Assembly: GCA_002397315.1 (NCBI GenBank) | Contig: DHAE01000015.1 | Coordinates: forward strand, 22,869 to 86,868 | Source of the DNA: Comamonadaceae bacterium UBA4962 | GTDB taxonomy: Bacteria > Pseudomonadota > Gammaproteobacteria > Burkholderiales > Burkholderiaceae_C | DNA: 64,000 nucleotides | Direction: 5' to 3' | Shown here: one piece after another, positions 1 through 64,000 of the stretch | Layout: each line of letters opens with the position of its first letter | Position numbering within the stretch: position 1 is the first letter of the stretch | Notes under the pieces: generated by a model | What the model saw: the letters and a program-made list of their open reading frames with translations, nothing else | What the model was told of the DNA's origin: nothing | Databases searched by the model: none | Program-made: the position numbers and the translations under genes

Positions 1-271
1 GAAGCGCCACCACAAACGCCGGCTGATCCAGCCGCCGCTCGTCGCCAAGCTCGCGCAGCGCCTGCGGCCGGGCGGCTACCTGCACTGCGCGACCGACTGG
101 CAGCCGTACGCGGAGCAGATCCTCGAAGTGCTTTCCGCCGAGCCGCTGCTCGCCAACACGGCGGACGGCTATGCGCCACAGCCCGATTACCGGCCCCGCA
201 CCAAGTTCGAGAACCGCGGACTGAAGCTCGGGCACGGGGTGTGGGATATCCTGTTCCGGCGAAAGTCCTGA
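1..271 (+). CDS. trmB: tRNA (guanine-N7)-methyltransferase TrmB, C-terminal fragment (5' end lies outside the window)
   Basis: The frame starting at nt 2 reads ...[19 protein letters not shown]...[25 protein letters not shown] with TGA at 269-271. This resembles the TrmB C-terminus (ATDWxPYAE, TKFExRG, GHGVWDL). Confidence 0.8.
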
Positions 272-308
272 ACCGTCGCGCCGTCCTCCGCAACGCACCG
301 CACATCCC

Positions 309-1358
309 ATGAAGCCCATACTCGACAACCTGGTCGAAATGACCGGCCACCGCGACCATCTGCGGCTGGAAGTGTCGGTGATCTCCACCCTGCAGAAGCT
401 GCCCGCGATCAAGTGCGTGCGTGCGCTGGAGGTGTTCCAGGCGAACGGCGAAGCCTACGTGCGGCCGCGCACCTGGAACGAGAACGGCCGGATGGTGACG
501 AGCGACTGGGAAGCGCCGGTGGACCCGCGCCGCGCGCCGGTGGCGGACTACCCGGCCCTGCATGAATGCATCGGCCAGCGCCAGCCGCATGCGCTGCAGA
601 CGGTGCGGCGCGGCGAGTACATGCTCTGGCTGCCGGTCTGGCTGCACGACCAGGTGCATGCCTGCATCGAGGTCACGCAGTCGCGCCCGTTCTCGGCGCA
701 CAAGCTCGACGTGATCCAGAGCGTGTTCCTCGTCTACCAGAACTACCAGAGCCTGCTGGATTACAGCGAACGCGACGCGCTCACGGGCCTCTTCAACCGC
801 AAGACCTTCGACGAGCAGTTCGCGCGCCGCAGCGGCGTGCCCAGCGCGTCGGCAGCGCCCGAGCCTGCCGCGCCGGCGGATCCGGCCGCTCCCCAGGCAA
901 GCAGCGAACCGCTGCGGCACTGGCTGGCGGTGGTGGACATCGACCATTTCAAGCAGGTGAATGACCGCTTCGGCCACCTCTACGGCGACGAGGTGCTGAT
1001 CCTCATCGCCAACATCCTGCGCAACTCGTTCCGCAGCCACGATCGCATCTTCCGCTTCGGCGGCGAGGAGTTCGTCGTGCTGCTGCGGTCGACCACCCTC
1101 TCCACGGCGCACAAGGTTTTCAACCGCTTCCGCAACGCGGTGCAGGAGTACCGCTTCCCGCAGGTGGGACAGGTCACGGTGAGCCTCGGGTTCGCCAGCA
1201 CGGAAGGCGGCGCCCCGGTCGAGATCCTGGGCCAGGCGGACCAGGCGCTCTACTACGCCAAGGAGCATGGCCGCAACCGTGTGTGCTACTACGACGATCT
1301 GGTGAACGGGGGGCACCTGCACGTCAAGCTGGCGCACGACGACGTCGAGCTGTTCTGA
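309..1358 (+). CDS. GGDEF-domain diguanylate cyclase with an uncharacterised N-terminal sensor region
   Basis: 349-aa ORF. The C-terminal half carries DIDHFKQVNDRFGH and RFGGEEFVVLL (GGEEF active-site motif). Confidence 0.85.
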   Translation: MKPILDNLVEMTGHRDHLRLEVSVISTLQKLPAIKCVRALEVFQANGEAYVRPRTWNENGRMVTSDWEAPVDPRRAPVADYPALHECIGQRQPHALQTVRRGEYMLWLPVWLHDQVHACIEVTQSRPFSAHKLDVIQSVFLVYQNYQSLLDYSERDALTGLFNRKTFDEQFARRSGVPSASAAPEPAAPADPAAPQASSEPLRHWLAVVDIDHFKQVNDRFGHLYGDEVLILIANILRNSFRSHDRIFRFGGEEFVVLLRSTTLSTAHKVFNRFRNAVQEYRFPQVGQVTVSLGFASTEGGAPVEILGQADQALYYAKEHGRNRVCYYDDLVNGGHLHVKLAHDDVELF

Positions 1359-1399
1359 GCACCGCCGCCGCGCTCGGCGGGCCGCCGTTCACGAGGCGG

Positions 1400-1441
1400 C
1401 CCCATGCAAAAGGCCCGCTCGCGCGGGCCTTTTGCATGGGG
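1400..1441. terminator. Perfect 19-bp stem / 4-nt loop hairpin between the convergent GGDEF gene and alaS; likely bidirectional terminator
   Basis: CCCCATGCAAAAGGCCCGC-tcgc-GCGGGCCTTTTGCATGGGG. The arms are exact reverse complements, and the A4/T4 runs lie inside the stem. Confidence 0.55.
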
Positions 1442-1469
1442 CAGAGCGGGGCCCGTGCCCCGCGCACCG

Positions 1470-4100
<2,631 letters not shown>

Positions 4101-4249
4101 GGGCGAACGGGCGGCGAGCCTCGAGTGCGTGGAGCGCGCTGCGGTGAAAGCAGCCGCGGGAATGGTTGTGAAGCGTAACCCCCGATTCTATCGAGCCGGG
4201 CCCGCGGTTCGCCGCGCCGCGGGGCCGGCCCTGCCCCGCGCGGGGCCGC

Positions 4250-5395
4250 TCAGCGCCGGGGGCGCTTGTGCGGGGTGCGGTTGGTGTAGCTCGCGTTGCC
4301 CAGGCCGGTGCCCACGGTGAGCACGGCCCAGCGCTCCACGTCCTGGGTGAAGGGCAGTTCCGACAGGCCCTGCACCACGGCGTCGTTGTGCAGGCAGACC
4401 TGGATGCGGCCGCCATTGATGGTGGGCAGGCGCTCGCACAGGTCGCGCGGCAGGTGGAAGCGGATGCTCTCCCAATTGCCGGGCAGGTTCTGCGTGCCGC
4501 CCGCGAGCGAGCCGTCTTCGCAGACCAGGCCCGGGCAGGCGACGCCGACGAACGGCGCGAGGCTGAGTTCCTTCTTGCGCGCGTACTCGACCAGGTCCTC
4601 CAGGATGCCGGCGATGCCGTCCACGAGTTCGTCGCGGCGCGGGGAATCGTCGGGATGGCCCCATTTCTCGCGGCGCAGCACCTCGGCCCTGGACATGTCG
4701 GGCGCCGAGTGCAGGTGCGTCTGCACGATCCCGCAACGCACATTGGTGCCGCCGATGTCCACCGCCAGGATCGCGTCGTAGCTCTGCAGCAGCGCGGGCG
4801 GTGCCAGGTGCACCCAGCCGATCAGGCCGCCCTCGTCGGCATGGTGGCGCAGCAGGCGCAGCTCGATCGGGTCCTTCTTCTTGCGCTGCAGCTCGTCCGC
4901 GACGAGGTCGGCCGCGCGGGCGATGGCGCGCTCGCCCACCTCGCTCTGGTGGAAGCCCCCCCCCACGATCACGCGCTCGACGCCCTTCCAGGTCTTGTGC
5001 TGCAGGAAGCGCAGGACCACGTGCGCGAACTGCTGCGCATAGTCTTCCGAAGCGGCCTCGATGGTGCGGGCGGCGGTGCCGTCCTTGGCCAGCATCTCGT
5101 CCAGGCGCTGCTTGCTGATCTCGCGCGTGGGCTTGTCGCCCAGCGGGTCCTTGCCGGCCATGTCGGCATAGACCGTGCGCCAGGCATCCAGCATGTGCCG
5201 GAAGGCGGTGCGGCTGGCGTTGTCGCCCGCGAAGCCGTCGCCGTCGCGCAGTTCGAGGCTGTAGTCGTCGATGGTGACGGACGCCAGCTCCATATCGCCG
5301 TGCGGGCCGGCCGCGCACAGCGCGAGCCGGGCTTTTTCCTCACGCTCGGCCGCGGCAGCGGACACGGGCGCTTCTTCCTTCTCTTTGGATGCCAT
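4250..5395 (-). CDS. ROK-family (sugar kinase / regulator fold) protein with an N-terminal extension
   Basis: 381-aa ORF. It has DIGGTNVRCG (phosphate-1), GVACPGLV..DGS....QNLPGNW, NDAVVQGLSE and VGTGLGNA, which is an ROK/ASKHA-like motif order. No CxCGxxGC zinc motif was seen. Confidence 0.6.
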   Translation of the reverse strand: MASKEKEEAPVSAAAAEREEKARLALCAAGPHGDMELASVTIDDYSLELRDGDGFAGDNASRTAFRHMLDAWRTVYADMAGKDPLGDKPTREISKQRLDEMLAKDGTAARTIEAASEDYAQQFAHVVLRFLQHKTWKGVERVIVGGGFHQSEVGERAIARAADLVADELQRKKKDPIELRLLRHHADEGGLIGWVHLAPPALLQSYDAILAVDIGGTNVRCGIVQTHLHSAPDMSRAEVLRREKWGHPDDSPRRDELVDGIAGILEDLVEYARKKELSLAPFVGVACPGLVCEDGSLAGGTQNLPGNWESIRFHLPRDLCERLPTINGGRIQVCLHNDAVVQGLSELPFTQDVERWAVLTVGTGLGNASYTNRTPHKRPRR

Positions 5396-5651
5396 GGTCG
5401 TGTTGGTAGGGAGGGACTGGGCCCGCGTCGCAGGCCCTGCCCCGATGGTGCCTGGCCGCGCGGCGCCACCGCGTCAGCCAACGCCGCCAAACCAGGCCCC
5501 GCGACAGGACAGTCCAGGCGGGAAAGCGCGCGGGCCAGCGCGTGGGTCGACGGCATCCATCGTGTTCGCAGGTTCAGGCCCCCATCCGGCAGCGGCATAC
5601 TCGGCAGGTCGACATCCCATTGCCGCAGCCCTGTTCCCTTTCGCCGCTCCG

Positions 5652-6008
5652 ATGCCACCCACATCCGCCCTCGCCCGAACCCGGCTCGCCGCCCGGGCCT
5701 GCGCCGCAGCGGCCCTCTGGCTGGCCGCTGCCCTGCCGGCGAGTGCGCAGGCGGACGCTGGCGGTGCGGTGCGGGACAACGGCTGCATGCGCTGCCATGC
5801 GATGGAGCGCACCTACGTGGGGCCCGGGTTCGCGCAGATCGCCGAGCGCTACCGGAACGACGCGCATGCCGAAGCCTACCTCGCGGGCCGCATCCGCAAT
5901 GGCGGCGCGGGCGAATGGGGGCGCGCCCTGATGCCGCGGCACCCGCGCATCGGCGAGGAGGAAGCGCGCTCGCTGGCCCGCTGGATCCTCGCGCAGCGCA
6001 AGGGTTAG
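5652..6008 (+). CDS. Small periplasmic class I c-type cytochrome (c551/c552-like)
   Basis: ATG at 5652. It has the signal peptide MPPTSALARTRLAARACAAAALWLAAALPASAQA and a single CMRCH haem-binding motif. A distal Met region (GRALMPRHP) and a c551-like tail LARWILAQRKG are present. Confidence 0.8.
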   Translation: MPPTSALARTRLAARACAAAALWLAAALPASAQADAGGAVRDNGCMRCHAMERTYVGPGFAQIAERYRNDAHAEAYLAGRIRNGGAGEWGRALMPRHPRIGEEEARSLARWILAQRKG

Positions 6009-6222
6009 CGCTTCACGCGTGAGGATGGGCACCAAAGCCTCGATGAACCGGTAGGCGGAGCCGCGCAGCCAACTGCCGCGCCGCAGTCCCAGGCGGGTGG
6101 GGTTGGCTTCGAGGAGGTGCCGCGATGTGGGCCCGGCCGGTGTAGCCCAGCTCGTGGGTGACGATGGGAAAGCGCGCCAATTGCGCAGCGTGGGCGGCGT
6201 GGCGGCGGTGGACAGCCGCCCC
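6000..6222 (-). pseudogene. Decayed remnant of a CysB/Cbl/SsuR-type LysR regulator (5'-truncated, internal deletion plus frameshift)
   Basis: One minus-strand frame reads AAQLARFPIVTHELGYTGRAHI, compared with E. coli CysB [20 protein letters not shown] as I recall it. About 10 nt later a different frame reads HLLEANPTRLGLRRGSWLRGSAYRFIEALVPILTREAL, compared with CysB [39 protein letters not shown]. There is no N-terminal HTH half and no start codon. Confidence 0.6.
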
Positions 6223-6438
6223 TCAGAGCTTGGCGATCGACACTTCGGTCGATTTCACCAGCGCCACCACGTCCGAGCCGACCTGCAGGCCGAGATCGTC
6301 CACCGAGCGGGTGGTGATGACGGAGGTGACGATGCCCCAGGGCGTCTCGACGTCGACCTCCGAGACGACGTCGCCGCGGATGATCTCGCGCACTTTGCCC
6401 TTGAACTGGTTGCGCACATTGATGGCCTGGATGGACAT
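6223..6438 (-). CDS. ssuF: Small Mop/TOBE-type molybdopterin-binding-family protein, last gene of the ssu operon
   Basis: 71 aa, MSIQAINVRNQFKGKVREIIRGDVVSEVDVETPWG...VKSTEVSIAKL (Mop/TOBE fold pattern). It occupies the same terminal position as ssuF in the Pseudomonas ssuEADCBF operon. Confidence 0.75.
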   Translation of the reverse strand: MSIQAINVRNQFKGKVREIIRGDVVSEVDVETPWGIVTSVITTRSVDDLGLQVGSDVVALVKSTEVSIAKL

Positions 6439-6517
6439 GGTGGATAGCTCCTGTGGTGGTGAAAGAAAAATGGAACGTCGGGTGGACGGATCGGTGGCGG
6501 GGACGTGCGGGGCGCTT

Positions 6518-7252
6518 TCAGACGGCCCAGCGCAGGCCGTGCGCCGGCACGCCGGGCCAGGCACCCGCGCCTTCGGGTGCCTCGGGCTGCCGGGGCTTCT
6601 GCAGCACGCGGTCCAGGATGCGTTTTTCGATGGCGGCGAACGCCGCGTCGCCGTGCGAGCGGGGCCGCGGCAGCGCGATGCGCTCGTCCAGGGCGATGCG
6701 GCCGTCCTCGATGAGCACCACGCGGTCGGCCAGGGCCACGGCTTCCTGCACGTCGTGCGTCACCAGCAGCGCGGTGAAGCGGTGGCGCTGCCACAGCCCT
6801 TCGATGAGGCGGTGCATCTCGATGCGGGTGAGCGCATCCAGCGCGCCCAGCGGCTCGTCCAGCAGCAGCAGGCGCGGCCGGTGCACCAGCGCGCGCGCCA
6901 GGGCCACGCGCTGGCGCTGCCCGCCGGAGAGGCGTGCGGGCCATTCACCGGCGCGGTCGGCCAGGCCCACCTGGGCGAGCACCTCGCGGCCGCGCTCCTG
7001 CTCGGTGGCGGGCAGGCCCAGGGTGACGTTGTCCAGCACGCGCCGCCAGGGCAGCAGGCGCGCCTCCTGGAACATGATGCGCGTGTCGCCGTGCAGCCCG
7101 GCGACGGGATGGCCGTCCACCTCGAGCGCTCCGGAGCTGGGGGCCTCCAGACCCGCCACGAGGCGCAACAGGGTGCTCTTGCCGCAGCCGCTGCGGCCGA
7201 CGATGGCGACGAACTCGCCCGGCGCAATGTCGATCTGCGCGTCGCGCAGCAC
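6518..7252 (-). CDS. ssuB: Aliphatic sulfonate ABC transporter ATP-binding protein (annotated from an internal GTG; see the finding on its 5' end)
   Basis: Walker [12 protein letters not shown], signature [15 protein letters not shown] and Walker B LLLLDEP are present. It lies directly downstream of ssuC. Confidence 0.9.
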
Positions 7253-7353
7253 GTCGCGCGCGCCGTAGCGCTTGGTCAGGCGCCGGGCCTGCAGGCGCAG
7301 GCCGCCGGGGGCCTGCCCGGGCGCGTGTCATGGGACATGGCGGGGTCCTTTCG

Positions 7354-8244
7354 TCATGCCTTGGCATGGTAGCCGGGATGCCACCGCAGCCACCCATGCT
7401 CCAGGCCGCGGGCGAACACGTCGGCCAGCTTGCCGAGCAGCGCGTAGAGCAGGATGCCCACCAGCACCACGTCGGTTTGCAGGAACTCGCGTGCGTTCAT
7501 CGTGAGGTAGCCGATGCCGGCCTGCGCGGAGATGGTTTCCGCCACGATCAGGATCACCCACATGAGCCCCAGCGAGAAGCGCAGGCCCACGAGGATCGAG
7601 GACATCGCGCCGGGCAGGATCACCTCGCGGTAGAGCTGCCAGCGCGAGAGCCCGTAGGTGCGGCCCATCTCGATCAGGCCGGGATCGACGTTGCGGATGC
7701 CATGGAAGGTGTTGAGGTAGATCGGAAAGAACACCGACACCGCGATGAGGAACACCTTGGCCGATTCGTCGATGCCGAACCACAGGATCACCAGCGGGAT
7801 CAGCGCCAGGGCCGGAATGTTGCGCACCATCTGCACGGTGGAATCCAGCAGCGTTTCCGCCCAGCGCAGCGAGCCGGTCAGCAGCCCCAGCAGCAGGCCC
7901 AGGCCGCCGCCGATCGCCAGCCCTGCCAGCGCGCGGCCGGCGCTCACCTGGACGTGCGTCCACAGCTCGCCCGATTCCGCGAGCGCCCAGGCCGCCTTGA
8001 GCACGTCGGACGGCGCGGGCAGCACCCGGCTGGAGAGCCAGCCCTGGGCCGAGGCCACCTGCCAGGCCGCGATCAGCGCCACCGGCACCAGCCAGGGCAG
8101 CAGGCGCTGCCCCACCGCGGCGGCCCATTGCCGCACGGGCGCGGGCAGGCCCGCGCCGGGCGCTTCGGGGGTTTCGGTGGCGGCGGACACCTGCAGTTCC
8201 CGCACCGAGGGCGATGCGGCGGAGGGCACGGCGGGGTGCATCAT
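7354..8244 (-). CDS. ssuC: Aliphatic sulfonate ABC transporter permease
   Basis: 296-aa polytopic membrane ORF with the EAA-like loop region (IDESAKVFLIAVSVFFPIYLNTFHGIRNVD). It sits in ssu operon context. Confidence 0.9.
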   Translation of the reverse strand: MMHPAVPSAASPSVRELQVSAATETPEAPGAGLPAPVRQWAAAVGQRLLPWLVPVALIAAWQVASAQGWLSSRVLPAPSDVLKAAWALAESGELWTHVQVSAGRALAGLAIGGGLGLLLGLLTGSLRWAETLLDSTVQMVRNIPALALIPLVILWFGIDESAKVFLIAVSVFFPIYLNTFHGIRNVDPGLIEMGRTYGLSRWQLYREVILPGAMSSILVGLRFSLGLMWVILIVAETISAQAGIGYLTMNAREFLQTDVVLVGILLYALLGKLADVFARGLEHGWLRWHPGYHAKA

Positions 8245-8432
8245 GCGCGGGCTCCCGCTTCCGTGTCGGGTCCGAGGAACTCGAGCGGGTGGCCCGCCGC
8301 GACATGCAGGGCGTCCTCCGCCGGGTATCGCACTTCGGGAAGGCCGAGCAGCCCGGCGTAGAACGCGCGCATCGCGCCCTCCTCGCCCGCGGGGAACGGC
8401 AGCTGCACGTGGTTGATGGAATGGATGGCCAT
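8241..8432 (-). CDS. 63-aa VOC/glyoxalase-like half-domain ORF inserted between ssuD and ssuC
   Basis: MAIHSINHVQLPFPAGEEGAMRAFYAGLLGLPEV... matches the first beta-alpha-beta-beta-beta module of VOC proteins. A strong SD (AGGAGG, 8-nt spacer) precedes the ATG, and its TGA overlaps the ssuC ATG (ATGA). Confidence 0.4.
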   Translation of the reverse strand: MAIHSINHVQLPFPAGEEGAMRAFYAGLLGLPEVRYPAEDALHVAAGHPLEFLGPDTEAGARA

Positions 8433-8457
8433 GCGGTGTTCCTCCTGCGGGGATGGT

Positions 8458-9636
8458 TCAGCTCTGCGCGGCGCGCGGCACGAACTGGTTGCCGACGATC
8501 TCGCCGAAGGGCCCGGTGAGCAGACCGGATGAAGCAGCCGCGCCGGCAATGCGTGCGCGCGTTTCCAGCGGCAGCAGCGGGAATACCAGTTCCGCGAAGC
8601 GGTAGGCCTCCTCCAGGTGCGGGTAGCCGGAGAGCACGAAGGTGTCGATGCCCGAATCCGCGTATTCCTGCATGCGCGCGGCCACGGTCTGCGGATCGCC
8701 CACCAGCGCCGTGCCGGCGCCGCCGCGCACCAGGCCGACGCCGGCCCAGAGGTTGGGACTGATCTCCAGATCGGCGCGGCTGCGCTTCGCGCCACCGGCG
8801 TGCAGTGCGGCCATGCGGCGCTGCCCTTCCGAATCCATGCGCGCGAACACCGCCTGTGCCTGGGCCACGGTCTCGTCTTTCACGCGGCTGATGAGTTCCT
8901 CGGCGGCGGCCCATGCGGCCACGTCGGTCTCGCGCACGATCACGTGCAGCCGGATGCCGAAGCGCACCGTGCGGCCCCGCCGGGCGGCCCGGGCACGCAC
9001 GTCGGCCACCTTCTGCGCGACGGCAGCCGGGGGCTCGCCCCAGGTCAGGTACGCGTCCACGTGCTCGGCCGCGAGGTCGTGCGCGGCCTCGGACGATCCG
9101 CCGAAATACACCGGCGGATAAGGCTTTTGCACGGGTGGATAGAGCAGCTTGGCGCCCTTGACCGACAGGTGCTCGCCGTCGTAATCGAAGGACTCGCCCG
9201 CATGGCTGCGCGCCAGGATCTCGCGCCAGATGCGGATGAACTCATCCGACTGCGCATAGCGCTGCGCATGGTCCAGGAACACGCCGTCGCCCTCCAGTTC
9301 GACGCGGTCGCCGCCCGTCACCAGGTTGATGAGCAGGCGCCCACCCGACAGCCGGTCGAAGGTCGAGGCCATGCGCGCGGCCAGGGCCGGCTGGTGCAGT
9401 CCGGGACGCACCGCCACGAGGAACTTCAGGCGCCGGGTGACGGCCGCGAGCGCGGATGCGACCACCCACGGGTCTTCGCAGGAGCGGCCGGTGGGAATCA
9501 GCACGCCTTCGTAGCCCAGGGTGTCGGCCGCGGTGGCGATCTGGCGCAGGTAGTCGTAATCGACGGCGCGGGCGCCTTCGGAAGTCCCGAGGTAGCGGCT
9601 GTCGCCGTGGGTGGGAATGAACCAGAAAACGTGCAT
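8458..9636 (-). CDS. ssuD: FMNH2-dependent alkanesulfonate monooxygenase
   Basis: 392-aa ORF beginning [17 protein letters not shown]...[17 protein letters not shown] (typical SsuD / luciferase-like N-terminus). It sits in operon context. Confidence 0.95.
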
Positions 9637-9835
9637 GGCGGGCTTTCTCGACAGGGTCGGCAGAGTCAGTAGGAAATGGCGAAGCGCAGGCCGCGCGTGG
9701 CATGCGGCCCGCGCACTGCGGGGCGCAGGCCCCAGGCACGCGCCGTCACCGCCAGCAGGCGCCGGGCGCCGGGTGCGAGGACAGAGGGGGACGGAAAGGA
9801 GGACATGGCTGGGCTCCTGGGCGGCGGGTCACCGG

Positions 9836-10819
9836 TCAGGCGAGGTCCACCGGGGCGGCGTGCAGCACGTTGAGCCGCTTCGGGATCAGCTTGAGATCGA
9901 AGAAGGTGTCGGCGATTGCCTGCTGCTCGGCCAGGATCTCGCGGTTCACGGCCCGCGTGCCGTAGCCCACGCGCCCGACGAAGAGTTCGGTCACGGAACG
10001 GTCCAGGCCCAGCACCTGAGAGAGTTCCGAGGCCGCTTCCGCCTTGTGGCCCGACACCCATTGGTCGACCCCGTCCACCTCCTCGATCGCGATGCGCAGC
10101 ACGTCCGCGTTGCGCGTGGCGAAGTCGCGCGAAGTGAAATAGAAGGCCCGGTTGTTCACCACGCCCGTGGCGTCTGCCAGGATGCGTGCACCCAGCGTCT
10201 TTTCGGCGGCGGCCAGAAACGGGTCCCAGATCACCCAGGCGTCCACCGCGCCGCGCTCGAAGGCGGCACGCGCATCGGGCGGCGCGAGGAAGACCGACTG
10301 CACGTCGCGGTACTGCAGGCCGTTCTTCTCCAGCAATTTGGCCAGGAAGTAATGCACGTTGGAGCCCTTGTTGTAGGCCACGCGCTTGCCCTTCAGCTCG
10401 GCGACGCTGCGGATGGCCGACCCTTTGGGCACCACCACGGCCTCCAATTGCGGGCGCGGCACCGTCGCCCCGGCATACACGAGCGGCGCGCCCGCGGCCT
10501 GGGCGAAGATCGGCGGGGCCTCGCCCACGTCGCCGAAATCAATGGAGCCGACGTTCAGCGCCTCCAGCTGCACCGGGCCGGCGTTGAACTCCGTCCAGGT
10601 CACTTTGACGCCGAGCGGCGCCAGCCGCTTCTCCAGCGTGCCGCGCGCCTTCAGCAGCGACAGCCAGCCCTTCTGGTGGCCGACCCGCAGCGTGCGGCCG
10701 GCGCCGGAGGACTGCGCCCAGGACGGCGCGGCGGCGAGCGCCGCGGCACCCGCGCCCGCGGCCAGCCAGTGGCGACGGGACCACGCAGCGGTGGCGGAAG
10801 AATGAGACGAGGGGGCCAT
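9836..10819 (-). CDS. ssuA: Aliphatic sulfonate ABC transporter substrate-binding protein (Tat-type signal peptide)
   Basis: 327 aa. The twin-arginine leader SRRHWLAAGAGAAALAAAPSWA is followed by an NMT1/SsuA-like periplasmic binding fold. It sits in operon context. Confidence 0.9.
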   Translation of the reverse strand: MAPSSHSSATAAWSRRHWLAAGAGAAALAAAPSWAQSSGAGRTLRVGHQKGWLSLLKARGTLEKRLAPLGVKVTWTEFNAGPVQLEALNVGSIDFGDVGEAPPIFAQAAGAPLVYAGATVPRPQLEAVVVPKGSAIRSVAELKGKRVAYNKGSNVHYFLAKLLEKNGLQYRDVQSVFLAPPDARAAFERGAVDAWVIWDPFLAAAEKTLGARILADATGVVNNRAFYFTSRDFATRNADVLRIAIEEVDGVDQWVSGHKAEAASELSQVLGLDRSVTELFVGRVGYGTRAVNREILAEQQAIADTFFDLKLIPKRLNVLHAAPVDLA

Positions 10820-10983
10820 GTCGAAGACTCCAGGAATGCGATGAAGGGATGCGGGCGGCCAGGGCTCCGCCCGGCCGGGCGGCGCACACGCCTGCCCTGC
10901 GGGAGCGAACGGATCGGAACGGGAAAATGGAAGAAGGAAGGGGACTGCGGCACGCCATGGGCGCGGGCCCCTGCCCTTTTCCC

Positions 10984-11571
10984 TCAGACGCTACATCGCA
11001 CCTGTTCGAAGGGGATGGGCGGGAAGCGCGCGGCGTGCGCCGGCAGCCGCATCGCGTCGTTCACGAGCAGGTCGAGCGCTTCGTCGAGGCGCTGGGAAAT
11101 CTCGGGGCCGATGGCATAGGCCCCTTCGGGCGCCAGCGCCACCTGCGCATCGGTGGCGTAGACGCCGGGCAGGATGTGCCGCGCGCCGAGCGACTGCAGC
11201 ACCGGCCGCAGGGCGTAGTCGAGCGCCAGCATGTGGTGCGGGCTGCCGCCGGTGGCCAGCGGGAGCACCGCCTTGCCCCGCAGCGCCGACTGGGGCAGCA
11301 GGTCGAGGAACACCTTGAGCACGCCGCTGTACGCCGCCTTGTAGACCGGGGTCGCCACCACCAGCGCATCGGCCTCGGCCACCTGATCGACGGCATGGGC
11401 GATGGAGCGGTGGTTCGTGTCGGCGAGCAGCAGCGCCTGCGGCGAGAGATCGCGGATGTGCAGGCGGTGCACCGCCGTGCCGCGCACCGAGAGCCGCAGC
11501 GACACGGCATCCAGCAAGGCCGCCGAGCGCGAGCGCTCCGAGGGGCTTCCGGCGATCAGGAGGATGGACAT
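10984..11571 (-). CDS. ssuE: NAD(P)H-dependent FMN reductase
   Basis: 195 aa from the ATG at 11571: MSILLIAGSPSERSRSAALL...ADALVVATPVYKAAYSGVLK (SsuE/flavodoxin-like reductase pattern). Confidence 0.85.
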   Translation of the reverse strand: MSILLIAGSPSERSRSAALLDAVSLRLSVRGTAVHRLHIRDLSPQALLLADTNHRSIAHAVDQVAEADALVVATPVYKAAYSGVLKVFLDLLPQSALRGKAVLPLATGGSPHHMLALDYALRPVLQSLGARHILPGVYATDAQVALAPEGAYAIGPEISQRLDEALDLLVNDAMRLPAHAARFPPIPFEQVRCSV

Positions 11572-11615
11572 GGGCTGCTTCCTTCGTTGGAGTCGTTGTC
11601 GGGCGGCCGGTGCCG

Positions 11616-12641
11616 TCACTTCTTCGTGTAGATCTGGTCGAAGCTGGCGCCGTCGGCGAAGTGGTCCTTGTCGGCCTTCGCCCAGCCGCCGAATGCCTGG
11701 TCGATGGTGACCAGCGTGAGTTGGGGGAACTGCGCCGCGTACCTGGCCTTCGCCTTCTCGCCGGTCGGGCGGTAGAAGTGCTTGCCGGCGATGTCCTGGC
11801 CTTCGTCCGAATAGAGGTACTTCAGGTATTCCTCGGCCACGGCGCGCGTGCCCTTCTTGTCCACCACCTTGTCGACCACGGCCACGCTGGGCTCGGCCAG
11901 GATGGAGAGCGACGGGGCGACGATCTGGAACTTCTCGGCGCCAAACTCCTTCAGCGCCAGGAAGGCCTCGTTCTCCCAGGCCAGCAGCACGTCGCCCACC
12001 CCGCGCTGCACGAACGTGATCGTGGAGCCGCGCGCCCCGGTATCGAGCACCGGCACGTTCTTGTAGAGCTTGCCGACGAACTCCCTGGCCTGCGCGTCGC
12101 CGCCGTACTTGCGCTTGGCGTATTCCCACGCGGCCAGGTAGTTCCAGCGCGCGCCCCCGGAGGTCTTGGGGTTGGGCGTGATCACCTGCACGCCGGGCTT
12201 GACGAGGTCGTCCCAGTCCTTGATGCCCTTGGGGTTGCCCTTCTTCACGAGGAACACGATCGTCGAGGTGTAGGGCGCCGAGTTGTGCGGCAGGCGCTTT
12301 TGCCAGTCGGGCTTGACCAGCCCGCCGTGCTTCACCAGCGCGTCGATGTCGCCGCCCAGCGCCAGCGTGGCCACGTCGGCGTCGATGCCGTCGATGATCG
12401 ACCGCGCCTGCTTGCCCGAGCCGCCGTGCGATTGCTTGACCTGCACGTCCTGCCCCGTCTTGCCCTTCCAGTATTTCGCGAACGCCTGGTTGTAGTCCAC
12501 GTACAGCTCCCGCGTCGGGTCGTACGACACGTTGAGCAACTGCAGCGGCTGCTGGGCGACGGCCGGCAGGGCCAGCGCACCGAGGGAAGCCGCAAGGAAG
12601 GCGGCGGCAGGAAACTTGATAAAGTGGCGGCGAAGGTTCAT
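11616..12641 (-). CDS. sbp: Periplasmic sulfate/thiosulfate-binding protein
   Basis: 341 aa from the ATG at 12641. The signal peptide [29 protein letters not shown] is followed by [13 protein letters not shown]...[11 protein letters not shown], typical of Sbp/CysP. Confidence 0.9.
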
Positions 12642-12732
12642 GAGGGGCTTTCCAGAGAAGATCCGTGGTCGGTGCGGTAGAGCACGGCACCGATGCAGCG
12701 CATTCTGTGAGTCCGCCCTCAAAACTGAAACT

Positions 12733-12746
12733 ACTGAAATTTCAGT
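12733..12746. promoter_or_regulatory. 14-bp perfect palindrome in the AT-rich sbp / yggX divergent promoter region (candidate operator)
   Basis: ACTGAAATTTCAGT is embedded in AAAACTGAAACTACTGAAATTTCAGTTTTAAATTT. This is the only AT-rich patch for kilobases and lies about 90 nt upstream of the sbp ATG. Confidence 0.3.
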
Positions 12747-12853
12747 TTTAAATTTCCAAATCATCTTTGGCCGTAGACCGCACCACCCTGTCTCCTGCGG
12801 CAACGCCCGGAGACTCCCCCTTTCTCATCCCGTCAGAACAAGGAAACATCCCC

Positions 12854-13126
12854 ATGGCACGTACCGTCCAGTGCATCAAGCTCGGCAAGGAAGCCGAAGG
12901 CCTCGACTTCCCTCCCTATCCGGGCGATCTGGGCAAGCGCATTTTCGACAACGTGAGCAAGGAGGCCTGGGCCGGCTGGCTCAAGCACCAGACCATGCTG
13001 GTGAACGAGAACCGCCTGAACCTCGCCGATGCGCGCGCCCGCCAGTACCTCGCGCGCCAGATGGAGCAGCACTTCTTCGGCGGCGGCGCGGATGCCGCCG
13101 CGGGCTACGTCCCGCCCAGCGCCTGA
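12854..13126 (+). CDS. yggX: Fe(2+)-trafficking / oxidative-damage protection protein YggX
   Basis: 90 aa, [56 protein letters not shown]. This is a near-canonical YggX sequence. Confidence 0.9.
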
Positions 13127-13182
13127 CGCACGGGCGGGCCGGCGCCGTGCCGGGCCGTTGCCGACGCATTCCGCCCCACCGC

Positions 13183-13212
13183 AAGCCCGGCCCCGCCGGG
13201 CTTTCCTTTTTC
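13183..13212 (+). terminator. Rho-independent terminator after yggX
   Basis: AAGCCCGGC-ccc-GCCGGGCTT forms a 9-bp stem and is followed by TCCTTTTTCC. Confidence 0.6.
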
Positions 13213-13326
13213 CGCTCGGTCTTCCGGCCCCTCCCACGTTCTTCCCGGACCTGTTCCGGCCCCTTCCCGCCCTGTCGCTGACACGGCGCAACCCGCCGCG
13301 CCCTCCGGCGCCCCGACAATCGCCGC

Positions 13327-15327
13327 ATGTCCGAACCCATCGACTGGCTCCCCGACGGCACCCCGTTCAATCCGCGCTTCGGCGATCGCTACCACAGCGA
13401 AACCGGGCTCGCGCAGGCGCGCGAAGTCTTCCTGCACGGCTGCGGGCTGCCGCGGGCCTGGGCCGGCCAGGCGATGTGGCGGGTGCTGGAGACCGGCTTC
13501 GGCTTCGGCCTGAACTTCATCACCACCTGGGCGGCATGGCGGGCCGACCCCGCGCGGCCGCGGCTGCTGCATTTCGTCTCCTGCGAGGCGTTTCCCGTCT
13601 CCGCGGACGACCTGCTGCGTTCCCTGCAGGGCCATGGCGAGCTGGAACCGCTGGCCCGCGCCCTGCACGCCCAGTACTGGGGCCTGCTGCCCGGGGTGCA
13701 CCGGCTCGCATTCGAGGGCGGACAGGTGCTGCTCACGCTCTACATCGGCGATGCGCAGGCCATGCTGCGCCAGCAGCAGCCGGTGGCGGACTCGGTGTAC
13801 CTCGACGGCTTCAGCCCGCAGGCGAACCCCGAACTCTGGGAGGTGCACACCCTCAAGGCCGTGGCGCGATGCTGCCGCCGCGGCACGCGCCTGGCCACCT
13901 GGAGCGTGGCCGGCGCGGTGCGCGAAGGGCTCGCGCAGTGTGGATTCAAGGTCCGGAAGGTGCCCGGCGTGCCGCCGAAGCGCAGCAACCTGCAGGCGGT
14001 GTTCGATCCGGCGTGGGAGCCGCGCCTGGTGCAGCCGGAGCTGCCGGACGTGCAGGTGACGGGCGGGCCACCCCACGCGCTGGTGATCGGTGGCGGCCTG
14101 TCGGGCGCCGCGGTGGCGGCCAGCCTCGCGCGGCGCGGCTGGCAGGTGCGGGTGCTGGACCAGGGCGCGGAACCGGCGGCCGGCGCTTCGGGTTTGCCGG
14201 CGGGCGTGTTCGCGCCGCACGTGTCGCCCGACGACAGCCAGCTCTCCCGCCTGTCGCGTTGCGGCGTGCGGGCCACGCTGCAGGCCCTGGCGGCATCGGA
14301 TCTGGTGGAGGGTGACGACTGGAGCGCCTGCGGCGTCCTGGAGCACGAGGTGGACGGCAAGAACCGCCTGCCCGCCGCCTGGGCCGACGGCACCGCACCG
14401 GGCGCCGAATGGAGCCGTCCGGCCGATGCCGCGGCACTGCAGGCCGCGGGCCTGCCCGATGGCACCGTGGGCACCTGGCACGCACGCGGCGGCTGGCTGC
14501 GGCCGGCCCGGCTGGTGCGCGCGCTGCTGGCGCACCCTGCCATCCACTGGCAGGGCGGCAGCACCGTGGCCCGGCTGGAGCGGGTGCGAGCCCCCGAAGG
14601 CGCGACGCACTGGCAGGCGTACGGCAACGACGGCATGCTGCTCGCCGAAGCGCCCCACGTGGTGGTGGCCGCCGGCTACGGCAGCCGCCCCTGGCTGCCG
14701 GGCCGCTATCCGATCCATCCGCTGCGCGGGCAGGTGAGCTGGGGCACGCGGGCGAACGGCCCTGAGGCCGCCTGGCCGCCCTTCCCCGTCAACGGGCACG
14801 GCAACCTCGTGCCCCACGCGGGCATCGGGCAAGAAGCGATCTGGGTGATGGGCTCGACCTTCGAGCGCGGCCAGACGGAACTGCCCCCCGCGCCGCAGGA
14901 ACAGGCCGAGGCCCATGCCACCAATGCCGCGAAGCTGCAGCAGCTCTTGCCGGCGCTGGCACAGGGCCTCGCACCCGCCATCGCCGGCCCGGGCGCCGCG
15001 CCCGGCCACTGGGCGGCCGTGCGCTGCACCGCCCCCGACCGGCTGCCGTTCGTGGGGCCGGTGGATGCCGCGGCGCAGCCCGGGCTCTGGGTCTGCGCCG
15101 CGATGGGCGCACGCGGGCTCACGTTGTCGCAGCTGTGCGGAGAGCTGCTGGCCGCCCGCATGATGGGAGAGCCGCTGCCCGTGGAAGTGCGCCTGGCGCG
15201 GGCGCTGTCCACGGAACGGCTTCCCGGGGCCTGGAACCCAACGCTCAACCCGGCGGTGCTTTCGCCTTCCGCGCCGGAATCCACAGGCCCAGCAGCGCCG
15301 CCGCCGCGAGCGACAGCAGCCCGGTGA
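13327..15327 (+). CDS. mnmC: Bifunctional tRNA (mnm5s2U34) methyltransferase / FAD-dependent cmnm5s2U34 oxidoreductase
   Basis: 666 aa. The N-terminal part is DUF752/methyltransferase-like (WRVLETGFGFGLNF, YLDGFSP). The C-terminal part is a DAO domain with the dinucleotide motif ALVIGGGLSGAAVA. Confidence 0.9.
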   Translation: MSEPIDWLPDGTPFNPRFGDRYHSETGLAQAREVFLHGCGLPRAWAGQAMWRVLETGFGFGLNFITTWAAWRADPARPRLLHFVSCEAFPVSADDLLRSLQGHGELEPLARALHAQYWGLLPGVHRLAFEGGQVLLTLYIGDAQAMLRQQQPVADSVYLDGFSPQANPELWEVHTLKAVARCCRRGTRLATWSVAGAVREGLAQCGFKVRKVPGVPPKRSNLQAVFDPAWEPRLVQPELPDVQVTGGPPHALVIGGGLSGAAVAASLARRGWQVRVLDQGAEPAAGASGLPAGVFAPHVSPDDSQLSRLSRCGVRATLQALAASDLVEGDDWSACGVLEHEVDGKNRLPAAWADGTAPGAEWSRPADAAALQAAGLPDGTVGTWHARGGWLRPARLVRALLAHPAIHWQGGSTVARLERVRAPEGATHWQAYGNDGMLLAEAPHVVVAAGYGSRPWLPGRYPIHPLRGQVSWGTRANGPEAAWPPFPVNGHGNLVPHAGIGQEAIWVMGSTFERGQTELPPAPQEQAEAHATNAAKLQQLLPALAQGLAPAIAGPGAAPGHWAAVRCTAPDRLPFVGPVDAAAQPGLWVCAAMGARGLTLSQLCGELLAARMMGEPLPVEVRLARALSTERLPGAWNPTLNPAVLSPSAPESTGPAAPPPRATAAR

Positions 15328-16513
15328 CGGCGATGCCCCCCGCCAGCGATGCGGTCGCCACCAGCGCCGACAGCAGCGCCGGCCCGCAGGAGCCGCCCAG
15401 GTCCGACAGGAAACGCCATACCGCGAGGAAGTACGGCCGGCCGTGGCGCGGCGCGAAATCCGCGCCTAGCGTCATGATCAGGCCCGAACCGATGCCGTTG
15501 CCGAAACCGATCGCCGTCGCCGCGATCAGCAACGTCGCGAAGCCGCCCGTGAACGGCATCGCCAGCAGCGCCACGCCGATGATCGCCATCGACGGCACGG
15601 CCACCCAGCGGCGGCCCTTCAAGTCCATCACGCGGCCGGCCGGGTAGAAAAGCAGCATCTCGATGCCGCCGGCGATGCCGTAGATCACCGACGTGACCGC
15701 GGGGGCCAGCAGCAGGTGGTCCGCCCAGAGCGGAATCACCGCCTGGCGGGATGCGCGCACCGCGCTCACGAGCGCCACGCCCAGCCCCAGCGTGAGGAAC
15801 ACCTTGCGATGGTCCGCCACGATCAAGCGAAGGTTCACGGGTGCCGGAGCGGGCGCGCCCTCGGGATGCGGCGGCGCCTGCAGGTCCGGCAGGCGCGCGC
15901 CGATCGCCGCGGCCGCCAGCACGCCCGCGATGCCGACGGCGAACGCGGCGTGCAGTCCGAAGGCATGCACCGCCGCCGCCGAGAGAAAAGGCCCGATGAA
16001 CATGCCGATGCGCATCACGCCACCCAGCGTCGACAGGGCCCGCGCCCGGTAGGCGGGCGGCACCGCCTCGGTCAGGTAGCTCTGCCGCGCGAGGTTGTAG
16101 ACGGCCTGCGACATGCCGACCATGCAGCAGCCGATCGCCAGCGGCACCACGCCGGGCAGCAGCACGGCCAGGGCCATGCCCAGCGCGCTCCACACGCCGG
16201 CCGCGACGATCGCCCAGCGCTCGCCCCAGCGGATCGTGATCACCGAGGCGGGAATGTTGTTCAGCAGCGATCCCAGCCCGATCAGCGTCACCACGAAGGC
16301 CGCCATCGGGACCGAGGCGCCGAGGTCCCGCGCCAGCAGCGGCACGATCGGCAGGATCGCCCCCTCGCCCACCCCGAACAGCAGGGAGGGGCCGAAGGCC
16401 GGCAGGGCGATGCGGCGCCAGGAGAAGGAGTCTTCAGAAGCGTACAGGTCGGCGGAAGAAGGCGTGTCGGTCATGGACGGGACGGCAGCGTCGGAAGCGG
16501 GGGCGCGTGGCAC
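15245..16513 (-). CDS. MFS transporter
   Basis: 422-aa highly hydrophobic ORF with about 12 predicted TM stretches and an MFS-like loop motif (RWGERWAIV). Its 3' end overlaps the mnmC 3' end by 83 nt. Confidence 0.8.
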   Translation of the reverse strand: MPRAPASDAAVPSMTDTPSSADLYASEDSFSWRRIALPAFGPSLLFGVGEGAILPIVPLLARDLGASVPMAAFVVTLIGLGSLLNNIPASVITIRWGERWAIVAAGVWSALGMALAVLLPGVVPLAIGCCMVGMSQAVYNLARQSYLTEAVPPAYRARALSTLGGVMRIGMFIGPFLSAAAVHAFGLHAAFAVGIAGVLAAAAIGARLPDLQAPPHPEGAPAPAPVNLRLIVADHRKVFLTLGLGVALVSAVRASRQAVIPLWADHLLLAPAVTSVIYGIAGGIEMLLFYPAGRVMDLKGRRWVAVPSMAIIGVALLAMPFTGGFATLLIAATAIGFGNGIGSGLIMTLGADFAPRHGRPYFLAVWRFLSDLGGSCGPALLSALVATASLAGGIAVTGLLSLAAAALLGLWIPARKAKAPPG

Positions 16514-16600
16514 CGACGATAAGCGAAGCGGGCCGCGCCATTCGCGGCACCGGTGGAATGGTGCCGCGCACAGCGCCGCTGCGGCGCCGAACGGCTGCGT

Positions 16601-16618
16601 TCAATATACGCATATTGA
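16601..16618. promoter_or_regulatory. Inverted repeat TCAATAT-acgc-ATATTGA upstream of the tauE-cysI operon (candidate operator)
   Basis: 7-bp perfect arms sit in the AT-rich divergent region between the MFS gene and tauE, about 60 nt upstream of the tauE ATG. Confidence 0.3.
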
Positions 16619-16679
16619 TATACCAGCAGGAGTAAACAATAGTTTGAAACCATAAGGCGAGACCCTACAGTCACGCCCT

Positions 16680-17480
16680 ATGCATGACTTGGCGTTCGTT
16701 TTTGCGGGATTCGCGGTGGGCCTGATCGTCGGCCTCACCGGGGTCGGCGGCGGCTCGCTGATGACGCCCGTGCTGATCTTCTTCGGCATGAAGCCGCACC
16801 TCGCCATCGGCACCGACCTGCTGTTCGCGGCCTTCACCAAGATGGGCGGGACCGTGAGCCTGGCCCGCCAGCGCCTCGTTCCTTGGCGCGTGGTGGCCCT
16901 GCTGTGCGCCGGCAGCCTGCCCGCTTCCGTCGCTGCCCTCTGGGCATTGCGCGCCATCGGCCCGGCCAGTGCCGTGGCCCAGCAGATCATGACGACCACG
17001 CTGGGCGGCGCCCTGCTGCTCACGGCGGCGGCGACCCTCTACAAGGCCTTCGTGTTCTCCCCCACCCGGCAGGCGGCGGAGCGCGCCGCCCGCCAGAGCC
17101 AGGGCGAGCGGGCCGACCGGCCCCGCCACTGGAGCCTGCCGGTGCTGCTCGGTGCGCTGATCGGCACGCTGGTCACCTTCACCTCGGTGGGCGCCGGCGC
17201 TATCGGCGTCACGGTGTTGCTGCTGCTCTTCCCCCTGCTGCCGCTGCCGCGCGTGGTGGCGGCGGACATCGCCTACGCCGTGCCGCTGACGCTGGTGGCG
17301 GGCCTCGGCCACGCCACCCTCGGCTCCGTGGATTGGCCGCTTCTCGCACAATTGCTGGCGGGCTCGCTGCCGGGCATCTGGCTCGGCTCGCGGCTCGTCA
17401 CACGCACCCCGGAGCGATTCATCCGCTCGGCCCTGTCCGTGCTGCTCGCCTGGGCGGGCGCCAAACTGATTCTGATCTGA
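16680..17480 (+). CDS. TauE/SafE-family sulfite/anion exporter-like membrane protein
   Basis: 266-aa membrane ORF with GVGGGSLMTPVL and a second VGAGAIGV repeat, typical of TauE/SafE (DUF81). It lies directly upstream of cysI. Confidence 0.8.
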   Translation: MHDLAFVFAGFAVGLIVGLTGVGGGSLMTPVLIFFGMKPHLAIGTDLLFAAFTKMGGTVSLARQRLVPWRVVALLCAGSLPASVAALWALRAIGPASAVAQQIMTTTLGGALLLTAAATLYKAFVFSPTRQAAERAARQSQGERADRPRHWSLPVLLGALIGTLVTFTSVGAGAIGVTVLLLLFPLLPLPRVVAADIAYAVPLTLVAGLGHATLGSVDWPLLAQLLAGSLPGIWLGSRLVTRTPERFIRSALSVLLAWAGAKLILI

Positions 17481-17507
17481 GTGCGCCCCGCGCGCACCAC
17501 CCCCACC

Positions 17508-19358
17508 ATGTACCAATACACAGAATTCGACCAACAGTTCATCCGCCTGCGCGCGGACCAGTACCGCGACCAACTGGAGCGCTTCCAAGCGGGCAAGCTC
17601 TCCGGCGACGAGTTCAAGCCGCTGCGCCTGCAGAACGGCTGGTACGTGCAGCGCTACGCGCCGATGCTGCGCGTGGCCGTGCCCTACGGCGAGCTCTCCA
17701 GCGGCCAGCTGCGCGTGCTGGCCCGCATCGCCCGCGAGTACGACGTGCCCGAGGCCTCCCTGCTGGCCGAAGCGCAGGCCACGCAGGAAAAGCTCGGCGA
17801 CATCCCGCTCGCCGACGGCCGCCGCATCGGCACGCGCCTGAAGTACGGCTACGGCCACTTCACCACGCGCACCAACGTGCAGTACAACTGGATCCCGCTC
17901 GACAAGAGCGCCGAGGTGATGGACCTGCTGGCGTCGGTGCACATGCACGGCATCCAGACCAGCGGCAACTGCATCCGCAACATCACGAGCGATGCGCTGG
18001 CCGGCATCGCTGCCGACGAGATCGCCGATCCGCGCCCCTTCGCCGAGATCCTGCGCCAGTGGAGCACGCTGCACCCCGAGTTCGCCTTCCTGCCGCGCAA
18101 GTTCAAGGTGTCGCTCAACGGCGCCCGCGAAGACCGCGCCGCGCTGGGCTGGTACGACGTGGGCCTGCAGCTCGTGAAGAACGAGGCCGGCGAGCTGGGC
18201 TTCCAGGTGCGCGTGGGCGGGGGCATGGGCCGCACGCCGGTCATCAGCCCGGTGGTGCGCGAGTTCCTGCCCTGGAACCAGCTCATGAACTACCTCGAGG
18301 CCGTGATCCGCGTCTACAACCGCTACGGCCGCCGCGACAACCTCTGGAAGGCACGCATCAAGATCCTCGTGAAGTCCGAAGGCCAGACCTACGTGGACCA
18401 GGTGGAAGAGGAATTCCGCCAGATCGTCGAGGTCGAGGGCGGCCCCCACACCATCACGCAGGCCGAATACGACCGCGTGGCCGCCTGCTTCCACGACCCG
18501 GTGCCCGACCTGGGCGGCGCGGACGCCGAAAGCCAGACGCTGTCGCTGCTGCGCGCGGCCGCCGAGGGCGACCAGGGCTTCGGCCGCTGGCTCACGCGCA
18601 ACGTGCTGCCGCACCGCCACCCGCTGCTGCGCGCCGTGGTGCTGTCGTTCAAGCGCGTGGGCTATGCGCCGGGCGACGCCACCGCCGACCAGATGGACGC
18701 GGCCGCCGACCTCGCCGACCGCTACTCGTGCGGCGAAGCCCGCGTGACGCACGAGCAGAACCTGCTGCTGCCCTGGGTGCGCGCCGACCAGTTGCCGAAG
18801 CTCTACGCAGAGGCGCGCGCGCTGGGCCTCGCCCAGCCCAACATCGGCCTGCTGACCGACATGATCGCCTGCCCGGGTGGCGACTTCTGCTCGCTCGCCA
18901 ATGCGCGCTCGCTGCCGATCGCCGAAGCCATCACCGAGCGCTACCAGGATCTGGACGAGCTCTGGGACCTGGGCGAAATCGACCTGCACATCAGCGGCTG
19001 CATCAACTCCTGCGGCCACCACCACAGCGGCCACATCGGCATCCTGGGCGTCGACAAGGACGGCAAGGAGTGGTACCAGATCACGCTGGGCGGCGCCGAC
19101 GGCACCGACCTGTCGGGCGCGGCCGTGCCCGGCAAGATCATCGGTCCGTCGTTCAGCGCGGCCGAGGTGCCGGGCGTGATCGAGGCACTGCTCGCCACCT
19201 ACCGCGAGCACCGCCAGCCGCTGGCGGCCGATGCGCCGGGCAGCGCGCGCGGGCAGAAGCACGAGCACTTCATCGACACGGTGCGCCGCGTCGGCATCGA
19301 GCCCTTCAAGGCCGCAGCGAACGCCGCGCGCCACCCGTCCGAGGCCGTGTCCGCCTGA
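17508..19358 (+). CDS. cysI: Sulfite reductase hemoprotein (siroheme/[4Fe-4S], CysI/Sir type)
   Basis: The ATG at 17508 begins MYQYTEFDQQFI. It is a nitrite/sulfite reductase fold with the cluster/siroheme cysteine motifs CPGGDFCSLA and SGCINSCGHHH. Confidence 0.9.
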   Translation: MYQYTEFDQQFIRLRADQYRDQLERFQAGKLSGDEFKPLRLQNGWYVQRYAPMLRVAVPYGELSSGQLRVLARIAREYDVPEASLLAEAQATQEKLGDIPLADGRRIGTRLKYGYGHFTTRTNVQYNWIPLDKSAEVMDLLASVHMHGIQTSGNCIRNITSDALAGIAADEIADPRPFAEILRQWSTLHPEFAFLPRKFKVSLNGAREDRAALGWYDVGLQLVKNEAGELGFQVRVGGGMGRTPVISPVVREFLPWNQLMNYLEAVIRVYNRYGRRDNLWKARIKILVKSEGQTYVDQVEEEFRQIVEVEGGPHTITQAEYDRVAACFHDPVPDLGGADAESQTLSLLRAAAEGDQGFGRWLTRNVLPHRHPLLRAVVLSFKRVGYAPGDATADQMDAAADLADRYSCGEARVTHEQNLLLPWVRADQLPKLYAEARALGLAQPNIGLLTDMIACPGGDFCSLANARSLPIAEAITERYQDLDELWDLGEIDLHISGCINSCGHHHSGHIGILGVDKDGKEWYQITLGGADGTDLSGAAVPGKIIGPSFSAAEVPGVIEALLATYREHRQPLAADAPGSARGQKHEHFIDTVRRVGIEPFKAAANAARHPSEAVSA

Positions 19359-19390
19359 CCCGCATCCGTCCCCCGACCGAGACCAGCCCC

Positions 19391-19771
19391 ATGAAAATCA
19401 TCGCTTCCCACGACCACACGCCGGCGCCCGCCGGCCAGACCGTGCTCGAGATGCCCAACGACGCCGATCCGCTCGTGCAGGACCTGGCCGGCATCGACCG
19501 CATCGACCTGCATTTCCCGAAGTTCACCGACGGCCGCGCGTTCAGCCAGGCCCGCCTGCTGCGCCAGCGCCGCCGGTTCCAGGGCGAGATCCGCGCCACG
19601 GGCGACGTGCTGATCGACCAGCTCGTGCAGATGGCGCGCTGCGGCTTCGACGTGGCCGTGCTGCGCGAGGGCGTGGATCTGGCCGACGCGCAGCGCCAGT
19701 TCGACCGCTTCCACGGCTTCTACCAGGGCGACGCCGCGCACCCGCTGCCGCATTTCCGGGACGCCGCGTAA
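19391..19771 (+). CDS. DUF934-family protein (conserved sulfite-reductase-associated partner)
   Basis: 126 aa containing ...IDLHFPKFTDGRAFSQARLLRQRRRFQGEIRATGDVLIDQL.... This is typical DUF934, in its usual place just after cysI. Confidence 0.8.
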   Translation: MKIIASHDHTPAPAGQTVLEMPNDADPLVQDLAGIDRIDLHFPKFTDGRAFSQARLLRQRRRFQGEIRATGDVLIDQLVQMARCGFDVAVLREGVDLADAQRQFDRFHGFYQGDAAHPLPHFRDAA

Positions 19772-19812
19772 GGCGCCCGCCGCACACGAGAACCGACCGA
19801 GAGAACGACCGC

Positions 19813-20745
19813 ATGAACGCCCGCACCGAACCCCACGTGCTCAGCCAGCTCAGCAACCGCCACCTCGACGCGCTGGAGGAAGAGACCATCTTCATCCTGC
19901 GCGAAGTGGCCGCCGCCTTCGAGCGCCCCGCCCTGCTGTTTTCGGGCGGCAAGGATTCGCTGGTGATGCTCAAGTGCGCCGAGAAGGCTTTTGGTGCGGG
20001 CCGCATCCCCTACCCGCTGCTGATGATCGACACCGGCCACAACTTCCCCGAGGTCACGGATTTCCGCGACTTCCGCGCGAAGGAGCTGGGCGCGGAACTG
20101 ATCGTGCGCAGCGTGGAGGATTCGATGGCGCGCGGCACCGTGCGGCTGGCGCACCCGGGCGAGAGCCGCAACGTGCACCAGTCGGTGACGCTGCTGGAGG
20201 CGATCGAGGAATTCCGCTTCGATGCGCTGATCGGCGGCGCGCGGCGCGACGAGGAGAAGGCCCGTGCCAAGGAGCGCATCTTCTCGCACCGCGACAGCTT
20301 CGGCCAATGGCAGCCCAAGGCGCAGCGTCCCGAGCTGTGGACGCTGTTCAACACGCGGCTGGCGCCGGGCGAGCACTTCCGCGTGTTCCCGATCAGCAAC
20401 TGGACCGAGCTGGACGTGTGGCAGTACATCGACCGCGAGCAGATTGCACTGCCTTCCCTCTACTACACCCACAAGCGGCAGGTGGTCGAACGCAAGGGGC
20501 TGCTGGTGCCGGTGACGGAACTCACCCCGCCGCGCGAGGGCGAGACGGTGGAAACGCGCGACGTGCGCTTCCGCACCGTGGGCGACATCACCTGCACCTG
20601 CCCGGTGGAAAGCCCGGCCGCCACGGCCGCCGACATCGTCATCGAGACGCTGTCGGCCGACGTGAGCGAGCGCGGCGCGACGCGCATGGACGACAAGACC
20701 AGCGATGCGTCGATGGAAAAGCGCAAGAAGGACGGGTATTTCTGA
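19813..20745 (+). CDS. cysD: Sulfate adenylyltransferase subunit 2
   Basis: 310 aa with the PP-loop LLFSGGKDSLVML and the C-terminal ...ERGATRMDDKTSDASMEKRKKDGYF typical of CysD. Confidence 0.95.
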   Translation: MNARTEPHVLSQLSNRHLDALEEETIFILREVAAAFERPALLFSGGKDSLVMLKCAEKAFGAGRIPYPLLMIDTGHNFPEVTDFRDFRAKELGAELIVRSVEDSMARGTVRLAHPGESRNVHQSVTLLEAIEEFRFDALIGGARRDEEKARAKERIFSHRDSFGQWQPKAQRPELWTLFNTRLAPGEHFRVFPISNWTELDVWQYIDREQIALPSLYYTHKRQVVERKGLLVPVTELTPPREGETVETRDVRFRTVGDITCTCPVESPAATAADIVIETLSADVSERGATRMDDKTSDASMEKRKKDGYF

Positions 20746-20825
20746 TGGGCATCCCCCTGTGGCGCTGCGTGCCTTCCCCCTTCTCTCGCCGGGCTGCGCC
20801 CGCCGGGAAGGGGGACACCGCCGGC

Positions 20826-20847
20826 GCGGCGGGGCGGCCCTTGCGCG
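20826..20847. repeat. Copy 1 of a 22-nt identical intergenic repeat core (GCGGCGGGGCGGCCCTTGCGCG)
   Basis: It matches 22744-22765 exactly. Both copies are preceded by CATCCCCC and lie just after a stop codon (cysD here, fdxA there). Confidence 0.7.
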
Positions 20848-20907
20848 ACGGTTCTGGCCCGGGCCGCGCCAGTTTTGACGCCCCGCGTGGGTGACGGAGA
20901 GAGTTGC

Positions 20908-22278
20908 ATGACAAACACCAATGATTCGATAGCTGCCGGCACGCATTCAGCGAACGCCGGGAGCGCGGAAGACCACCGCTCCGCCCTGAAGTTCATCACC
21001 TGCGGCTCGGTCGACGACGGCAAGAGCACGCTGATCGGCCGCCTGCTGGTGGACAGCCGCGCGGTGCTGCAGGACCATCTCGCGGGCGTGACGCGCGGCG
21101 GCGAGACCGACCTGGCGCTGCTGACGGACGGCCTCTCCGCCGAGCGCGAGCAGGGCATCACGATCGACGTGGCCTACCGCTACTTCGCCACCGAAACCCG
21201 CAAATTCATCATCGGCGACGCGCCGGGCCACGAGCAGTACACGCGCAACATGGTGACGGCCGCCTCCAGCGCCGATGCGGCCGTGGTGCTCGTCGATGCC
21301 ACCAAGCTCGACTGGCGCGACCCGCAGCTCACCCTGCTGCCGCAGACGCGCCGCCATTCGCTGCTGGTGCACCTGCTGCGCGTGCATTCGCTGGTGTTCG
21401 CCGTGAACAAGCTCGACGCCGTGGAAGACCCGGCGCTCGCGCTGCGCCACATCCAGGGCGCGCTGGAAGGCTTCGCCCGCGCCGCCGGCATCGCGGTGCG
21501 CGCCACGGTGCCCGTCTCCGCGCTCAAGGGGTGGAACGTGGTGGATGCCAAGCCCGGCTGGTGCGGCTACGAGGGCCCCAGCCTGCTGCAGATCCTGGAG
21601 CAGTTGCCCCACACGCCCGCCGACACGGCCCTGGCGTTCGCGTTCCCGGTGCAGTGGGTGGAGAAATTCTCGTCGTCGGCCGACACCACGCAGGGCCGCC
21701 GCGTGTTCTGGGGCCGCGTCGCCGCCGGGCAGGTGGCGCCGGGCACGGCCGTGCAGATCTTCCCGAGCGGGCAGCTCGCCCGCGTGGCCCAGGTGCTGGA
21801 CCATGCGCGCAGGCCCAAGGGCGTGCCCGCGGGCATGAGCGCCGGCATCGTGCTCGACCGCGAGGTGGACGTCTCGCGCGGCGACTGGATCCTGGCCGCA
21901 CCGGCACCGGCCGCGTCCGCCGCGGCGGACGATTTCGACACGCCGGCCCCCGTGCCCGCCTGGCCCGCGCGCCGCGAACTGCGCGCCACCGTGGCCTGGA
22001 TGGACGACGAGCCGCTGGTGGCGGGGCGCGTCTACTGGGCGCTGCACGGCCACCGCTGGGTCAAGGCCAAGGTGCAGCGCGTGGTGCACCGCCTGAACAT
22101 CCACACCCTGGCGGAGGAAGAAGCAACGCAGCTCGAACCCAACGCCATCGGCCACGTCGACCTGCTGCTGCAGGAAGCCCTGCCCGCCGCGCCGTTCACG
22201 CAGGCCCGCGTGCTGGGCTCGCTGATCCTCGTGGACACCGCGAGCCACCGCACCGCCGCGGCCGTGCTCGTGAACTGA
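20908..22278 (+). CDS. cysN: Sulfate adenylyltransferase subunit 1 (GTPase; no APS-kinase domain)
   Basis: GTPase motifs GSVDDGKSTLIGRLL (G1), DAPGHEQY (G3) and NKLD (G4) are present. At about 456 aa it is too short to carry a CysC fusion. Confidence 0.92.
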   Translation: MTNTNDSIAAGTHSANAGSAEDHRSALKFITCGSVDDGKSTLIGRLLVDSRAVLQDHLAGVTRGGETDLALLTDGLSAEREQGITIDVAYRYFATETRKFIIGDAPGHEQYTRNMVTAASSADAAVVLVDATKLDWRDPQLTLLPQTRRHSLLVHLLRVHSLVFAVNKLDAVEDPALALRHIQGALEGFARAAGIAVRATVPVSALKGWNVVDAKPGWCGYEGPSLLQILEQLPHTPADTALAFAFPVQWVEKFSSSADTTQGRRVFWGRVAAGQVAPGTAVQIFPSGQLARVAQVLDHARRPKGVPAGMSAGIVLDREVDVSRGDWILAAPAPAASAAADDFDTPAPVPAWPARRELRATVAWMDDEPLVAGRVYWALHGHRWVKAKVQRVVHRLNIHTLAEEEATQLEPNAIGHVDLLLQEALPAAPFTQARVLGSLILVDTASHRTAAAVLVN

Positions 22279-22388
22279 TCCGGACCGGCCGCGCCGCCCC
22301 TTCCTGCGACAGCGCAAGGGGCGACAGGCGCCCGTGGCCCGATCCGCCCTAAAATTGCGGGTTACCCCCGATCCAAAGACTGCCTCTC

Positions 22389-22712
22389 ATGACTCACGTC
22401 GTCTCCGAAAACTGCATCAAGTGCAAGTACACCGATTGCGTGGACGTGTGCCCCGTGGACTGTTTCCGCGAAGGCCCGAACTTCCTCGTGATCGATCCCG
22501 ACGAGTGCATCGACTGCGCCGTGTGCATTCCCGAGTGCCCGGCCAACGCGATCTACGCCGAGGAAGACCTGCCCGCCGACCAACTGGCCTTCATCAAGCT
22601 CAACGCCGAGCTCGCCCCGCAGTGGAAGAGCATCACCAAGCGCAAGGCCTCGCTGCCCGACGCCGACGAGTGGAATGGCAAGCCCGGCAAGATCGCCGAC
22701 CTGATCCGCTGA
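22389..22712 (+). CDS. fdxA: 7Fe ferredoxin (Azotobacter FdxA type)
   Basis: 107 aa, [26 protein letters not shown]...[12 protein letters not shown]. This is the canonical [3Fe-4S][4Fe-4S] cysteine pattern. Confidence 0.95.
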
Positions 22713-22743
22713 ACATGAAGACATCCCCCCGAGCGGCGGGGCG

Positions 22744-22765
22744 GCCCTTGCGCGGCGTCCGCACC
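22744..22765. repeat. Copy 2 of the 22-nt intergenic repeat core
   Basis: It is identical to 20826-20847. This copy is the shorter version of the element and lacks the internal hairpin present in copy 1. Confidence 0.7.
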
Positions 22766-22808
22766 TGGGCCGTGGCGGGTTCCAGCGCCGCAGTCCTCTG
22801 TTGAACAC

Positions 22809-23909
22809 GTGATGGAAAACGCTCGCGCCATCGAAGCCGATGCCGTGGTCATCGGCGCGGGGCCCGTGGGGCTCTTCCAGGTGTTCCAGCTCGGCCTGCA
22901 GGGCATCGCCGCGCACGTGATCGACGCCCTGCCGCATGTCGGCGGCCAGTGCGCCGAGCTCTACGCCGACAAACCCATCTACGACATTCCGGGGGTGCCC
23001 ATGTGCACCGGCCGCGAGCTGGTGACCTTGCTGACCCGGCAGATCGCGCCGTTCTCGCCGCAACTGCACCTCTCCCAGCGCGTCGAAACGCTGCAGCCCG
23101 CGCCGGACGGCGGCTTCCTGCTTACCACCGATGCCGGCACCACGCTGCATGCAGGCACCGTGTTCATCGCCGCTGGCGTGGGCGCCTTCGTGCCGCGCAC
23201 GCTCAAGATCGACGGCATCGAACGCTTCCACGGCACCCAGGTGTTCCACCACGACGCGCCGGCCGACACCGCCGGCCGCCATGTGGTGGTGCACGGCGGG
23301 GAAGACACGGCCGTGGCCCGCGCCATCGCCTGCGCCGGGCCCGGCCCGCAGGCCGCCGCGAGCGTGACGCTGCTCTACCGGCGCGATGCCTTCCAGGCGC
23401 CGCCGGACGCGCTCGCCCGGCTGCAGGCACTGCGTGCGGAAGGCCGCATCCGTGTGGTGGTGGGCCAGGCCACGGCCATCGAAACCGAAAGCGCGCCAGG
23501 GGGCGACGGACACGGTCCGGAGCGCCTGGCCGCCTTGCGCATTCTGGCCGCCGACGGCACCGAGCAGCGCCTGCCCACGGAAGTCCTGCTGCTGTGCCTC
23601 GGCGTCTCACCGCGGCTCGGCCCGATCGCGGATTGGGGGCTGGCGCTGGAGCGCAAGCAGGTGGTGGTGGACACGGCCGCGTACTCCGTGGGCGTGCCAG
23701 GCCTGTATGCCGTCGGAGACATCAACACCTACCCCGGCAAACGCAAGCTCATTCTCTGCGGCTTCCACGAGGCCACGCTCGCCGCCTTCGCGGCCGCAGA
23801 ATATCTGGCGGATGCGCCCGTCGCGCTGCAGTACACGACCACCAGCAGCCGCCTGCACGAGCGGCTGGGCGTCGCCGCCGCTCCGGCGCGCCCCCCGGCC
23901 AGCGCCTGA
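22809..23909 (+). CDS. Thioredoxin-reductase-like ferredoxin--NADP(+) reductase
   Basis: 366 aa with the FAD motif [12 protein letters not shown] and the [11 protein letters not shown] motif typical of TrxR-type FNRs. A second dinucleotide site ([10 protein letters not shown]) and a GD motif ([12 protein letters not shown]) are also present. The start is GTG 22809 or ATG 22812. Confidence 0.8.
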
Positions 23910-23967
23910 CGACGGCGGACCACTGGCGGCTGCCGCCACCGGGCAGCAATCCGGGTCCCCACAAGGC

Positions 23968-24005
23968 GAAATCCCCCTGCAGTCCAAGACCTGCAAGGGG
24001 ATTTC
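23968..24005. terminator. 15-bp (one mismatch) hairpin between the convergent FNR gene and the YcaO cluster
   Basis: The hairpin is GAAATCCCCCTGCAG-tccaagac-CTGCAAGGGGATTTC. A second, weaker hairpin followed by TTTTTTCTTCTTCTT lies at about 24010-24055. Confidence 0.45.
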
Positions 24006-24114
24006 TGCCCCGCGCCATCCCCCTCCCAGGCGTGGCACGGTTTTTTCTTCTTCTTGTTATCGAGGCGATGGACTCGCTTCTCCTCCCCGGCCTCGTGGCC
24101 GTGTACTTGGTTGA

Positions 24115-24453
24115 TCAATCAGCGATGACGCGCAGTGCAGCCCCCACCCGGTGGGCGTGGTTGCACATCCTTCCCAGATCGCGCAGGAAGTCGCCCAGCG
24201 GAGTGAACGGCAGGCGGCGCATCACGCGGTCGCATTCGGTGCTCCAGCGCAGCAGCTCGGGGCCTTCCACCTGCATTTCGGCAGGTTCCCCGTGGTAGTG
24301 CCGCCAGAACGCGGACAGGTGGCCCTCTTCGGACGCCGCGCCCATGACATGCTGGTAATACGATTCCCACAGGGATTGCGGCTGCCACAATGCGCCCGCC
24401 GTGACGCGACGGCCGGCCCGGTCGGCTTCGGATGCGAGGGTGACGCACCTCAT
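24115..24453 (-). CDS. Hypothetical 112-aa protein, last gene of the YcaO cluster
   Basis: The ATG at 24453 (MRCVTLASEAD...) is preceded by the SD GGGAGG with a 6-nt spacer. I recognise no family. An in-frame GTG at 24483 is an alternative start. Confidence 0.45.
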   Translation of the reverse strand: MRCVTLASEADRAGRRVTAGALWQPQSLWESYYQHVMGAASEEGHLSAFWRHYHGEPAEMQVEGPELLRWSTECDRVMRRLPFTPLGDFLRDLGRMCNHAHRVGAALRVIAD

Positions 24454-24637
24454 GCCCGGCCTCCCGCCGCGTAGGAGCGGCACACCGCGCCCGTCCGCTC
24501 CCGGGCGATGCGGGCGCTTGCGGTGGCAGCGGCCTCCGGCAAGGTGGCGCCGACAGTTGCCGGGGTGGAAGATTGCTGCATGGCCGGGGCTCTATCGATG
24601 GGTTCAGGTGGCGTCCGCTGTCTGCGGCGATACCCGT

Positions 24638-24666
24638 AATCTAAAGAAGCCCCGTGCAAAGGCCAA
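24638..24666 (-). promoter_or_regulatory. Candidate sigma70-type promoter downstream of the FHA gene
   Basis: The minus strand reads TTGGCC - 17 nt - TAGATT, in the only AT-richer stretch of the 223-nt gap before the 112-aa gene. Confidence 0.25.
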
Positions 24667-24676
24667 TTACATCGAA

Positions 24677-25630
24677 TTACAACCCGGGCGCCTTCCAGTC
24701 GCCTTCCGGGCGGCCGCACTTGCGGATGTGGAAGGAGTAATCGCCGAAACGCACCTCGCCCCGCCGGCGCTCCACCACCGCCAGCGCGGAGCCCAGCCCG
24801 TTCTGCACCTGCCGCCGGGCGCGGAACAGCTGGATGTTCAGGTAGGGCACGTCCACCCCCAGCATGCGGGCGAGCGTCTCGATGCCGAGCCAGCCCTGGC
24901 TCGACAGTGGCAGCCCCCGCTGCGCATCCTGCAGGCGCTGCCTCGCCAGCGTCACCAGGGTGTAATGGTGGATGCGCTCGCCCAGGGACAGCGTCTGCGC
25001 GCCGACGTGGACTTCCAGGCAGACGTGTTCCTCGTCCTGGCTGAGGTCGAAATCGAACACCGGGGCCGCGAGGGTCGGCGAGGTGGTCATGCGCGGCAGG
25101 TCCTGGGTGACGCCGAAGTCCTCGCAGAGCACGAACTCCCAGTGCCGGCCGCCCGCCTGCACCACATGGCCGTCGAGCAGCGGCACCACGTGGTCCATGC
25201 GGTCCCACCACCAGCGCCCCTCCGACTGGAACACGTTCGACTCGGCCGCAGACGGATCGGGCAGCAGGTTTTCCTGCATGTCGAGCACGCGGAGCACCTT
25301 GTCGCCCTCCAGCGGCCAGAGGCCCGTCTTCGGGCAGGAGGTGTCCACCATCTGCCAGACGGCGGTGGACGACGTGCCGAAGCGGATTTCCGCGCCCATG
25401 GCGAGCGGGTGCCAGTGCCCGGGCGGCAGGCGACGCCCGTCCATCAGGGTGCCGTTGCGGCTCTGGTCGCTGATCTCCCACTGAGTGCCGGACCAGCGCA
25501 CCAGCGCATGCAGTTTGGAGACGTCGGATTCCTGCAGTACGGTGCGGCACGAATCGGGATGCCGGCCGAAGGTATGCAGGGGGCGGAGCACGATGCTCCG
25601 GCCGCTCGGAAGGTTGTGCAAGATCGCCAT
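24677..25630 (-). CDS. FHA-domain protein with a C-terminal OmpR/PhoB-like winged-helix region
   Basis: The N-terminus has TFGRHPDSCRTVLQESDVSKLHALVRW...ISDQSRNGTLMDGRRL (FHA G-R, S-x-x-H, N-G-T). The C-terminus has LNIQLFRARRQVQ...AVVERRRGEVRFG, which resembles trans_reg_C. Confidence 0.8.
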   Translation of the reverse strand: MAILHNLPSGRSIVLRPLHTFGRHPDSCRTVLQESDVSKLHALVRWSGTQWEISDQSRNGTLMDGRRLPPGHWHPLAMGAEIRFGTSSTAVWQMVDTSCPKTGLWPLEGDKVLRVLDMQENLLPDPSAAESNVFQSEGRWWWDRMDHVVPLLDGHVVQAGGRHWEFVLCEDFGVTQDLPRMTTSPTLAAPVFDFDLSQDEEHVCLEVHVGAQTLSLGERIHHYTLVTLARQRLQDAQRGLPLSSQGWLGIETLARMLGVDVPYLNIQLFRARRQVQNGLGSALAVVERRRGEVRFGDYSFHIRKCGRPEGDWKAPGL

Positions 25631-25654
25631 CGTGCTCGTCGGAACGCTTTCAAA

Positions 25655-27880
25655 TCAGACGTGCAGGGGCCATGGATTCAGGTGATCCTCGTGCCGCGGA
25701 ACATCGCGCCAGCCCATCTGGACAGGCACTCGGTAGAGCCGCGGGTTCGCAAGCTCCGGCCAGATGTGGCAGGCACCGGGCAACACGGTCCTGATGGTAT
25801 GCAGCGGAATGTCGGGACGCGTGTAGTCATGCACCACCACTTCCATGCCGCAACCCCGGGCGGCCGCCACGCAGTGCGCGATGTCCGCCCGTAGGCCGCC
25901 GCCCTCACGGGCGAGTGCAAGGTCGCGCATGCCGCGCCGGGCCGCTCCGTCATTGCGCGCATTGGGCCACAGAAACGCCGGGGATGCATCGCGCAGGCCA
26001 TTCCAGTGTGACGGCAACGTCTTGCCCACGGCCACGAGCTGCACCAGCTCCGTCAGGGCGCGCTCGCAGGCCATGGCCACGTCGAGGCTGCAGCCGAAGC
26101 CGAGCGCCCAGTCGCCACCGCGGTGCCGCCCAACGGCCGCCACCACGGGGATGCCCAGATCGTGGGTCAGGTCGAGCAGCCAGAACGTCCAGTCGGGCCC
26201 GAGCGTGCGCTGCACCAGCCGGACGTATCCGGCCGGCACGGCCTCTTCCGCAACCGCCGGCATCGGCAGTTCGTTGTACCACCAGATCGCCGTCGCATCC
26301 CGTTCGACCACTTCCAGCAGGCCTTGCAGGATCGCCTCTTCGGGGCAGTTGCCGGCGGCGCAGCCGTTGGAGTTCCAGGCGCCGTGGCGGGCCCATCGGT
26401 CCGGCGCACCCAGATAGCACTGGGCATGCGGAAGAAAGCACGGCGCTTCGCGCGTCAATGACCAGGCCGGCGTCCAGGCCAGCGGCTCCTCCAGGGCATG
26501 GGGCACGAAACGGCGCACGCGGTCGTCTTGCGGCCCCGTCCCGGCGGCAGCTCGCGCACGCTGTCGGTCGCTGATGAACACCAGCGCCTGCGGGCCGAAA
26601 GCCGGCGCGGGCAGCTCGTCGCGGAGGGCCACCGTGCAGGGCTCGTCGCCCTGCCAGCCCGCGGCGTAGCGCTCCACGGCCTCGCACAACGCACTGGCCT
26701 GCGCCTGTGCGGGCGTCATGCCCTTGCCCAGGCACCAGCGGGCCGCGGCCGGCATGCCGTCCGCTCCGTCCGCGGCATGGAAGGCGCTGCGGAAGACGGT
26801 GACGGTTCCGGCCTGCGGCAGGGGCAGCAGCGTGCACTCCGTGACCACGCCCGCCACGCCGTCGACGCACGGCAGCAGCGCCCGCACGGTGGCGTCGGGC
26901 GGAACGGTGCGCGACCCTCCGCGCGCGCCCGGCAGCGCCTGCACGGGGCCCGGGCGCACCGGGCGGCGCGCCTGGCGGGCCATCCACTCCGGGTCGCCGC
27001 AGTGGGCGCACTGCGGCCGCCGCGGCGCGGCGCTCCAGCGCAGCGCTCCGCCCTGCTCCGCAACGTCCCAGGCTGCGAACCGGCCGGGAACGGCGTCGGC
27101 CAGCAGTTGCCGTGCAGCGGCCTGCGCCCTCTCCTGCCACCCGGTCCACAGCGAAGCATCCCGGGCCAGCGGCACCAGCCCGTGCGAGCCGGGCACCTCC
27201 CGTGCCAGCCAGCTCCGGCCGGGGTGGTTGCGGCGCAGCCGGTGCATGAAGCAGTGCCAGCACGGGCCGGGCCCACCGGAGCGCAGCAGCGGGCCCACCA
27301 GGGCCTGCGCACCTGCCAGGCGTACCGGCAGCCACCAGCGTGCGCGGCCGGAGCGGCAGGCATCGTCCCAGGCAGCTTCGAGCCGCGGATCGAAATAATC
27401 GTCGCAGACCAGCACGTCCGCGCCGCCGGCCTCCGCGATCTCCGTCCAGCGGTCCGGGCCGATTCCCGCGCCTTCTTCGCCGGTCGCCTTCCAGGCAGCG
27501 AGCATTCCAGGCTGGCTGCACCACAGCGAGACGCTTCCGGCCGCGCCGTCGATGCGTACCGGCCCGGTCCGGACGTCCGGCAGGAACCAGCCGGGGTCTT
27601 CCGTACCCGCGGGGAGCACGCACCCCTGCCGTGCCAGCGATTCCAGCGCCAGCAGGAGGCCCGGCAGGTGGCGCGCATCGCCGCCCGCCGCGCACCAGGC
27701 AGCGGGCGAAAGCCCGCCCTCGACCAGCCCGCCGAGAACGGCGGCTTCCGCGAACGGCAGTTGCAGCGCCCCGGCTTCTTCCACGAGCACGACCCCGGGG
27801 GGCAGGGATGCCGCCTGCGGCGCGCGCAGCACGGAACGGAACCGGGGATGCCAGCGGGGTACGGTGTGGAACCAGTCCAT
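25655..27880 (-). CDS. Fused E1-like leader-binding domain / YcaO cyclodehydratase (TOMM C-D fusion type)
   Basis: 741 aa. The N-terminal half has the paired zinc motifs PCWHCFMHRLRRN and QCAHCGDP. The C-terminal half has the YcaO motifs CLGKGMTPAQAQASALCEAVERY and LLEVVERDATAIWWYN. The C-terminus is Pro-rich (-LNPWPLHV). Confidence 0.9.
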   Translation of the reverse strand: MDWFHTVPRWHPRFRSVLRAPQAASLPPGVVLVEEAGALQLPFAEAAVLGGLVEGGLSPAAWCAAGGDARHLPGLLLALESLARQGCVLPAGTEDPGWFLPDVRTGPVRIDGAAGSVSLWCSQPGMLAAWKATGEEGAGIGPDRWTEIAEAGGADVLVCDDYFDPRLEAAWDDACRSGRARWWLPVRLAGAQALVGPLLRSGGPGPCWHCFMHRLRRNHPGRSWLAREVPGSHGLVPLARDASLWTGWQERAQAAARQLLADAVPGRFAAWDVAEQGGALRWSAAPRRPQCAHCGDPEWMARQARRPVRPGPVQALPGARGGSRTVPPDATVRALLPCVDGVAGVVTECTLLPLPQAGTVTVFRSAFHAADGADGMPAAARWCLGKGMTPAQAQASALCEAVERYAAGWQGDEPCTVALRDELPAPAFGPQALVFISDRQRARAAAGTGPQDDRVRRFVPHALEEPLAWTPAWSLTREAPCFLPHAQCYLGAPDRWARHGAWNSNGCAAGNCPEEAILQGLLEVVERDATAIWWYNELPMPAVAEEAVPAGYVRLVQRTLGPDWTFWLLDLTHDLGIPVVAAVGRHRGGDWALGFGCSLDVAMACERALTELVQLVAVGKTLPSHWNGLRDASPAFLWPNARNDGAARRGMRDLALAREGGGLRADIAHCVAAARGCGMEVVVHDYTRPDIPLHTIRTVLPGACHIWPELANPRLYRVPVQMGWRDVPRHEDHLNPWPLHV

Positions 27881-27952
27881 GGGAATCAGGCGTATCGAAA
27901 AAGACCAGAGGCCGGGGCGGCACCGGTGAGGGTCCGCCGCGGTTTCAGCGGC

Positions 27953-28921
27953 TCAGGGCTGCTGCAGATCGAAGCAGGCCACGGCATAGGGTACGTGGCC
28001 GTGGCGTGCACGGAAGTCGCCTTCGAGGCGCTGATGCGCCTCCGAGAAGTGCCCGAACGGCTCCCATTGCCGAAACATGCGGAATCCCGAGTCCAGGGGC
28101 GCGAGTTCCTCGGCACGGCCGAAGCCGGTGGTCACGGGAAGGACCGCCGGCCCGGCCTGCAACGCGGCGATCGGCACGAAATCGCGGTGCAGGTAGTCGA
28201 TCACCACCCGGCAGCCGCAACCTTCCCGGCGCGCGCGTGCGGCCAGCGCACGCAGCATGTCGGGCACGGCGGCCGGCGGGACGTAGGGCGCGACCCCCTC
28301 GACGAGCACGAGGCACCGGTGGCCGGCCCGCCAGGGCACGGCGTCGAGCCACGCGGGATCCTGCAATCCGCAGGCCACCAGGAGGCTGGCCGGCTGGCTG
28401 GCATGCAGGGCTCCGGAGACATCGCCACTACCAGTGCCACTACCACTACCACTGGCGCAACCGCCGCCGTTCGCCGGTGCAGCCAGCGCGTGGTGCCACA
28501 GCAGCCGGCGCAGCGCGATCACGTCGGGCAGGTCCACGTCGATCCATGCCGGCCCGCCGCCATCGCCACCCTTGCACTCGGGCGCAAGGCGGCCCTGGCG
28601 GGTGCACAGCCCGACGCCGATGCTCGCCACGGCGAAGACGTCGTACCGCGCGCAGGCTTCGCGCGCCGCATCGTCGAAGAGGCGGCTGCGCAGCACCACC
28701 GCGCGCACCAGCGACGCGTCCTGGCCCGCTCGGCGCAGGTCCCAGGGGCATTGCGCCAGCAGGCGCTCGGCCCAGGGGTCGGCCCAGCCGGCATCGACCT
28801 GGCGCGCGAGCGGCGATGCGCGCGCGCCCAGGGTCAGGGCCAGGGTGGCAGAACTGCCGCGCAGCGCCTGCCACGCGGTCTCCAGCACTGCGGGCGCCGC
28901 GGGCTCCGGCTTGGGCACCAA
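27953..28921 (-). CDS. Class I SAM-dependent methyltransferase, leucine-carboxyl-methyltransferase (LCM/TcmP) type
   Basis: It has FAVASIGVGLCTR (LCM motif vv.LGaGlDtR) and WIDVDLPDVIALRR (E/D-x-D-x-P-x-V). The start is TTG 28921 or GTG 28918, 9-12 nt after the stop of the preceding gene. Confidence 0.75.
   Translation of the reverse strand: MVPKPEPAAPAVLETAWQALRGSSATLALTLGARASPLARQVDAGWADPWAERLLAQCPWDLRRAGQDASLVRAVVLRSRLFDDAAREACARYDVFAVASIGVGLCTRQGRLAPECKGGDGGGPAWIDVDLPDVIALRRLLWHHALAAPANGGGCASGSGSGTGSGDVSGALHASQPASLLVACGLQDPAWLDAVPWRAGHRCLVLVEGVAPYVPPAAVPDMLRALAARARREGCGCRVVIDYLHRDFVPIAALQAGPAVLPVTTGFGRAEELAPLDSGFRMFRQWEPFGHFSEAHQRLEGDFRARHGHVPYAVACFDLQQP
28424..28453 (-). repeat. Imperfect AGTGGT hexanucleotide tandem repeat encoding SGSGSGTGSG inside the methyltransferase
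   Basis: The minus strand reads AGT GGT AGT GGT AGT GGC ACT GGT AGT GGC. These T-ending codons stand out in a gene otherwise dominated by G/C-ending codons. Confidence 0.8.
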
Positions 28922-28930
28922 GGCTGCGCT

Positions 28931-29725
28931 TCAGCAGGTGAACGGGTAGGCGCTGCCGGTGTTGTTGTAGGAGGTCAGGGAGATCGGCCAGAAATCCTGT
29001 GCCTCGGGCGCGTTCGGGTAGTTCAGCACGATGCGGTTCTTGATCGGCTGGCCGCTGGCGTCGTGCTGGTTCCACGCGCCCTTGGCCGCGTCCCAGGTCA
29101 GTGCGGGATGGGCCTTGAAGCGCAGGGAGAAGTTGAACGGGTTGTTGTAGCCCAGCCACTGGCTCAGCACCGGGGCTGCATCGGCGCAGTCCGGGTTCAG
29201 CAGTTCGTCGCGGAATTCCTTCGACTGCCACGCGAGGGCGATGGCGCGCAGCACCACGCCACCGAAGGCCAGCAGCGAGCCCGGATCGCCGCCGGGAATG
29301 CCCAGGCCCGTGGGCAGCGCGCCACCCACCATGCCGGGCTGCACGGGCTCCGCGCACACGTCGACGGTCGCACCCATGAGCGTGGGGAACAGCTGGTAGT
29401 AGCTGGCCAGCGCCTCGGCGGCGCGGTCGGCGGGGGCTTCGGGGAACACGATCTCGAAGGCGTCGTCGAGGCCGATCCAGCCACCCGTGAGTTCGGGCTT
29501 CCAGAGCGTGCGGTCCTTCGGGTCGCTGCTGCGCTCCAGCGCCACGTCGAGCCAGGGCCACAGGGTCTTCAGGCCGAAATCCTCGGCCAGCAGCTTCTGG
29601 ATGTCCGTCTGCGCGAGCAGGCGGTCCCGGTATTCGGGCTCGTACCAGGATTTGGCGATGGCGCGCAGATAGGCCAGGCGGAATTCCAGCAAGGGGTCGC
29701 CGGGTTGCTGGTGATTGGAACTCAT
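28931..29725 (-). CDS. 264-aa nitrile-hydratase-leader-like (NHLP) tandem-repeat protein; presumed YcaO substrate ('BMA_0021/BMA_0022-type TOMM bacteriocin' as I recall the curated name)
   Basis: The ATG at 29725 is preceded by the strong SD GAGGGAGGA with a 6-nt spacer. It contains two NHLP-like repeats (LRAIAKSWYEPEYRDRLL... and LRAIALAWQSKEFRDELL...). The tail is S/T-rich and ends in ...SLTSYNNTGSAYPFTC-stop. Confidence 0.75.
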   Translation of the reverse strand: MSSNHQQPGDPLLEFRLAYLRAIAKSWYEPEYRDRLLAQTDIQKLLAEDFGLKTLWPWLDVALERSSDPKDRTLWKPELTGGWIGLDDAFEIVFPEAPADRAAEALASYYQLFPTLMGATVDVCAEPVQPGMVGGALPTGLGIPGGDPGSLLAFGGVVLRAIALAWQSKEFRDELLNPDCADAAPVLSQWLGYNNPFNFSLRFKAHPALTWDAAKGAWNQHDASGQPIKNRIVLNYPNAPEAQDFWPISLTSYNNTGSAYPFTC

Positions 29726-29754
29726 TGGTTGTCCTCCCTCTTTCAATCAATCGG

Positions 29755-32700
29755 TCAACACACGAATGCCCCGAGTTCGGGGCGCATACCCAGCAGGGAC
29801 TGCAGCCGCGACGCGTCGTCGGCGGTGCAGGATGCAGGATCCACATGGCGCAGGCGTGACAGTGCCTGCGCTTCCACACGGTGCTTGCCGCCCGCGCGAG
29901 CGACCTCCGCGGCCCGGCGGAAACAGGCCGGCGCGTCGCCCGCGGCGCGCGCGTCCTGCAGCAGGTATTCGGCCTTCTGCAACCACAGTTCGGCAGTGTA
30001 TATGCCCTCCGCGAGTTCGTGCGTGAGCTGCAGGCAGTGCGACACGCGGTCCACCGCATCGGACCAGCGGCCCTGGCGCGCCAGGATCTCGGCGCAGAAG
30101 GCGCGGTAGTAGGTCTGGCAGTATTTGCAGCCGATGCTCCACAGGGCCTCGATGGTGGCGTCGGCGCCCGCCAGTTCTCCGACCACCCAGCCGCGGATCA
30201 CTTCCGCATAGCCCCGGAAGGCCGGCAGGCCATAGCGCCCGGACAGCTCGATCAACTCCTCGACGACCTGGCCGGCGCGCGGAGCATCGTGCCGCCCCAG
30301 GTAGCCGAGCGCCTGGTAGAGCAGCGTGATGCCGATGGAGGGGATGTGCGCCAGCGCGCGCGCACGCGCCACGGCGCGTTCGGCGTCCTCGCGCGCCAGC
30401 ACGTCGTGGCCGGCGCCCCAGCGCACCAGGGCCCGTGCCGCCAGCGCCCAGGCCACGGTGTCGAATCCGAACTGCGCGGCATGGTGCTTGGAGAAGTCGC
30501 CGTGCCGCTCGTCGACGGCGTCCGACAGGTACTGCTCCGCGGCGTCGAACCGGCCTTCGGAATAGTGGGCCAGGCCGATCCAGGTGCAGGCGGCCACCAG
30601 GATGCCGGCGTCGCCGCGCTGGCGCGCCAGTTCCTCCAACTGCAGCGCCAGGCGCATCACCTCCGCGCGGTGGCTCGCCACGTGGTGGTAGGTGAGCATG
30701 AGCCAGATGTGCTGCACGCGCAGGTCCACGGAGATGTCGCGCTCCACCAGGCCTTGCGACAGTTCGATGCGCTGCTCCACCTGCGGATGCGCCCAGCCGT
30801 GCTTGTTCATCAGCGCCTGCATGACGTAGCCGTTGAGCGCCAGCCGCGGCTCCCAGCGGGCGGGCTCGTCCAGCCGGTCGATCCAGTCCTCGACCGTCCG
30901 TGCATAGGTGATGGTTTCGTCGTTCAGCGAACGGTGCTGCGTCATGCGCAGTTGCGCGAGCCCGGCGGGCACGGCGTTCGCGTAGTCGCGGGCCAGCGCA
31001 TAGTGGTGCGCCAGCAGGCCGGGCTCTTCGTCGCGCACGCGGGCGCGGCGCCGCAGGATGACCCCGGCGGCCACGCCGTGCATGTGGGCGCGCTGCGTCG
31101 ACAGCATGCTGTCGTAGGCCGCGTCGCGGATCAGCGCATGGCGGAACAGGTACTGGCCCGCGGCATCGGCGGGCATGAGCAGGCCCACGTCCACGAGCGC
31201 GTTCAGGCCGGCGGGCACGTCCTGCAGGCCGCAGTCCGGCAGCCAGTCGCCATCGAAACGCCGGCCCCAGATGGACGCCCAGCGCAGCACCTCGCGCGCC
31301 GGGCCGAGCTGCATGAAGCGGCTCTCCAGCGAATCACGCAGCGTGATGGGAATGCCCTTCAGATCGGCCTGCTCCTGGAAATCCCACTGGCCGTCGCGCT
31401 CTTCCAGGCAGGTCTCCAGCAATGTGCGGGCCAGCTCCTGGATGAACAGGGCGACGCCGTCCGTGCGCGCGACGACGTGGTCGACAACGGCCTGCGACAC
31501 CTGCCGCGGCGCCAGCACCTGGCGCACCATGGCGGCCGCTTCGGTCGCCCCGAGCCGGCCGAGCTCCAGCGACACGAGCGCGCCCTGCATGCGCAGCGGC
31601 GGCTCCCATTCGGGCCGGGCGGTGAGCAGCAGCATGCAGCGCTCATCGGCCAGCGCCGCCGCCAGCTCGCCGAGCCATTCCAGCGTGGCCGAATCGGCCC
31701 AATGCAGGTCTTCCACGAACAGCAGCACGGGGGACTGGCGGGACTGGTGGCGCAGCCAGCCGAGGGAGGACTCCATCAGCAGCGCCTTCTGCAGCGCCGG
31801 AGCGATGTCCACCACCTGGTGCATGCCCACCTGCAGCGACAGCCACACGCAGAAGATCGGCAGCACGCGGTCCACGTCGCAGCCGGCCTCGCCGAGCATG
31901 CGGGCCAGGCGCTCGACCACCACGGCGTCCGACTCGTCCGGGCCGCCGCACTGCGCGCGCATCAGCGCGAGCATGGGCGCCAGGGCGCTGTTCTCCTGCT
32001 CGGGCCAGCAGGCCGCGCGCAGCACCTGCCCGCCCAGCTCCTGCACGTGCGCCTGGAAGGTCTCGCTCAGGCACGACTTGCCGACACCGGCCTCGCCGCG
32101 CACCAGCACCGGGCCCCCTTCACCGCGCAGGGCCGAGCGCCAGCGGCGACGCAGGAGCAGCAATTCACGCCACCGGCCCACGGCTTCCCGCGGCAGGGCG
32201 GGCACCCCGGCGGACGCACCGTCCTGCGCCATGGCGAAGCACGGCAGTTCCGCCTGCGCGCCGGGCAACCGCACGCCGCCTTGCGGGGTGAAGTGGGCAT
32301 GGTGGCGCAGCCGCTGGCGCGCGGCCTCGCTGACAACCACCTGTCCGTCCGACGCGGCCTGCTCCATGGCCGTCGCGATGCTCAGCGCGCGGCAGGGAAC
32401 GACTGCCCCGCTCTCGATGAGTACCGACCCCGTGTGCAGGCCGATACGCACTTCCCAGCGCACGTCCCCGACCGGCTGGGCCGCGGAGCGCACCAGTTCG
32501 TGCGCGATCTGCACGGCCAGCCGCGCATCCGCCTCGGCATGGGCGGAATAACCGAGTGTGACCAGGAAGTGCGTTCCCAAGGTGCCGCCGAGCGTGCCGC
32601 CGCGTTGCACCGCCACGTCGATCAGGCGGCGCAGCACGTTGCGTTGCGCCATTTCCTGCTGTTCGGCGAGTTCCTCGTCGCCGGCTTCCGGACCGGACGC

Positions 32701-33705
32701 GAAATAGACGCCGCAGTACAGCAGGGTGAGCTGCCGTTTCTCTTCATGGGGCGTGCCGAACGCGACCGTCGGCGCGATGCCGCTCGCACCCGTGCCCGGC
32801 CGGGTGCGCAGCACGCCGACCAGATCGTCCAGGCGAACGGCGGAAGAGCGCTCCCAGAGCTGTCGGGCGGAAGCGGCCCGGTCCTCGCGCCGCTTGCGCA
32901 GGGCGGTGCGCAGCACCTCGGCCAGCGGGTGGCCCTGGATCGCCTGCGGCAGGCTGAATTCCTGCGGCGAGAGCTGGCGCTGGTAGATCTCGGCGGTGGA
33001 TTCCCCCGTCACCACGCGCCCGGTGAGGCATTCCAAGAAGATGAGGCCCCAGGCATACAGGTCGGACTGGGGCGTGGCGACCTCGCCGCGCAGCTGCTCG
33101 GGTGCGCTGTAGGCGGGCGTGCCGACGTACTCGCCTTCGCGCGTGAGCTGGGTGGCATGCGCGTCGCCGAACCCCGGCAGCAGCGTGCTGATGCCGAAAT
33201 CCAGCACCTTGGCATGCGAGGTCAGCCCGGAGGCGCTGATCATGATGTTCTCGGGCTTGAGGTCGCGGTGCGCGATGCCGGCGTCGTGCGCGCAGGCCAC
33301 GGCATCCAGCACCTGCAGCATCAGGCGTCCCGCCTCGCCCGCGGACAGCGCGCCCTGCTGCTGCAGCAGTTGCCGCAGCGTCATCCCCGGCACGAATTCG
33401 AAGACCGCGAAGACGAAGGGGCCGCACACGCCTTCGTCCAGCAATTGCACCACGTGCGGGTGGTGCAGCCGAGCACAGGCCCCGATCTCGCGGCGGAAAC
33501 GCTTGAACAGCCGCTCGTCGTCGTCGATGCGGACGAATTTCAGCACGACCTTCTGGCCGGTCTGCTGCTGCAGCGCGGAAAAGACGATGCCGTAGGAGCC
33601 GGTGCCGATCACTTCCTGCAGCACGTAGCGCTGCACGAGGGTGGCGTCCGCAGCGAAAGCCTGCTGGATCTGGCCGGGATCGGGAGGTCGGAAGCTCATG
33701 CCCAT
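29755..33705 (-). CDS. Ser/Thr protein kinase / degenerate class III cyclase-homology domain / P-loop STAND ATPase with TPR-like C-terminus ('TOMM system kinase/cyclase fusion protein' type)
   Basis: The kinase motifs VVLKFV, HRDLKPENIM, DFGIS and GTPAYSAPEQ are intact. The cyclase-like region (about aa 323-495) lacks both metal-binding Asp residues. Walker A is GEAGVGKS, followed by a long helical repeat tail. The start is ATG 33705 or 33699. Confidence 0.9.
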   Translation of the reverse strand: MGMSFRPPDPGQIQQAFAADATLVQRYVLQEVIGTGSYGIVFSALQQQTGQKVVLKFVRIDDDERLFKRFRREIGACARLHHPHVVQLLDEGVCGPFVFAVFEFVPGMTLRQLLQQQGALSAGEAGRLMLQVLDAVACAHDAGIAHRDLKPENIMISASGLTSHAKVLDFGISTLLPGFGDAHATQLTREGEYVGTPAYSAPEQLRGEVATPQSDLYAWGLIFLECLTGRVVTGESTAEIYQRQLSPQEFSLPQAIQGHPLAEVLRTALRKRREDRAASARQLWERSSAVRLDDLVGVLRTRPGTGASGIAPTVAFGTPHEEKRQLTLLYCGVYFASGPEAGDEELAEQQEMAQRNVLRRLIDVAVQRGGTLGGTLGTHFLVTLGYSAHAEADARLAVQIAHELVRSAAQPVGDVRWEVRIGLHTGSVLIESGAVVPCRALSIATAMEQAASDGQVVVSEAARQRLRHHAHFTPQGGVRLPGAQAELPCFAMAQDGASAGVPALPREAVGRWRELLLLRRRWRSALRGEGGPVLVRGEAGVGKSCLSETFQAHVQELGGQVLRAACWPEQENSALAPMLALMRAQCGGPDESDAVVVERLARMLGEAGCDVDRVLPIFCVWLSLQVGMHQVVDIAPALQKALLMESSLGWLRHQSRQSPVLLFVEDLHWADSATLEWLGELAAALADERCMLLLTARPEWEPPLRMQGALVSLELGRLGATEAAAMVRQVLAPRQVSQAVVDHVVARTDGVALFIQELARTLLETCLEERDGQWDFQEQADLKGIPITLRDSLESRFMQLGPAREVLRWASIWGRRFDGDWLPDCGLQDVPAGLNALVDVGLLMPADAAGQYLFRHALIRDAAYDSMLSTQRAHMHGVAAGVILRRRARVRDEEPGLLAHHYALARDYANAVPAGLAQLRMTQHRSLNDETITYARTVEDWIDRLDEPARWEPRLALNGYVMQALMNKHGWAHPQVEQRIELSQGLVERDISVDLRVQHIWLMLTYHHVASHRAEVMRLALQLEELARQRGDAGILVAACTWIGLAHYSEGRFDAAEQYLSDAVDERHGDFSKHHAAQFGFDTVAWALAARALVRWGAGHDVLAREDAERAVARARALAHIPSIGITLLYQALGYLGRHDAPRAGQVVEELIELSGRYGLPAFRGYAEVIRGWVVGELAGADATIEALWSIGCKYCQTYYRAFCAEILARQGRWSDAVDRVSHCLQLTHELAEGIYTAELWLQKAEYLLQDARAAGDAPACFRRAAEVARAGGKHRVEAQALSRLRHVDPASCTADDASRLQSLLGMRPELGAFVC

Positions 33706-34580
33706 GCGTGCTCCGCAATGCGCTGCACCATGGGCGCGTGGCCATGGTCCAGGGGGCCGGAGCCGCGGCCGGTGCGCACGCGCGCGCCGGCCTGGATCGC
33801 GGCCTGCACATAGGCATGGGCGGCGGCCACGGCGTCCGGCAGCGCCAGCCCGATCGCCAGGTGCGCGGCGATCGCGGACGACAGGGTGCAGCCGGTGCCG
33901 TGGCCGTTGCGCGTATCCACGCGCGCGGCGCGCAGGTGCAGCGGCTGCGCGCCGCCCTGCCGGGCGAGCAGATCCACCAGCGCGTCGCCGGGCAGGTGCC
34001 CGCCCTTGAGCAGCACGGCATTCGCGCCCAGGGCGAGCAGGTCCTGCGCGGCGGTCTCCATCGCGGCTTCGTCCGCGATGCGGCGGCCCAGCAGCATGCC
34101 GGCCTCGTCGAGGTTGGGCGTCACCACGGCCGCCAGGGGGAAGAGCGCGTCGACGAGCACGGCCACGGTGTCGGGCGCGATGAGGCGGTCGCCGCTGGTG
34201 GCGACCATGACGGGGTCGAGCACCACGTTCGGCAGCGCATGGCGGCGGATCGCGTCGGCGACCACCTCGGCGATCCCGGGCGCGTGCAGCATGCCGATCT
34301 TCACGGCGTCCACGCCGATGTCCTCGACCACCGCGTCGATCTGGTCGCGCAGCATGGCGGGGGGGATGCCGTGAATGGAGCGCACACCCTGGGTATTCTG
34401 GGCGGTGATGGCCGTGATGGCGGTCATGCCGAAACAGCCGAGCGCCGCGAAGGTTTTCAGGTCGGCCTGGATGCCCGCCCCGCCACCGCTGTCGGACCCT
34501 GCAATCGATAGCACGCGCACATAGCGGGGGCCATCCGCGGGGCCTGCCGGCACCCGGGGATCAAGAGGCTTGGAATTCAT
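33696..34580 (-). CDS. thiD: Hydroxymethylpyrimidine / phosphomethylpyrimidine kinase
   Basis: 294 aa containing [34 protein letters not shown] and GSGPLDHGH, which are canonical ThiD motifs. Confidence 0.93.
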
Positions 34581-34651
34581 GGCAAAAATTATGGCGCATG
34601 CGCGGCATCAAAAATCTCGCTATCAACCCTGTGCTGTAATCCGGTCACGGA

Positions 34652-34736
34652 CGAAACAGGGGTGCCGCGCCTTCCGGGCATGGCTGAGAAAAACCCTCGG
34701 CACCCGATCCAGGTCATGCTGGCGTGGGGAGTTTCG
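34652..34736 (+). promoter_or_regulatory. TPP (THI-box) riboswitch aptamer controlling thiOSGE
   Basis: The P1 stem is CGAAAC/GTTTCG. The conserved elements are GGGGUGCC, GCUGAGA, ACCC, ACCCGAUCCAGGUCAUGCUGGCGUGGGGA. It lies about 85 nt upstream of the thiO ATG. Confidence 0.85.
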
Positions 34737-34822
34737 ACGGTGGACCGCCGCCTGTTCTCTTCCGCTGCCGAGCCGCTGCCCTCCCCGAGTGGCTCCGACG
34801 AGAACGCACGCCACCACGCACC

Positions 34823-35971
34823 ATGTCCGCTCTGCTTTCCCCCCATTCTTCCATCGCCGTCCTCGGCGCCGGCCTCATGGGCCGGCTGCTGGCGGCCGAA
34901 CTGGCACGCGAGGGCCACACGGTGGAGGTGTACGAGACCCAGGGGCCCGACGCACAGGGCGCCGCGGCCCGCATCGCGGCCGCCATGCTGGCGCCGCTGG
35001 CCGAATCCGCCATCACCGAGCCCGGCGTGGTGCGCATGGGCCACCATGCGCTCACCCGCTGGCCGCAGCTCCTGGCCGAACTCGACTGGCCCGTGTTCTT
35101 CCAGCAGGAAGGCACCCTCATCCTCTGGCACCGCCAGGACGCCGCCGAGGCCGCCCGGCTGCGCGGCGTGCTCGAACGCACGGCCCGCACGGTGCCGGAG
35201 CTGCCGGCCCTGCAGGCGCTCGACGCGCGCGGCGTCGAAGAGGCCGAGCCGGCGGTGGGTGGACGCTTCCACCAGGGGCTCTACCTGCCAGGCGAGGGCC
35301 AGCTCGACAATCGCCAACTGCTCGCGGCCCTGGAGCACACGATGCGCGCCCGTGGCGTGCGCGTGCACTGGCACAGCCCCCGGGCGCCGGAGGACTTCAC
35401 GCCCGGCACGCCGGGCCAGCCCGACTGGGTACTCGACTGCCGCGGCCTCGGCGCGCGTGCGCAATGGCAGCAGTTGCGCGGCGTGCGCGGCGAAGTCGTG
35501 CGGCTGCACGCGCCCGGCGTGACGCTGCGCCGGCCCACGCGCCTCGTGCACCCGCGCTACCCGATCTACATCGCGCCCAAGCAGGATCACGTCTTCGTGA
35601 TCGGCGCGACCGAGATCGAATCCGACGACCTCTCGCCCGCCAGCGTGCGCTCCACGCTGGAACTGCTCAGCGCCGCCTACGCCGTGCATCCGGGCTTCGC
35701 GGAGGCGCGCATCCTGGAGATCGCCACGCAGTGCCGCCCCACCCTGCCCGACAACCTGCCCGCCGTCCGGCGACTGGCGCCGCGCGTGCTGCAGGTGAAC
35801 GGCCTGTACCGGCACGGCTTCATGATCTCTCCGGCCATCCTCGACGTGGTGATGGAATTGCTGAACGAGGGACAATCGCGCCTCGCCCCCCGCTTCGACC
35901 TGGCGCTGGACCTGGGCACGACGCCCCGCCAGCCCGACCTCGAGCCCGAACACGCCGCCCCCCATCCATGA
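34823..35971 (+). CDS. thiO: FAD-dependent glycine oxidase (thiazole biosynthesis)
   Basis: 382 aa from ATG 34823 with the dinucleotide motif IAVLGAGLMGRLLA and a DAO fold. Its stop overlaps the thiS ATG (ATGA). Confidence 0.85.
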   Translation: MSALLSPHSSIAVLGAGLMGRLLAAELAREGHTVEVYETQGPDAQGAAARIAAAMLAPLAESAITEPGVVRMGHHALTRWPQLLAELDWPVFFQQEGTLILWHRQDAAEAARLRGVLERTARTVPELPALQALDARGVEEAEPAVGGRFHQGLYLPGEGQLDNRQLLAALEHTMRARGVRVHWHSPRAPEDFTPGTPGQPDWVLDCRGLGARAQWQQLRGVRGEVVRLHAPGVTLRRPTRLVHPRYPIYIAPKQDHVFVIGATEIESDDLSPASVRSTLELLSAAYAVHPGFAEARILEIATQCRPTLPDNLPAVRRLAPRVLQVNGLYRHGFMISPAILDVVMELLNEGQSRLAPRFDLALDLGTTPRQPDLEPEHAAPHP

Positions 35972-36165
35972 ACGTCGTCATCAACCAGAACGCCACCGAA
36001 TTGCCGGAGGGGGCCACCGTGGCCCATGCCGTCGCGGCCATCGCCGCGCGTCCGCCCTTCGCCGTCGCCGTGAACACCGTGTTCGTGCCCCAGGCCCGCC
36101 ACGCGCAGCATGCGCTGCAGCCCGGCGACCGCGTCGAGATCATCGCGCCCGTGACGGGCGGCTGA
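35968..36165 (+). CDS. thiS: Sulfur-carrier protein ThiS
   Basis: 65 aa ending ...[13 protein letters not shown]-stop (ubiquitin-like fold, C-terminal Gly-Gly). It lies between thiO and thiG. Confidence 0.85.
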
Positions 36166-36247
36166 ACGCGCCCGCGCACGTCCAGCAGCCACCTTCCATT
36201 CTTGCCGCAGCCGGCCCCGTCCGGCCTTTCCGTCTTTTTTTGCTGCC

Positions 36248-37057
36248 ATGTCCACCACTGCATCCGATGACGCCCTGGTCCTCTACGGCCAGCGCTTCGA
36301 GAGCCGGCTCCTGCTGGGAACCGCCCGCTACCCCTCTCCCGCCATCCTCGAGGCGGCGGTGCAGCGCGCCCGCCCTGCGATGGTGACCGCCTCGCTGCGG
36401 CGCCAGGGCAGCGATCCCGCCGAATCCGGCAGCGGCTTCTGGGAGCTGCTGCGCCGCCTGGGCGTGCCGGTGCTGCCCAACACCGCCGGCTGCCACAGCA
36501 TCCAGGAAGCGGTGACCACCGCCCAGATGGCGCGCGAAGTGTTCGGCACGCCGTGGATCAAGCTGGAGCTGATCGGCGACGACTACACGCTGCAGCCCGA
36601 TACCCTCAACCTCGTGGAGGCCGCTTCGCAGCTGGTGCGCGACGGCTTCCACGTGCTGCCCTACTGCACGGAAGACCTGGTGCTGTGCCAGCGCCTCGTG
36701 GACGTGGGCTGCCAGGCCGTCATGCCCTGGGCCGCACCCATCGGCACCGGCCGCGGCCCCGTCAACCCCTATGCGCTGCGCATGCTGCGCGAACGGCTGG
36801 ACGTGCCGCTGCTGGTGGATGCGGGCCTGGGCCTGCCATCGCATGCCTGCCAGGTGATGGAATGGGGGTACGACGGGGTGCTGCTGAACACCGCCGTGGC
36901 GCTGGCGCAGGACCCGGTGGCCATGGCCGGCGCCTTCGCCGACGCGGTGCAGGCCGGCCGCGCCGCTCGCCATGCCGGCGCCATGGCCGCGCAGGACGCG
37001 GCCCAGCCCAGTACGCCCGTGCTCGGCACCCCTTTCTGGCACCACGACCATGGCTGA
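36248..37057 (+). CDS. thiG: Thiazole synthase
   Basis: 269 aa with [43 protein letters not shown] and LLNTAVA, which are canonical ThiG motifs. Confidence 0.95.
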
Positions 37058-38009
37058 GGCCACCATCCAAGGGATGGCCGATGCCATCACCCAGGCGCAT
37101 GCGGCGGCATTCGCCGACTTCCCGCCGCAGCCCGCGCCCTCACCCTCGCAGGACGGCCCCGTCTACCGCGCGGCGCTGCAGGCCTGCAGCGCGCTGGGCT
37201 TCATCGCCGTGGACGCGGACTGCCTCGCGCGCGCCTGGCAGGCCCGCACGGACCGCACCGGCGCGTTCGATCCCCTGCAGTGGCCGGACACCCCGGGGGA
37301 TTTCGGCCTGCAGACACGGCCGCACGCACGCCCGTTCCCGCCCTGCCCCCGGAACCTCGGCCTCTACGCCGTGCTGCCGGACGCGGAATGGGTCGGACGC
37401 ATGGCGCGTGCCGGCGTGCCGACGGTGCAACTGCGCTTCAAGTCGCCCGATGCGACGGCCATCCGGCGCGAGGTGGCGGCAGCGGTCCGGGCGGTGCGGG
37501 GCACCGGCGCGCTGCTGTTCATCAACGACCACTGGCAGGATGCCATCGATGCGGGCGCCTACGGGGTCCACCTGGGCCAGGAAGACCTGGATGCGCTGGC
37601 GCCCGGCGCGCTCGAAGCGCTGCGCGGCGCCGGACTGCGACTGGGCGTGAGCACCCACGGCTACGCCGAGATGGTGCGCGCCGACGCGGCCTCGCCGAGC
37701 TACGTGGCCATGGGGGCGGTGTTTCCCACCACGCTCAAGAAGATGGCGACGGTGCCGCAGGGCCTGGCGCGGCTCGCGGGCTATGCGCACCTGATGCGCG
37801 GCTATCCGCAGGTGGCCATCGGCGGGATCGGTGCGGAGCAGTTCGACGCCGTGCTGGGAACCGGCGTCGGCTCGATCGCGGTAGTGCGCGCCCTGGTGAA
37901 TGCGCACGATCCGGAAGCGGCGGCCCGCGACCTGATGCAGCGCATGGCATCGCGGCCCGCACCATCGGATGCGTCGGCAGTCGCGGCACCCCGCGGCAAC
38001 GACCACTGA
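37050..38009 (+). CDS. thiE: Thiamine-phosphate synthase with an N-terminal extension of about 100 aa
   Basis: The ATG at 37050 overlaps the thiG end by 8 nt. The C-terminal 210 aa show LYAVLPD...VQLRFK...LFINDHWQ...GVHLGQEDL...GVSTH...[13 protein letters not shown]...AIGGI. Confidence 0.85.
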
Positions 38010-38146
38010 GCGGACGAAGACCCCGGCGCGGGCGCCGGCACGGCCCGGGCAAGGCCCGCAGGCACGGCCCACACCACCGGGCATCCGCCCATGGCTCGCC
38101 GGCCGGCTGACTGGCAAGTCGGCCATTCGGCGCACCGCAGCAGGCT

Positions 38147-40624
38147 TTACTGTGGATCGATCGGGCGCTTGCGATGGAGTTCGTCCAACTCCAGGCGCAG
38201 TTCCAGCCGGTCGTTGTCCATGCCGAAACCCACCGGCTCGCCAGGCGCCGGAGGTGCCGTGACCGGCATCGGCGGCAGATCGCTGAGCGTGAGGTGCGGC
38301 GGATCCGACAGGTCGAGATCGAGCATCGCATCCGGGTCGGAATACAGGCTCGCAGGCGCCGTCGGCGTGGCCGCGGAAGGCGGGACGGCAGGAGAAGGCA
38401 TCGGCGGCAGCGGCGCGGGCAGCGATTCCCACGTCAGGCCGCCCGAGAGCGTGTCGAAGGAGCGCAGCTCTTCGTCGCGCTCTGCTTCCCGGGCTGCTGC
38501 CGGTGCGGGGTACTGCGCGGCCAGCGCTTCGTCGTCCGGCGTCTCCATGGGCGTGGTGCGGCGGCGCGGCGGCGCCTCGCCCCGGGCGCTGGCGGGGGTG
38601 GTCTGGGCGATGGCGAGCAGCAGCAGCAGGTCGTCGAACGCCGCAAGATCGAACTGCATGGCCAGCACGGCATCCGCCTGCCGGAAGAGCAGGCCCTCGA
38701 TCACGCCCAGGACGGCGGGAGAAGACCATTCGGCCTCGATCGCCGCCAGCGCGTCGGGAAAGCCCAGCAGGGTGCGGCCGGCGCGGTGGAACGTACCGAA
38801 TTCCGGGACGAAGACGTTGAACTGCGCACGGAACTGTTCACGGAGCTGGTGGAAGCTCTCCACACGCCCGAGCGTGTGGTAGAGCCGCAGCAGTTCGAGA
38901 TACGCGAAGGCCGACGTCTCTCCATGTGCGGCGATGTGCTGCTTGAGCACGGCGATCGCCTGGTCGTGCTCGCCGACCGAGACGAAGAATTCCGCCTGCT
39001 GCTGGATGTCGAACAGGTCTTCGGGCAACGGTCCCGCCGTCCGCACGGTGGCCGCAGCGGGGGCGTGGACGGGAGCCGGCGGCGGCAGGGTTGCAGCCGC
39101 GGACGGAGCGAACACCGGCGGCGGGGCAGGCACGGAGGGAGGCGGCGATGCGACCGCGGCAGAGGCCGCAGGCTGCAGCGGTGCGCCCCGCGTGAGGGCG
39201 GGCCCTTCGACCAGCACGGCGCTGGAGAGCGAATCCGCGAATGCCGGGAAATGGGAACTGTCGTCGCCCCGCAGCGCAGCGGCCACGGACATGGGAACGG
39301 TCACGGGCGGCGGCACGGCTGGCGCAGGCGGTTTGGCGGCTCCCGTGCCGCGCGGCATCACGGGCAGGCGCCGCGGCTTGCCGAGCGGTGCATCGTCCCC
39401 CTGCGGCCGCGTCGGCACGCCCAGGGGCCCTGCCTCCGCGGCGGCATCGGCACCCGCAACGCCGGAAACCGGTGGCTGGCTGTTCGCCGCGACCACCTGC
39501 GTCCAGGTGGTTTCGCGCAGGCGGCGGGACCGCGCCCAAAGCCATGCGGCGAGCGCGAGCAGCAGTGCGACGAGGCCCAGCAGCACGTACACCACGACGG
39601 CCGGAAAACGGTCGGATTCGGCACTGTCGAGGCGCTGGCGCAGATCGGCTGCCGCAGCGCGCTCGGAAGCGGCCCGCGCGCGCTCGGTCGCGACCACGCC
39701 TTCCAACTGGGCCGTGCGCCCGGCGGCGCGCTGCACGTCTTCCACCGGGGTGTTGAGCGCCTTCCAGAGCGCAGCGGCTTCGGCGCGCTGCTCGGCGGAG
39801 GCCGGGGCGGCCACGGAGGCCGGCGAAAGTTCGGGGGAATTGCGCAGCGGGAGCGGAGCTTCGAGCCAGACATCCAGCGGCTCCATGACGAGCCGCGCCC
39901 GCTCGGCCGCGGGCGACGCCGGGGCGGCCGGCGCAGGGCGCCGGGCCCGGCTGGAAGGCGCGGCGGCCGTGGACGCCGCGGCAGTGTCGGCCGGCCTGCT
40001 CCGGGTGGATGGCTGGGCCGCAGCCACCGACGCCGCCGTGGCCGGCGCGGCATCGGTGGCCGCCGCACGCGCCGGGCGTGTGCTGCCGCGTGCCGCGCCA
40101 CTGGAGGCCGTGTCGCCGGCGGCACCGGGGGCGCCTGGGCGCGCGCCCGCCGCGCCCGCGCCCGCGAGTTGTCCGATATCGAGCGGACGGGCGGAGGCCG
40201 AAGCGGAAGAAGCCGTCTCGGGGAGCTGCGAAAGGAAGACATACCGGCGGCTCACACCGCCGCTGCAGCCGGCGGTGACCATGGCGGTGAGCACCGGCTC
40301 GTCGGCCGTGATGAACGCGCGTACCCGCACGGCCGGTACACGCCCCGCCGTTGCCGGCACGGGGGTGATCTGCACTTTCGAATCCGGTACCGCGGTGTCG
40401 CCCGACAGCAGGCGCACGCGCACGCACGAGGAGGCGATGTCGGTGCCCGGATCCGGCTGCACGTCGAAGACGAGGTCCACCGGAGCACCGAGCACCACCG
40501 TTCCATGGCTGGCACCCAGCGAAATCGCGGCCGCGCCGGTCGCGACGGCCGTCAGGCCCGCTCCGATGATCGTGTTACTTATTTTCACAATGGTTGCGTT
40601 TTTATTCAATCCATTCTTGCACAT
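38147..40624 (-). CDS. Large FimV-like membrane protein (signal peptide, Ala/Pro-rich low-complexity regions, one TM segment, TPR-like module)
   Basis: It has the N-terminal signal KISNTIIGAGLTAVATGAAAISLGA and the TM segment FPAVVVYVLLGLVALLLALAAWLW. The module AEFFVSVGEHDQAIAVLKQHI resembles the FimV helical motif. The start is ATG 40624 or GTG 40588. Confidence 0.55.
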   Translation of the reverse strand: MCKNGLNKNATIVKISNTIIGAGLTAVATGAAAISLGASHGTVVLGAPVDLVFDVQPDPGTDIASSCVRVRLLSGDTAVPDSKVQITPVPATAGRVPAVRVRAFITADEPVLTAMVTAGCSGGVSRRYVFLSQLPETASSASASARPLDIGQLAGAGAAGARPGAPGAAGDTASSGAARGSTRPARAAATDAAPATAASVAAAQPSTRSRPADTAAASTAAAPSSRARRPAPAAPASPAAERARLVMEPLDVWLEAPLPLRNSPELSPASVAAPASAEQRAEAAALWKALNTPVEDVQRAAGRTAQLEGVVATERARAASERAAAADLRQRLDSAESDRFPAVVVYVLLGLVALLLALAAWLWARSRRLRETTWTQVVAANSQPPVSGVAGADAAAEAGPLGVPTRPQGDDAPLGKPRRLPVMPRGTGAAKPPAPAVPPPVTVPMSVAAALRGDDSSHFPAFADSLSSAVLVEGPALTRGAPLQPAASAAVASPPPSVPAPPPVFAPSAAATLPPPAPVHAPAAATVRTAGPLPEDLFDIQQQAEFFVSVGEHDQAIAVLKQHIAAHGETSAFAYLELLRLYHTLGRVESFHQLREQFRAQFNVFVPEFGTFHRAGRTLLGFPDALAAIEAEWSSPAVLGVIEGLLFRQADAVLAMQFDLAAFDDLLLLLAIAQTTPASARGEAPPRRRTTPMETPDDEALAAQYPAPAAAREAERDEELRSFDTLSGGLTWESLPAPLPPMPSPAVPPSAATPTAPASLYSDPDAMLDLDLSDPPHLTLSDLPPMPVTAPPAPGEPVGFGMDNDRLELRLELDELHRKRPIDPQ

Positions 40625-40660
40625 AAGCGCCTGCTCCCCTCGCCGCCATAATGGCGCTCC

Positions 40661-42181
40661 ATGACCAACCCTTTCCCGATCGTAGGCATCATAGGCACGG
40701 GCGCCATGGGCCAGGGCATCGCCCAGATGGCGGCGCAGGCAGGCAGCCAGGTGCTGCTGTTCGACAACCGGGCCGGCGCCGCGGGCGCCGCCCTCGACCA
40801 TATCCATGCGCAGTGGCAGCGCCTTGTAGGCAAGGGGCGCATCAGCGCGGATGAGGCAGCAAATCTTCGTGCGCGCCTGTCGGCCATCGGCTCGCTGGAC
40901 GAGGCAGCCCGGTGCGACTTCATCATAGAAGCGATCGTCGAGCGTCTGGACGCCAAGCAGGCACTTTTTGCAGAACTCGAGAAGATCGTCCGCCCCGGCG
41001 CGGTGCTCGCGACCAACACCTCGTCGCTGTCGGTGACGGCGATCGGCGCGGCGCTGCGGCATCCGGAACGCTTCGCGGGCTTCCACTTCTTCAATCCCGT
41101 GCCGCTCATGAAGGTCGTCGAGGTGGTTGCCGGCCTGAAGACCGACCCCGCCGTGTGCGACCGCCTTGCGGAACATGCCCGCGCCATGGGCCACACCCCC
41201 GTACGCGCGCAGGACACGCCCGGCTTCATCGTGAACCACGCGGGCCGCGGCTTCGGCACCGAAGCGCTGCGCATCGTCGGCGAGGGCGTTGCCGATTTCG
41301 CCACCGTGGACCGCATCCTGCGCGACCAGGTCGGCTTTCGGCTCGGCCCGTTCGAGCTGATGGACCTGACCGCGCTGGACGTGTCGCAGCCGGTCATGGA
41401 ATCGATTTATCGCCAGTATTACGAAGAGCCGCGGTACCGCCCCAGCGCCCTGGCCGCGCAGCGGCTCGCCGCCGGACTGCTCGGCCGCAAGACGGGCGAG
41501 GGCTTCTACCGCTACGTGGACGGCAAGGCGCAGGTGCCCGATGAACCGCCCGCCCCCACGGTCGCGGAGATTCCGCCCGTATGGGTGTCGTCCCGCGCCG
41601 CGCGGCGGGCCGAGGTGTTCCAGTTGCTGAAGGACCTGGGCGCCCGGATCGAAACCGGCACCTCGCCTTCGCCCCAGGCCATCTCGCTCGTGGCGCCGCT
41701 CGGCTTCGACGTGACCACCGTGGCCGTGGTGGAGCGCCTGGACCCGGCGCGCACGATCGGCATCGACATGCTGGTCGAGGACGCCGCCACGCGCCGCCGC
41801 GTGCTGGCCACCAATCCTGCCACCCGGGTCGACATCCGCGACGCGGCGCACGCCCTCTTCGCGCGCGATGGCAAGCCGGTGAGCGTGATCCGCGACAGCG
41901 GCGGCTTCGTCACCCAGCGCGTGGTGGCCACCATCGTGAACATCGCGAGCGACATCTGCCAGCAGGGCATCTGCAGCCCGGCCGATCTGGAATCCGCGGT
42001 CACGCTGGGGCTGGGCTATCCGCTGGGGCCGCTGGCGATGGGCAACCGCTGGGGGCCGGCCAACATGCTCGAAGTGCTGTTCAACCTGCAGACCGTGTAC
42101 GGCGATCCGCGCTACCGTCCCAGCCCCTGGCTGCGCCGCCGCGGCGCGATCGGGCTCAGCCTGCTGCACGTCGAGGCCTGA
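40661..42181 (+). CDS. 3-hydroxyacyl-CoA dehydrogenase (NAD-binding domain plus duplicated C-terminal domain)
   Basis: 506 aa with the Rossmann motif VGIIGTGAMGQGIAQ, then FHFFNPVPLMKVVEV and GFIVNH. Confidence 0.85.
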   Translation: MTNPFPIVGIIGTGAMGQGIAQMAAQAGSQVLLFDNRAGAAGAALDHIHAQWQRLVGKGRISADEAANLRARLSAIGSLDEAARCDFIIEAIVERLDAKQALFAELEKIVRPGAVLATNTSSLSVTAIGAALRHPERFAGFHFFNPVPLMKVVEVVAGLKTDPAVCDRLAEHARAMGHTPVRAQDTPGFIVNHAGRGFGTEALRIVGEGVADFATVDRILRDQVGFRLGPFELMDLTALDVSQPVMESIYRQYYEEPRYRPSALAAQRLAAGLLGRKTGEGFYRYVDGKAQVPDEPPAPTVAEIPPVWVSSRAARRAEVFQLLKDLGARIETGTSPSPQAISLVAPLGFDVTTVAVVERLDPARTIGIDMLVEDAATRRRVLATNPATRVDIRDAAHALFARDGKPVSVIRDSGGFVTQRVVATIVNIASDICQQGICSPADLESAVTLGLGYPLGPLAMGNRWGPANMLEVLFNLQTVYGDPRYRPSPWLRRRGAIGLSLLHVEA

Positions 42182-42249
42182 CCGGCCTCCGGCATGGCCC
42201 GCCGCCAGGCCATGCCATCCCGCCCCGCGCACCCGAACACCCGTCCCCC

Positions 42250-43032
42250 ATGCCCGCAAGACTCGAGACCCGCACCCACGACCAGCACACCCTCGTGCTC
42301 ACCATCCACCATCCGGAGATGCGCAATGCGCTCGATCCGGCGATCTGCGTGGCCGGGGTGGAGGCGCTGAACGGCGCGGAGCGCAGCGCCGACGTGCGCG
42401 CGGTCGTCATCACCGGGGCCGGCGCGCACTTCTGCGCCGGCGGCAACCTGCAGCGCATGCAGGAGCGGCGCCAGGAGGACGCAGAGACGCAGGCGCAGGG
42501 CGTGGAGGCGCTGCACCAATGGATCGAAACGCTCAGCACGTACCCCAAGCCCGTCATCGCCGCCGTGGAAGGCGCCGCGGCGGGCGCGGGCTTCTCGTTG
42601 GCGCTGGCCTGCGACATGGTCGTGGCCGCGCGCGATGCGGCCTTCGTGATGGCCTACGCGGGCGTCGGCCTCTCGCCGGACGGTGGCGCCACCTGGAGCC
42701 TGGGGCGCGCGCTGCCGCGGCAGCTCGCGGCCGAACTGCTGTTGTGCGGCGAGCGCATCGGCGCCGAGCGCCTGCATGCGCTGGGCATCGTGAACCGGCT
42801 GGCGCGCCCGGGCGAGGCGCTCACCTGCGCGCTGGCCCTGGCCGACACCCTCGCCGCGCGCGCACCCAATGCGGTCGCCAGCACGAAGGAACTCCTGTCG
42901 GAGGCACCCGCCCACACCCTCACCCAGCAGCTCGCACGCGAGCGCGACCAGTTCGTGCGCAACCTGCAGCATTTGAACGCCGGGGAAGGCATCGCGGCCT
43001 TCCTCGAGAAGCGCCCGCCGCGCTACCGCTGA
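42250..43032 (+). CDS. Enoyl-CoA hydratase/isomerase (crotonase) family protein
   Basis: 260 aa with VVITGAGAHFCAGGNL and KPVIAAVEGAAAGAGFSLALACD, the crotonase oxyanion-hole motifs. Confidence 0.85.
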   Translation: MPARLETRTHDQHTLVLTIHHPEMRNALDPAICVAGVEALNGAERSADVRAVVITGAGAHFCAGGNLQRMQERRQEDAETQAQGVEALHQWIETLSTYPKPVIAAVEGAAAGAGFSLALACDMVVAARDAAFVMAYAGVGLSPDGGATWSLGRALPRQLAAELLLCGERIGAERLHALGIVNRLARPGEALTCALALADTLAARAPNAVASTKELLSEAPAHTLTQQLARERDQFVRNLQHLNAGEGIAAFLEKRPPRYR

Positions 43033-43152
43033 ACCACCGGCAACGGCAACGCCAGGGCGGCCCCTTTGTCGGCCCCGGCATCGCCCGACCTGGCCCTGCG
43101 CCAGGCCAGTGCTCCGCCCCCCGCGTGCCGGGCCGAGCGGAGCATCCTGAGA

Positions 43153-43260
43153 GCGGCTCACACGACCCAGCGAAGCGGTTCTGGCGAGGCGCCGCATCGT
43201 AGGCAGTACGCGCAGTACGGCAAGATGCGGCAACGACGCCAGAAGGGTCGTGTGAGCCGC
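43153..43260. repeat. 108-nt nested inverted repeat (16 + 6 + 8 bp stems), a possible structured RNA or MITE-like element
   Basis: The outer stem is GCGGCTCACACGACCC ... GGGTCGTGTGAGCCGC (16/16). The middle stem is CTGGCG/CGCCAG and the inner stem is GCCGCATC/GATGCGGC. The 25-nt apical loop contains CAGTACG twice. Confidence 0.6.
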
Positions 43261-43359
43261 GCTAAGACACGCGCGCGACATCGGAGCCCCCATGCACCGC
43301 TGGCACGCCCGTCCCCCGGGCGACAATGCCCCGGCCTCCAGTCACGCAAAAGACAGACC

Positions 43360-44079
43360 ATGGACGACCCCATTCTTACCATCGAAGAACGAGAGGCGAT
43401 CAATACCGGTCGCTGGTTTTCCTCCCTTTCCCCTTCGCTGCGGCACGACATACTCCGATGCGCCTACGTCAAACGCTTCAAGGATGGCGGCCTGATCGCC
43501 GCCCGCGGCGATCCGCCGGAGGAGTGGATCGCCTGCGCGAAGGGCGCGGTGCGCGTGAGCTCCACGTCGATCTCCGGCAAGCAGATCACGCTGACCTACG
43601 TCGAGCCGGGCATCTGGTTCGGCGACGTGGCGATCTTCGACGGCGACCGGCGCACGCACGATGCCTACGCGCACGGGGACACCACCATCCTCTGCGTCGC
43701 CAAGGCGGATTTCCGCAAGATCCTGGCCACGCACGTGGAGTTCTACGAAGCGATGCTGCGCCTGCATGCGCGGCGCATCCGCCAGCTCTACGGCCTGGTG
43801 GAAGACCTCAACACCCTGCCGCTGCGGGCACGGCTGGCCAAGCAGCTGCTGCACCTGGTGCGCAGCTACGGCATTCCGAGCCTGTCGCACGGCGACGAGG
43901 TGCGCATCGGCCTGCAGCTCGCGCAGGAGGAACTGGCCCAGCTGCTCGGCGCCTCGCGCCAGCGGGTGAACCAGGAACTCAAGGCCATGGAACGCGAGGA
44001 CGCCATCCGCATCGAGCCGGGCGGCCTCGTCGTGCGCGACCGTGACGTGCTGATGCGCATCGCCGAAACCGACCACTAG
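43360..44079 (+). CDS. Crp/Fnr-family transcriptional regulator
   Basis: 239 aa with a cNMP-binding beta-roll (GIWFGDVAIFDGDRRTHDAYA) and the C-terminal HTH QEELAQLLGASRQRVNQELKAME. Confidence 0.85.
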   Translation: MDDPILTIEEREAINTGRWFSSLSPSLRHDILRCAYVKRFKDGGLIAARGDPPEEWIACAKGAVRVSSTSISGKQITLTYVEPGIWFGDVAIFDGDRRTHDAYAHGDTTILCVAKADFRKILATHVEFYEAMLRLHARRIRQLYGLVEDLNTLPLRARLAKQLLHLVRSYGIPSLSHGDEVRIGLQLAQEELAQLLGASRQRVNQELKAMEREDAIRIEPGGLVVRDRDVLMRIAETDH

Positions 44080-44106
44080 AACCCCTTTTCCGCCGACCCA
44101 TCATCC

Positions 44107-45195
44107 ATGACCGCATCCTACGAACACTTCACCGGCACCCGCCCCGTCTCCGCGCAGCACGCTTTCGATACGGACGCGCTCTCGGCCTGGATGGCGGCCC
44201 ACGTGGAGGGCTTCGAGGGGCCGGTGTCGGTGGAGATGTTCAAGGGCGGGCAGTCCAACCCCACCTACAAGCTCGTCACCCCGGCGCGCAGCTACGTGAT
44301 GCGCGCCAAGCCCGGACCGGTGGCGAAGCTGCTGCCGTCCGCGCATGCGATCGAGCGCGAATTCCAGGTGATGGGCGGGCTCGCCGGCACCGCGGTGCCC
44401 GTGCCGCGCATGTACGCGCTCTGCGAGGACGAATCCGTCATCGGCCGCGCGTTCTACATCATGGAGTTCCTGCAGGGCCGCGTGATGTGGGACCAGGCCC
44501 TGCCGGACATGGACCCCGCCGGCCGCGGCGCCATCTACGACGAGATGAACCGCGTGATCGCCGCGCTGCACACCGTGCCCTTCGCCGAGCGCGGCCTCGC
44601 GGGCTACGGCAAGCCGGGCAATTATTTCGAGCGCCAGATCGGCCGCTGGAGCAAGCAGTACGTGGCCTCCATCACCCAGCCCATCGAGGCGATGGACCGG
44701 CTCATGGAGTGGCTGCCCGCGCACATGCCCGCGAGCGCGCGCGACGAAAGCCGCGTGTCGATCGTGCACGGCGACTTCCGGCTCGACAACCTGATGTTCC
44801 ATCCCACCGAGCCGCGCGTGATCGCGGTGCTCGACTGGGAGCTCTCCACCCTCGGGCATCCGCTCGCGGACTTCAGCTACCACTGCATGGCCTGGCACAT
44901 CCCGCCCGGCATGTTCCGCGGCATCGGCGGGCTCGACCACGCCGCGCTCGGCATCCCCACCGAAGACGAATACATCCGCCGCTATTGCGAGCGCACCGGC
45001 CTGGGCACGCCCGAGGCGCTGCGCGCGGACTGGAACTTCTACCTCGCCTACAACCTGTTCCGCCTCGCGTCCATCCTGCAGGGCATCGCCAAGCGCGTGG
45101 AGGACGGCACCGCCTCCAGCGCCCAGGCGCGCGCCTCGGGCGAAGGCGCCCGTCCCCTGGCCGAGATGGCCTGGGGTTTCGCGCAGCGCATGTAG
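44107..45195 (+). CDS. APH-like phosphotransferase family protein (ACAD10/11-type kinase partner)
   Basis: 362 aa with the Brenner motif [12 protein letters not shown] and [12 protein letters not shown]. It lies directly upstream of an acyl-CoA dehydrogenase. Confidence 0.75.
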
Positions 45196-45268
45196 GCATC
45201 GGCAGGCCCGCCCGCCGCCCACTTTTTCCGCGCACCCGCGCGGCCCGATTTCAACCGGAGACACCGCG

Positions 45269-46543
45269 ATGGATTTCGATTACTCCCCCAAGACCAAGGA
45301 CCTCCAGGCCCGCCTGCTGAAGTTCATGGACGAGCACATCTACCCGTCCGAAGCCGCCTATACCGCGGAGCTGGCCGCCAACACGGCCGCGGGCCGGCGC
45401 TGGACGGCGCTCGACACCATCGAGCAGCTCAAACCCAAGGCGCGCGCGGCCGGCCTGTGGAACCTGTTCCTGCCGGTGGATTCCGCCGCCGCCTCGGGCT
45501 ATGACGGCGCCGGGCTCACCAATCAGGAATACGCACCGCTCGCGGAGATCATGGGCCGCGTGCCCTGGGCCAGCGAGGTGTTCAACTGCTCCGCGCCCGA
45601 CACCGGCAACATGGAAACCATCGCCCGCTACGGCAGCGACGAGAACAAGGCCCGCTGGCTGCGCCCCCTGCTGGAAGGCGAGATCCGCTCGGCGTTCGCG
45701 ATGACCGAGCCCGACGTGGCCTCGAGCGACGCGACCAACATCTCCACGCGCATCGAGCGCCAGGGCGACGAATACGTCATCAACGGCCGCAAGTGGTGGA
45801 TCTCCGGCGCGGCCGATCCGCGCTGCAAGGTCTTCATCACCATGGGCAAGAGCGACCCCGAGGCGCCGAAGCACTCGCAGCAGAGCATGGTCCTGGTGCC
45901 CGCGGACACGCCCGGCATCCGCATCCTGCGCCCGCTCAACGTGCTCGGCTACGACGACGCGCCCCACGGCCACGTCGAGATGGTGTTCGAGAACGTGCGC
46001 GTGCCGGCCAGCAACATCCTGCTGGGCGAAGGCCGCGGCTTCGAGATCGCCCAGGGGCGCCTGGGCCCCGGCCGCATCCACCACTGCATGCGCCTGATCG
46101 GCCTGGCCGAGCGCGCGCTGGAGCTGATGTGCCGCCGCGCGTCCTCGCGCGTCGCCTTCGGCAAGACCGTGGCCCAGCAGACCGTGACGCAGGAGCGCAT
46201 CGCCGAGGCCCGCTGCAAGATCGACATGGCCCGCCTGCTCACGCTCAAGGCCGCCTGGCTGATGGACGTGGCCGGCAACAAGGTCGCCAAGACCGAGATC
46301 GCGATGATCAAGGTGGTGGCGCCGAGCATGGCCTGCCAGGTGATCGACTGGGCCATGCAGGTGCACGGCGGCGGCGGCATGTGCGACGACTTCCCGCTGG
46401 CCTATGCCTATGCGGGTGCGCGCACGCTGCGCTTCGCGGACGGCCCGGACGAAGTGCACCGCAATGCGATCGCGAAGTGGGAACTGGGCAAGTACTCGGA
46501 ATACGGCCGGGCGGCCGAGGTGCCGGTCACGCGCGGCTGCTGA
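45269..46543 (+). CDS. Acyl-CoA dehydrogenase family protein
   Basis: 424 aa with [22 protein letters not shown], the catalytic-base region [16 protein letters not shown], and the C-terminal FADGPDEVH. Confidence 0.9.
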
Positions 46544-46561
46544 TGGGCCTGCTGCCGCGGT

Positions 46562-47506
46562 TCAGTGCGGCGGCAGCGTATCCCAGGTCTCGGGCGTCTC
46601 GGAATCGGTGACGCCGAAGCCGATCGTGGGCGTGTCCGTGCGCCCGAACGGCATGCCCAGGGCGATGTGGCCGCTGCCGTGCAGCAGGCAGGTGGAGCGC
46701 CGCAGCGCCACCACCGTCTCGCTGCCGTCGAAGCGCACCCAGCTACCGAAGCTGCTTAGGTCGGTGAATACGATGGACGCGCCCCGCCATTCGATGCGCG
46801 CGTGCAGGCGTGAGACACGCGAATCCGGCAGGCGCACGGCCGAGGTCGAGGCCCGGCCCACGTGCAGCGGCCCGTCCGCAGCGCCGAAGGTGCGGAAGGT
46901 GCCGGCCCAGGCCAGTTCGAGCCAGACGTTCGGCGGCTGCAGCGGGGCCAGTTCGCTGAGGCCGGCGCTCTGCGTCAGCAGCCCGTGCTCGTCGCCCTCG
47001 CGCCAGTCCACCTGGTACACCACGAGCGGCTCGGCGCGGCCGCGCAGCTCCAGCGAGCCGATGCGCACATAGCCCGCGCCACCGATGGGCCCCGCGGATT
47101 CCACCGTGCTCGCATCCGCCAGGATCTCGCGGGCGCCGGCCCGTTCGCAGAGGCGCGACGCGACGTTCACCGCATCGCCGTAGGTGTCGCCATCCACTTC
47201 CACCAGTTCACCATGGGCCATGCCCACGCGCAGGTCCATGGGCAGGGCCGCCTGGCCGGCCTGCTCGTGGTGCCGCCGGGCCATGTCCGCCACGGCGCCG
47301 ACGGCCGCGGCCGGATCGCGGAACACCGCCAGCACGCCGTCACCCAGCATCTTCACGACCCGGCCGCCATGCGACGCGAGCACCGCGCCCATCCATTCGG
47401 TGATGCCGGTCACCGTGGCGGTCGCGCGCGTGTTGCCGTGCGCCTCGAACAGCGCCGTGGTGCCGACGATGTCGGAAAACACGACCGTGCGCCAGGCCGT
47501 CTTCAT
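46562..47506 (-). CDS. Class III adenylate/guanylate cyclase fused to a C-terminal FHA domain
   Basis: 314 aa from ATG 47506. The metal Asp residues are intact (VVFSDIVGTT, KMLGDGVLAVF), and RVGMAHGE and GDAVNVASRL are present. The C-terminal region LHVGRASTSAVRLPDSRVSRLHARIEW...TDLSSFGSWV is FHA. Confidence 0.85.
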   Translation of the reverse strand: MKTAWRTVVFSDIVGTTALFEAHGNTRATATVTGITEWMGAVLASHGGRVVKMLGDGVLAVFRDPAAAVGAVADMARRHHEQAGQAALPMDLRVGMAHGELVEVDGDTYGDAVNVASRLCERAGAREILADASTVESAGPIGGAGYVRIGSLELRGRAEPLVVYQVDWREGDEHGLLTQSAGLSELAPLQPPNVWLELAWAGTFRTFGAADGPLHVGRASTSAVRLPDSRVSRLHARIEWRGASIVFTDLSSFGSWVRFDGSETVVALRRSTCLLHGSGHIALGMPFGRTDTPTIGFGVTDSETPETWDTLPPH

Positions 47507-47766
47507 GGTTTGCAGGCTTTCCCGTCGGCTCCGCCGTGCACGCACCCTGCGTGGCCGCCACCGAAGGCCATGGAATGGCGCGCCGGACGATGGTGCGCTG
47601 GACGGTGGCACGGCCGGACGGGACAGGATGGCGAACGGTTGAGCATGGCTCGGCGTGGAGAGGATCAGGTCGTGTCCCGATTATGGGTCGCCTTCTCCAC
47701 GCGTGCAGCGTCGCACCGCGGTTCGCGTGGAAAGCACTGCCGCACCGCGCGCCGCGGCAGCGTGCC

Positions 47767-48864
47767 TTACGCCAGATGCCCCCAATAGATGAGCGCGTCG
47801 CGCCCTTCCACCGACAGCGACACCGGTGCCCCCATCGGCAGCAGCACCTTGGTGGGCACGTGCCCGAACGGCAGGTTGGTGAGCACGGGCGCCTTGATGC
47901 GCGTGCGCAGCCAGTCCACCACCGATTGCAGCTTGAAGCCCTTGTCGTGCGGCGCGAGCTGGTAGCCGGTGAACTGGCCCATCACCACGGCCTTCTGCTG
48001 CGCGAGCACGCCCGCGTGCAGCAACTGGGTCAGCATGCGCTCGACGCGGTAGGGGTGCTCGCTCACGTCCTCGATGAACAGGACGCCGCTCTTCACCTGC
48101 GGCAGGTAGGGCGTGCCGACCAGCGCGCACAGCATGGCGAGGTTGCCGCCCCAGAGCGTGGCGTCGCGCAGGTAGACGTCGGGCACCGCGGGCTTGCCGT
48201 CGGCGGACGGTTTCTCGTTGTGCATGCGCCAGCCCGCGCCCTCGCCATGGCCGGTGAGGAGGTCGTCGAAGCAGGCCATCATGATGTCGTCGGGTTCGCC
48301 TTCGCAGCCCAGGTCGCCCACCAGCGCCGGGCCGGCCCAGGTGACGGCGCCCGTCTTGGCGAGCAGCGCGCACTGGAACGCCGTGAAGTCGCTCAGGCCC
48401 ACGAACTGCGTGCCCCGCTCGACCGCCTTGGCCACCGCCTTGTAGCGGATGCCCTCCAGGATGCGCGTCAGGCCATAGCCGCCGCGCGAGATGAGCGCCA
48501 CGTCCGCGCCGCTCGCCGCCGCCCGGTGGATGGCCGCGAGCCGCGTGGCGTCGTCGCCCGCGAAACGGGTGTGGGTGGCGAGCGCGTCGGCATCGACTTC
48601 CACCTCGTGGCCCAATGCCTTCAGGCGGGCGACGCCGCGCTTGAAGGCGGCCTTGTCGCGCACGGCGCCGGCCGGGGAGTAGATGTAGATGTGGCGCGGG
48701 CCGTGGTGGTGGCCGCAGGCGGAATGGTCGTGATCGTGATCGTTTTCGGACAAGGCATGTCGGGCCGTGGGGCCCGCTCCGGCTGGGACGGAAAAGAAAG
48801 TGGGGCTTGGGGCGGCGCATCCGGCCGGAACCGGCTCGGTGGGGTTCCCCCCCACTGCGGCCAA
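47767..48864 (-). CDS. ldcA: LD-carboxypeptidase (S66, LdcA/MccF family); start uncertain
   Basis: It has IYIYSPAGAV, ISRGGYGLTRIL, the nucleophile region FVGLSDFTA and the C-terminal FGHVP. The longest ORF starts at TTG 48864, and the in-frame TTG at 48753 would give a more typical length. Confidence 0.8.
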   Translation of the reverse strand: MAAVGGNPTEPVPAGCAAPSPTFFSVPAGAGPTARHALSENDHDHDHSACGHHHGPRHIYIYSPAGAVRDKAAFKRGVARLKALGHEVEVDADALATHTRFAGDDATRLAAIHRAAASGADVALISRGGYGLTRILEGIRYKAVAKAVERGTQFVGLSDFTAFQCALLAKTGAVTWAGPALVGDLGCEGEPDDIMMACFDDLLTGHGEGAGWRMHNEKPSADGKPAVPDVYLRDATLWGGNLAMLCALVGTPYLPQVKSGVLFIEDVSEHPYRVERMLTQLLHAGVLAQQKAVVMGQFTGYQLAPHDKGFKLQSVVDWLRTRIKAPVLTNLPFGHVPTKVLLPMGAPVSLSVEGRDALIYWGHLA

Positions 48865-48899
48865 GGGTCGTCAGGGTGGCGGCGTCTGGGGTGCGCCGC

Positions 48900-51843
<2,944 letters not shown>

Positions 51844-52026
51844 TGAAGGGTCTCCTGGGGGTCTCTGGTGGGCGAAAGGTGCTGCGCTCGGCAGTCACCG
51901 GCCCAATCGTAGCGCCTGTCGCACCATTTGTGGGCCAGGTCGGCGCCAAACCGGTGCATGCGCAGTCACACCGCCGGCCGCACAGTACCGTGGGGCCCAT
52001 TCCGGCGCGCCTGGGATAATCGCGCC

Positions 52027-54033
52027 ATGTCCCTCCTGCCCCACCAGCTCGAACTGCTCTCCCCCGCGCGCGACGCCGACATCGGCATCGAGGCGGTCAA
52101 CCACGGCGCCGATGCCGTCTACATCGGCGGACCCGCCTTCGGCGCGCGGGCCGGCGCGGGCAACGAATTGCGGGATCTGGAGCGGCTCGTGCGCCATGCG
52201 CACCGCTTCCACAGCCGCATCTTCGTCACGCTCAACACCATCCTGCGCGACGACGAACTGGAAGACGCCCGCCGCATGGCCTGGCAGGTGTACGAGGCCG
52301 GGGCCGACGCGCTCATCATCCAGGACATGGGCCTGCTGGAGCTGGATCTGCCGCCCATCCAGCTGCACGCGAGCACGCAGACCGACATCCGCACGCCCGA
52401 GAAGGCGCGCTTCCTGCAGGATGCGGGCCTGTCGCAGATCGTGCTGGCGCGCGAGCTGGACCTCGGGCAGATCGCCGCCGTGCGCGCCGCGACCGATCCG
52501 GCGCGCACCACCATCGAATTCTTCATCCACGGCGCGCTCTGCGTGGCCTACTCCGGCCAGTGCTACATCACGCACGCCCACACGGGCCGCAGCGCCAACC
52601 GGGGCGACTGCAACCAGGCCTGCCGCCTGCCCTACGAGGTACTGGACGCGGGCGGCCGCATCATCGCGCACGAGAAGCACGTGCTCTCGATGAAGGACAA
52701 CAACCAGAGCGACAATCTGCGCGCGCTGATCGGCGCGGGCGTGCGCAGCTTCAAGATCGAAGGCCGGTACAAGGACATGGGCTACGTGAAGAACATCACG
52801 GCCCACTACCGCAAGCTGCTCGACGAGATCATCGAGGAGCGGGAGTTCTCGGCCGAGCCGCTGGCACGCTCGTCCTCCGGACGCACCACCTTCACCTTCA
52901 CGCCCGACCCGGACCAGAACTTCAACCGCGAGTTCACCGACTACTTCGTCAACGGCCGCAAGGAGGACATCGGCGCATTCGACACGCCCAAGACGCCGGG
53001 CCGCCCGATCGGCTGGGTGACCCAGGTCGGCGAGAACTCCGTGGACCTGGAACTCTCCAGCCCCGAGACCGTGCTGCACAACGGCGACGGCCTGTGCTAC
53101 TACGACCTGCAGAAGGAGCTGGTGGGCCTGCAGATCAACCGCGCCGAGGCGGTGAACGCGAAGAAGGGCCTGTGGCGGGTGTTCCCCAAGGACCCGATCG
53201 CCGGGTTCAAGGACTTGCGCCGTGGACTGGAGATCAACCGCAACCGCGACATGGACTGGGTGCGCACGCTCGACAAGAAATCGAGCGATCGCCGCATCGG
53301 CCTGTGGGCGCAGCTGTCGGAAACCCCGGACGGCTTCGCGCTCACGCTGACCGACGAGGACGGCTTCACGGGCAGCGCCGCCATCGTGCAGCCGCACCAG
53401 CCGGCCACCGACGCGGCCCGCGCCGAACCCGCGTTGCGCGAGCAGTTGGGCCGCTTCGGCGCCACGGTGTTCGCGGTGCATGACATCGCCCTGTCGCTGT
53501 CGCAGCCGTGGTTCGTTCCGGCCTCCGCGCTCAACGCGCTGCGCCGCGATGCGGTGGAAGCGCTGGAAGCCGCGCGGGCGGCCGGCCTCGCGCGGCTGCC
53601 TCGCGCCGCGCCGGTCGAGCCGCCGGCGCCCTTCCCGGAAGACACGCTCACCTACCTCTCCAACGTCTTCAACCACAAGGCGCACGACTTCTACATGAAG
53701 CACGGCGTGAAGGTGATCGACGCGGCCTACGAGTCGAAGGAAGAGGAAGGCGAGGTCAGCCTGATGATCACCAAGCACTGCGTGCGCTTTTCCATGAGCC
53801 TGTGCCCCAAGCAGGCCAAGGGCGTGATCGGCGTGAAAGGCACCATCAAGGCCGAGCCGCTGCAGCTCGTCAACGGCAAGGAAAAGCTCACCCTGCGCTT
53901 CGACTGCAAGCCCTGCGAGATGCACGTGGTGGGCAGGATGAAGAAGTCGGTGCTGAACCAGCATGCGAAGGACATGCAGGCCGTGCCGATGCAGTTCTAC
54001 CGCACGCGACCGGCGCCGGGCGCGCCGCACTGA
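52027..54033 (+). CDS. yegQ: U32-family peptidase-like protein (YegQ/TrhP type, tRNA ho5U-associated family)
   Basis: 668 aa from ATG 52027 with LELLSPARDADIGIEAVNHGADAVYIGG and IEFFIHGALCVAYSGQCYIT. Its length matches the long YegQ type. Confidence 0.85.
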   Translation: MSLLPHQLELLSPARDADIGIEAVNHGADAVYIGGPAFGARAGAGNELRDLERLVRHAHRFHSRIFVTLNTILRDDELEDARRMAWQVYEAGADALIIQDMGLLELDLPPIQLHASTQTDIRTPEKARFLQDAGLSQIVLARELDLGQIAAVRAATDPARTTIEFFIHGALCVAYSGQCYITHAHTGRSANRGDCNQACRLPYEVLDAGGRIIAHEKHVLSMKDNNQSDNLRALIGAGVRSFKIEGRYKDMGYVKNITAHYRKLLDEIIEEREFSAEPLARSSSGRTTFTFTPDPDQNFNREFTDYFVNGRKEDIGAFDTPKTPGRPIGWVTQVGENSVDLELSSPETVLHNGDGLCYYDLQKELVGLQINRAEAVNAKKGLWRVFPKDPIAGFKDLRRGLEINRNRDMDWVRTLDKKSSDRRIGLWAQLSETPDGFALTLTDEDGFTGSAAIVQPHQPATDAARAEPALREQLGRFGATVFAVHDIALSLSQPWFVPASALNALRRDAVEALEAARAAGLARLPRAAPVEPPAPFPEDTLTYLSNVFNHKAHDFYMKHGVKVIDAAYESKEEEGEVSLMITKHCVRFSMSLCPKQAKGVIGVKGTIKAEPLQLVNGKEKLTLRFDCKPCEMHVVGRMKKSVLNQHAKDMQAVPMQFYRTRPAPGAPH

Positions 54034-54122
54034 TCCGCGGCAGCGGTGCCGGCCACCGTCGCGCCGTCGATCGTCGCGCCGTTCGGTACGGACTCCGGCG
54101 TTCAGTACCGGCCCGGTTCGGC

Positions 54123-54332
54123 CTACATGGCCCGATGGCGGCGCATCGTGGCCTGCATGCCAGCACGTGTGTTGTCGGCCTTGGCGTTCGCATCGGGCAG
54201 CAGACCCTGGGCGGCCTCGTGTTCGTGCGCGCTGGGCGCGACATTCGGCCCGTCCGGCAGGGCATCGGGCGCGCGGGCCAGATCCTTCTTGTCCGGGCTG
54301 GTGTGGAGTTCTGTCGACAGCAAGATGGGCAT
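54123..54332 (-). CDS. Small (69 aa) hydrophilic hypothetical protein
   Basis: The ATG at 54332 is preceded by the SD AGGAG with a 6-nt spacer. The sequence is MPILLSTELHTSPDKKDLARAPD... and no family is recognised. Confidence 0.35.
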   Translation of the reverse strand: MPILLSTELHTSPDKKDLARAPDALPDGPNVAPSAHEHEAAQGLLPDANAKADNTRAGMQATMRRHRAM

Positions 54333-54545
54333 GGTTCGCTCCTGTTGGCGGGCAGTGGCGCCCGTGCAAGACTGCCGGGGCAATGCCCGTTCCCGACTGC
54401 ATGCCCGCAGGGCGCATGGCCGCCCCGACCGGCTGGGCCGCAACGCGGCGGGGGCCGATGGCGTACGGAGGCACGCGCATTGCCACGCAAGGGATGCGGC
54501 GGCGTCCGCCGCACGACACACCCCTCACCATCCCAGGAGACCGCC

Positions 54546-54752
54546 ATGGAACCGCAGCAGAACGAGCCGCAACGCGACCAGCAACACGTGCAGGACGACA
54601 GCCAGCTGACGCCCACCGACCCGCGAAAGCCGCAGACCGAGCAGCAGCGCGATCAGGAGCAGCAGGAGCGCGAGCAGCACACGAGCGGCAGCCTGAACCC
54701 GCAGCGCGGCGAACCCGCGCGGGACGCACTGATTCCGCCGGGCCCGCGTTGA
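54546..54752 (+). CDS. Small (68 aa) Gln/Glu-rich hydrophilic hypothetical protein
   Basis: The ATG at 54546 is preceded by the SD AGGAGA with a 5-nt spacer. The sequence is MEPQQNEPQRDQQHVQDDSQ...EQQEREQHTSG, and its composition suggests intrinsic disorder. Confidence 0.35.
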   Translation: MEPQQNEPQRDQQHVQDDSQLTPTDPRKPQTEQQRDQEQQEREQHTSGSLNPQRGEPARDALIPPGPR

Positions 54753-54780
54753 GCAGGCACCGGCCCGGGCGTGCCGTGCG

Positions 54781-56763
54781 TCAATCCGCCTGCGACGGGC
54801 GCGCGGCCGGGTCGATCCAGCGCTCCAGCCATTCCACGATGCGCCGCACGGCGTCCTGGCGCACCGAGGGCGCGCCCCCGGCCGTGAACGTGTGCCCCTC
54901 GCCCGGATAGATCACGAGTTCGCACGGCGGATTGGCCCCGCGCTTGAGCGCGCAGAAGAGGGCTTCGCTCTGCCCCACCGGACAGCGCTCATCGTCCTCG
55001 CCCTGCAGGATGAGCGTCGGCGTGCGGGCCCGGGCCGCGCCCGGCAGCGTCGAATGCTCGAGGTACGCCTGCGGCACGCTCCACGGCGTGCCGCCGAAGT
55101 CGAACGGGTCGGCGTAGTAGCCGCTGTCGGACGTGCCGTAGTGGCTGCGCGCGTCCGCCACCGGCGCCATCACGACGGCCGCGCGGAATCGTTCCGTGTG
55201 CCCGATGGTCCAGGCGCTCAGGAAGCCGCCGTAAGATTTTCCGCCCACGGCAATTCTTGCATCGGCGAGGCCCTCGGCCTGCAGCGCATCGACGGCGGCC
55301 AGCACCTCGGGCAGGTCGCGCTCGCCCCAGTGGCCGCGCAACCGCTCCGCGAATGAACGCCCGTATCCGGAAGAGCCGGACGGATTGAGCGCCAGCACCG
55401 ACCAGCCGCGCGACCAGAGCACCGACCAGTAGGCCGTGGCCGGGTAGTCGAAGAGTGCGTAGGCCGCCGGCCCGCCATGCAGGTCCACGAGCAGCGGCAG
55501 CGAGCCCTGCGCACCGGCCGGCCGCAGCAGCCAGCCGTCGATCTCGTGCGTGCCGCCCTCGCCATCCGGTACGGTGAAGCGCCGCCGCTCCAGGGAGGCG
55601 CCACCGTGCGCGTCCCACCACGCCGCGTTGAACGACGTGGCCTTGCGCTCGCCGCTGCCGTCGTGCGCGCAGGCATGGATTTCCATCGGCTCCACCGGCG
55701 TGTGCGCGACGAAGGCCAGCCCCCGGCGGGTGTAGGCGAGCGACGCCATCTGCCGGTCGCCCTGCGCGAGGGTCTGCATCGCCCCATCGCCCAGCCCGAC
55801 GGACACGACGGCATGCACGCCGCGCCGCGCGACGATGGCGAGCACGCGATCCGCGTCGTCGCCCACGAACCGCACGCTCGCGGTCTCGGTGCCGATCTCG
55901 ATCGACGCGTCGCCCAGCGGCTGCACGGCGGCGATGCCCGGATCGCATTGCCAGAGCCGCACCATGGCATCGCCGTCGTCGCGCGTTCCCGAGAAGACGA
56001 TGGTGCGGCCGTCGGGAGACCACACCGGGGACAGCACCTGCGCCAGATCGTGCGTGAGCTGGCGCGCGCCGCTGCCGTCGGCCTGCACGGTCCAGAGATC
56101 GGTGCGGTGCGCGTCGTCGCCATCGCGCGTGCGTACCATCGCCAGCCGGCTGCCGTCGGGCGACCAGGCCGCGGCGCGCACGTTGAACGCTCCGTCGGTG
56201 AGCCGGGTGCAGTGCCCGTCGGCCATGCGCAGCACGAAGAGATGCGTTTCCCGGCCCAGCACATAGCCCAGGCCGTCCGCCTTGTACGGCAGCCGCCACA
56301 CCACGCGCGGGCCGCCCGTGCGCGGCGGCGGTGCGTCGGGGCCGGGCCGGCGGCCGCGCAGGTCGGGGTCCACCGCCACGGTGCACAGCACGGCGAAGGA
56401 AGTGCCGTCCGGCGACCATTCCGCGGACAGCACCGTGCCGTCCAGCGCGCCCACCTGCCGCGCCTCCCCGCCGTGGCGGGAGATCACGAACACCTGGCTC
56501 TGCCCGTTGCGCGAGGAGATGAACGCCACCTGACGGCCGTCCGGCGACCAGCGCGGGCTGTTGTCGGAGGTGCCCGCCGTGAGTGGCCAGGGTGCCGCCG
56601 CGCCGTCCAGGGGCACGCACCAGAGCGCGGTCTCCGCGCGGTCGGCCGTCGCGTTGACGCGCTGCACCGTGCAGACCAGCAGCTCTTCGGTGGGCGAGCC
56701 CTGCAGGTCCTGGATGGACTGGTGGCCGAGGATGTCTTCCGGATTCCAGGGTGCGGTGCTCAT
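54781..56763 (-). CDS. S9-family serine peptidase (acylaminoacyl-peptidase / prolyl-oligopeptidase type) with an N-terminal beta-propeller
   Basis: 660 aa from ATG 56763. It shows repeated SPRWSPDG / EWSPDG / AWSPDG / VWSPDG propeller blades and the nucleophile GGKSYGG. The C-terminus carries a candidate acid residue (GEDDERCP) and catalytic His (PGEGHTF). Confidence 0.85.
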   Translation of the reverse strand: MSTAPWNPEDILGHQSIQDLQGSPTEELLVCTVQRVNATADRAETALWCVPLDGAAAPWPLTAGTSDNSPRWSPDGRQVAFISSRNGQSQVFVISRHGGEARQVGALDGTVLSAEWSPDGTSFAVLCTVAVDPDLRGRRPGPDAPPPRTGGPRVVWRLPYKADGLGYVLGRETHLFVLRMADGHCTRLTDGAFNVRAAAWSPDGSRLAMVRTRDGDDAHRTDLWTVQADGSGARQLTHDLAQVLSPVWSPDGRTIVFSGTRDDGDAMVRLWQCDPGIAAVQPLGDASIEIGTETASVRFVGDDADRVLAIVARRGVHAVVSVGLGDGAMQTLAQGDRQMASLAYTRRGLAFVAHTPVEPMEIHACAHDGSGERKATSFNAAWWDAHGGASLERRRFTVPDGEGGTHEIDGWLLRPAGAQGSLPLLVDLHGGPAAYALFDYPATAYWSVLWSRGWSVLALNPSGSSGYGRSFAERLRGHWGERDLPEVLAAVDALQAEGLADARIAVGGKSYGGFLSAWTIGHTERFRAAVVMAPVADARSHYGTSDSGYYADPFDFGGTPWSVPQAYLEHSTLPGAARARTPTLILQGEDDERCPVGQSEALFCALKRGANPPCELVIYPGEGHTFTAGGAPSVRQDAVRRIVEWLERWIDPAARPSQAD

Positions 56764-56979
56764 GGGGTCGCCCCCTGCAGTGCCGGAGCGGCGCGGTGGA
56801 TCGGAGGGGATGAAAGGACGAAGACGGTGCAGCGCGGGCCGCGGGACAAAGAAGAAAGCGGTCGTACGGGGCTCATGGATCGATGGAGAGGAAAGAAAAC
56901 TCCGGCACGCCCAAGGCATGCGCTCGGCGAAGGGCCATCAGCAAACGGCGTTCCCGGCCTCCCAGCGGCGCCAGGCTGC

Positions 56980-56995
56980 GCGCAACCGGTTGCGC
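56980..56995. promoter_or_regulatory. 16-bp perfect palindrome GCGCAACCGGTTGCGC upstream of metY (candidate operator)
   Basis: It is exactly self-complementary, lies about 85 nt upstream of the metY ATG, and sits in a 317-nt divergent intergenic region. Confidence 0.25.
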
Positions 56996-57080
56996 ATAAG
57001 CACATAGCGAACGGTTCGTTCCACCGGCGGCCGCCGGACGACACAATGGCCCGCAACACCATTGCAGGAGACGATGCGCC

Positions 57081-58367
57081 ATGAAGATCGAAACCCTCGC
57101 CGTCCATGCCGGACAGACACCCGACCCCACGACGCGCGCCGTGGCCGTGCCGATCTACCAGACGGCGGCCTATGCCTTCGACAGCGCGCAGCACGGCGCG
57201 GACCTGTTCGATCTCAAGGTGCCGGGGAACATCTACACGCGCATCATGAACCCCACCACCGACGTGCTGGAAAAGCGCGTCGCGGCGCTCGAAGGCGGCA
57301 TCGCCGCGCTGGCGCTGGCCTCGGGCATGGCGGCGATCACCTACGCCATCCAGACCATCGCGGAGGCGGGCGACAACATCGTCTCGGCCGGCACGCTCTA
57401 CGGCGGCACCTACAACCTCTTCGCACACACGCTGCCGCGCCAGGGCATCACCACGCGCTTCGCCGATCCGCGCGACCCGGCCAGCTTCGCGCAGCACATC
57501 GATGGCCGTACCAAGGCGGTGTTCGTCGAATCCATCGGCAACCCGCTGGGCAACGTCACCGACATCGCCGCGCTGGCGCAGGTGGCGCACGACCACGGCG
57601 TGCCGCTGATCGTGGACAACACCGTGCCCAGCCCCTACCTGCTGCGGCCCATCGAGCACGGCGCGGACATCGTGGTGCACTCGCTCACCAAGTACCTGGG
57701 CGGCCATGGCAACAGCATCGGCGGCGCCATCGTCGACAGCGGCAAATTCCCCTGGAGCAAGCACCAGGAGCGCTTCGCCTGCCTCAACACGCCCGACCCC
57801 AGCTACCATGGCGTGGTCTACACCGAAGCGCTGGGCGAAGCGGCCTTCATCGGCCGTGCGCGCGTCGTGCCGCTGCGCAACACGGGCGCCACGCTGTCGC
57901 CGCACAACGCGTTCCTCATCCTGCAGGGCATCGAAACGCTCGCGTTGCGCATGGACCGCATCTGCGAGAACACGCTGGCGATCGCGCACTACCTGCAGCG
58001 GCATCCGAAGGTGGCGCAGGTGCGCTATGCGGCCCTGCCCGGCCATCCCGACCACGCGCTCACGCAGCGGCTGCTGGGCGGACGGGCATCGGGCATCCTC
58101 TCGTTCGAATTGCGCTCGGCCGACGGCGACGATCCCCGGGCGGCAGGCGCGCGCTTCCTCGATGCGCTGCAGCTTTTCACGCGGCTGGTGAACATCGGCG
58201 ACGCACGCTCGCTGGCCACGCACCCGGCCTCGACCACGCACCGGCAGCTCGGCCCGCAGGAGTTGCAGCAGGCGGGCGTGAGCGAAGGGATGGTGCGCCT
58301 GTCGGTGGGCATCGAGCACATCGACGACCTGACCGCCGACCTCGCCCAGGCGCTGGAGGCGGTCTAG
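57081..58367 (+). CDS. metY: O-acetylhomoserine aminocarboxypropyltransferase (sulfhydrylase)
   Basis: 428 aa with [11 protein letters not shown] and the PLP-lysine region [20 protein letters not shown], the canonical MetY/Cys-Met PLP family pattern. Confidence 0.92.
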
Positions 58368-58392
58368 CCCCACGCCACGGAGCGACCCGATG

Positions 58393-59799
58393 CTAGGCGT
58401 CACGTGCGAGCCGCAGGCCCGAGAACTGCCACCGCGCGGTGGCCGGGAAGAAGTTGCGGTAGGTGGCGCGCACGTGCCCGGGCGGCGTGGCGCACGAGCC
58501 GCCGCGCAGCACGTACTGGTTCACCATGAACTTGCCGTTGTATTCGCCCACGGCGCCGTCCGCCACCCGGAAGCCCGGATAGGCCGCATAGCTGGACTGC
58601 GTCCACTCCCAGACGTCGCCGAACATCTGCTCCAGCACCGGCGGGCGTGCGGGGTCCGCGGAGCGCGCCGCGCCCGGCGCCGGGCGCGGATGCAGTACGC
58701 CGCTGTCCGCGAAATGGCCGCAACCGTCCGCGGCCATGGCGGCCGCGGCGGCCTCCCATTCGGCCTCGGTGGGCAGCCGGGCACCGGCCCAGCGGGCGTA
58801 GGCATCGGCTTCATAGTAGGACACGTGCACCACGGGAGCGGCAGGGTCCAGCGGGCGCAGACCGGCGAGCGTGAACTCGTGCCAGCCGCCGTCGGTGCCG
58901 CAGCCGCCCGCGACCTCCGTGGGCAGGCACCGCCAGTACAGCGGACGCTCCAGGCCCTGGGCCCGGACCCAGTCCCAGCCCTCGGCCAGCCACAGCGCAG
59001 GATCGCGGTAGCCGCCCGCTTCCACGAAAGCGAGGTACTCGCCTGTGCTCACCGGCCGGGAGGCCAGTGCGTAGGGTTGCAGGTAGACCCGGTGGCGGGG
59101 CGATTCGTTGTCGAACGCGAAGCCCGCGCCGTCCGTCTCTGTGCAGTGGCCTATCTCGGTCACGCCGCCCTCGAAACGGCGCCAGCGCAGCGGCGCAGCC
59201 TCCGTGGCTCCGGGGCCGCGCACGGGCGCCACGGCTCCGACGGCACTCTGCAGGCGGTAGGCCGGCCACAAAGGGTTGCACGACAGCAGATGCTTCACGT
59301 CGGTGACGATCAGCTCCTGGTGCTGCTGCTCGTGCTGCAATCCGAGTTCGACCAGCGCCGCGAGCCCGGCGTGCTCCGCGTCCGGCCCCTCGTCCAGCGC
59401 GGACAGAAGGCGCTGCATGCGCGCATCGACGTCGCGGCGGTATTCCAGCACCTGTTCCATGGATGGGCGTGTAAGGAGGCCGCGCTGCGGCCGGGGATGC
59501 TTGGCGCCCACGCCGTTGTAGTACGAATTGAACAGCACGCGGAACGCGGGGTGGAACGGCGCGAAGTCCGGTTCCCGCGGCTCCAGCAAGAAGGTTTCGA
59601 AGAACCACGTGGTGTGCGCCAAGTGCCACTTCACGGGGCTTGCGTCGGGCATCGACTGGGCGCAGCAGTCCTCGTCGGACAGCGGCACGGCCAGCGCCAG
59701 CGACGCTGCGCGCACGTCGGCGTAGCGCGCCCGGAGCTCAGTGCGGGGCGGCGCCGTGTGCGCGGTCGCACCGCGCACCAGGGAAAGGGAAGAGGTCAT
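58393..59799 (-). CDS. egtB: Ergothioneine biosynthesis sulfoxide synthase EgtB (DinB-like plus FGE-sulfatase domains)
   Basis: 468 aa with SPVKWHLAHTTWFFETF (DinB-type His motif) and the C-terminal GDVWEWT...RGGSCATPPGHVRATYRNFF (FGE fold). Confidence 0.85.
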   Translation of the reverse strand: MTSSLSLVRGATAHTAPPRTELRARYADVRAASLALAVPLSDEDCCAQSMPDASPVKWHLAHTTWFFETFLLEPREPDFAPFHPAFRVLFNSYYNGVGAKHPRPQRGLLTRPSMEQVLEYRRDVDARMQRLLSALDEGPDAEHAGLAALVELGLQHEQQHQELIVTDVKHLLSCNPLWPAYRLQSAVGAVAPVRGPGATEAAPLRWRRFEGGVTEIGHCTETDGAGFAFDNESPRHRVYLQPYALASRPVSTGEYLAFVEAGGYRDPALWLAEGWDWVRAQGLERPLYWRCLPTEVAGGCGTDGGWHEFTLAGLRPLDPAAPVVHVSYYEADAYARWAGARLPTEAEWEAAAAAMAADGCGHFADSGVLHPRPAPGAARSADPARPPVLEQMFGDVWEWTQSSYAAYPGFRVADGAVGEYNGKFMVNQYVLRGGSCATPPGHVRATYRNFFPATARWQFSGLRLARDA

Positions 59800-59856
59800 G
59801 TCGAAAAGTCTCCTGGGGTGCGGTCGATGCCGCGACGCCCGTGCCGCAGCGGGATG

Positions 59857-60795
59857 TCAGGGCCGCGCATGCACCAGCGCGAACCAGCCGCGGTCGTCCG
59901 TCCATGCACGGGCGCGGGAGAATCCGGCGCGCGCCAGCATCGCCTGGAAGGCGGGCAGCGTGTACTTGTAGCTGTTCTCGGTGTGGATGCGCTCGCCGGG
60001 CGCGAAAACCCGCGAGCCGCCCGGCCAGCGCACGTGCGCGCCCTGCGGCGATTCCAGGTGCATCTCGATGCGCGAGAGCCGGCGGTCGAAGAAGGCGCGG
60101 TGCTGCCATTCCTGCGGCGCGAAGTCGCTGCCGATGAGCCGGTTGACGTGGGCGAGCGCATTGCGGTTGAACGCCGCCGTGACGCCCGCGGCGTCGTCGT
60201 ACGCGGCCTCTAGGACCGCCGTGTCCTTCGGCAGATCGAACCCCACGAGGATGCCGCCGTCCCGGTCCACCAGACCGCGCATGCGCGACAGCAGTGCCAG
60301 GGCCTGCGGCGGATCGAAGTTGCCGATCGAGGAGCCCGGGTAGAACACCAGCCGCCGCGCGCGGGGCACGTCCTGCGGCAGCGCCACGGCACGCGTGAGG
60401 TCGCCTGCCACCGCCTGGGCCTGCAGCCAGGGCAGCTCTTCCTGCAGCCGCGCCACGGCGCCACGCAGGAAGTCTTCGGAAATGTCCACGCCCACGAAGC
60501 GCTCCGGGCGCAGCAGCCGGCACAGTGCGCGCACTTTCTCGCAGTTGCCGGCACCCAGCTCGATCACCGTCTGCACCGTTCCCACGGCCTGCGCGATGTC
60601 CGCACCGTGCTGTTCCACCACCGCTTTTTCGGTGCGCGTGGGGTAGTACTCGGGCAGCCGCGTGATTTCCTCGAACAACTGCGAGCCGCGCTCGTCGTAG
60701 AAGTACTTGGGCGAGATGCAGGCCGGGTGCCTGAGCAGGCCCTCGACGATATCGGCATGGTCCGGGGCGGGCTGCTGGAGTGCGTGGGCGTTCAT
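59857..60795 (-). CDS. egtD: L-histidine N(alpha)-methyltransferase
   Basis: 312 aa from ATG 60795 with ISPKYFYDERGSQLFEEITRLPEYYPTRTE, ELGAGNCEK and FYPGSSIGNF, the canonical EgtD motifs. Confidence 0.85.
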   Translation of the reverse strand: MNAHALQQPAPDHADIVEGLLRHPACISPKYFYDERGSQLFEEITRLPEYYPTRTEKAVVEQHGADIAQAVGTVQTVIELGAGNCEKVRALCRLLRPERFVGVDISEDFLRGAVARLQEELPWLQAQAVAGDLTRAVALPQDVPRARRLVFYPGSSIGNFDPPQALALLSRMRGLVDRDGGILVGFDLPKDTAVLEAAYDDAAGVTAAFNRNALAHVNRLIGSDFAPQEWQHRAFFDRRLSRIEMHLESPQGAHVRWPGGSRVFAPGERIHTENSYKYTLPAFQAMLARAGFSRARAWTDDRGWFALVHARP

Positions 60796-61107
60796 CGAAT
60801 GGGTTCCTGAAGGGGGGATGACCAGGACGGCGGGCACACGAGGCCCGCGCCGCATGCATGGCAGCCGGTGCGCATGGGGCACCGAAGCACGGCGGCTGCG
60901 CCCAGCATTGCAGAGAGACCGGAACGGCTTTGTAGGACGCACCCGCTTCCGTGCCGTCGGGCGCCAATGCGCATTGCCCCCCGCCCCCCGACATCAGCGT
61001 GTGTGCCCAGGTGTTACGGCCCTAGAATGCATCGGCGTACAGCCCGGGCATCGCGCCGACTGCGCGGCCGCCGGTGCGGCGGCTCCGATACCCCGACCAC
61101 CTTCCCC

Positions 61108-62139
61108 ATGGACTCCCTGACCCAGATCGCCCTTGGCTCCGCCGTCACCCTGGCCGCCATGGGCCGGCGTACCGCGGCGTGGAAGGCCGTGCTGTGGGGC
61201 GCCGTGGCCGGCACGCTGCCCGACCTCGACGCCCTCATCGACCATGGCGATCCGGTGTCCAACATGGTGCTCCACCGGGGCTGGAGCCATTCCCTGCTCT
61301 ACCTGGCCCTGCTGGCCCTGCCCATGGGCTGGATGGCGGCGCGCCTGCACGGGGAATCCGTCCAGTGGAAACGCTGGTGCTGGGCGCTGGGCCTCGCACT
61401 GGTCACCCATCCTCTGCTCGACTGGATGACGGTGTACGGAACGCAGCTGCTGCGCCCCTTCACCGACCAGCCCTACGGCGTGGGCAGCATATTCATCATC
61501 GACCCCCTCTACACCGTGCCGCTCCTCGTGGGCACCATCGCGGCGTTGGCGCTGTCCGGGCGCAGGGGGCTGCGCTGGAACGCCGCAGGCCTGCTGCTCA
61601 GCACCGCCTACCTGGCCTGGAGCGCCATCGCGCAGCAGCACGTCGCCGCGGTGGCGCGAACGTCGCTGGAGGCGATCGGCTGGCCCGCGGGCACCGTGCT
61701 GGTCACGCCCACGCCGTTCAACACCCTCGCCTGGCGCATCGTGGCGATGGCGCCGGACCGCTACGCCGAGGGGTTCTATGCGCTCGCCGACGGCGGCCGG
61801 CCCGTGCACTTCACCGTACACGACCGTGGCCGGGGCCTGATCGACCGCTTCGGCGAACTCGTCCCGGTGCGGCAGGTGGCCGCGTTCAGCCACGGCTTCT
61901 TCCGCATGCGCGAGCAGGGAGGGCGCCTGCACCTCACCGATCTGCGGATGGGCCAGGAGCCCGCCTACACCTTCCACTTCGATCTAGGCACCCCGGCAGA
62001 GGCCGCCGGGGTGCATGGGCCGATCACGCAGTCCTGGCAGCGCCCCGACCCGGCCGTCGCCCTCCCCGCGCTTTGGCGCCGCATCCGCGGCCACGGCGGC
62101 GGCAACGGCCCGTTCGGCACACAGGCGGTGTCGCCGTGA
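61108..62139 (+). CDS. Membrane-bound metal-dependent hydrolase family protein (YbcI/DUF457-like)
   Basis: 343 aa beginning MDSLTQIALGSAV...GTLPDLDALIDHG...HRGWSHSLL, a typical DUF457 N-terminus, followed by several TM segments. Confidence 0.7.
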   Translation: MDSLTQIALGSAVTLAAMGRRTAAWKAVLWGAVAGTLPDLDALIDHGDPVSNMVLHRGWSHSLLYLALLALPMGWMAARLHGESVQWKRWCWALGLALVTHPLLDWMTVYGTQLLRPFTDQPYGVGSIFIIDPLYTVPLLVGTIAALALSGRRGLRWNAAGLLLSTAYLAWSAIAQQHVAAVARTSLEAIGWPAGTVLVTPTPFNTLAWRIVAMAPDRYAEGFYALADGGRPVHFTVHDRGRGLIDRFGELVPVRQVAAFSHGFFRMREQGGRLHLTDLRMGQEPAYTFHFDLGTPAEAAGVHGPITQSWQRPDPAVALPALWRRIRGHGGGNGPFGTQAVSP

Positions 62140-62150
62140 GCCCGCGCACC

Positions 62151-63938
62151 ATGTCCAGCTCCGCCTCCTCCGCCGACGCCGCTTCCGCGGACGCCCCCGC
62201 GTCAGCGTCCGCGGCGCACGGGTTGCGGTTGCGCGTGCTGGTGATGGGATTCCTCGCGCTGGCCATCACCGTCACCTGGGTGATGGTGGCGGTTTCGCTG
62301 CACATCAAGTCGCAGGATGCCCTGCGCGCGCACGAGCGGCAGAACAGCAATCTGGCGCGCGTGCTGCAGGAGCAGACGCTGCGGGTGCTGGCGGCGGCGG
62401 ACCAGGCCACGCTGCGGGTGGCCGCCGAAATCCGCAGCGGCGAATTCACGCCCGAGGACTACGCCCTGTTCGCCAACGAAACCGGCATGGCACCTGACAT
62501 CCTCACCCAGCTCTCGGTGGTGGGCCAGGACGGCCGGTTCAAAGGCAGCAACCTCGACCCGCGCGGCACGAAGAACCACGGCATGGACCTGAGCGGGCGC
62601 GAGCACATCCGCGTGCATCTGCAGCCCGGCGCCGTGCCGGACGGCGCCACGCAGATGACCGCATCGGGCCTGTACGTCGGCAAACCGGTGCTGGGGCTCG
62701 TCTCGGGCCGGTGGACCATGCAGCTCAGCCGCCCCCTGGTCGACCAGGAAGGCCGCCCTGCCGGCGTGGTCGTGGCCTCGCTCGACCCGGGGTACTTCCA
62801 GCAGGTGTACGGCGACGTGGACATCGGCGCGCAGGGCGTGGTGGCGCTCATGGGTGCCGACTTCAATATCCGGGCAAGGGTCGTGGACGGCCAGGCGGAC
62901 GGCATCGGGCAGTCGCTCGAATTCCCGCCCGGCCATCCGCTCGGCGACACGTCGCGGCTGCAGGGCACCTACCAGCGCCTGAGCCACCTGGACGGGCTCG
63001 ACCGCATCACCGCCTTCCACCGCGTGCTCGGCTATCCGCTCAGCGTCGTGGTCTCCACCACCAACGATGCCGCGCTCGCCGAGTGGAAGACCATGCGCAC
63101 GTTCGCGGTGGTCTTCGGGGGGCTGTTCTCGGCCGCGCTGGTCGCGATCGGCGCGGGATTCCTGCAGGGCGTGCGGCAGCTCGAGCGCAAGAACGTCGAA
63201 CTGGCCGCCAGCGAGGCCGAGGCGCGCTCCGCCAACCGCGCCAAGAGCGAATTCCTCACGGCGATCTCGCACGAACTGCGCACGCCGCTCACCAGCATCC
63301 ATGGCTTCGCGGAACTGATGGAGCTGCGGCTGGAACAGCCCTCCTACCGCGAAGCGGCCGGACTCATCCGCAAGGCGGCGGAGCATCTCAACACGCTGCT
63401 GTCCGAGATTCTCGATCTCGCGAAGGCGCAGGCCGGCGCCATGCCGATCGTGCCGGGCGACCATGCCGTGCGCGAACTGGTGCGCACCACGGCGGATCTG
63501 TTCACGATCGCGGCCGGGCAGAAGGGGCTCGATCTCCAGTTGCACGTGGACCCGGGTGTTCCGCAGATTCTCCGGTGCGATGCCGTGCGCCTGCAGCAGA
63601 TCCTCAACAACCTGCTGAGCAACGCGCTCAAGTTCACCGAACGGGGCAGCGTGCGACTGGAGGTGGATGCCGCCAAGGCGGGCACGGTCCGCTTCCACGT
63701 GATCGACACCGGCCCGGGCGTACCCGAGGAGCTGCAGGACACCATCTTCGAGAAGTTCAGCCAGGGCCGTGCCGACACCAGCACGCGGCACGGCGGCACC
63801 GGGCTGGGACTGACCCTGTCGCGCGCCTTGGCCGAGCTCATGGGCGGCCGGCTGGTGGTGGCCTCCGAGGCGGCGGGCGGCGCCCGCTTCACGCTGGAGC
63901 TGCCCCTGCACGCGCCCGAGCCCCCGCCGGCCGGCTGA
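62151..63938 (+). CDS. Sensor histidine kinase with a periplasmic Cache-like domain
   Basis: One TM segment is followed by a periplasmic region of about 270 aa and a second TM segment. The H-box is SEFLTAISHELRTPLTSI, the N-box is LLSNALKFT, and the G-boxes are DTGPGVP and GTGLGLTLS. An alternative GTG start at 62136 overlaps the upstream stop. Confidence 0.9.
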   Translation: MSSSASSADAASADAPASASAAHGLRLRVLVMGFLALAITVTWVMVAVSLHIKSQDALRAHERQNSNLARVLQEQTLRVLAAADQATLRVAAEIRSGEFTPEDYALFANETGMAPDILTQLSVVGQDGRFKGSNLDPRGTKNHGMDLSGREHIRVHLQPGAVPDGATQMTASGLYVGKPVLGLVSGRWTMQLSRPLVDQEGRPAGVVVASLDPGYFQQVYGDVDIGAQGVVALMGADFNIRARVVDGQADGIGQSLEFPPGHPLGDTSRLQGTYQRLSHLDGLDRITAFHRVLGYPLSVVVSTTNDAALAEWKTMRTFAVVFGGLFSAALVAIGAGFLQGVRQLERKNVELAASEAEARSANRAKSEFLTAISHELRTPLTSIHGFAELMELRLEQPSYREAAGLIRKAAEHLNTLLSEILDLAKAQAGAMPIVPGDHAVRELVRTTADLFTIAAGQKGLDLQLHVDPGVPQILRCDAVRLQQILNNLLSNALKFTERGSVRLEVDAAKAGTVRFHVIDTGPGVPEELQDTIFEKFSQGRADTSTRHGGTGLGLTLSRALAELMGGRLVVASEAAGGARFTLELPLHAPEPPPAG

Positions 63939-63975
63939 CGTCCCCCCCCCCTCACCGGCAAGGCGGCCGCGCACG

Positions 63976-64000
63976 AAAAAAAGCCGGCGCACGGGCGCCG
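63976..64000 (-). terminator. Probable Rho-independent terminator for a minus-strand gene beyond the right edge (cut by the window end)
   Basis: The plus strand reads AAAAAAA-GCCGGCGC-acgg-GCGCCG and is then cut by the window end. On the minus strand this is a GC stem followed by T7. Confidence 0.4.

Follow-up and report, generated by a model that had tools for sequence, protein, structure and literature searches.

We analysed a 64-kb stretch of DNA (the window), in which six open reading frames, all on the minus strand, occupy positions 24115-33705. In the direction of transcription they encode a kinase (KIN), a precursor-like protein (NHLP), a methyltransferase (MT), a YcaO enzyme, an FHA protein and a 112-aa protein (U112), separated by gaps of 29, 9, 72, 24 and 223 nt; the number, orientation, sizes and spacing of these genes are as given in a preliminary description of the same DNA. 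The codon bias of all six genes is typical of the genome (GC3 of 0.81-0.92), and GC content is unremarkable. The genes and the features associated with them are as follows.

24115-24453, minus strand: U112, cytoplasmic, 112 aa (GC3 0.81, homologues)
24450-24581, minus strand: 43-codon open reading frame (MQQSS...) whose TGA overlaps the ATG of U112; read as a relic of the X2 lipoprotein gene (comparison with P. anthurii)
24638-24643, minus strand: probable -10 hexamer TAGATT, 22 nt 3' of the second repeat (TAnnnT pattern)
24666-24681, minus strand: direct repeat TGTAATTCGATGTAAT with a 10-bp period, candidate operator of the FHA-wHTH protein (pattern search)
24677-25630, minus strand: FHA / beta-domain / probable OmpR-PhoB-like winged-helix protein, 317 aa (PF00498)
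25655-27880, minus strand: YcaO, fused RRE / E1-like / YcaO cyclodehydratase, 741 aa (PF02624, TIGR03882)
27953-28921, minus strand: MT, LCM/TIGR00027-type SAM methyltransferase, 322 aa; start codon TTG or GTG, G/S-rich insert (PF04072)
28931-29725, minus strand: NHLP-Burk precursor or substrate, 264 aa, with halves at aa 11-116 and 148-254 (TIGR03795)
28934-28963, minus strand: disordered C-terminal tail NTGSAYPFTC of NHLP, aa 255-264, presumed core (pLDDT, conservation)
29755-33705, minus strand: KIN, soluble STAND Ser/Thr kinase, 1316 aa (TIGR03903)
32878-33627, minus strand: KIN kinase domain, aa 27-276 (Pkinase, E = 1.3e-44)
32236-32748, minus strand: KIN degenerate cyclase-like domain, aa ~320-490 (Guanylate_cyc, E = 2.4e-6)
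31645-32181, minus strand: KIN AAA_16 P-loop, aa 509-687 (AAA_16, E = 2.2e-15)
C-terminal part of KIN: helical repeat region, ~600 aa

On one side, the cluster is flanked by sulfate-assimilation genes together with fdxA and FNR, and on the other by thiD with thiO-S-G-E; the start of KIN overlaps the stop of thiD. A TPP riboswitch was rejected as a regulator of the cluster, given that it belongs to thiO-S-G-E and is found on the other strand. No SagB-type nitroreductase, TfuA, C39 peptidase, PCAT exporter, integrase, transposase or tRNA was found in the 64-kb window, so that two claims of the preliminary description are borne out over its full length: that the cluster sits between housekeeping genes (fdxA/FNR and thiD) without an integrase, tRNA or transposase, and that it lacks a dehydrogenase, TfuA, a leader peptidase and a C39/ABC exporter. 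A SagB-type FMN-dependent dehydrogenase is likewise not conserved in related loci, PatA/PatG subtilisin-like proteases and a macrocyclase are absent from both the window and the related loci, and the window contains no dedicated exporter or protease of any kind, C39 peptidase and PCAT included. The further claim that there is no immunity-like gene cannot be asserted, because U112 and the lipoprotein-gene relic upstream of it have no assigned function. In Paracidovorax and Acidovorax, the position of the locus amid housekeeping genes is fixed, with no signs of mobile elements.

Profile searches placed the proteins in the families that had been proposed for them, with matches to TIGR03903, TIGR03795, PF02624, TIGR03882, PF04072 and PF00498. 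In particular, KIN matches TIGR03903, 'TOMM system kinase/cyclase fusion' (1726.8 bits, cut-off 705.75), and NHLP matches TIGR03795, 'BMA_0021/BMA_0022 TOMM bacteriocin', in two stretches (191 bits, cut-off 41), in agreement with the curated neighbourhood type that had been named for this cluster. In an alignment of 15 KIN sequences, K55, the HRD, DFG and APE motifs, T188 and the Walker A and B motifs are invariant, whereas the cyclase-like region is poorly conserved. Class III nucleotidyl cyclases carry two metal-binding Asp residues and a transition-state Asn/Arg pair; in KIN, alignment to 3mr7 and 2w01 shows GD replaced by GT and Asn/Arg replaced by Ser/Thr, and the first metal Asp is a Gly, as judged by eye only. 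By these alignments, the domain is a degenerate pseudo-cyclase devoid of the catalytic residues. Of the earlier label 'kinase/cyclase-like/STAND', the kinase and STAND parts therefore stand, and the cyclase-like part applies to a degenerate domain in which the second metal Asp and the Asn/Arg pair are replaced.

The two halves of NHLP align with each other and with the separate A and B genes of Trinickia, that is, the protein is a fusion of two homologous units. Homologues of NHLP bear a precomputed PF27793 match, whereas NHLP itself was not matched by the classic NHLP model TIGR03793 at E ≤ 0.01, only TIGR03795 being reported. [quoted passage not shown] We replaced that search with a profile built from both halves aligned to each other; among its top matches in the PDB, 31 of 32 are nitrile hydratase alpha subunits, with E-values from 2.3e-5 to 5e-4. 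Together with the TIGR03795 match, this upholds the proposed placement of the 264-aa protein in the NHLP/nitrile-hydratase-alpha superfamily. The CxxCSC metal-binding active site of nitrile hydratase is not present in the sequence. The AF2 model (pLDDT 82, pTM 0.79) falls below a pLDDT of 50 at aa 256-264, and by this model the protein consists of a folded scaffold or leader followed by a disordered tail or core of about 10 residues.

The tail is strongly conserved. In the alignment of NHLP homologues (A1), C264, F262, P261, Y260, G257, N254 and Y253 are invariant, C264 being the sole invariant Cys of a protein that ends in ...PFTC, and the motif Y-N-x-T-G-x-x-Y-P-F-[TS]-C was found in 141 of the 149 best family representatives, clustered at ≤50% identity. 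The tail thus offers one modifiable, invariant Cys, unlike the Cys/Ser/Thr-rich cores of TOMMs, and no Gly-Gly leader cleavage motif precedes it in the homologue alignment. A Thr residue of the tail is not favoured as the target of the FHA protein or kinase: Thr occurs at -8 in 97 of the 141 representatives, position -1 is either Thr or Ser, and FHA domains need phosphothreonine. Judging from the sequences compared, a tail this close to invariant is more indicative of a conserved molecular target, for instance a signal, a cofactor or a ligand, than of an arms-race bacteriocin.

The 741-aa protein is, as had been proposed, a fused E1-like/YcaO protein (PF02624, 257.8 bits; TIGR03882, 70.3 bits against a cut-off of 36.9), although it falls slightly short of the TIGR03604 cut-off (203 against 219), which counts against the reading that we prefer below. 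A phmmer search aligned aa 134-739 with LynD (4v1t, E = 5e-82), with matches to TruD and MusD too, and an N-terminal profile aligns with TruD, MusD and LynD from residue ~8-23 onwards (E ~ 1e-16). The alignment to the LynD group shows that the protein has kept the EAVER and EVVERD motifs as well as the C-terminal NPWPL. By sequence, then, the protein is collinear with the cyanobactin heterocyclases LynD, TruD and MusD, RRE region included; it corresponds to the YcaO cyclodehydratase with an E1-like/RRE partner of TOMM systems and to the PatD/LynD-type heterocyclase of the cyanobactin pathway.

MT matches PF04072 (LCM) with 34.1 bits (cut-off 22.3). It is present in 39 of 41 genome loci and absent from L040, L041, L042, L047, L048 and L050, and by this comparison is an accessory gene that several related clusters lack. 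The precursor ends exactly at the Cys in all 39 MT-bearing genome loci, and three loci without MT have C-terminal extensions; a rule linking MT to the C-terminal carboxylate is, however, broken by the metagenomic clusters, in which MT is present with ...CG tails (L044, L046) and a ...CA tail (L043) and absent with another ...CA tail (L047). Carboxyl methylation by MT is only a guess at the level of the family.

The FHA domain of the 317-aa protein is recognised by PF00498 (52.7 bits, E = 5.9e-14); G22, R23, S38, H41, S57 and G60 are invariant and R58 nearly so. The AF2 model (pLDDT 91) has three domains, the C-terminal one with the topology beta3-alpha-beta-alpha-alpha-hairpin. For this domain, hhalign recovered the recognition helix only (E = 0.014 against a PhoB sequence and 0.026 against an OmpR sequence), no Pfam HMM or PDB sequence matched the window protein, Trans_reg_C matched 1 of 19 relatives (E = 0.037), and the top 50 Foldseek matches of the protein were all FHA domains and none winged-helix. 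The domain is probably an OmpR/PhoB-like winged helix, as modelled. Thus, of the earlier 'FHA/winged-helix' assignment, the first half holds by profile, and the second appears in no HMM and draws on the AF2 topology and a weak local profile match.

At the 3' end of the FHA gene lies a direct repeat with the consensus TGTAAT-N4-TGTAAT, the first copy of which contains the FHA stop codon. It is the sole match in the 64-kb window at ≤2 mismatches, and 0 of 100 shuffled sequences matched. In 30 loci the repeat was identified once per locus and in the same place as here; across relatives it precedes either the precursor gene, as in distant clusters, or variable downstream genes. In the ~1 Mb of sequence searched there are 40 exact sites, all adjoining cluster genes, and 34 of these carry TAnnnT at exactly +22, compared to a background of 0.17% per position. 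The repeat is absent from the three loci that lack KIN and FHA, and a paralogous FHA-wHTH/kinase pair bears TGTCAT-N4-TGTCAT. Against a switch acting through this site, Azohydromonas has a degenerate site only, and in Xylophilus and Aquabacterium, where the FHA gene is present, no site was found within 10 kb. On balance, the kinase/FHA pair appears to constitute a transcription switch that acts on a conserved DNA repeat, as judged from sequence comparison.

In the window itself, the only site lies upstream of U112, the only local gene downstream of the repeat and promoter, and none was found at the precursor operon; the switch therefore does not visibly gate modification here. U112 is a real gene: its homologues (28-90% identity) trail the cluster in 29 of 41 loci, although it has no match in Pfam, NCBIfam, PADLOC or the PDB, and no relatives were found outside Comamonadaceae clusters. 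The short open reading frame ahead of it was rejected as a coupled leader peptide, because the identical ATGCAGC start in P. anthurii (L007) belongs to an intact X2 lipoprotein gene of 126 or more aa, of which the window retains the decayed start; in other Paracidovorax the equivalent is short and not conserved. The genes behind the repeat promoter vary between lineages and comprise the U112/lipoprotein pair, X1, a CapV-like patatin and a cadherin-like protein. X1, X2, a 126-aa protein of Trinickia and the other cargo have no family match except the patatin, a CapV-like (CBASS-type) lipase of Trinickia that scores 169 bits, below the family cut-off.

The order KIN-NHLP-(MT)-YcaO-FHA is syntenic in ~35 of 41 genomes, as the preliminary description had anticipated for its neighbourhood, and the tie that it saw between phospho-signalling and modification genes is retained where precursors are only 29-45% identical to that of the window, gene order is rearranged and domains are split: in Trinickia, Azohydromonas and low-GC metagenomic clusters, KIN, FHA, NHLP and YcaO remain linked. 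Conversely, two Variovorax species keep NHLP, MT and YcaO and have lost KIN and FHA together, so the modification chemistry does not need the kinase or FHA protein, and FHA-wHTH/kinase pairs also occur without a precursor or YcaO. The earlier proposal of a signal-gated modification is not sustained in the form in which it was argued; gating is most likely exerted at transcription rather than on the chemistry itself, given the probable DNA-binding domain of the FHA protein and the conserved repeat and promoter.

Clusters of this type, known as NHLP-Burk, were described by Haft, Basu and Mitchell in a 2010 bioinformatic study that already covered the precursor fusion seen in Acidovorax and Delftia, the large kinase and the lack of a transporter (PMC2887384), and the locus is therefore a further member of a known, uncharacterised kind. 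It shares with NHLP-Burk the precursor family in its fused two-repeat form, the adjacent fused cyclodehydratase, the large TIGR03903 Ser/Thr kinase, a Cys at the C-terminus and the absence of NHLP-type transporters, and nothing sets it apart from that family; that motif 2 is missing is likewise noted in the 2010 study (PMC2887384). PMC2887384 makes no mention of the FHA-wHTH protein, MT, U112, the degenerate cyclase, the tail invariance or the TGTAAT promoter. What is new relative to the 2010 description is the linkage in divergent lineages, the degenerate cyclase, the probable winged helix, the repeat with its promoter and the near-invariance of the tail. Full-text literature searches found no experimental work on an NHLP-Burk system, product or function. 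Annotation pipelines have used the family name since 2010 without a known product or role to go with it, and public data contain ~457 diverged representatives.

The modification genes resemble two groups of RiPP systems. Like LynD, TruD, PatD and MusD (PDB 4v1t, 4bs9, 7u58), which make azolines without needing a dehydrogenase, the YcaO protein is a collinear RRE/E1-like/YcaO enzyme of ~740 aa with ATP/Mg motifs and a Pro-rich C-terminus. In contrast to the short leaders and multi-cassette cores of cyanobactin substrates, however, the substrate here is a folded 250-aa nitrile-hydratase-like scaffold with one invariant Cys, and PatA/PatG and a macrocyclase are lacking. With the proteusin/NHLP RiPPs (MprE/MprC, PMC12455567; polytheonamides), the cluster shares a folded nitrile-hydratase-like leader, YcaO recognition by protein-protein contact and a disordered C-terminal core; it differs in having no TIGR03793 match at E ≤ 0.01, no Gly-Gly motif and no C39 exporter, and in its duplicated leader and short invariant core, proteusin cores being long and hypervariable. 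Stably folded NHLP leaders are recognised as such by azoline-forming YcaOs (PMC12455567, PMC12537861), and the folded precursor does not, as had been argued, speak against a RiPP.

The regulatory genes also have counterparts, which differ from those in the window in several respects. Mycobacterial PknK is a soluble Hanks kinase with a P-loop/MalT-like repeat region that controls transcription, to which KIN adds a degenerate cyclase-like domain. EmbR is an FHA and OmpR-type winged-helix regulator that is recruited and phosphorylated by a Hanks kinase (PknH) to activate a promoter; the regulator in the window begins with its FHA domain, carries a beta domain in addition and lacks a BTAD, and the pair is tied to a YcaO/precursor module. 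The pho box of PhoB consists of direct TGTCAT-like repeats about one helical turn apart that replace the -35 element of an activator-dependent promoter, whereas the repeat here is TGTAAT with a period of 10 bp rather than 11 bp and accompanies the FHA-wHTH gene instead of phosphate genes. Given this resemblance, another OmpR-family factor could bind the repeat.

With a probability of roughly 0.55, we propose that the cluster puts a thiazoline on the disordered tail of NHLP under a STAND-kinase/FHA transcription switch, a reading that draws on homology for the modification module and on domains, synteny and a conserved DNA element for the regulatory module. The two nitrile-hydratase-alpha-like halves would serve as a structured leader or scaffold presenting the ~10-residue tail ...YNNTGSAYPFTC, and the LynD-like enzyme, with ATP, would cyclodehydrate Cys264 with the Thr263 carbonyl to a thiazoline, which would stay an azoline because no dehydrogenase is present. 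MT may add an O-methyl group, possibly to the C-terminal carboxylate, a step that would be optional in the family. KIN would sense a cue via its P-loop and C-terminal repeat region and autophosphorylate, with the invariant T188 of the activation loop as the probable site; the 317-aa protein would bind this phosphothreonine through its FHA domain and be activated by the kinase, and its winged helix would bind TGTAAT-N4-TGTAAT, placed around -35 in a promoter that depends on an activator. In FHA-first relatives, this promoter would drive the precursor operon, whereas in the window U112 would be the one gene that it drives, located beyond what is left of the lost lipoprotein gene; precursor and enzymes would be cotranscribed with the kinase gene here, read-through from thiD being one possible source of the transcript. 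The parts lend themselves to testing: one predicted site on an invariant tail, a kinase that is predicted to be active and bears a dead cyclase domain, and a transcription factor probably controlled by phosphothreonine, with a candidate site and promoter and listable target genes. Should the circuit be confirmed, it would clearly exemplify a eukaryote-like kinase/FHA switch devoted to a YcaO system, and the invariance of the tail hints at a role as signal or cofactor more than as antibiotic.

One rival of this reading, which we consider unlikely, is a secreted RiPP of the classical kind, the 'two-chain TOMM bacteriocin': the tail or a longer C-terminal piece would be cleaved after thiazoline formation, exported by a protease and pump encoded elsewhere and act on other cells, with the kinase and FHA protein as mere pathway-specific regulators. 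The curated family name, the leader-plus-core anatomy, an invariant Gly at -7 that could mark a cleavage site and the position of the YcaO protein among the cyanobactin heterocyclases, a clade that gives rise to secreted peptides, all fit, and regulators within biosynthetic clusters are common. However, no protease or exporter is encoded in the 64-kb window or conserved in ~50 related loci (an immunity gene was likewise not found, although its absence cannot be asserted), there is a single modifiable Cys, and the core is near-invariant among 141 representatives that share ≤50% identity, the reverse of what bacteriocin cores show; moreover, usual cluster regulators are lost far more readily than the kinase and FHA genes. 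Far less credible still is a conflict or defence function, in which the STAND kinase would detect an invader and turn on variable effectors, the YcaO-modified protein being a toxin, decoy or guard. The STAND architecture, a kinase domain resembling PADLOC defence kinases and the variable cargo behind the operator (the lipoprotein/small-protein pair and, in Trinickia, the CBASS-type patatin lipase) would suit it, but the PADLOC matches concern the generic kinase domain only, the patatin lies below its cut-off, and the fixed, mobile-element-free position in Paracidovorax and Acidovorax speaks against it. Assignment to a PADLOC defence system was rejected, as no system-specific components matched and the five other proteins had no match.

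The transcription switch proposed above could also be closed into an intracellular loop, which we regard as rather doubtful: the intact, thiazoline-tailed NHLP would be a ligand or co-sensor of the C-terminal repeats of the STAND kinase, and its modification state, or loss of the ring by hydrolysis, oxidation or metal binding, would control the kinase, the FHA protein and promoter output. The inseparability of the KIN, FHA, NHLP and YcaO genes across deep divergence, the lack of export machinery, the lineage-variable outputs of the promoter (from U112/lipoprotein and X1 to the CapV-like patatin and the cadherin-like protein) and a tail as invariant as expected of the ligand of a conserved receptor argue for it. 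On the other side, contact between kinase and precursor is only inferred, precursor, MT and YcaO persist in the two Variovorax species that have no kinase or FHA gene, FHA-wHTH/kinase pairs exist without precursor or YcaO, and the tail is a poor FHA target because the Thr at -8 is not invariant and -1 can be Ser. Carried to its end, and as a speculation with the odds well against it, NHLP would be not a bacteriocin precursor but a stable intracellular protein whose thiazoline tail is a STAND-kinase ligand or a redox- or metal-sensitive reporter, signalling via the FHA/winged-helix protein to TGTAAT promoters and lineage-specific outputs. If true, a heterocycle in a protein backbone would be the basis of a signalling pathway, and YcaO chemistry is not so far known to serve such a purpose. 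The output genes of such a pathway would include U112 with the lipoprotein, X1, the CapV-like phospholipase and surface proteins.

Six co-directional minus-strand open reading frames lie where the preliminary description placed them, separated, in order, by gaps of 29, 9, 72, 24 and 223 nt, and the third-position GC bias of all six equals that of real genes in this genome (window GC about 70%; the nearest relatives are Acidovorax and Paracidovorax genomes).

Features of the six-gene cluster and the adjacent riboswitch
29755-33705, minus: kinase (KIN), 1316 aa
28931-29725, minus: precursor and presumed substrate (NHLP), 264 aa
27953-28921, minus: methyltransferase (MT), 322 aa, non-ATG start
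25655-27880, minus: cyclodehydratase (YcaO), 741 aa
24677-25630, minus: FHA protein, 317 aa
24115-24453, minus: U112, 112 aa
34648-34747, plus: TPP riboswitch (RF00059, 61.8 bits), upstream of thiO-thiS-thiG-thiE and divergent from thiD

The low-coordinate flank holds sulfite reductase, cysD, cysN, fdxA and an FNR-type reductase, and the other flank thiD, followed on the opposite strand by the TPP riboswitch and thiO-S-G-E; the remainder of the window consists of housekeeping genes, in agreement with the position between fdxA/FNR and thiD reported before. The KIN start and the thiD stop overlap by about 10 nt (window 33696-33705), so transcription from thiD may continue into the operon of kinase, precursor and enzymes. 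The TPP riboswitch was ruled out as a regulator of the cluster because it is divergent from thiD and sits on the opposite strand to the cluster. The absences noted in and beside the cluster extend to the whole 64-kb window, which contains no SagB dehydrogenase, TfuA or C39/PCAT, and no integrase, transposase or tRNA. Two further signalling genes lie 10-13 kb from the cluster: a second FHA-containing protein (46562-47611, minus; 349 aa), in which a class III cyclase domain is fused to FHA, and a cNMP-binding Crp-like regulator (43066-44079, plus).

KIN matches the TIGR03903 equivalog, "TOMM system kinase/cyclase fusion protein", from end to end (1726.8 bits, cut-off 705.75), the name already given in the preliminary description, and NHLP matches TIGR03795 in two stretches (191 bits). 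The locus thus belongs to the already catalogued NHLP-Burk system, which comprises these two families and was defined by Haft, Basu and Mitchell in 2010, who described the precursor of Acidovorax and Delftia as a fusion and recorded a large Ser/Thr kinase, a Cys at the C-terminus and no transporters of the usual kind (PMC2887384). Its YcaO was later grouped with cyanobactin enzymes (Cox et al. 2015, PMC4603692). We found no experimental study of the system in the literature searched; in the same literature the FHA partner with its probable winged helix, the repeat and promoter, the pseudo-cyclase, the family-wide invariance of the precursor tail and the variable cargo were, to our knowledge, apparently undescribed before.

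Pkinase, AAA_16 and, weakly, Guanylate_cyc domains were matched in KIN. A 15-member alignment shows no variation at the catalytic Lys55, the HRD and DFG motifs, T188 of the activation loop, APE or either Walker motif. The cyclase-like region is poorly conserved among family members; alignment to solved cyclases shows its second metal-binding Asp changed (GD to GT) and the Asn/Arg pair substituted, and the first metal-binding Asp, judged by eye, is Gly. Because the kinase and Walker residues are invariant and the cyclase catalytic residues are replaced, computation indicates a STAND kinase with intact kinase and P-loop, predicted to be active, and a degenerate, probably dead cyclase-like domain. 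Of the kinase/cyclase-like/STAND architecture proposed earlier, the kinase and STAND parts hold, whereas the cyclase-like part survives only in degenerate form.

The two halves of NHLP align with each other and with two separate genes, A and B, of Trinickia. A profile of the repeat unit searched against PDB matched almost exclusively nitrile hydratase alpha chains (best E = 2.3e-5), which supports the proposed placement in that superfamily, and also the solved NHLP leader 8TB1 (E = 0.52). In the confident AF2 model (pLDDT 82, pTM 0.79) both halves are alpha/beta structures, whereas a linker and the last ~10 residues are disordered; computation thus portrays NHLP as a folded scaffold carrying a flexible tail, which is invariant and ends in Cys264. 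An exhaustive profile search yielded 457 precursor family representatives at 50% identity or less; among the best 149 of these, 141 carry the tail A-L-x-x-Y-N-x-T-G-x-x-Y-P-F-[T/S]-C followed by 0-6 variable residues. Such invariance is the opposite of a bacteriocin core. The argument that a folded substrate speaks against a RiPP falls, since work from 2025 shows that these leaders fold and that YcaOs recognise them in the folded state (PMC12455567, PMC12537861).

The YcaO protein, correctly named before, aligns collinearly with LynD, TruD and MusD, heterocyclases of cyanobactin pathways (E = 5e-82); the alignment takes in the RRE region at the N-terminus (profile E ~ 1e-16) as well as the ATP/Mg motifs, so that computation assigns the enzyme to the LynD type. 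MT exceeds the Pfam LCM threshold, as its earlier designation implied, and its SAM-binding motif, judged by eye, resembles that of the LCM/TIGR00027 family. Several LCM-family enzymes O-methylate a carboxylate. YcaO would make a thiazoline from Thr263-Cys264, the ring would be left unoxidised, and MT would O-methylate, possibly on a carboxylate. At about residues 150-170 MT (27953-28921, minus) contains an insert of low-complexity Gly/Ser sequence, GGGCASGSGSGTGSGDVSG; in a PDB sequence search nothing else in the protein gave a match, and what the insert matched were artificial linkers.

A comparative scan with one genome per species identified 41 loci in Paracidovorax, Acidovorax, Delftia, Variovorax, Curvibacter, Comamonas, Xylophilus, Aquabacterium, Rivihabitans and Candidatus Entotheonella, and about 35 of them have KIN-NHLP-MT-YcaO-FHA in synteny, so that the neighbourhood is indeed conserved. 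Paracidovorax and Acidovorax always have the cluster between thiD and FNR (L001-L007, L039). Two Variovorax species keep NHLP-MT-YcaO alone, KIN and FHA having been lost together. Distant clusters retain the four-gene core with permuted order and split genes: Trinickia and Azohydromonas have FHA-KIN-A-B-YcaO without MT, and low-GC metagenomic contigs have FHA-KIN-NHLP-(MT)-YcaO, some of which carry the kinase apart from the cyclase/AAA portion, or the E1-like portion apart from the YcaO portion. Because the core persists through such rearrangement, the kinase/FHA pair is linked to the precursor and YcaO genes much more closely than an incidental cluster regulator would be, yet, judging by gene content, it is not needed for the modification chemistry. 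The Curvibacter sp. CHRR-16 cluster (L040, 5659-14037), which is without a methyltransferase and whose precursor ends in ...FTCN, has a third-position GC of 0.44-0.57 vs. 0.6-0.78 in its neighbours, clearly lower, which suggests recent horizontal acquisition.

When the 223-nt gap was aligned among close relatives, the direct repeat TGTAAT-N4-TGTAAT stood out as an island of identity just past the FHA stop. It is the single such site in the 64-kb window, even at two mismatches, and none of 100 shuffles produced one. The exact pattern occurs once per locus, in the same place, in 30 loci of five genera; FHA-first metagenomic clusters have it immediately upstream of the precursor gene and also before genes downstream of YcaO. 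TAnnnT lies exactly 22 nt past the second repeat at 34 of the 40 exact sites counted in about 1 Mb of sequence (background 0.17% per position), which places the repeats at about -35 of a predicted activator-type promoter. The three loci without KIN and FHA are also without the site. There are exceptions: Xylophilus and Aquabacterium have the FHA gene and neither a site nor downstream cargo, and in Azohydromonas the only copy is degenerate. In a low-GC metagenomic cluster (L046, 5369-5404) four TGTAAT units in tandem, spaced 10 bp, precede the gene for a 1246-aa protein with cadherin-like and beta-propeller domains, which lies just after YcaO. A one-mismatch repeat in Trinickia terrae (L042, 7923-9603) is aimed at a divergent gene for a Cys-rich 126-aa protein, followed by a CapV-like patatin; this resembles the CBASS cGAMP-activated phospholipase but, at 169 bits, stays under the cut-off of 200.

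The FHA protein contains a canonical FHA domain with conserved phosphothreonine-binding residues (G22, R23, S38, H41 and S57 invariant, R58 nearly so). In its AF2 model (pLDDT 91) a second beta domain is also present, and the C-terminal domain has the strand-helix order of OmpR/PhoB effector domains. Trans_reg_C was weakly matched by 1 of 19 relatives (E = 0.037), and hhalign aligned only the recognition helix (LNIQLFRARRQ vs. VDVHIRRLRK; E = 0.014 and 0.026), with approximate PhoB and OmpR sequences as references. Of the FHA/winged-helix assignment, the FHA domain is therefore firm, whereas the winged helix rests on model topology and weak sequence matches. Tandem OmpR/PhoB-type winged helices bind direct repeats of 10-bp period, and by this analogy the FHA protein is the obvious candidate for binding the TGTAAT repeats. 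The kinase would autophosphorylate and then dock the FHA protein, which would activate its binding to the repeats. Relatives of the FHA protein also occur with plain kinases and without a precursor. In Mitsuaria sp. WAJ17 (L051, 9824-9839) a paralogous gene is paired with a plain 476-aa kinase, without precursor or YcaO, and the divergent promoter region carries TGTCAT-N4-TGTCAT in the same divergent geometry, which suggests a wider family of such switches with related operators.

Behind the promoter in Variovorax, Delftia and P. anthurii lie X1 (218 aa), X2 (a Cys-rich lipoprotein) and a U112 homologue. X1, a beta-rich protein without a family match (L013, 14932-15588; L016, 14848-15507), is the first gene there in 19 loci of Variovorax and Comamonas; the window does not have it. 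An intact X2 gene is present in P. anthurii (L007, 15032-15496), Delftia sp. PS-11 and some Variovorax species, each time immediately ahead of the U112 homologue, and the products of the two could be a secreted protein and its partner. At 24450-24581 (minus) the window has a 43-codon ORF with the ATGCAGC start of P. anthurii X2 and an ATGA overlap with U112; its protein sequence is not conserved, and it is apparently the degraded beginning of an X2 gene that was lost. With X2 reduced to this relic, U112, relatives of which were detected only within these clusters, is probably the sole local output of the promoter.

A secreted bacteriocin with export genes elsewhere in the genome is possible, but fits poorly with a core that is invariant and has a single Cys, and with the fact that protease, exporter and immunity genes are missing throughout. 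The intracellular reading may be sharpened to propose that the modified tail is the ligand of the kinase; the tight linkage of the four genes and the variable cargo speak for this, but the Variovorax clusters without the kinase and the FHA/kinase pairs without a precursor speak against it, and we give it a probability of only about 0.15. A role in defence, for which support is circumstantial, is very improbable.

Elsewhere in the window, a first pass over 38147-~40620 (minus) reveals no ORF with the usual codon bias; the product encoded there is a membrane protein of ~820 aa, rich in Ala and Pro, that has a single predicted transmembrane segment, a FimV-like C-terminal region and no Pfam match. 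Adjoining genes at 58393-60942 (minus) have FGE-sulfatase/DinB_2 and Methyltransf_33 domains, the signature of the ergothioneine biosynthesis enzymes EgtB and EgtD.

What the first reader, a model, noticed from the sequence alone, without database searches (positions are those of the whole stretch)
28931..29725. Presumed substrate is a tandem duplication of a nitrile-hydratase-leader-like module ending in ...SAYPFTC-stop
Two internal repeats are visible by eye. Repeat 1 is aa 12-80 (LEFRLAYLRAIAKSWYEPEYRDRLLAQTDIQKLLAEDFGL...). Repeat 2 is aa 151-220 (LLAFGGVVLRAIALAWQSKEFRDELLNPDCADAAPVLSQWLGY...). Both follow the NHLP pattern (aliphatic-A-K/L-A/S-W..(P/K)E(F/Y)R..LL). They are joined by a Gly/Pro-rich linker (PVQPGMVGGALPTGLGIPGGDPGS) carrying two Gly-Gly motifs of the kind used as leader-cleavage sites in NHLP peptides. 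The nitrile hydratase metal motif (CxLCSC) is absent. Only three Cys are present and the last residue of the protein is Cys, after an S/T/N-rich tail (ISLTSYNNTGSAYPFTC). A terminal Thr-Cys is an obvious candidate site for YcaO chemistry (azoline, thioamide or amidine), and the free C-terminus is a candidate for carboxyl methylation. It has the strongest SD in the cluster (GAGGGAGGA), which is consistent with a highly expressed substrate.
Basis: partly seen in the sequence, partly recalled or inferred. Interest (0 to 1): 0.75.

Follow-up and report, generated by a model that had tools for sequence, protein, structure and literature searches.

The report
Fused NHLP-Burk YcaO substrate protein
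This gene encodes the single-chain form of a protein family described in 2010 (NHLP-Burk, "two-chain TOMM") that is thought to be chemically modified at its invariant C-terminal cysteine by the neighbouring YcaO enzyme.

Summary
The ORF (minus strand, 28931-29725, 264 aa) is real and is an internal duplication. It scores 191 bits (cut-off 41) on TIGR03795, "BMA_0021/BMA_0022 family TOMM bacteriocin", in two stretches. The halves align profile-to-profile over about 100 columns (E 1.4e-15).

Haft, Basu and Mitchell (2010) described this family: separate tandem genes in Burkholderia, fused in Acidovorax avenae and Delftia, ending in Cys or Cys-Cys, next to a cyclodehydratase fusion and a large Ser/Thr kinase. 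The window is a close Acidovorax/Paracidovorax relative (84-87% identity).

The conserved operon is kinase/cyclase (TIGR03903), this protein, an LCM-type methyltransferase, a LynD/TruD-like E1-YcaO fusion and an FHA protein.

- **Tail:** A-L-x-x-Y-N-x-T-G-x-x-Y-P-F-T/S-C is nearly invariant across 400+ representative clusters.
- **Gly-Gly sites:** the linker Gly-Gly motifs are not conserved, and no protease or exporter was found.
- **Conservation:** this protein is the most conserved gene of the cluster and is predicted to fold well, unlike a hypervariable bacteriocin precursor.
- **Methyltransferase link:** all 41 loci whose protein ends exactly at Cys carry the methyltransferase. Methyltransferase-less loci always have extra residues, often with an Amidohydro_2 gene instead.

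Verdict: already known; the chemistry is uncharacterised.

The parts
28931..29725 (-). Gene for the 264-aa fused NHLP-Burk / RNP_Burkhold protein, the presumed YcaO substrate. The coordinates include the TGA stop.
   Evidence: Translation. TIGR03795 scores 191 bits against a cut-off of 41, in 2 stretches. Homologues carry precomputed PF27793, which names RNP_Burkhold.
29732..29740 (-). Shine-Dalgarno GAGGGAGGA, 6 nt upstream of the ATG. It is the strongest in the operon.
   Evidence: Sequence. Upstream regions of all operon genes compared.
29393..29704 (-). N-terminal repeat or domain (aa 8-111). It carries motif 1, LRAIAKSWYEPEYRDRLL, and ends in EALASYYQ.
   Evidence: hhalign of the two halves. 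AlphaFold alpha+beta domain H11-116 with pLDDT above 90. Slightly closer to the upstream gene of the B. thailandensis pair (96 vs 88).
29282..29368 (-). Gly/Pro-rich linker (aa 120-148), predicted disordered. Its Gly-Gly pairs are not conserved.
   Evidence: pLDDT 50-68. Alignments A1 and A2. The linker corresponds to the gene boundary in Burkholderia.
28961..29287 (-). C-terminal repeat or domain (aa 147-255). It carries motif 1, LRAIALAWQSKEFRDELL, and ends in ISLTSYNN.
   Evidence: Best TIGR03795 stretch is aa 135-261. hhalign. Orthologous to the downstream gene of the B. thailandensis pair (154 vs 86).
28934..28984 (-). Nearly invariant C-terminal tail ISLTSYNNTGSAYPFTC (aa 248-264). The last ~10 residues are predicted flexible. 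Cys264 is the inferred modification site.
   Evidence: Invariant L250, Y253, N254, T256, G257, Y260, P261, F262 and C264. The motif is present in 165 of 172 representatives. pLDDT is 50-66.
29755..33705 (-). TOMM-system kinase/cyclase fusion protein (1316 aa): Ser/Thr kinase, class III cyclase-like domain and an AAA_16 STAND ATPase.
   Evidence: TIGR03903 scores 1727 bits. Pfam Pkinase, Guanylate_cyc and AAA_16. HRDLKPEN, DFG, APE and Walker A are intact. Syntenic in nearly all loci.
27953..28921 (-). LCM-family SAM-dependent methyltransferase (322 aa). It starts a few nt after the stop of the substrate gene.
   Evidence: PF04072 at E 3e-8. TIGR00027 is weak. Present in all 41 loci whose precursor ends at Cys.
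25655..27880 (-). E1-like plus YcaO fusion cyclodehydratase (741 aa).
   Evidence: PF02624 scores 258 bits. TIGR03882 and TIGR03604. Closest solved structures are LynD (5e-82) and TruD (3e-80), aligned to the C-terminus.
24677..25630 (-). FHA-domain protein (317 aa), co-conserved with the system.
   Evidence: PF00498. Present in most related loci, including Burkholderia.
24648..24664 (-). Terminator-like hairpin just after the FHA gene, the likely end of the operon.
   Evidence: Consensus scan only.

Best explanation
**What it is.** The ORF is the single-chain (fused) form of the NHLP-Burk / TIGR03795 / PF27793 'two-chain TOMM' protein.

**Architecture.** Two anciently duplicated domains, distantly related to nitrile hydratase alpha, appear to fold together into one globular unit. 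This unit presents a flexible, almost invariant C-terminal tail (...ALTSYNNTGxAYPF-T-C).

**Inferred mechanism**
1. The adjacent LynD/TruD-like E1-YcaO enzyme uses ATP to activate the Thr263-Cys264 amide.
2. The Cys264 thiol attacks it to give a C-terminal thiazoline. No dehydrogenase gene is in the cluster, so it would stay an azoline.
3. The LCM-type methyltransferase methyl-esterifies the C-terminal carboxylate in lineages where Cys is the last, or next to last, residue. This may neutralise a charge that would otherwise sit beside the YcaO reaction centre.

**Other points**
- The Gly/Pro linker is a tether, not a leader-cleavage site.
- The co-conserved STAND Ser/Thr kinase/cyclase and FHA protein probably control the modified protein or read it out.
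- There is no conserved protease or exporter, and the whole protein is under strong purifying selection. I therefore think it acts as a modified protein, or as the donor of one conserved small product, rather than as a hypervariable bacteriocin precursor.

**Shown:** family membership, duplication, tail conservation, synteny and enzyme homologies.
**Inferred:** that it is the YcaO substrate, the site, the thiazoline chemistry, the methyl ester, and the role of the kinase and FHA protein.

**Confidence.** Family membership is about 0.97. The full mechanism as stated is about 0.6.
For: **Family and literature**
- TIGR03795 scores 191 bits in 2 stretches.
- Haft et al. 2010 describe exactly this fused form in Acidovorax avenae and Delftia, with a C-terminal Cys and a large kinase.
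- The nearest loci are Acidovorax/Paracidovorax at 84-87% identity.

**Duplication and fold**
- hhalign of the halves gives E 1.4e-15.
- The AlphaFold full-length model has pLDDT 87 and pTM 0.84, with a disordered linker and tail.
- The C-half modelled alone loses its strands and drops to pLDDT 76. This suggests the domains depend on each other.

**Tail**
- It is invariant in 165 of 172 representatives and persists in distant members.
- The exhaustive profile search finds 415 representative clusters, and nearly all of the top 150 listed match in two stretches.

**Synteny and enzymes**
- Kinase, substrate, (methyltransferase), YcaO and FHA are syntenic in 61 loci.
- The YcaO aligns to the thiazoline-forming LynD and TruD at 5e-82 and 3e-80, and keeps the CxxC pairs of the E1-like domain.
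- The methyltransferase is PF04072 LCM.

**Methyltransferase and the C-terminus**
- 41 of 41 loci ending at Cys have the methyltransferase.
- 0 of 12 loci with a follower starting C, N, S or D have it.
- The methyltransferase and an Amidohydro_2 gene are mutually exclusive: 46 loci with the first, 8 with the second, none with both.
- A 2025 paper states that no characterised YcaO modifies a residue that bears the free C-terminal carboxylate. It suggests charge repulsion as the reason (PMC12338566).

**Conservation and absent functions**
- The substrate is the most conserved gene of the cluster: 62.5% median identity against 35-49% for the enzymes.
- No C39/ABC exporter or protease appears among the neighbours scanned. 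Haft et al. found none in these species either.
Against: - No experiment exists. I found no paper that characterises any member.
- The YcaO lacks the canonical C-terminal PxPxP of azoline formers. It ends NPWPLHV here and NPQALYV in most relatives, so the chemistry could differ (thioamide, amidine or other).
- The methyltransferase-tail link is phylogenetically shallow. On an NJ tree the terminal-Cys state arose only about twice, both times inside methyltransferase-positive clades.
- The methyltransferase also occurs with one-residue followers: three loci with G, one with A and one with P.
- LCM-family enzymes also include small-molecule O-methyltransferases.
- Fold similarity to nitrile hydratase alpha is weak (Foldseek E about 0.1, TM 0.27-0.33; nothing for the isolated C-domain).
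- The kinase could instead phosphorylate conserved Ser/Thr residues of the tail, and the YcaO could act elsewhere in the protein.
Confidence: 0.6

Rival explanations
1. It is a classical two-peptide bacteriocin precursor. The two NHLP-like halves are leaders, the protein is cut at the linker Gly-Gly sites and before the tail, and short modified peptides are exported as a toxin. This is the reading implied by the database name 'TOMM bacteriocin'.
For: The family name and the original proposal of a two-chain product. The linker contains Gly-Gly. The strong SD fits a highly expressed precursor.
Against: - The Gly-Gly pairs are not conserved, and the PGG one is deleted in distant homologues.
- TIGR03795 has no motif 2.
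- No C39-peptidase ABC transporter or protease is in the conserved cluster.
- The 'core' is invariant rather than hypervariable.
- The whole protein is more conserved than its enzymes and is predicted to be a compact fold.
- Only one Cys is conserved. Many relatives have a single Cys.
Confidence: 0.1
2. It is the precursor of a conserved small molecule (cofactor or signal) that is excised from the C-terminus after YcaO modification. This would parallel mycofactocin or PQQ, whose precursors also have invariant C-terminal residues. The two domains would serve only as the recognition scaffold.
For: - The tail is invariant across phyla.
- Accessory enzymes track the exact C-terminal end: methyltransferase against Amidohydro_2.
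- The Amidohydro_2 relatives are ACMSD-type decarboxylases or hydrolases that act on small carboxylates.
- The kinase/cyclase STAND protein could be the sensor of such a molecule.
Against: - No peptidase is conserved in the cluster.
- The scaffold domains are themselves extremely conserved, more than a mere recognition element needs to be.
- The analogy with mycofactocin and PQQ comes from my general knowledge and was not tested here.
Confidence: 0.2
3. It is not the YcaO substrate at all. It would be a structural or regulatory partner, for example a target or adaptor of the Ser/Thr kinase and FHA module, with the YcaO acting on another protein or on itself.
For: - Conserved Thr, Ser and Tyr residues in the tail could be phosphosites.
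- The kinase is catalytically intact, and FHA domains bind phospho-Thr.
- The protein is seen at protein level in B. thailandensis in stationary phase (BTH_I0516).
Against: - The gene is always immediately next to the YcaO, or to methyltransferase plus YcaO.
- The YcaO is of the substrate-binding LynD/TruD type.
- The single invariant Cys follows Thr/Ser, which is the canonical azoline context.
- Accessory enzymes co-vary with the C-terminus.
Confidence: 0.08

Closest known systems
NHLP-Burk (TIGR03795, 'BMA_0021/BMA_0022 family TOMM bacteriocin'; Pfam PF27793 RNP_Burkhold). Haft, Basu and Mitchell, BMC Biol 2010 (PMC2887384)
   Same: It is a member. It passes the HMM by a wide margin and has two copies of the domain. 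It has motif 1 (IALAWxxxEFRDELL), a C-terminal Cys, an adjacent cyclodehydratase-docking fusion and a large Ser/Thr kinase. The fused form in Acidovorax and Delftia is explicitly described in the paper.
   Different: Nothing essential differs.

This analysis adds the following:
- The fused form is the majority architecture and is spread well beyond Burkholderiales.
- The tail is invariant.
- An LCM methyltransferase or an Amidohydro_2 gene tracks the exact C-terminal end.
NHLP proper (TIGR03793) and Nif11-type leader peptides of proteusins, lanthipeptides and TOMMs
   Same: It shares the nitrile-hydratase-alpha-derived motif 1 and an association with a fused E1-YcaO enzyme.
   Different: - No TIGR03793 hit at E <= 1.
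- No ELSxExLxxVxGG cleavage motif and no hypervariable Cys/Ser/Thr-rich core.
- No C39 ABC exporter among the neighbours scanned.
- The domain is duplicated and the whole protein is conserved.
Nitrile hydratase alpha subunit (PF02979 / TIGR01323)
   Same: There are weak but consistent collinear similarities: motif 1 at aa 21-41, and the W-x-x-x-D...LP-x-x-P stretch. Nitrile hydratase alpha chains are the only PDB sequence hits and the top Foldseek hits.
   Different: - All scores are far below family cut-offs: 16 bits against 27 (Pfam) and 15 against 250 (NCBIfam).
- TM-scores are only about 0.3.
- The CxLCSC metal site is absent.
- No beta-subunit gene is present.
Cyanobactin heterocyclases LynD, TruD and PatD with their PatE-type substrates
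   Same: The modifying enzyme here is their closest relative with a solved structure. It has the same E1-like plus YcaO fusion and aligns end to end. LynD and TruD make thiazolines from Cys; that statement rests on established knowledge, not on a test here.
   Different: - The substrate is a 264-aa folded protein with one target Cys at or next to the C-terminus, not a short multi-core peptide.
- The PxPxP end of the enzyme is degenerate.
- There are no PatA/PatG-type proteases.
- A kinase/cyclase and an FHA protein are part of the system.
C-terminal heterocycle routes in bottromycin and daptide biosynthesis (as summarised in PMC12338566)
   Same: They pose the same problem, a YcaO-made heterocycle at the very C-terminus. 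In those systems the carboxylate is kept away by a follower peptide or removed first by decarboxylation. Here the followers plus Amidohydro_2, or a carboxyl methyltransferase, may play the analogous role.
   Different: - The substrates are unrelated.
- The Amidohydro_2 here belongs to the ACMSD-type family.
- No enzymology exists for this system.

Membership tests
NHLP-Burk / TIGR03795 / PF27793 | Scores above the curated cut-off of the family HMM | tested here: met
   191 bits against a cut-off of 41, E 5.5e-57. All homologues carry PF27793.
NHLP-Burk / TIGR03795 / PF27793 | Occurs as a pair of paralogous modules (tandem genes or a fusion) | tested here: met
   Two HMM stretches. hhalign of the halves gives E 1.4e-15. 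The halves are collinear with the B. thailandensis gene pair.
NHLP-Burk / TIGR03795 / PF27793 | Motif 1 (IALAWHDPEFRDELL-like), with no Gly-Gly motif 2 | tested here: met
   IAKSWYEPEYRDRLL and IALAWQSKEFRDELL. The linker Gly-Gly pairs are not conserved. Table 3 of PMC2887384.
NHLP-Burk / TIGR03795 / PF27793 | C-terminus is Cys or Cys-Cys | tested here: met
   It ends ...YPFTC-stop. The Cys is invariant in the alignments.
NHLP-Burk / TIGR03795 / PF27793 | Clustered with a cyclodehydratase-docking fusion (TIGR03882 plus YcaO) and a large Ser/Thr kinase (TIGR03903) | tested here: met
   Synteny in 61 loci.
NHLP-Burk / TIGR03795 / PF27793 | Is actually modified by the YcaO (thiazol(in)e product) | not testable with these tools
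   No experimental report was found.
NHLP proper (TIGR03793) | HMM match, a Gly-Gly leader-cleavage motif, a hypervariable core and a C39/ABC exporter | tested here: not met
   No TIGR03793 hit at E <= 1. The Gly-Gly pairs are not conserved. The tail is invariant. No exporter appears among the neighbours scanned.
Nitrile hydratase alpha subunit | Family HMM above cut-off and the CxLCSC metal-binding motif | tested here: not met
   PF02979 scores 16.3 bits against 27.2. TIGR01323 scores 14.6 against 249.85. There is no CxLCSC. Foldseek gives E about 0.1 and TM about 0.3.
Canonical azoline-forming TOMM/LAP system | YcaO with an E1-like partner domain | tested here: met
   TIGR03882 at aa 183-346 plus YcaO at aa 385-703. 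LynD and TruD at 5e-82 and 3e-80.
Canonical azoline-forming TOMM/LAP system | C-terminal PxPxP motif of the YcaO | tested here: not met
   The window enzyme ends NPWPLHV, and most relatives end NPQALYV. LynD has NPTPM.. at the aligned position. The motif is cited as the hallmark in PMC12338566.
Canonical azoline-forming TOMM/LAP system | FMN dehydrogenase (SagB type), leader protease and exporter in the cluster | tested here: not met
   None appears among the operon genes or flanking ORFs scanned, nor in related loci.

The most novel reading that the evidence does not exclude
The family may not be a bacteriocin at all. It would be a folded two-domain protein whose invariant C-terminal Cys is converted by a LynD-like YcaO directly at the protein's C-terminus. 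The neighbouring carboxylate would be handled by alternative accessory enzymes: methyl esterification by an LCM-type methyltransferase where Cys is terminal, or follower residues plus an ACMSD-type Amidohydro_2 elsewhere. The modified protein would act inside the cell together with a STAND Ser/Thr kinase/cyclase and an FHA protein, as a signalling or regulatory device. That would be a YcaO-installed protein (not peptide) modification with a dedicated signalling module.
Probability: 0.3. Interest if true: 0.7.

Novelty: already known. Interest (0 to 1): 0.33.

Why it matters
The family, its fused form in Acidovorax, its terminal Cys and its kinase neighbour were published in 2010 and are named in standard annotation.

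What remains of interest is that, in the literature I could search, nobody has determined the product or function of this widespread system. The exhaustive search finds 415 representative clusters.

The comparative data collected here argue against the 'bacteriocin' label:
- The substrate is the most conserved gene of the cluster.
- The tail is invariant.
- No protease or exporter is present.
- The kinase and FHA protein are conserved with it.
- The methyltransferase and Amidohydro_2 are mutually exclusive and track the C-terminus.

These data point to a concrete, testable chemistry at the very C-terminus of a protein.

Tried and rejected
- **Gly-Gly leader cleavage.** Rejected. The sites are not conserved, the linker equals the intergenic gap in Burkholderia, and no C39 exporter is present.
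- **Strict NHLP (TIGR03793) membership.** Rejected. There is no hit at E <= 1.
- **Nitrile-hydratase-alpha fold by structure.** Inconclusive. The full-length model gives only nitrile hydratase alpha as top hits, but at E about 0.1 and TM about 0.3. Modelling the C-half alone gave a poorer model (pLDDT 76) and no hits.
- **Simple rule 'methyltransferase if and only if Cys is terminal'.** It looked perfect in the first 50 genome loci. Extra metagenomic loci broke it: the methyltransferase also occurs with followers G, A and P. It is weakened further by the tree, which shows about two independent origins. Only the one-way statement survives: terminal Cys always comes with the methyltransferase.
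- **Amidohydro_2 as a PurAH-like follower peptidase.** Not supported by sequence. Its solved relatives are ACMSD-type decarboxylases and PtmU3.
- **Known anti-phage defence system.** PADLOC matches only the generic kinase domain.
- **Literature searches for any experimental characterisation.** These covered locus tags, TIGR accessions, 'two-chain TOMM' and YcaO plus Burkholderia. They found only the 2010 paper, a 2015 survey and a proteomics table. The 2017 YcaO review is not held.
Full report
**1. The observation**

The ORF lies on the minus strand, with its ATG at 29725 and a TGA stop at 28931-28933, and encodes 264 aa.
- There are three Cys (C124, C180, C264) and the last residue is Cys.
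- There is no CxLCSC motif.
- The tail is ISLTSYNNTGSAYPFTC.
- The Gly/Pro linker spans aa 127-150.
- The Shine-Dalgarno GAGGGAGGA sits at 29732-29740, 6 nt before the start. It is clearly the strongest in the operon.

The genome has about 70% G+C, so raw ORF lists are noisy. I called genes by codon-position G+C and confirmed them by family searches.

**2. The internal repeat**

- A Smith-Waterman comparison of the halves scores 69, against 28 +/- 4.9 for 1000 shuffles. This pairwise signal covers only motif 1.
- Profiles of the two halves, built from 42 homologues, align over 98 columns (aa 8-111 vs 147-255) with 98.6% probability and E 1.4e-15.
- In that alignment EALASYYQ of the N-half pairs with ISLTSYNN of the C-half. 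The start of the 'tail' is therefore part of the repeated domain, not an appended core peptide.

**3. What it is**

NCBIfam gives TIGR03795, 'BMA_0021/BMA_0022 family TOMM bacteriocin', at 191 bits (cut-off 41) in two stretches. Pfam-A in the local copy shows only a sub-threshold nitrile hydratase alpha hit at aa 21-41. Homologues carry the newer PF27793 RNP_Burkhold.

This family is 'NHLP-Burk' of Haft, Basu and Mitchell 2010 (PMC2887384). That paper states the following:
- The genes occur as tandem pairs in Burkholderia.
- The pairs are fused into a single polypeptide in Delftia acidovorans and Acidovorax avenae.
- One member ends in Cys or Cys-Cys.
- A large Ser/Thr kinase accompanies them.
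- The Gly-Gly motif 2 is not applicable to this family.
- No NHLP-type exporter exists in these species.

A 2015 survey repeats this. The closest genomic loci to the window are Acidovorax sp. PRC11 (87%), A. sacchari, and Paracidovorax oryzae, cattleyae, citrulli and avenae at 84-85%. The finding is therefore a rediscovery of an annotated family in a close relative of the organisms in which the fusion was first described.

**4. Surroundings**

The minus-strand operon is as follows:

| Gene | Coordinates | Size and evidence |
|---|---|---|
| Kinase/cyclase fusion | 29755-33705 | TIGR03903, 1727 bits |
| This gene | 28931-29725 | 264 aa |
| LCM-family methyltransferase | 27953-28921 | PF04072 |
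| E1-like plus YcaO fusion | 25655-27880 | 741 aa |
| FHA protein | 24677-25630 | 317 aa |

- A terminator-like hairpin follows the FHA gene.
- The flanks are thiamine genes (thiD, thiO, thiG, thiE) on one side and sulfate-assimilation genes on the other. No exporter or protease was found.
- The kinase has intact catalytic motifs and a Walker A.
- The YcaO is most similar to the cyanobactin heterocyclases LynD (5e-82) and TruD (3e-80), aligned right to the C-terminus.
- Its terminal PxPxP motif is degenerate: NPWPLHV here and NPQALYV in most relatives. A recent paper cites that motif as the hallmark of azoline formers (PMC12338566).
- PADLOC recognises nothing except the generic kinase domain.

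**5. Comparative evidence**

- A word-indexed search found 81 relatives. A profile of the C-half found 126, including the short Burkholderia and Massilia forms.
- An exhaustive profile search found 415 representative clusters at E <= 1e-3. Nearly all of the top 150 listed match in two stretches and are 240-330 aa long. The fused form is therefore the rule and the split form the exception.
- Fifty genome loci and eleven more from contig look-ups show the same core of kinase/cyclase, substrate and YcaO, usually with FHA. They come from Comamonadaceae, Rivihabitans, Aquabacterium, Burkholderia, Shewanella, Myxococcota, SAR324, Entotheonella and Pedobacter.
- In B. thailandensis the order is FHA, kinase, 120-aa gene, 120-aa gene ending YLFTCC, then YcaO. 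The window's C-half is orthologous to the downstream gene (154 vs 86). The N-half is marginally closer to the upstream gene (96 vs 88).
- The tail A-L-x-x-Y-N-x-T-G-x-x-Y-P-F-T/S-C is present in 165 of 172 representatives. The others are fragments or slight variants. It persists in the most distant members.
- In contrast, the two linker Gly-Gly pairs are variable or deleted.
- At every evolutionary distance the substrate is the most conserved gene of the cluster. Against other betaproteobacteria the median identities are 62.5% for the substrate, 47% for the kinase, 35% for the methyltransferase, 41% for the YcaO and 49% for FHA. This is the reverse of the usual pattern for ribosomally made, post-translationally modified peptides.

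**6. Structure**

- AlphaFold2 with 68 sequences gives pLDDT 87 and pTM 0.84. The model has two alpha+beta domains (about 11-116 and 149-253), a disordered linker and a flexible last ~10 residues.
- The C-half modelled alone is worse (pLDDT 76) and loses its strands. This suggests the halves fold together.
- Foldseek against the PDB puts nitrile hydratase alpha chains on top for the full model, but weakly (E about 0.1, TM 0.27-0.33). It finds nothing for the isolated half.
- A profile search of PDB sequences hits only nitrile hydratase alpha, at E about 1, in two collinear motifs.
- The nitrile hydratase relationship is therefore plausible and consistent with the literature, but it is not demonstrated at fold level here.

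**7. The C-terminus and the accessory enzymes**

| C-terminal state | Loci with methyltransferase |
|---|---|
| Ends exactly at Cys | 41 of 41 |
| One follower residue (G, A, P or I) | 5 of 8 |
| Follower starting with C, N, S or D | 0 of 12 |

(All.)

- Eight methyltransferase-less loci instead carry a homologous Amidohydro_2 gene next to the YcaO. These are four Shewanella loci, SAR324, Polyangiaceae, Sorangium and Myxococcus.
- The methyltransferase and Amidohydro_2 never co-occur (46 loci with the first, 8 with the second).
- The solved relatives of the Amidohydro_2 protein are ACMSD-type decarboxylases and PtmU3.
- An NJ tree built without the tail shows that the terminal-Cys state arose about twice, both times inside methyltransferase-positive clades. 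The statistical weight is therefore modest.
- Still, accessory enzymes that track the exact C-terminal end are independent evidence that the chemistry happens there.
- PMC12338566 notes that no characterised YcaO modifies a residue bearing the free C-terminal carboxylate. In bottromycin a follower peptide is present during cyclisation, and daptide YcaOs act only after decarboxylation, possibly because of charge repulsion.
- By inference, methyl esterification (here) or follower residues (elsewhere) could solve the same problem.

**8. Mechanism proposed**

The mechanism below is inferred. Only family membership, duplication, conservation, synteny and the enzyme homologies are shown.
1. A folded two-domain scaffold presents a flexible invariant tail.
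2. The LynD-like YcaO activates the Thr263-Cys264 amide with ATP, and the thiol closes a thiazoline.
3. No dehydrogenase is present, so an azoline is expected.
4. The LCM-type methyltransferase esterifies the terminal carboxylate.
5. The kinase/cyclase STAND protein and the FHA protein regulate the product or read it out.
6. No cleavage at the linker is needed.

**9. Rivals**

I considered three alternatives: a classical two-peptide bacteriocin, a precursor of a conserved small molecule, and a non-substrate partner of the kinase. They are weighed in the rival explanations.

**10. Novelty and verdict**

The finding is already known as a family and as a fused architecture, and the gene is routinely annotated. 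I found no experimental characterisation. The only protein-level observation is BTH_I0516 rising in stationary-phase B. thailandensis.

Interest is low to moderate. The finding itself is ordinary. The system remains an unsolved and apparently mislabelled YcaO pathway, and the comparative patterns above make it directly testable.

Noticed in passing
Related loci L042, L043, L044, L046, L047, L048, L050 and L056 (e.g. L042:10922-12163, L046:13113-14327): Clusters that lack the LCM methyltransferase and whose substrate has residues after the conserved Cys often carry a homologous Amidohydro_2 (PF04909) gene next to the YcaO. The methyltransferase and Amidohydro_2 never co-occur. The solved relatives of the Amidohydro_2 protein are ACMSD-type decarboxylases and PtmU3.
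   Followed up: partly
window 25655-25680 (C-terminus of the YcaO), and the same position in L001-L061: The LynD/TruD-like YcaO lacks the canonical terminal PxPxP. It ends NPWPLHV here and NPQALYV in most relatives, although it aligns to LynD up to the last residues.
   Followed up: partly
window 33696-33705: The thiD (HMP-P kinase) stop overlaps the start of the kinase/cyclase gene by 10 nt. In Acidovorax/Paracidovorax the five-gene system sits between thiamine genes (thiD; thiO, thiG and thiE on the other strand) and sulfate-assimilation genes (cysN, sulfite reductase). This placement is not kept in other genera.
   Followed up: partly
window 43066-45195: A Crp-like cNMP-binding transcription factor (43066-44079) and an APH-family phosphotransferase (44107-45195) lie about 10 kb from the cyclase-domain protein. 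No link was tested.
   Followed up: no
window 38010-40660: This ~2.6-kb stretch has long ORFs on both strands (e.g. 38174-40651, +, 825 aa). That ORF has no Pfam hit at E <= 1e-5, and no ORF in the stretch passes my codon-position G+C filter. Its coding status is unclear.
   Followed up: no
Proteins P0185, P0188, P0219, P0229, P0246, P0261 and P0273: These family members of about 320-360 aa are reported with three HMM stretches. On reading the sequences, the extra length looked like large insertions rather than a third repeat, but I did not align them. They keep the YxxxGxxYPF[TS]C end.
   Followed up: partly
P0001 compared with window aa 44: The nearest database protein (from Logan assemblies only, contigs <= 2.9 kb) differs from the window protein by one residue (K44T). 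The exact window sequence appears not to be in the protein collection under a named genome.
   Followed up: no
L055:8767-9315: A methyltransferase-like sequence (69% identical to the L059 methyltransferase) follows the substrate gene. The gene caller instead placed ORFs on the opposite strand. This may be a frameshifted or miscalled methyltransferase.
   Followed up: no
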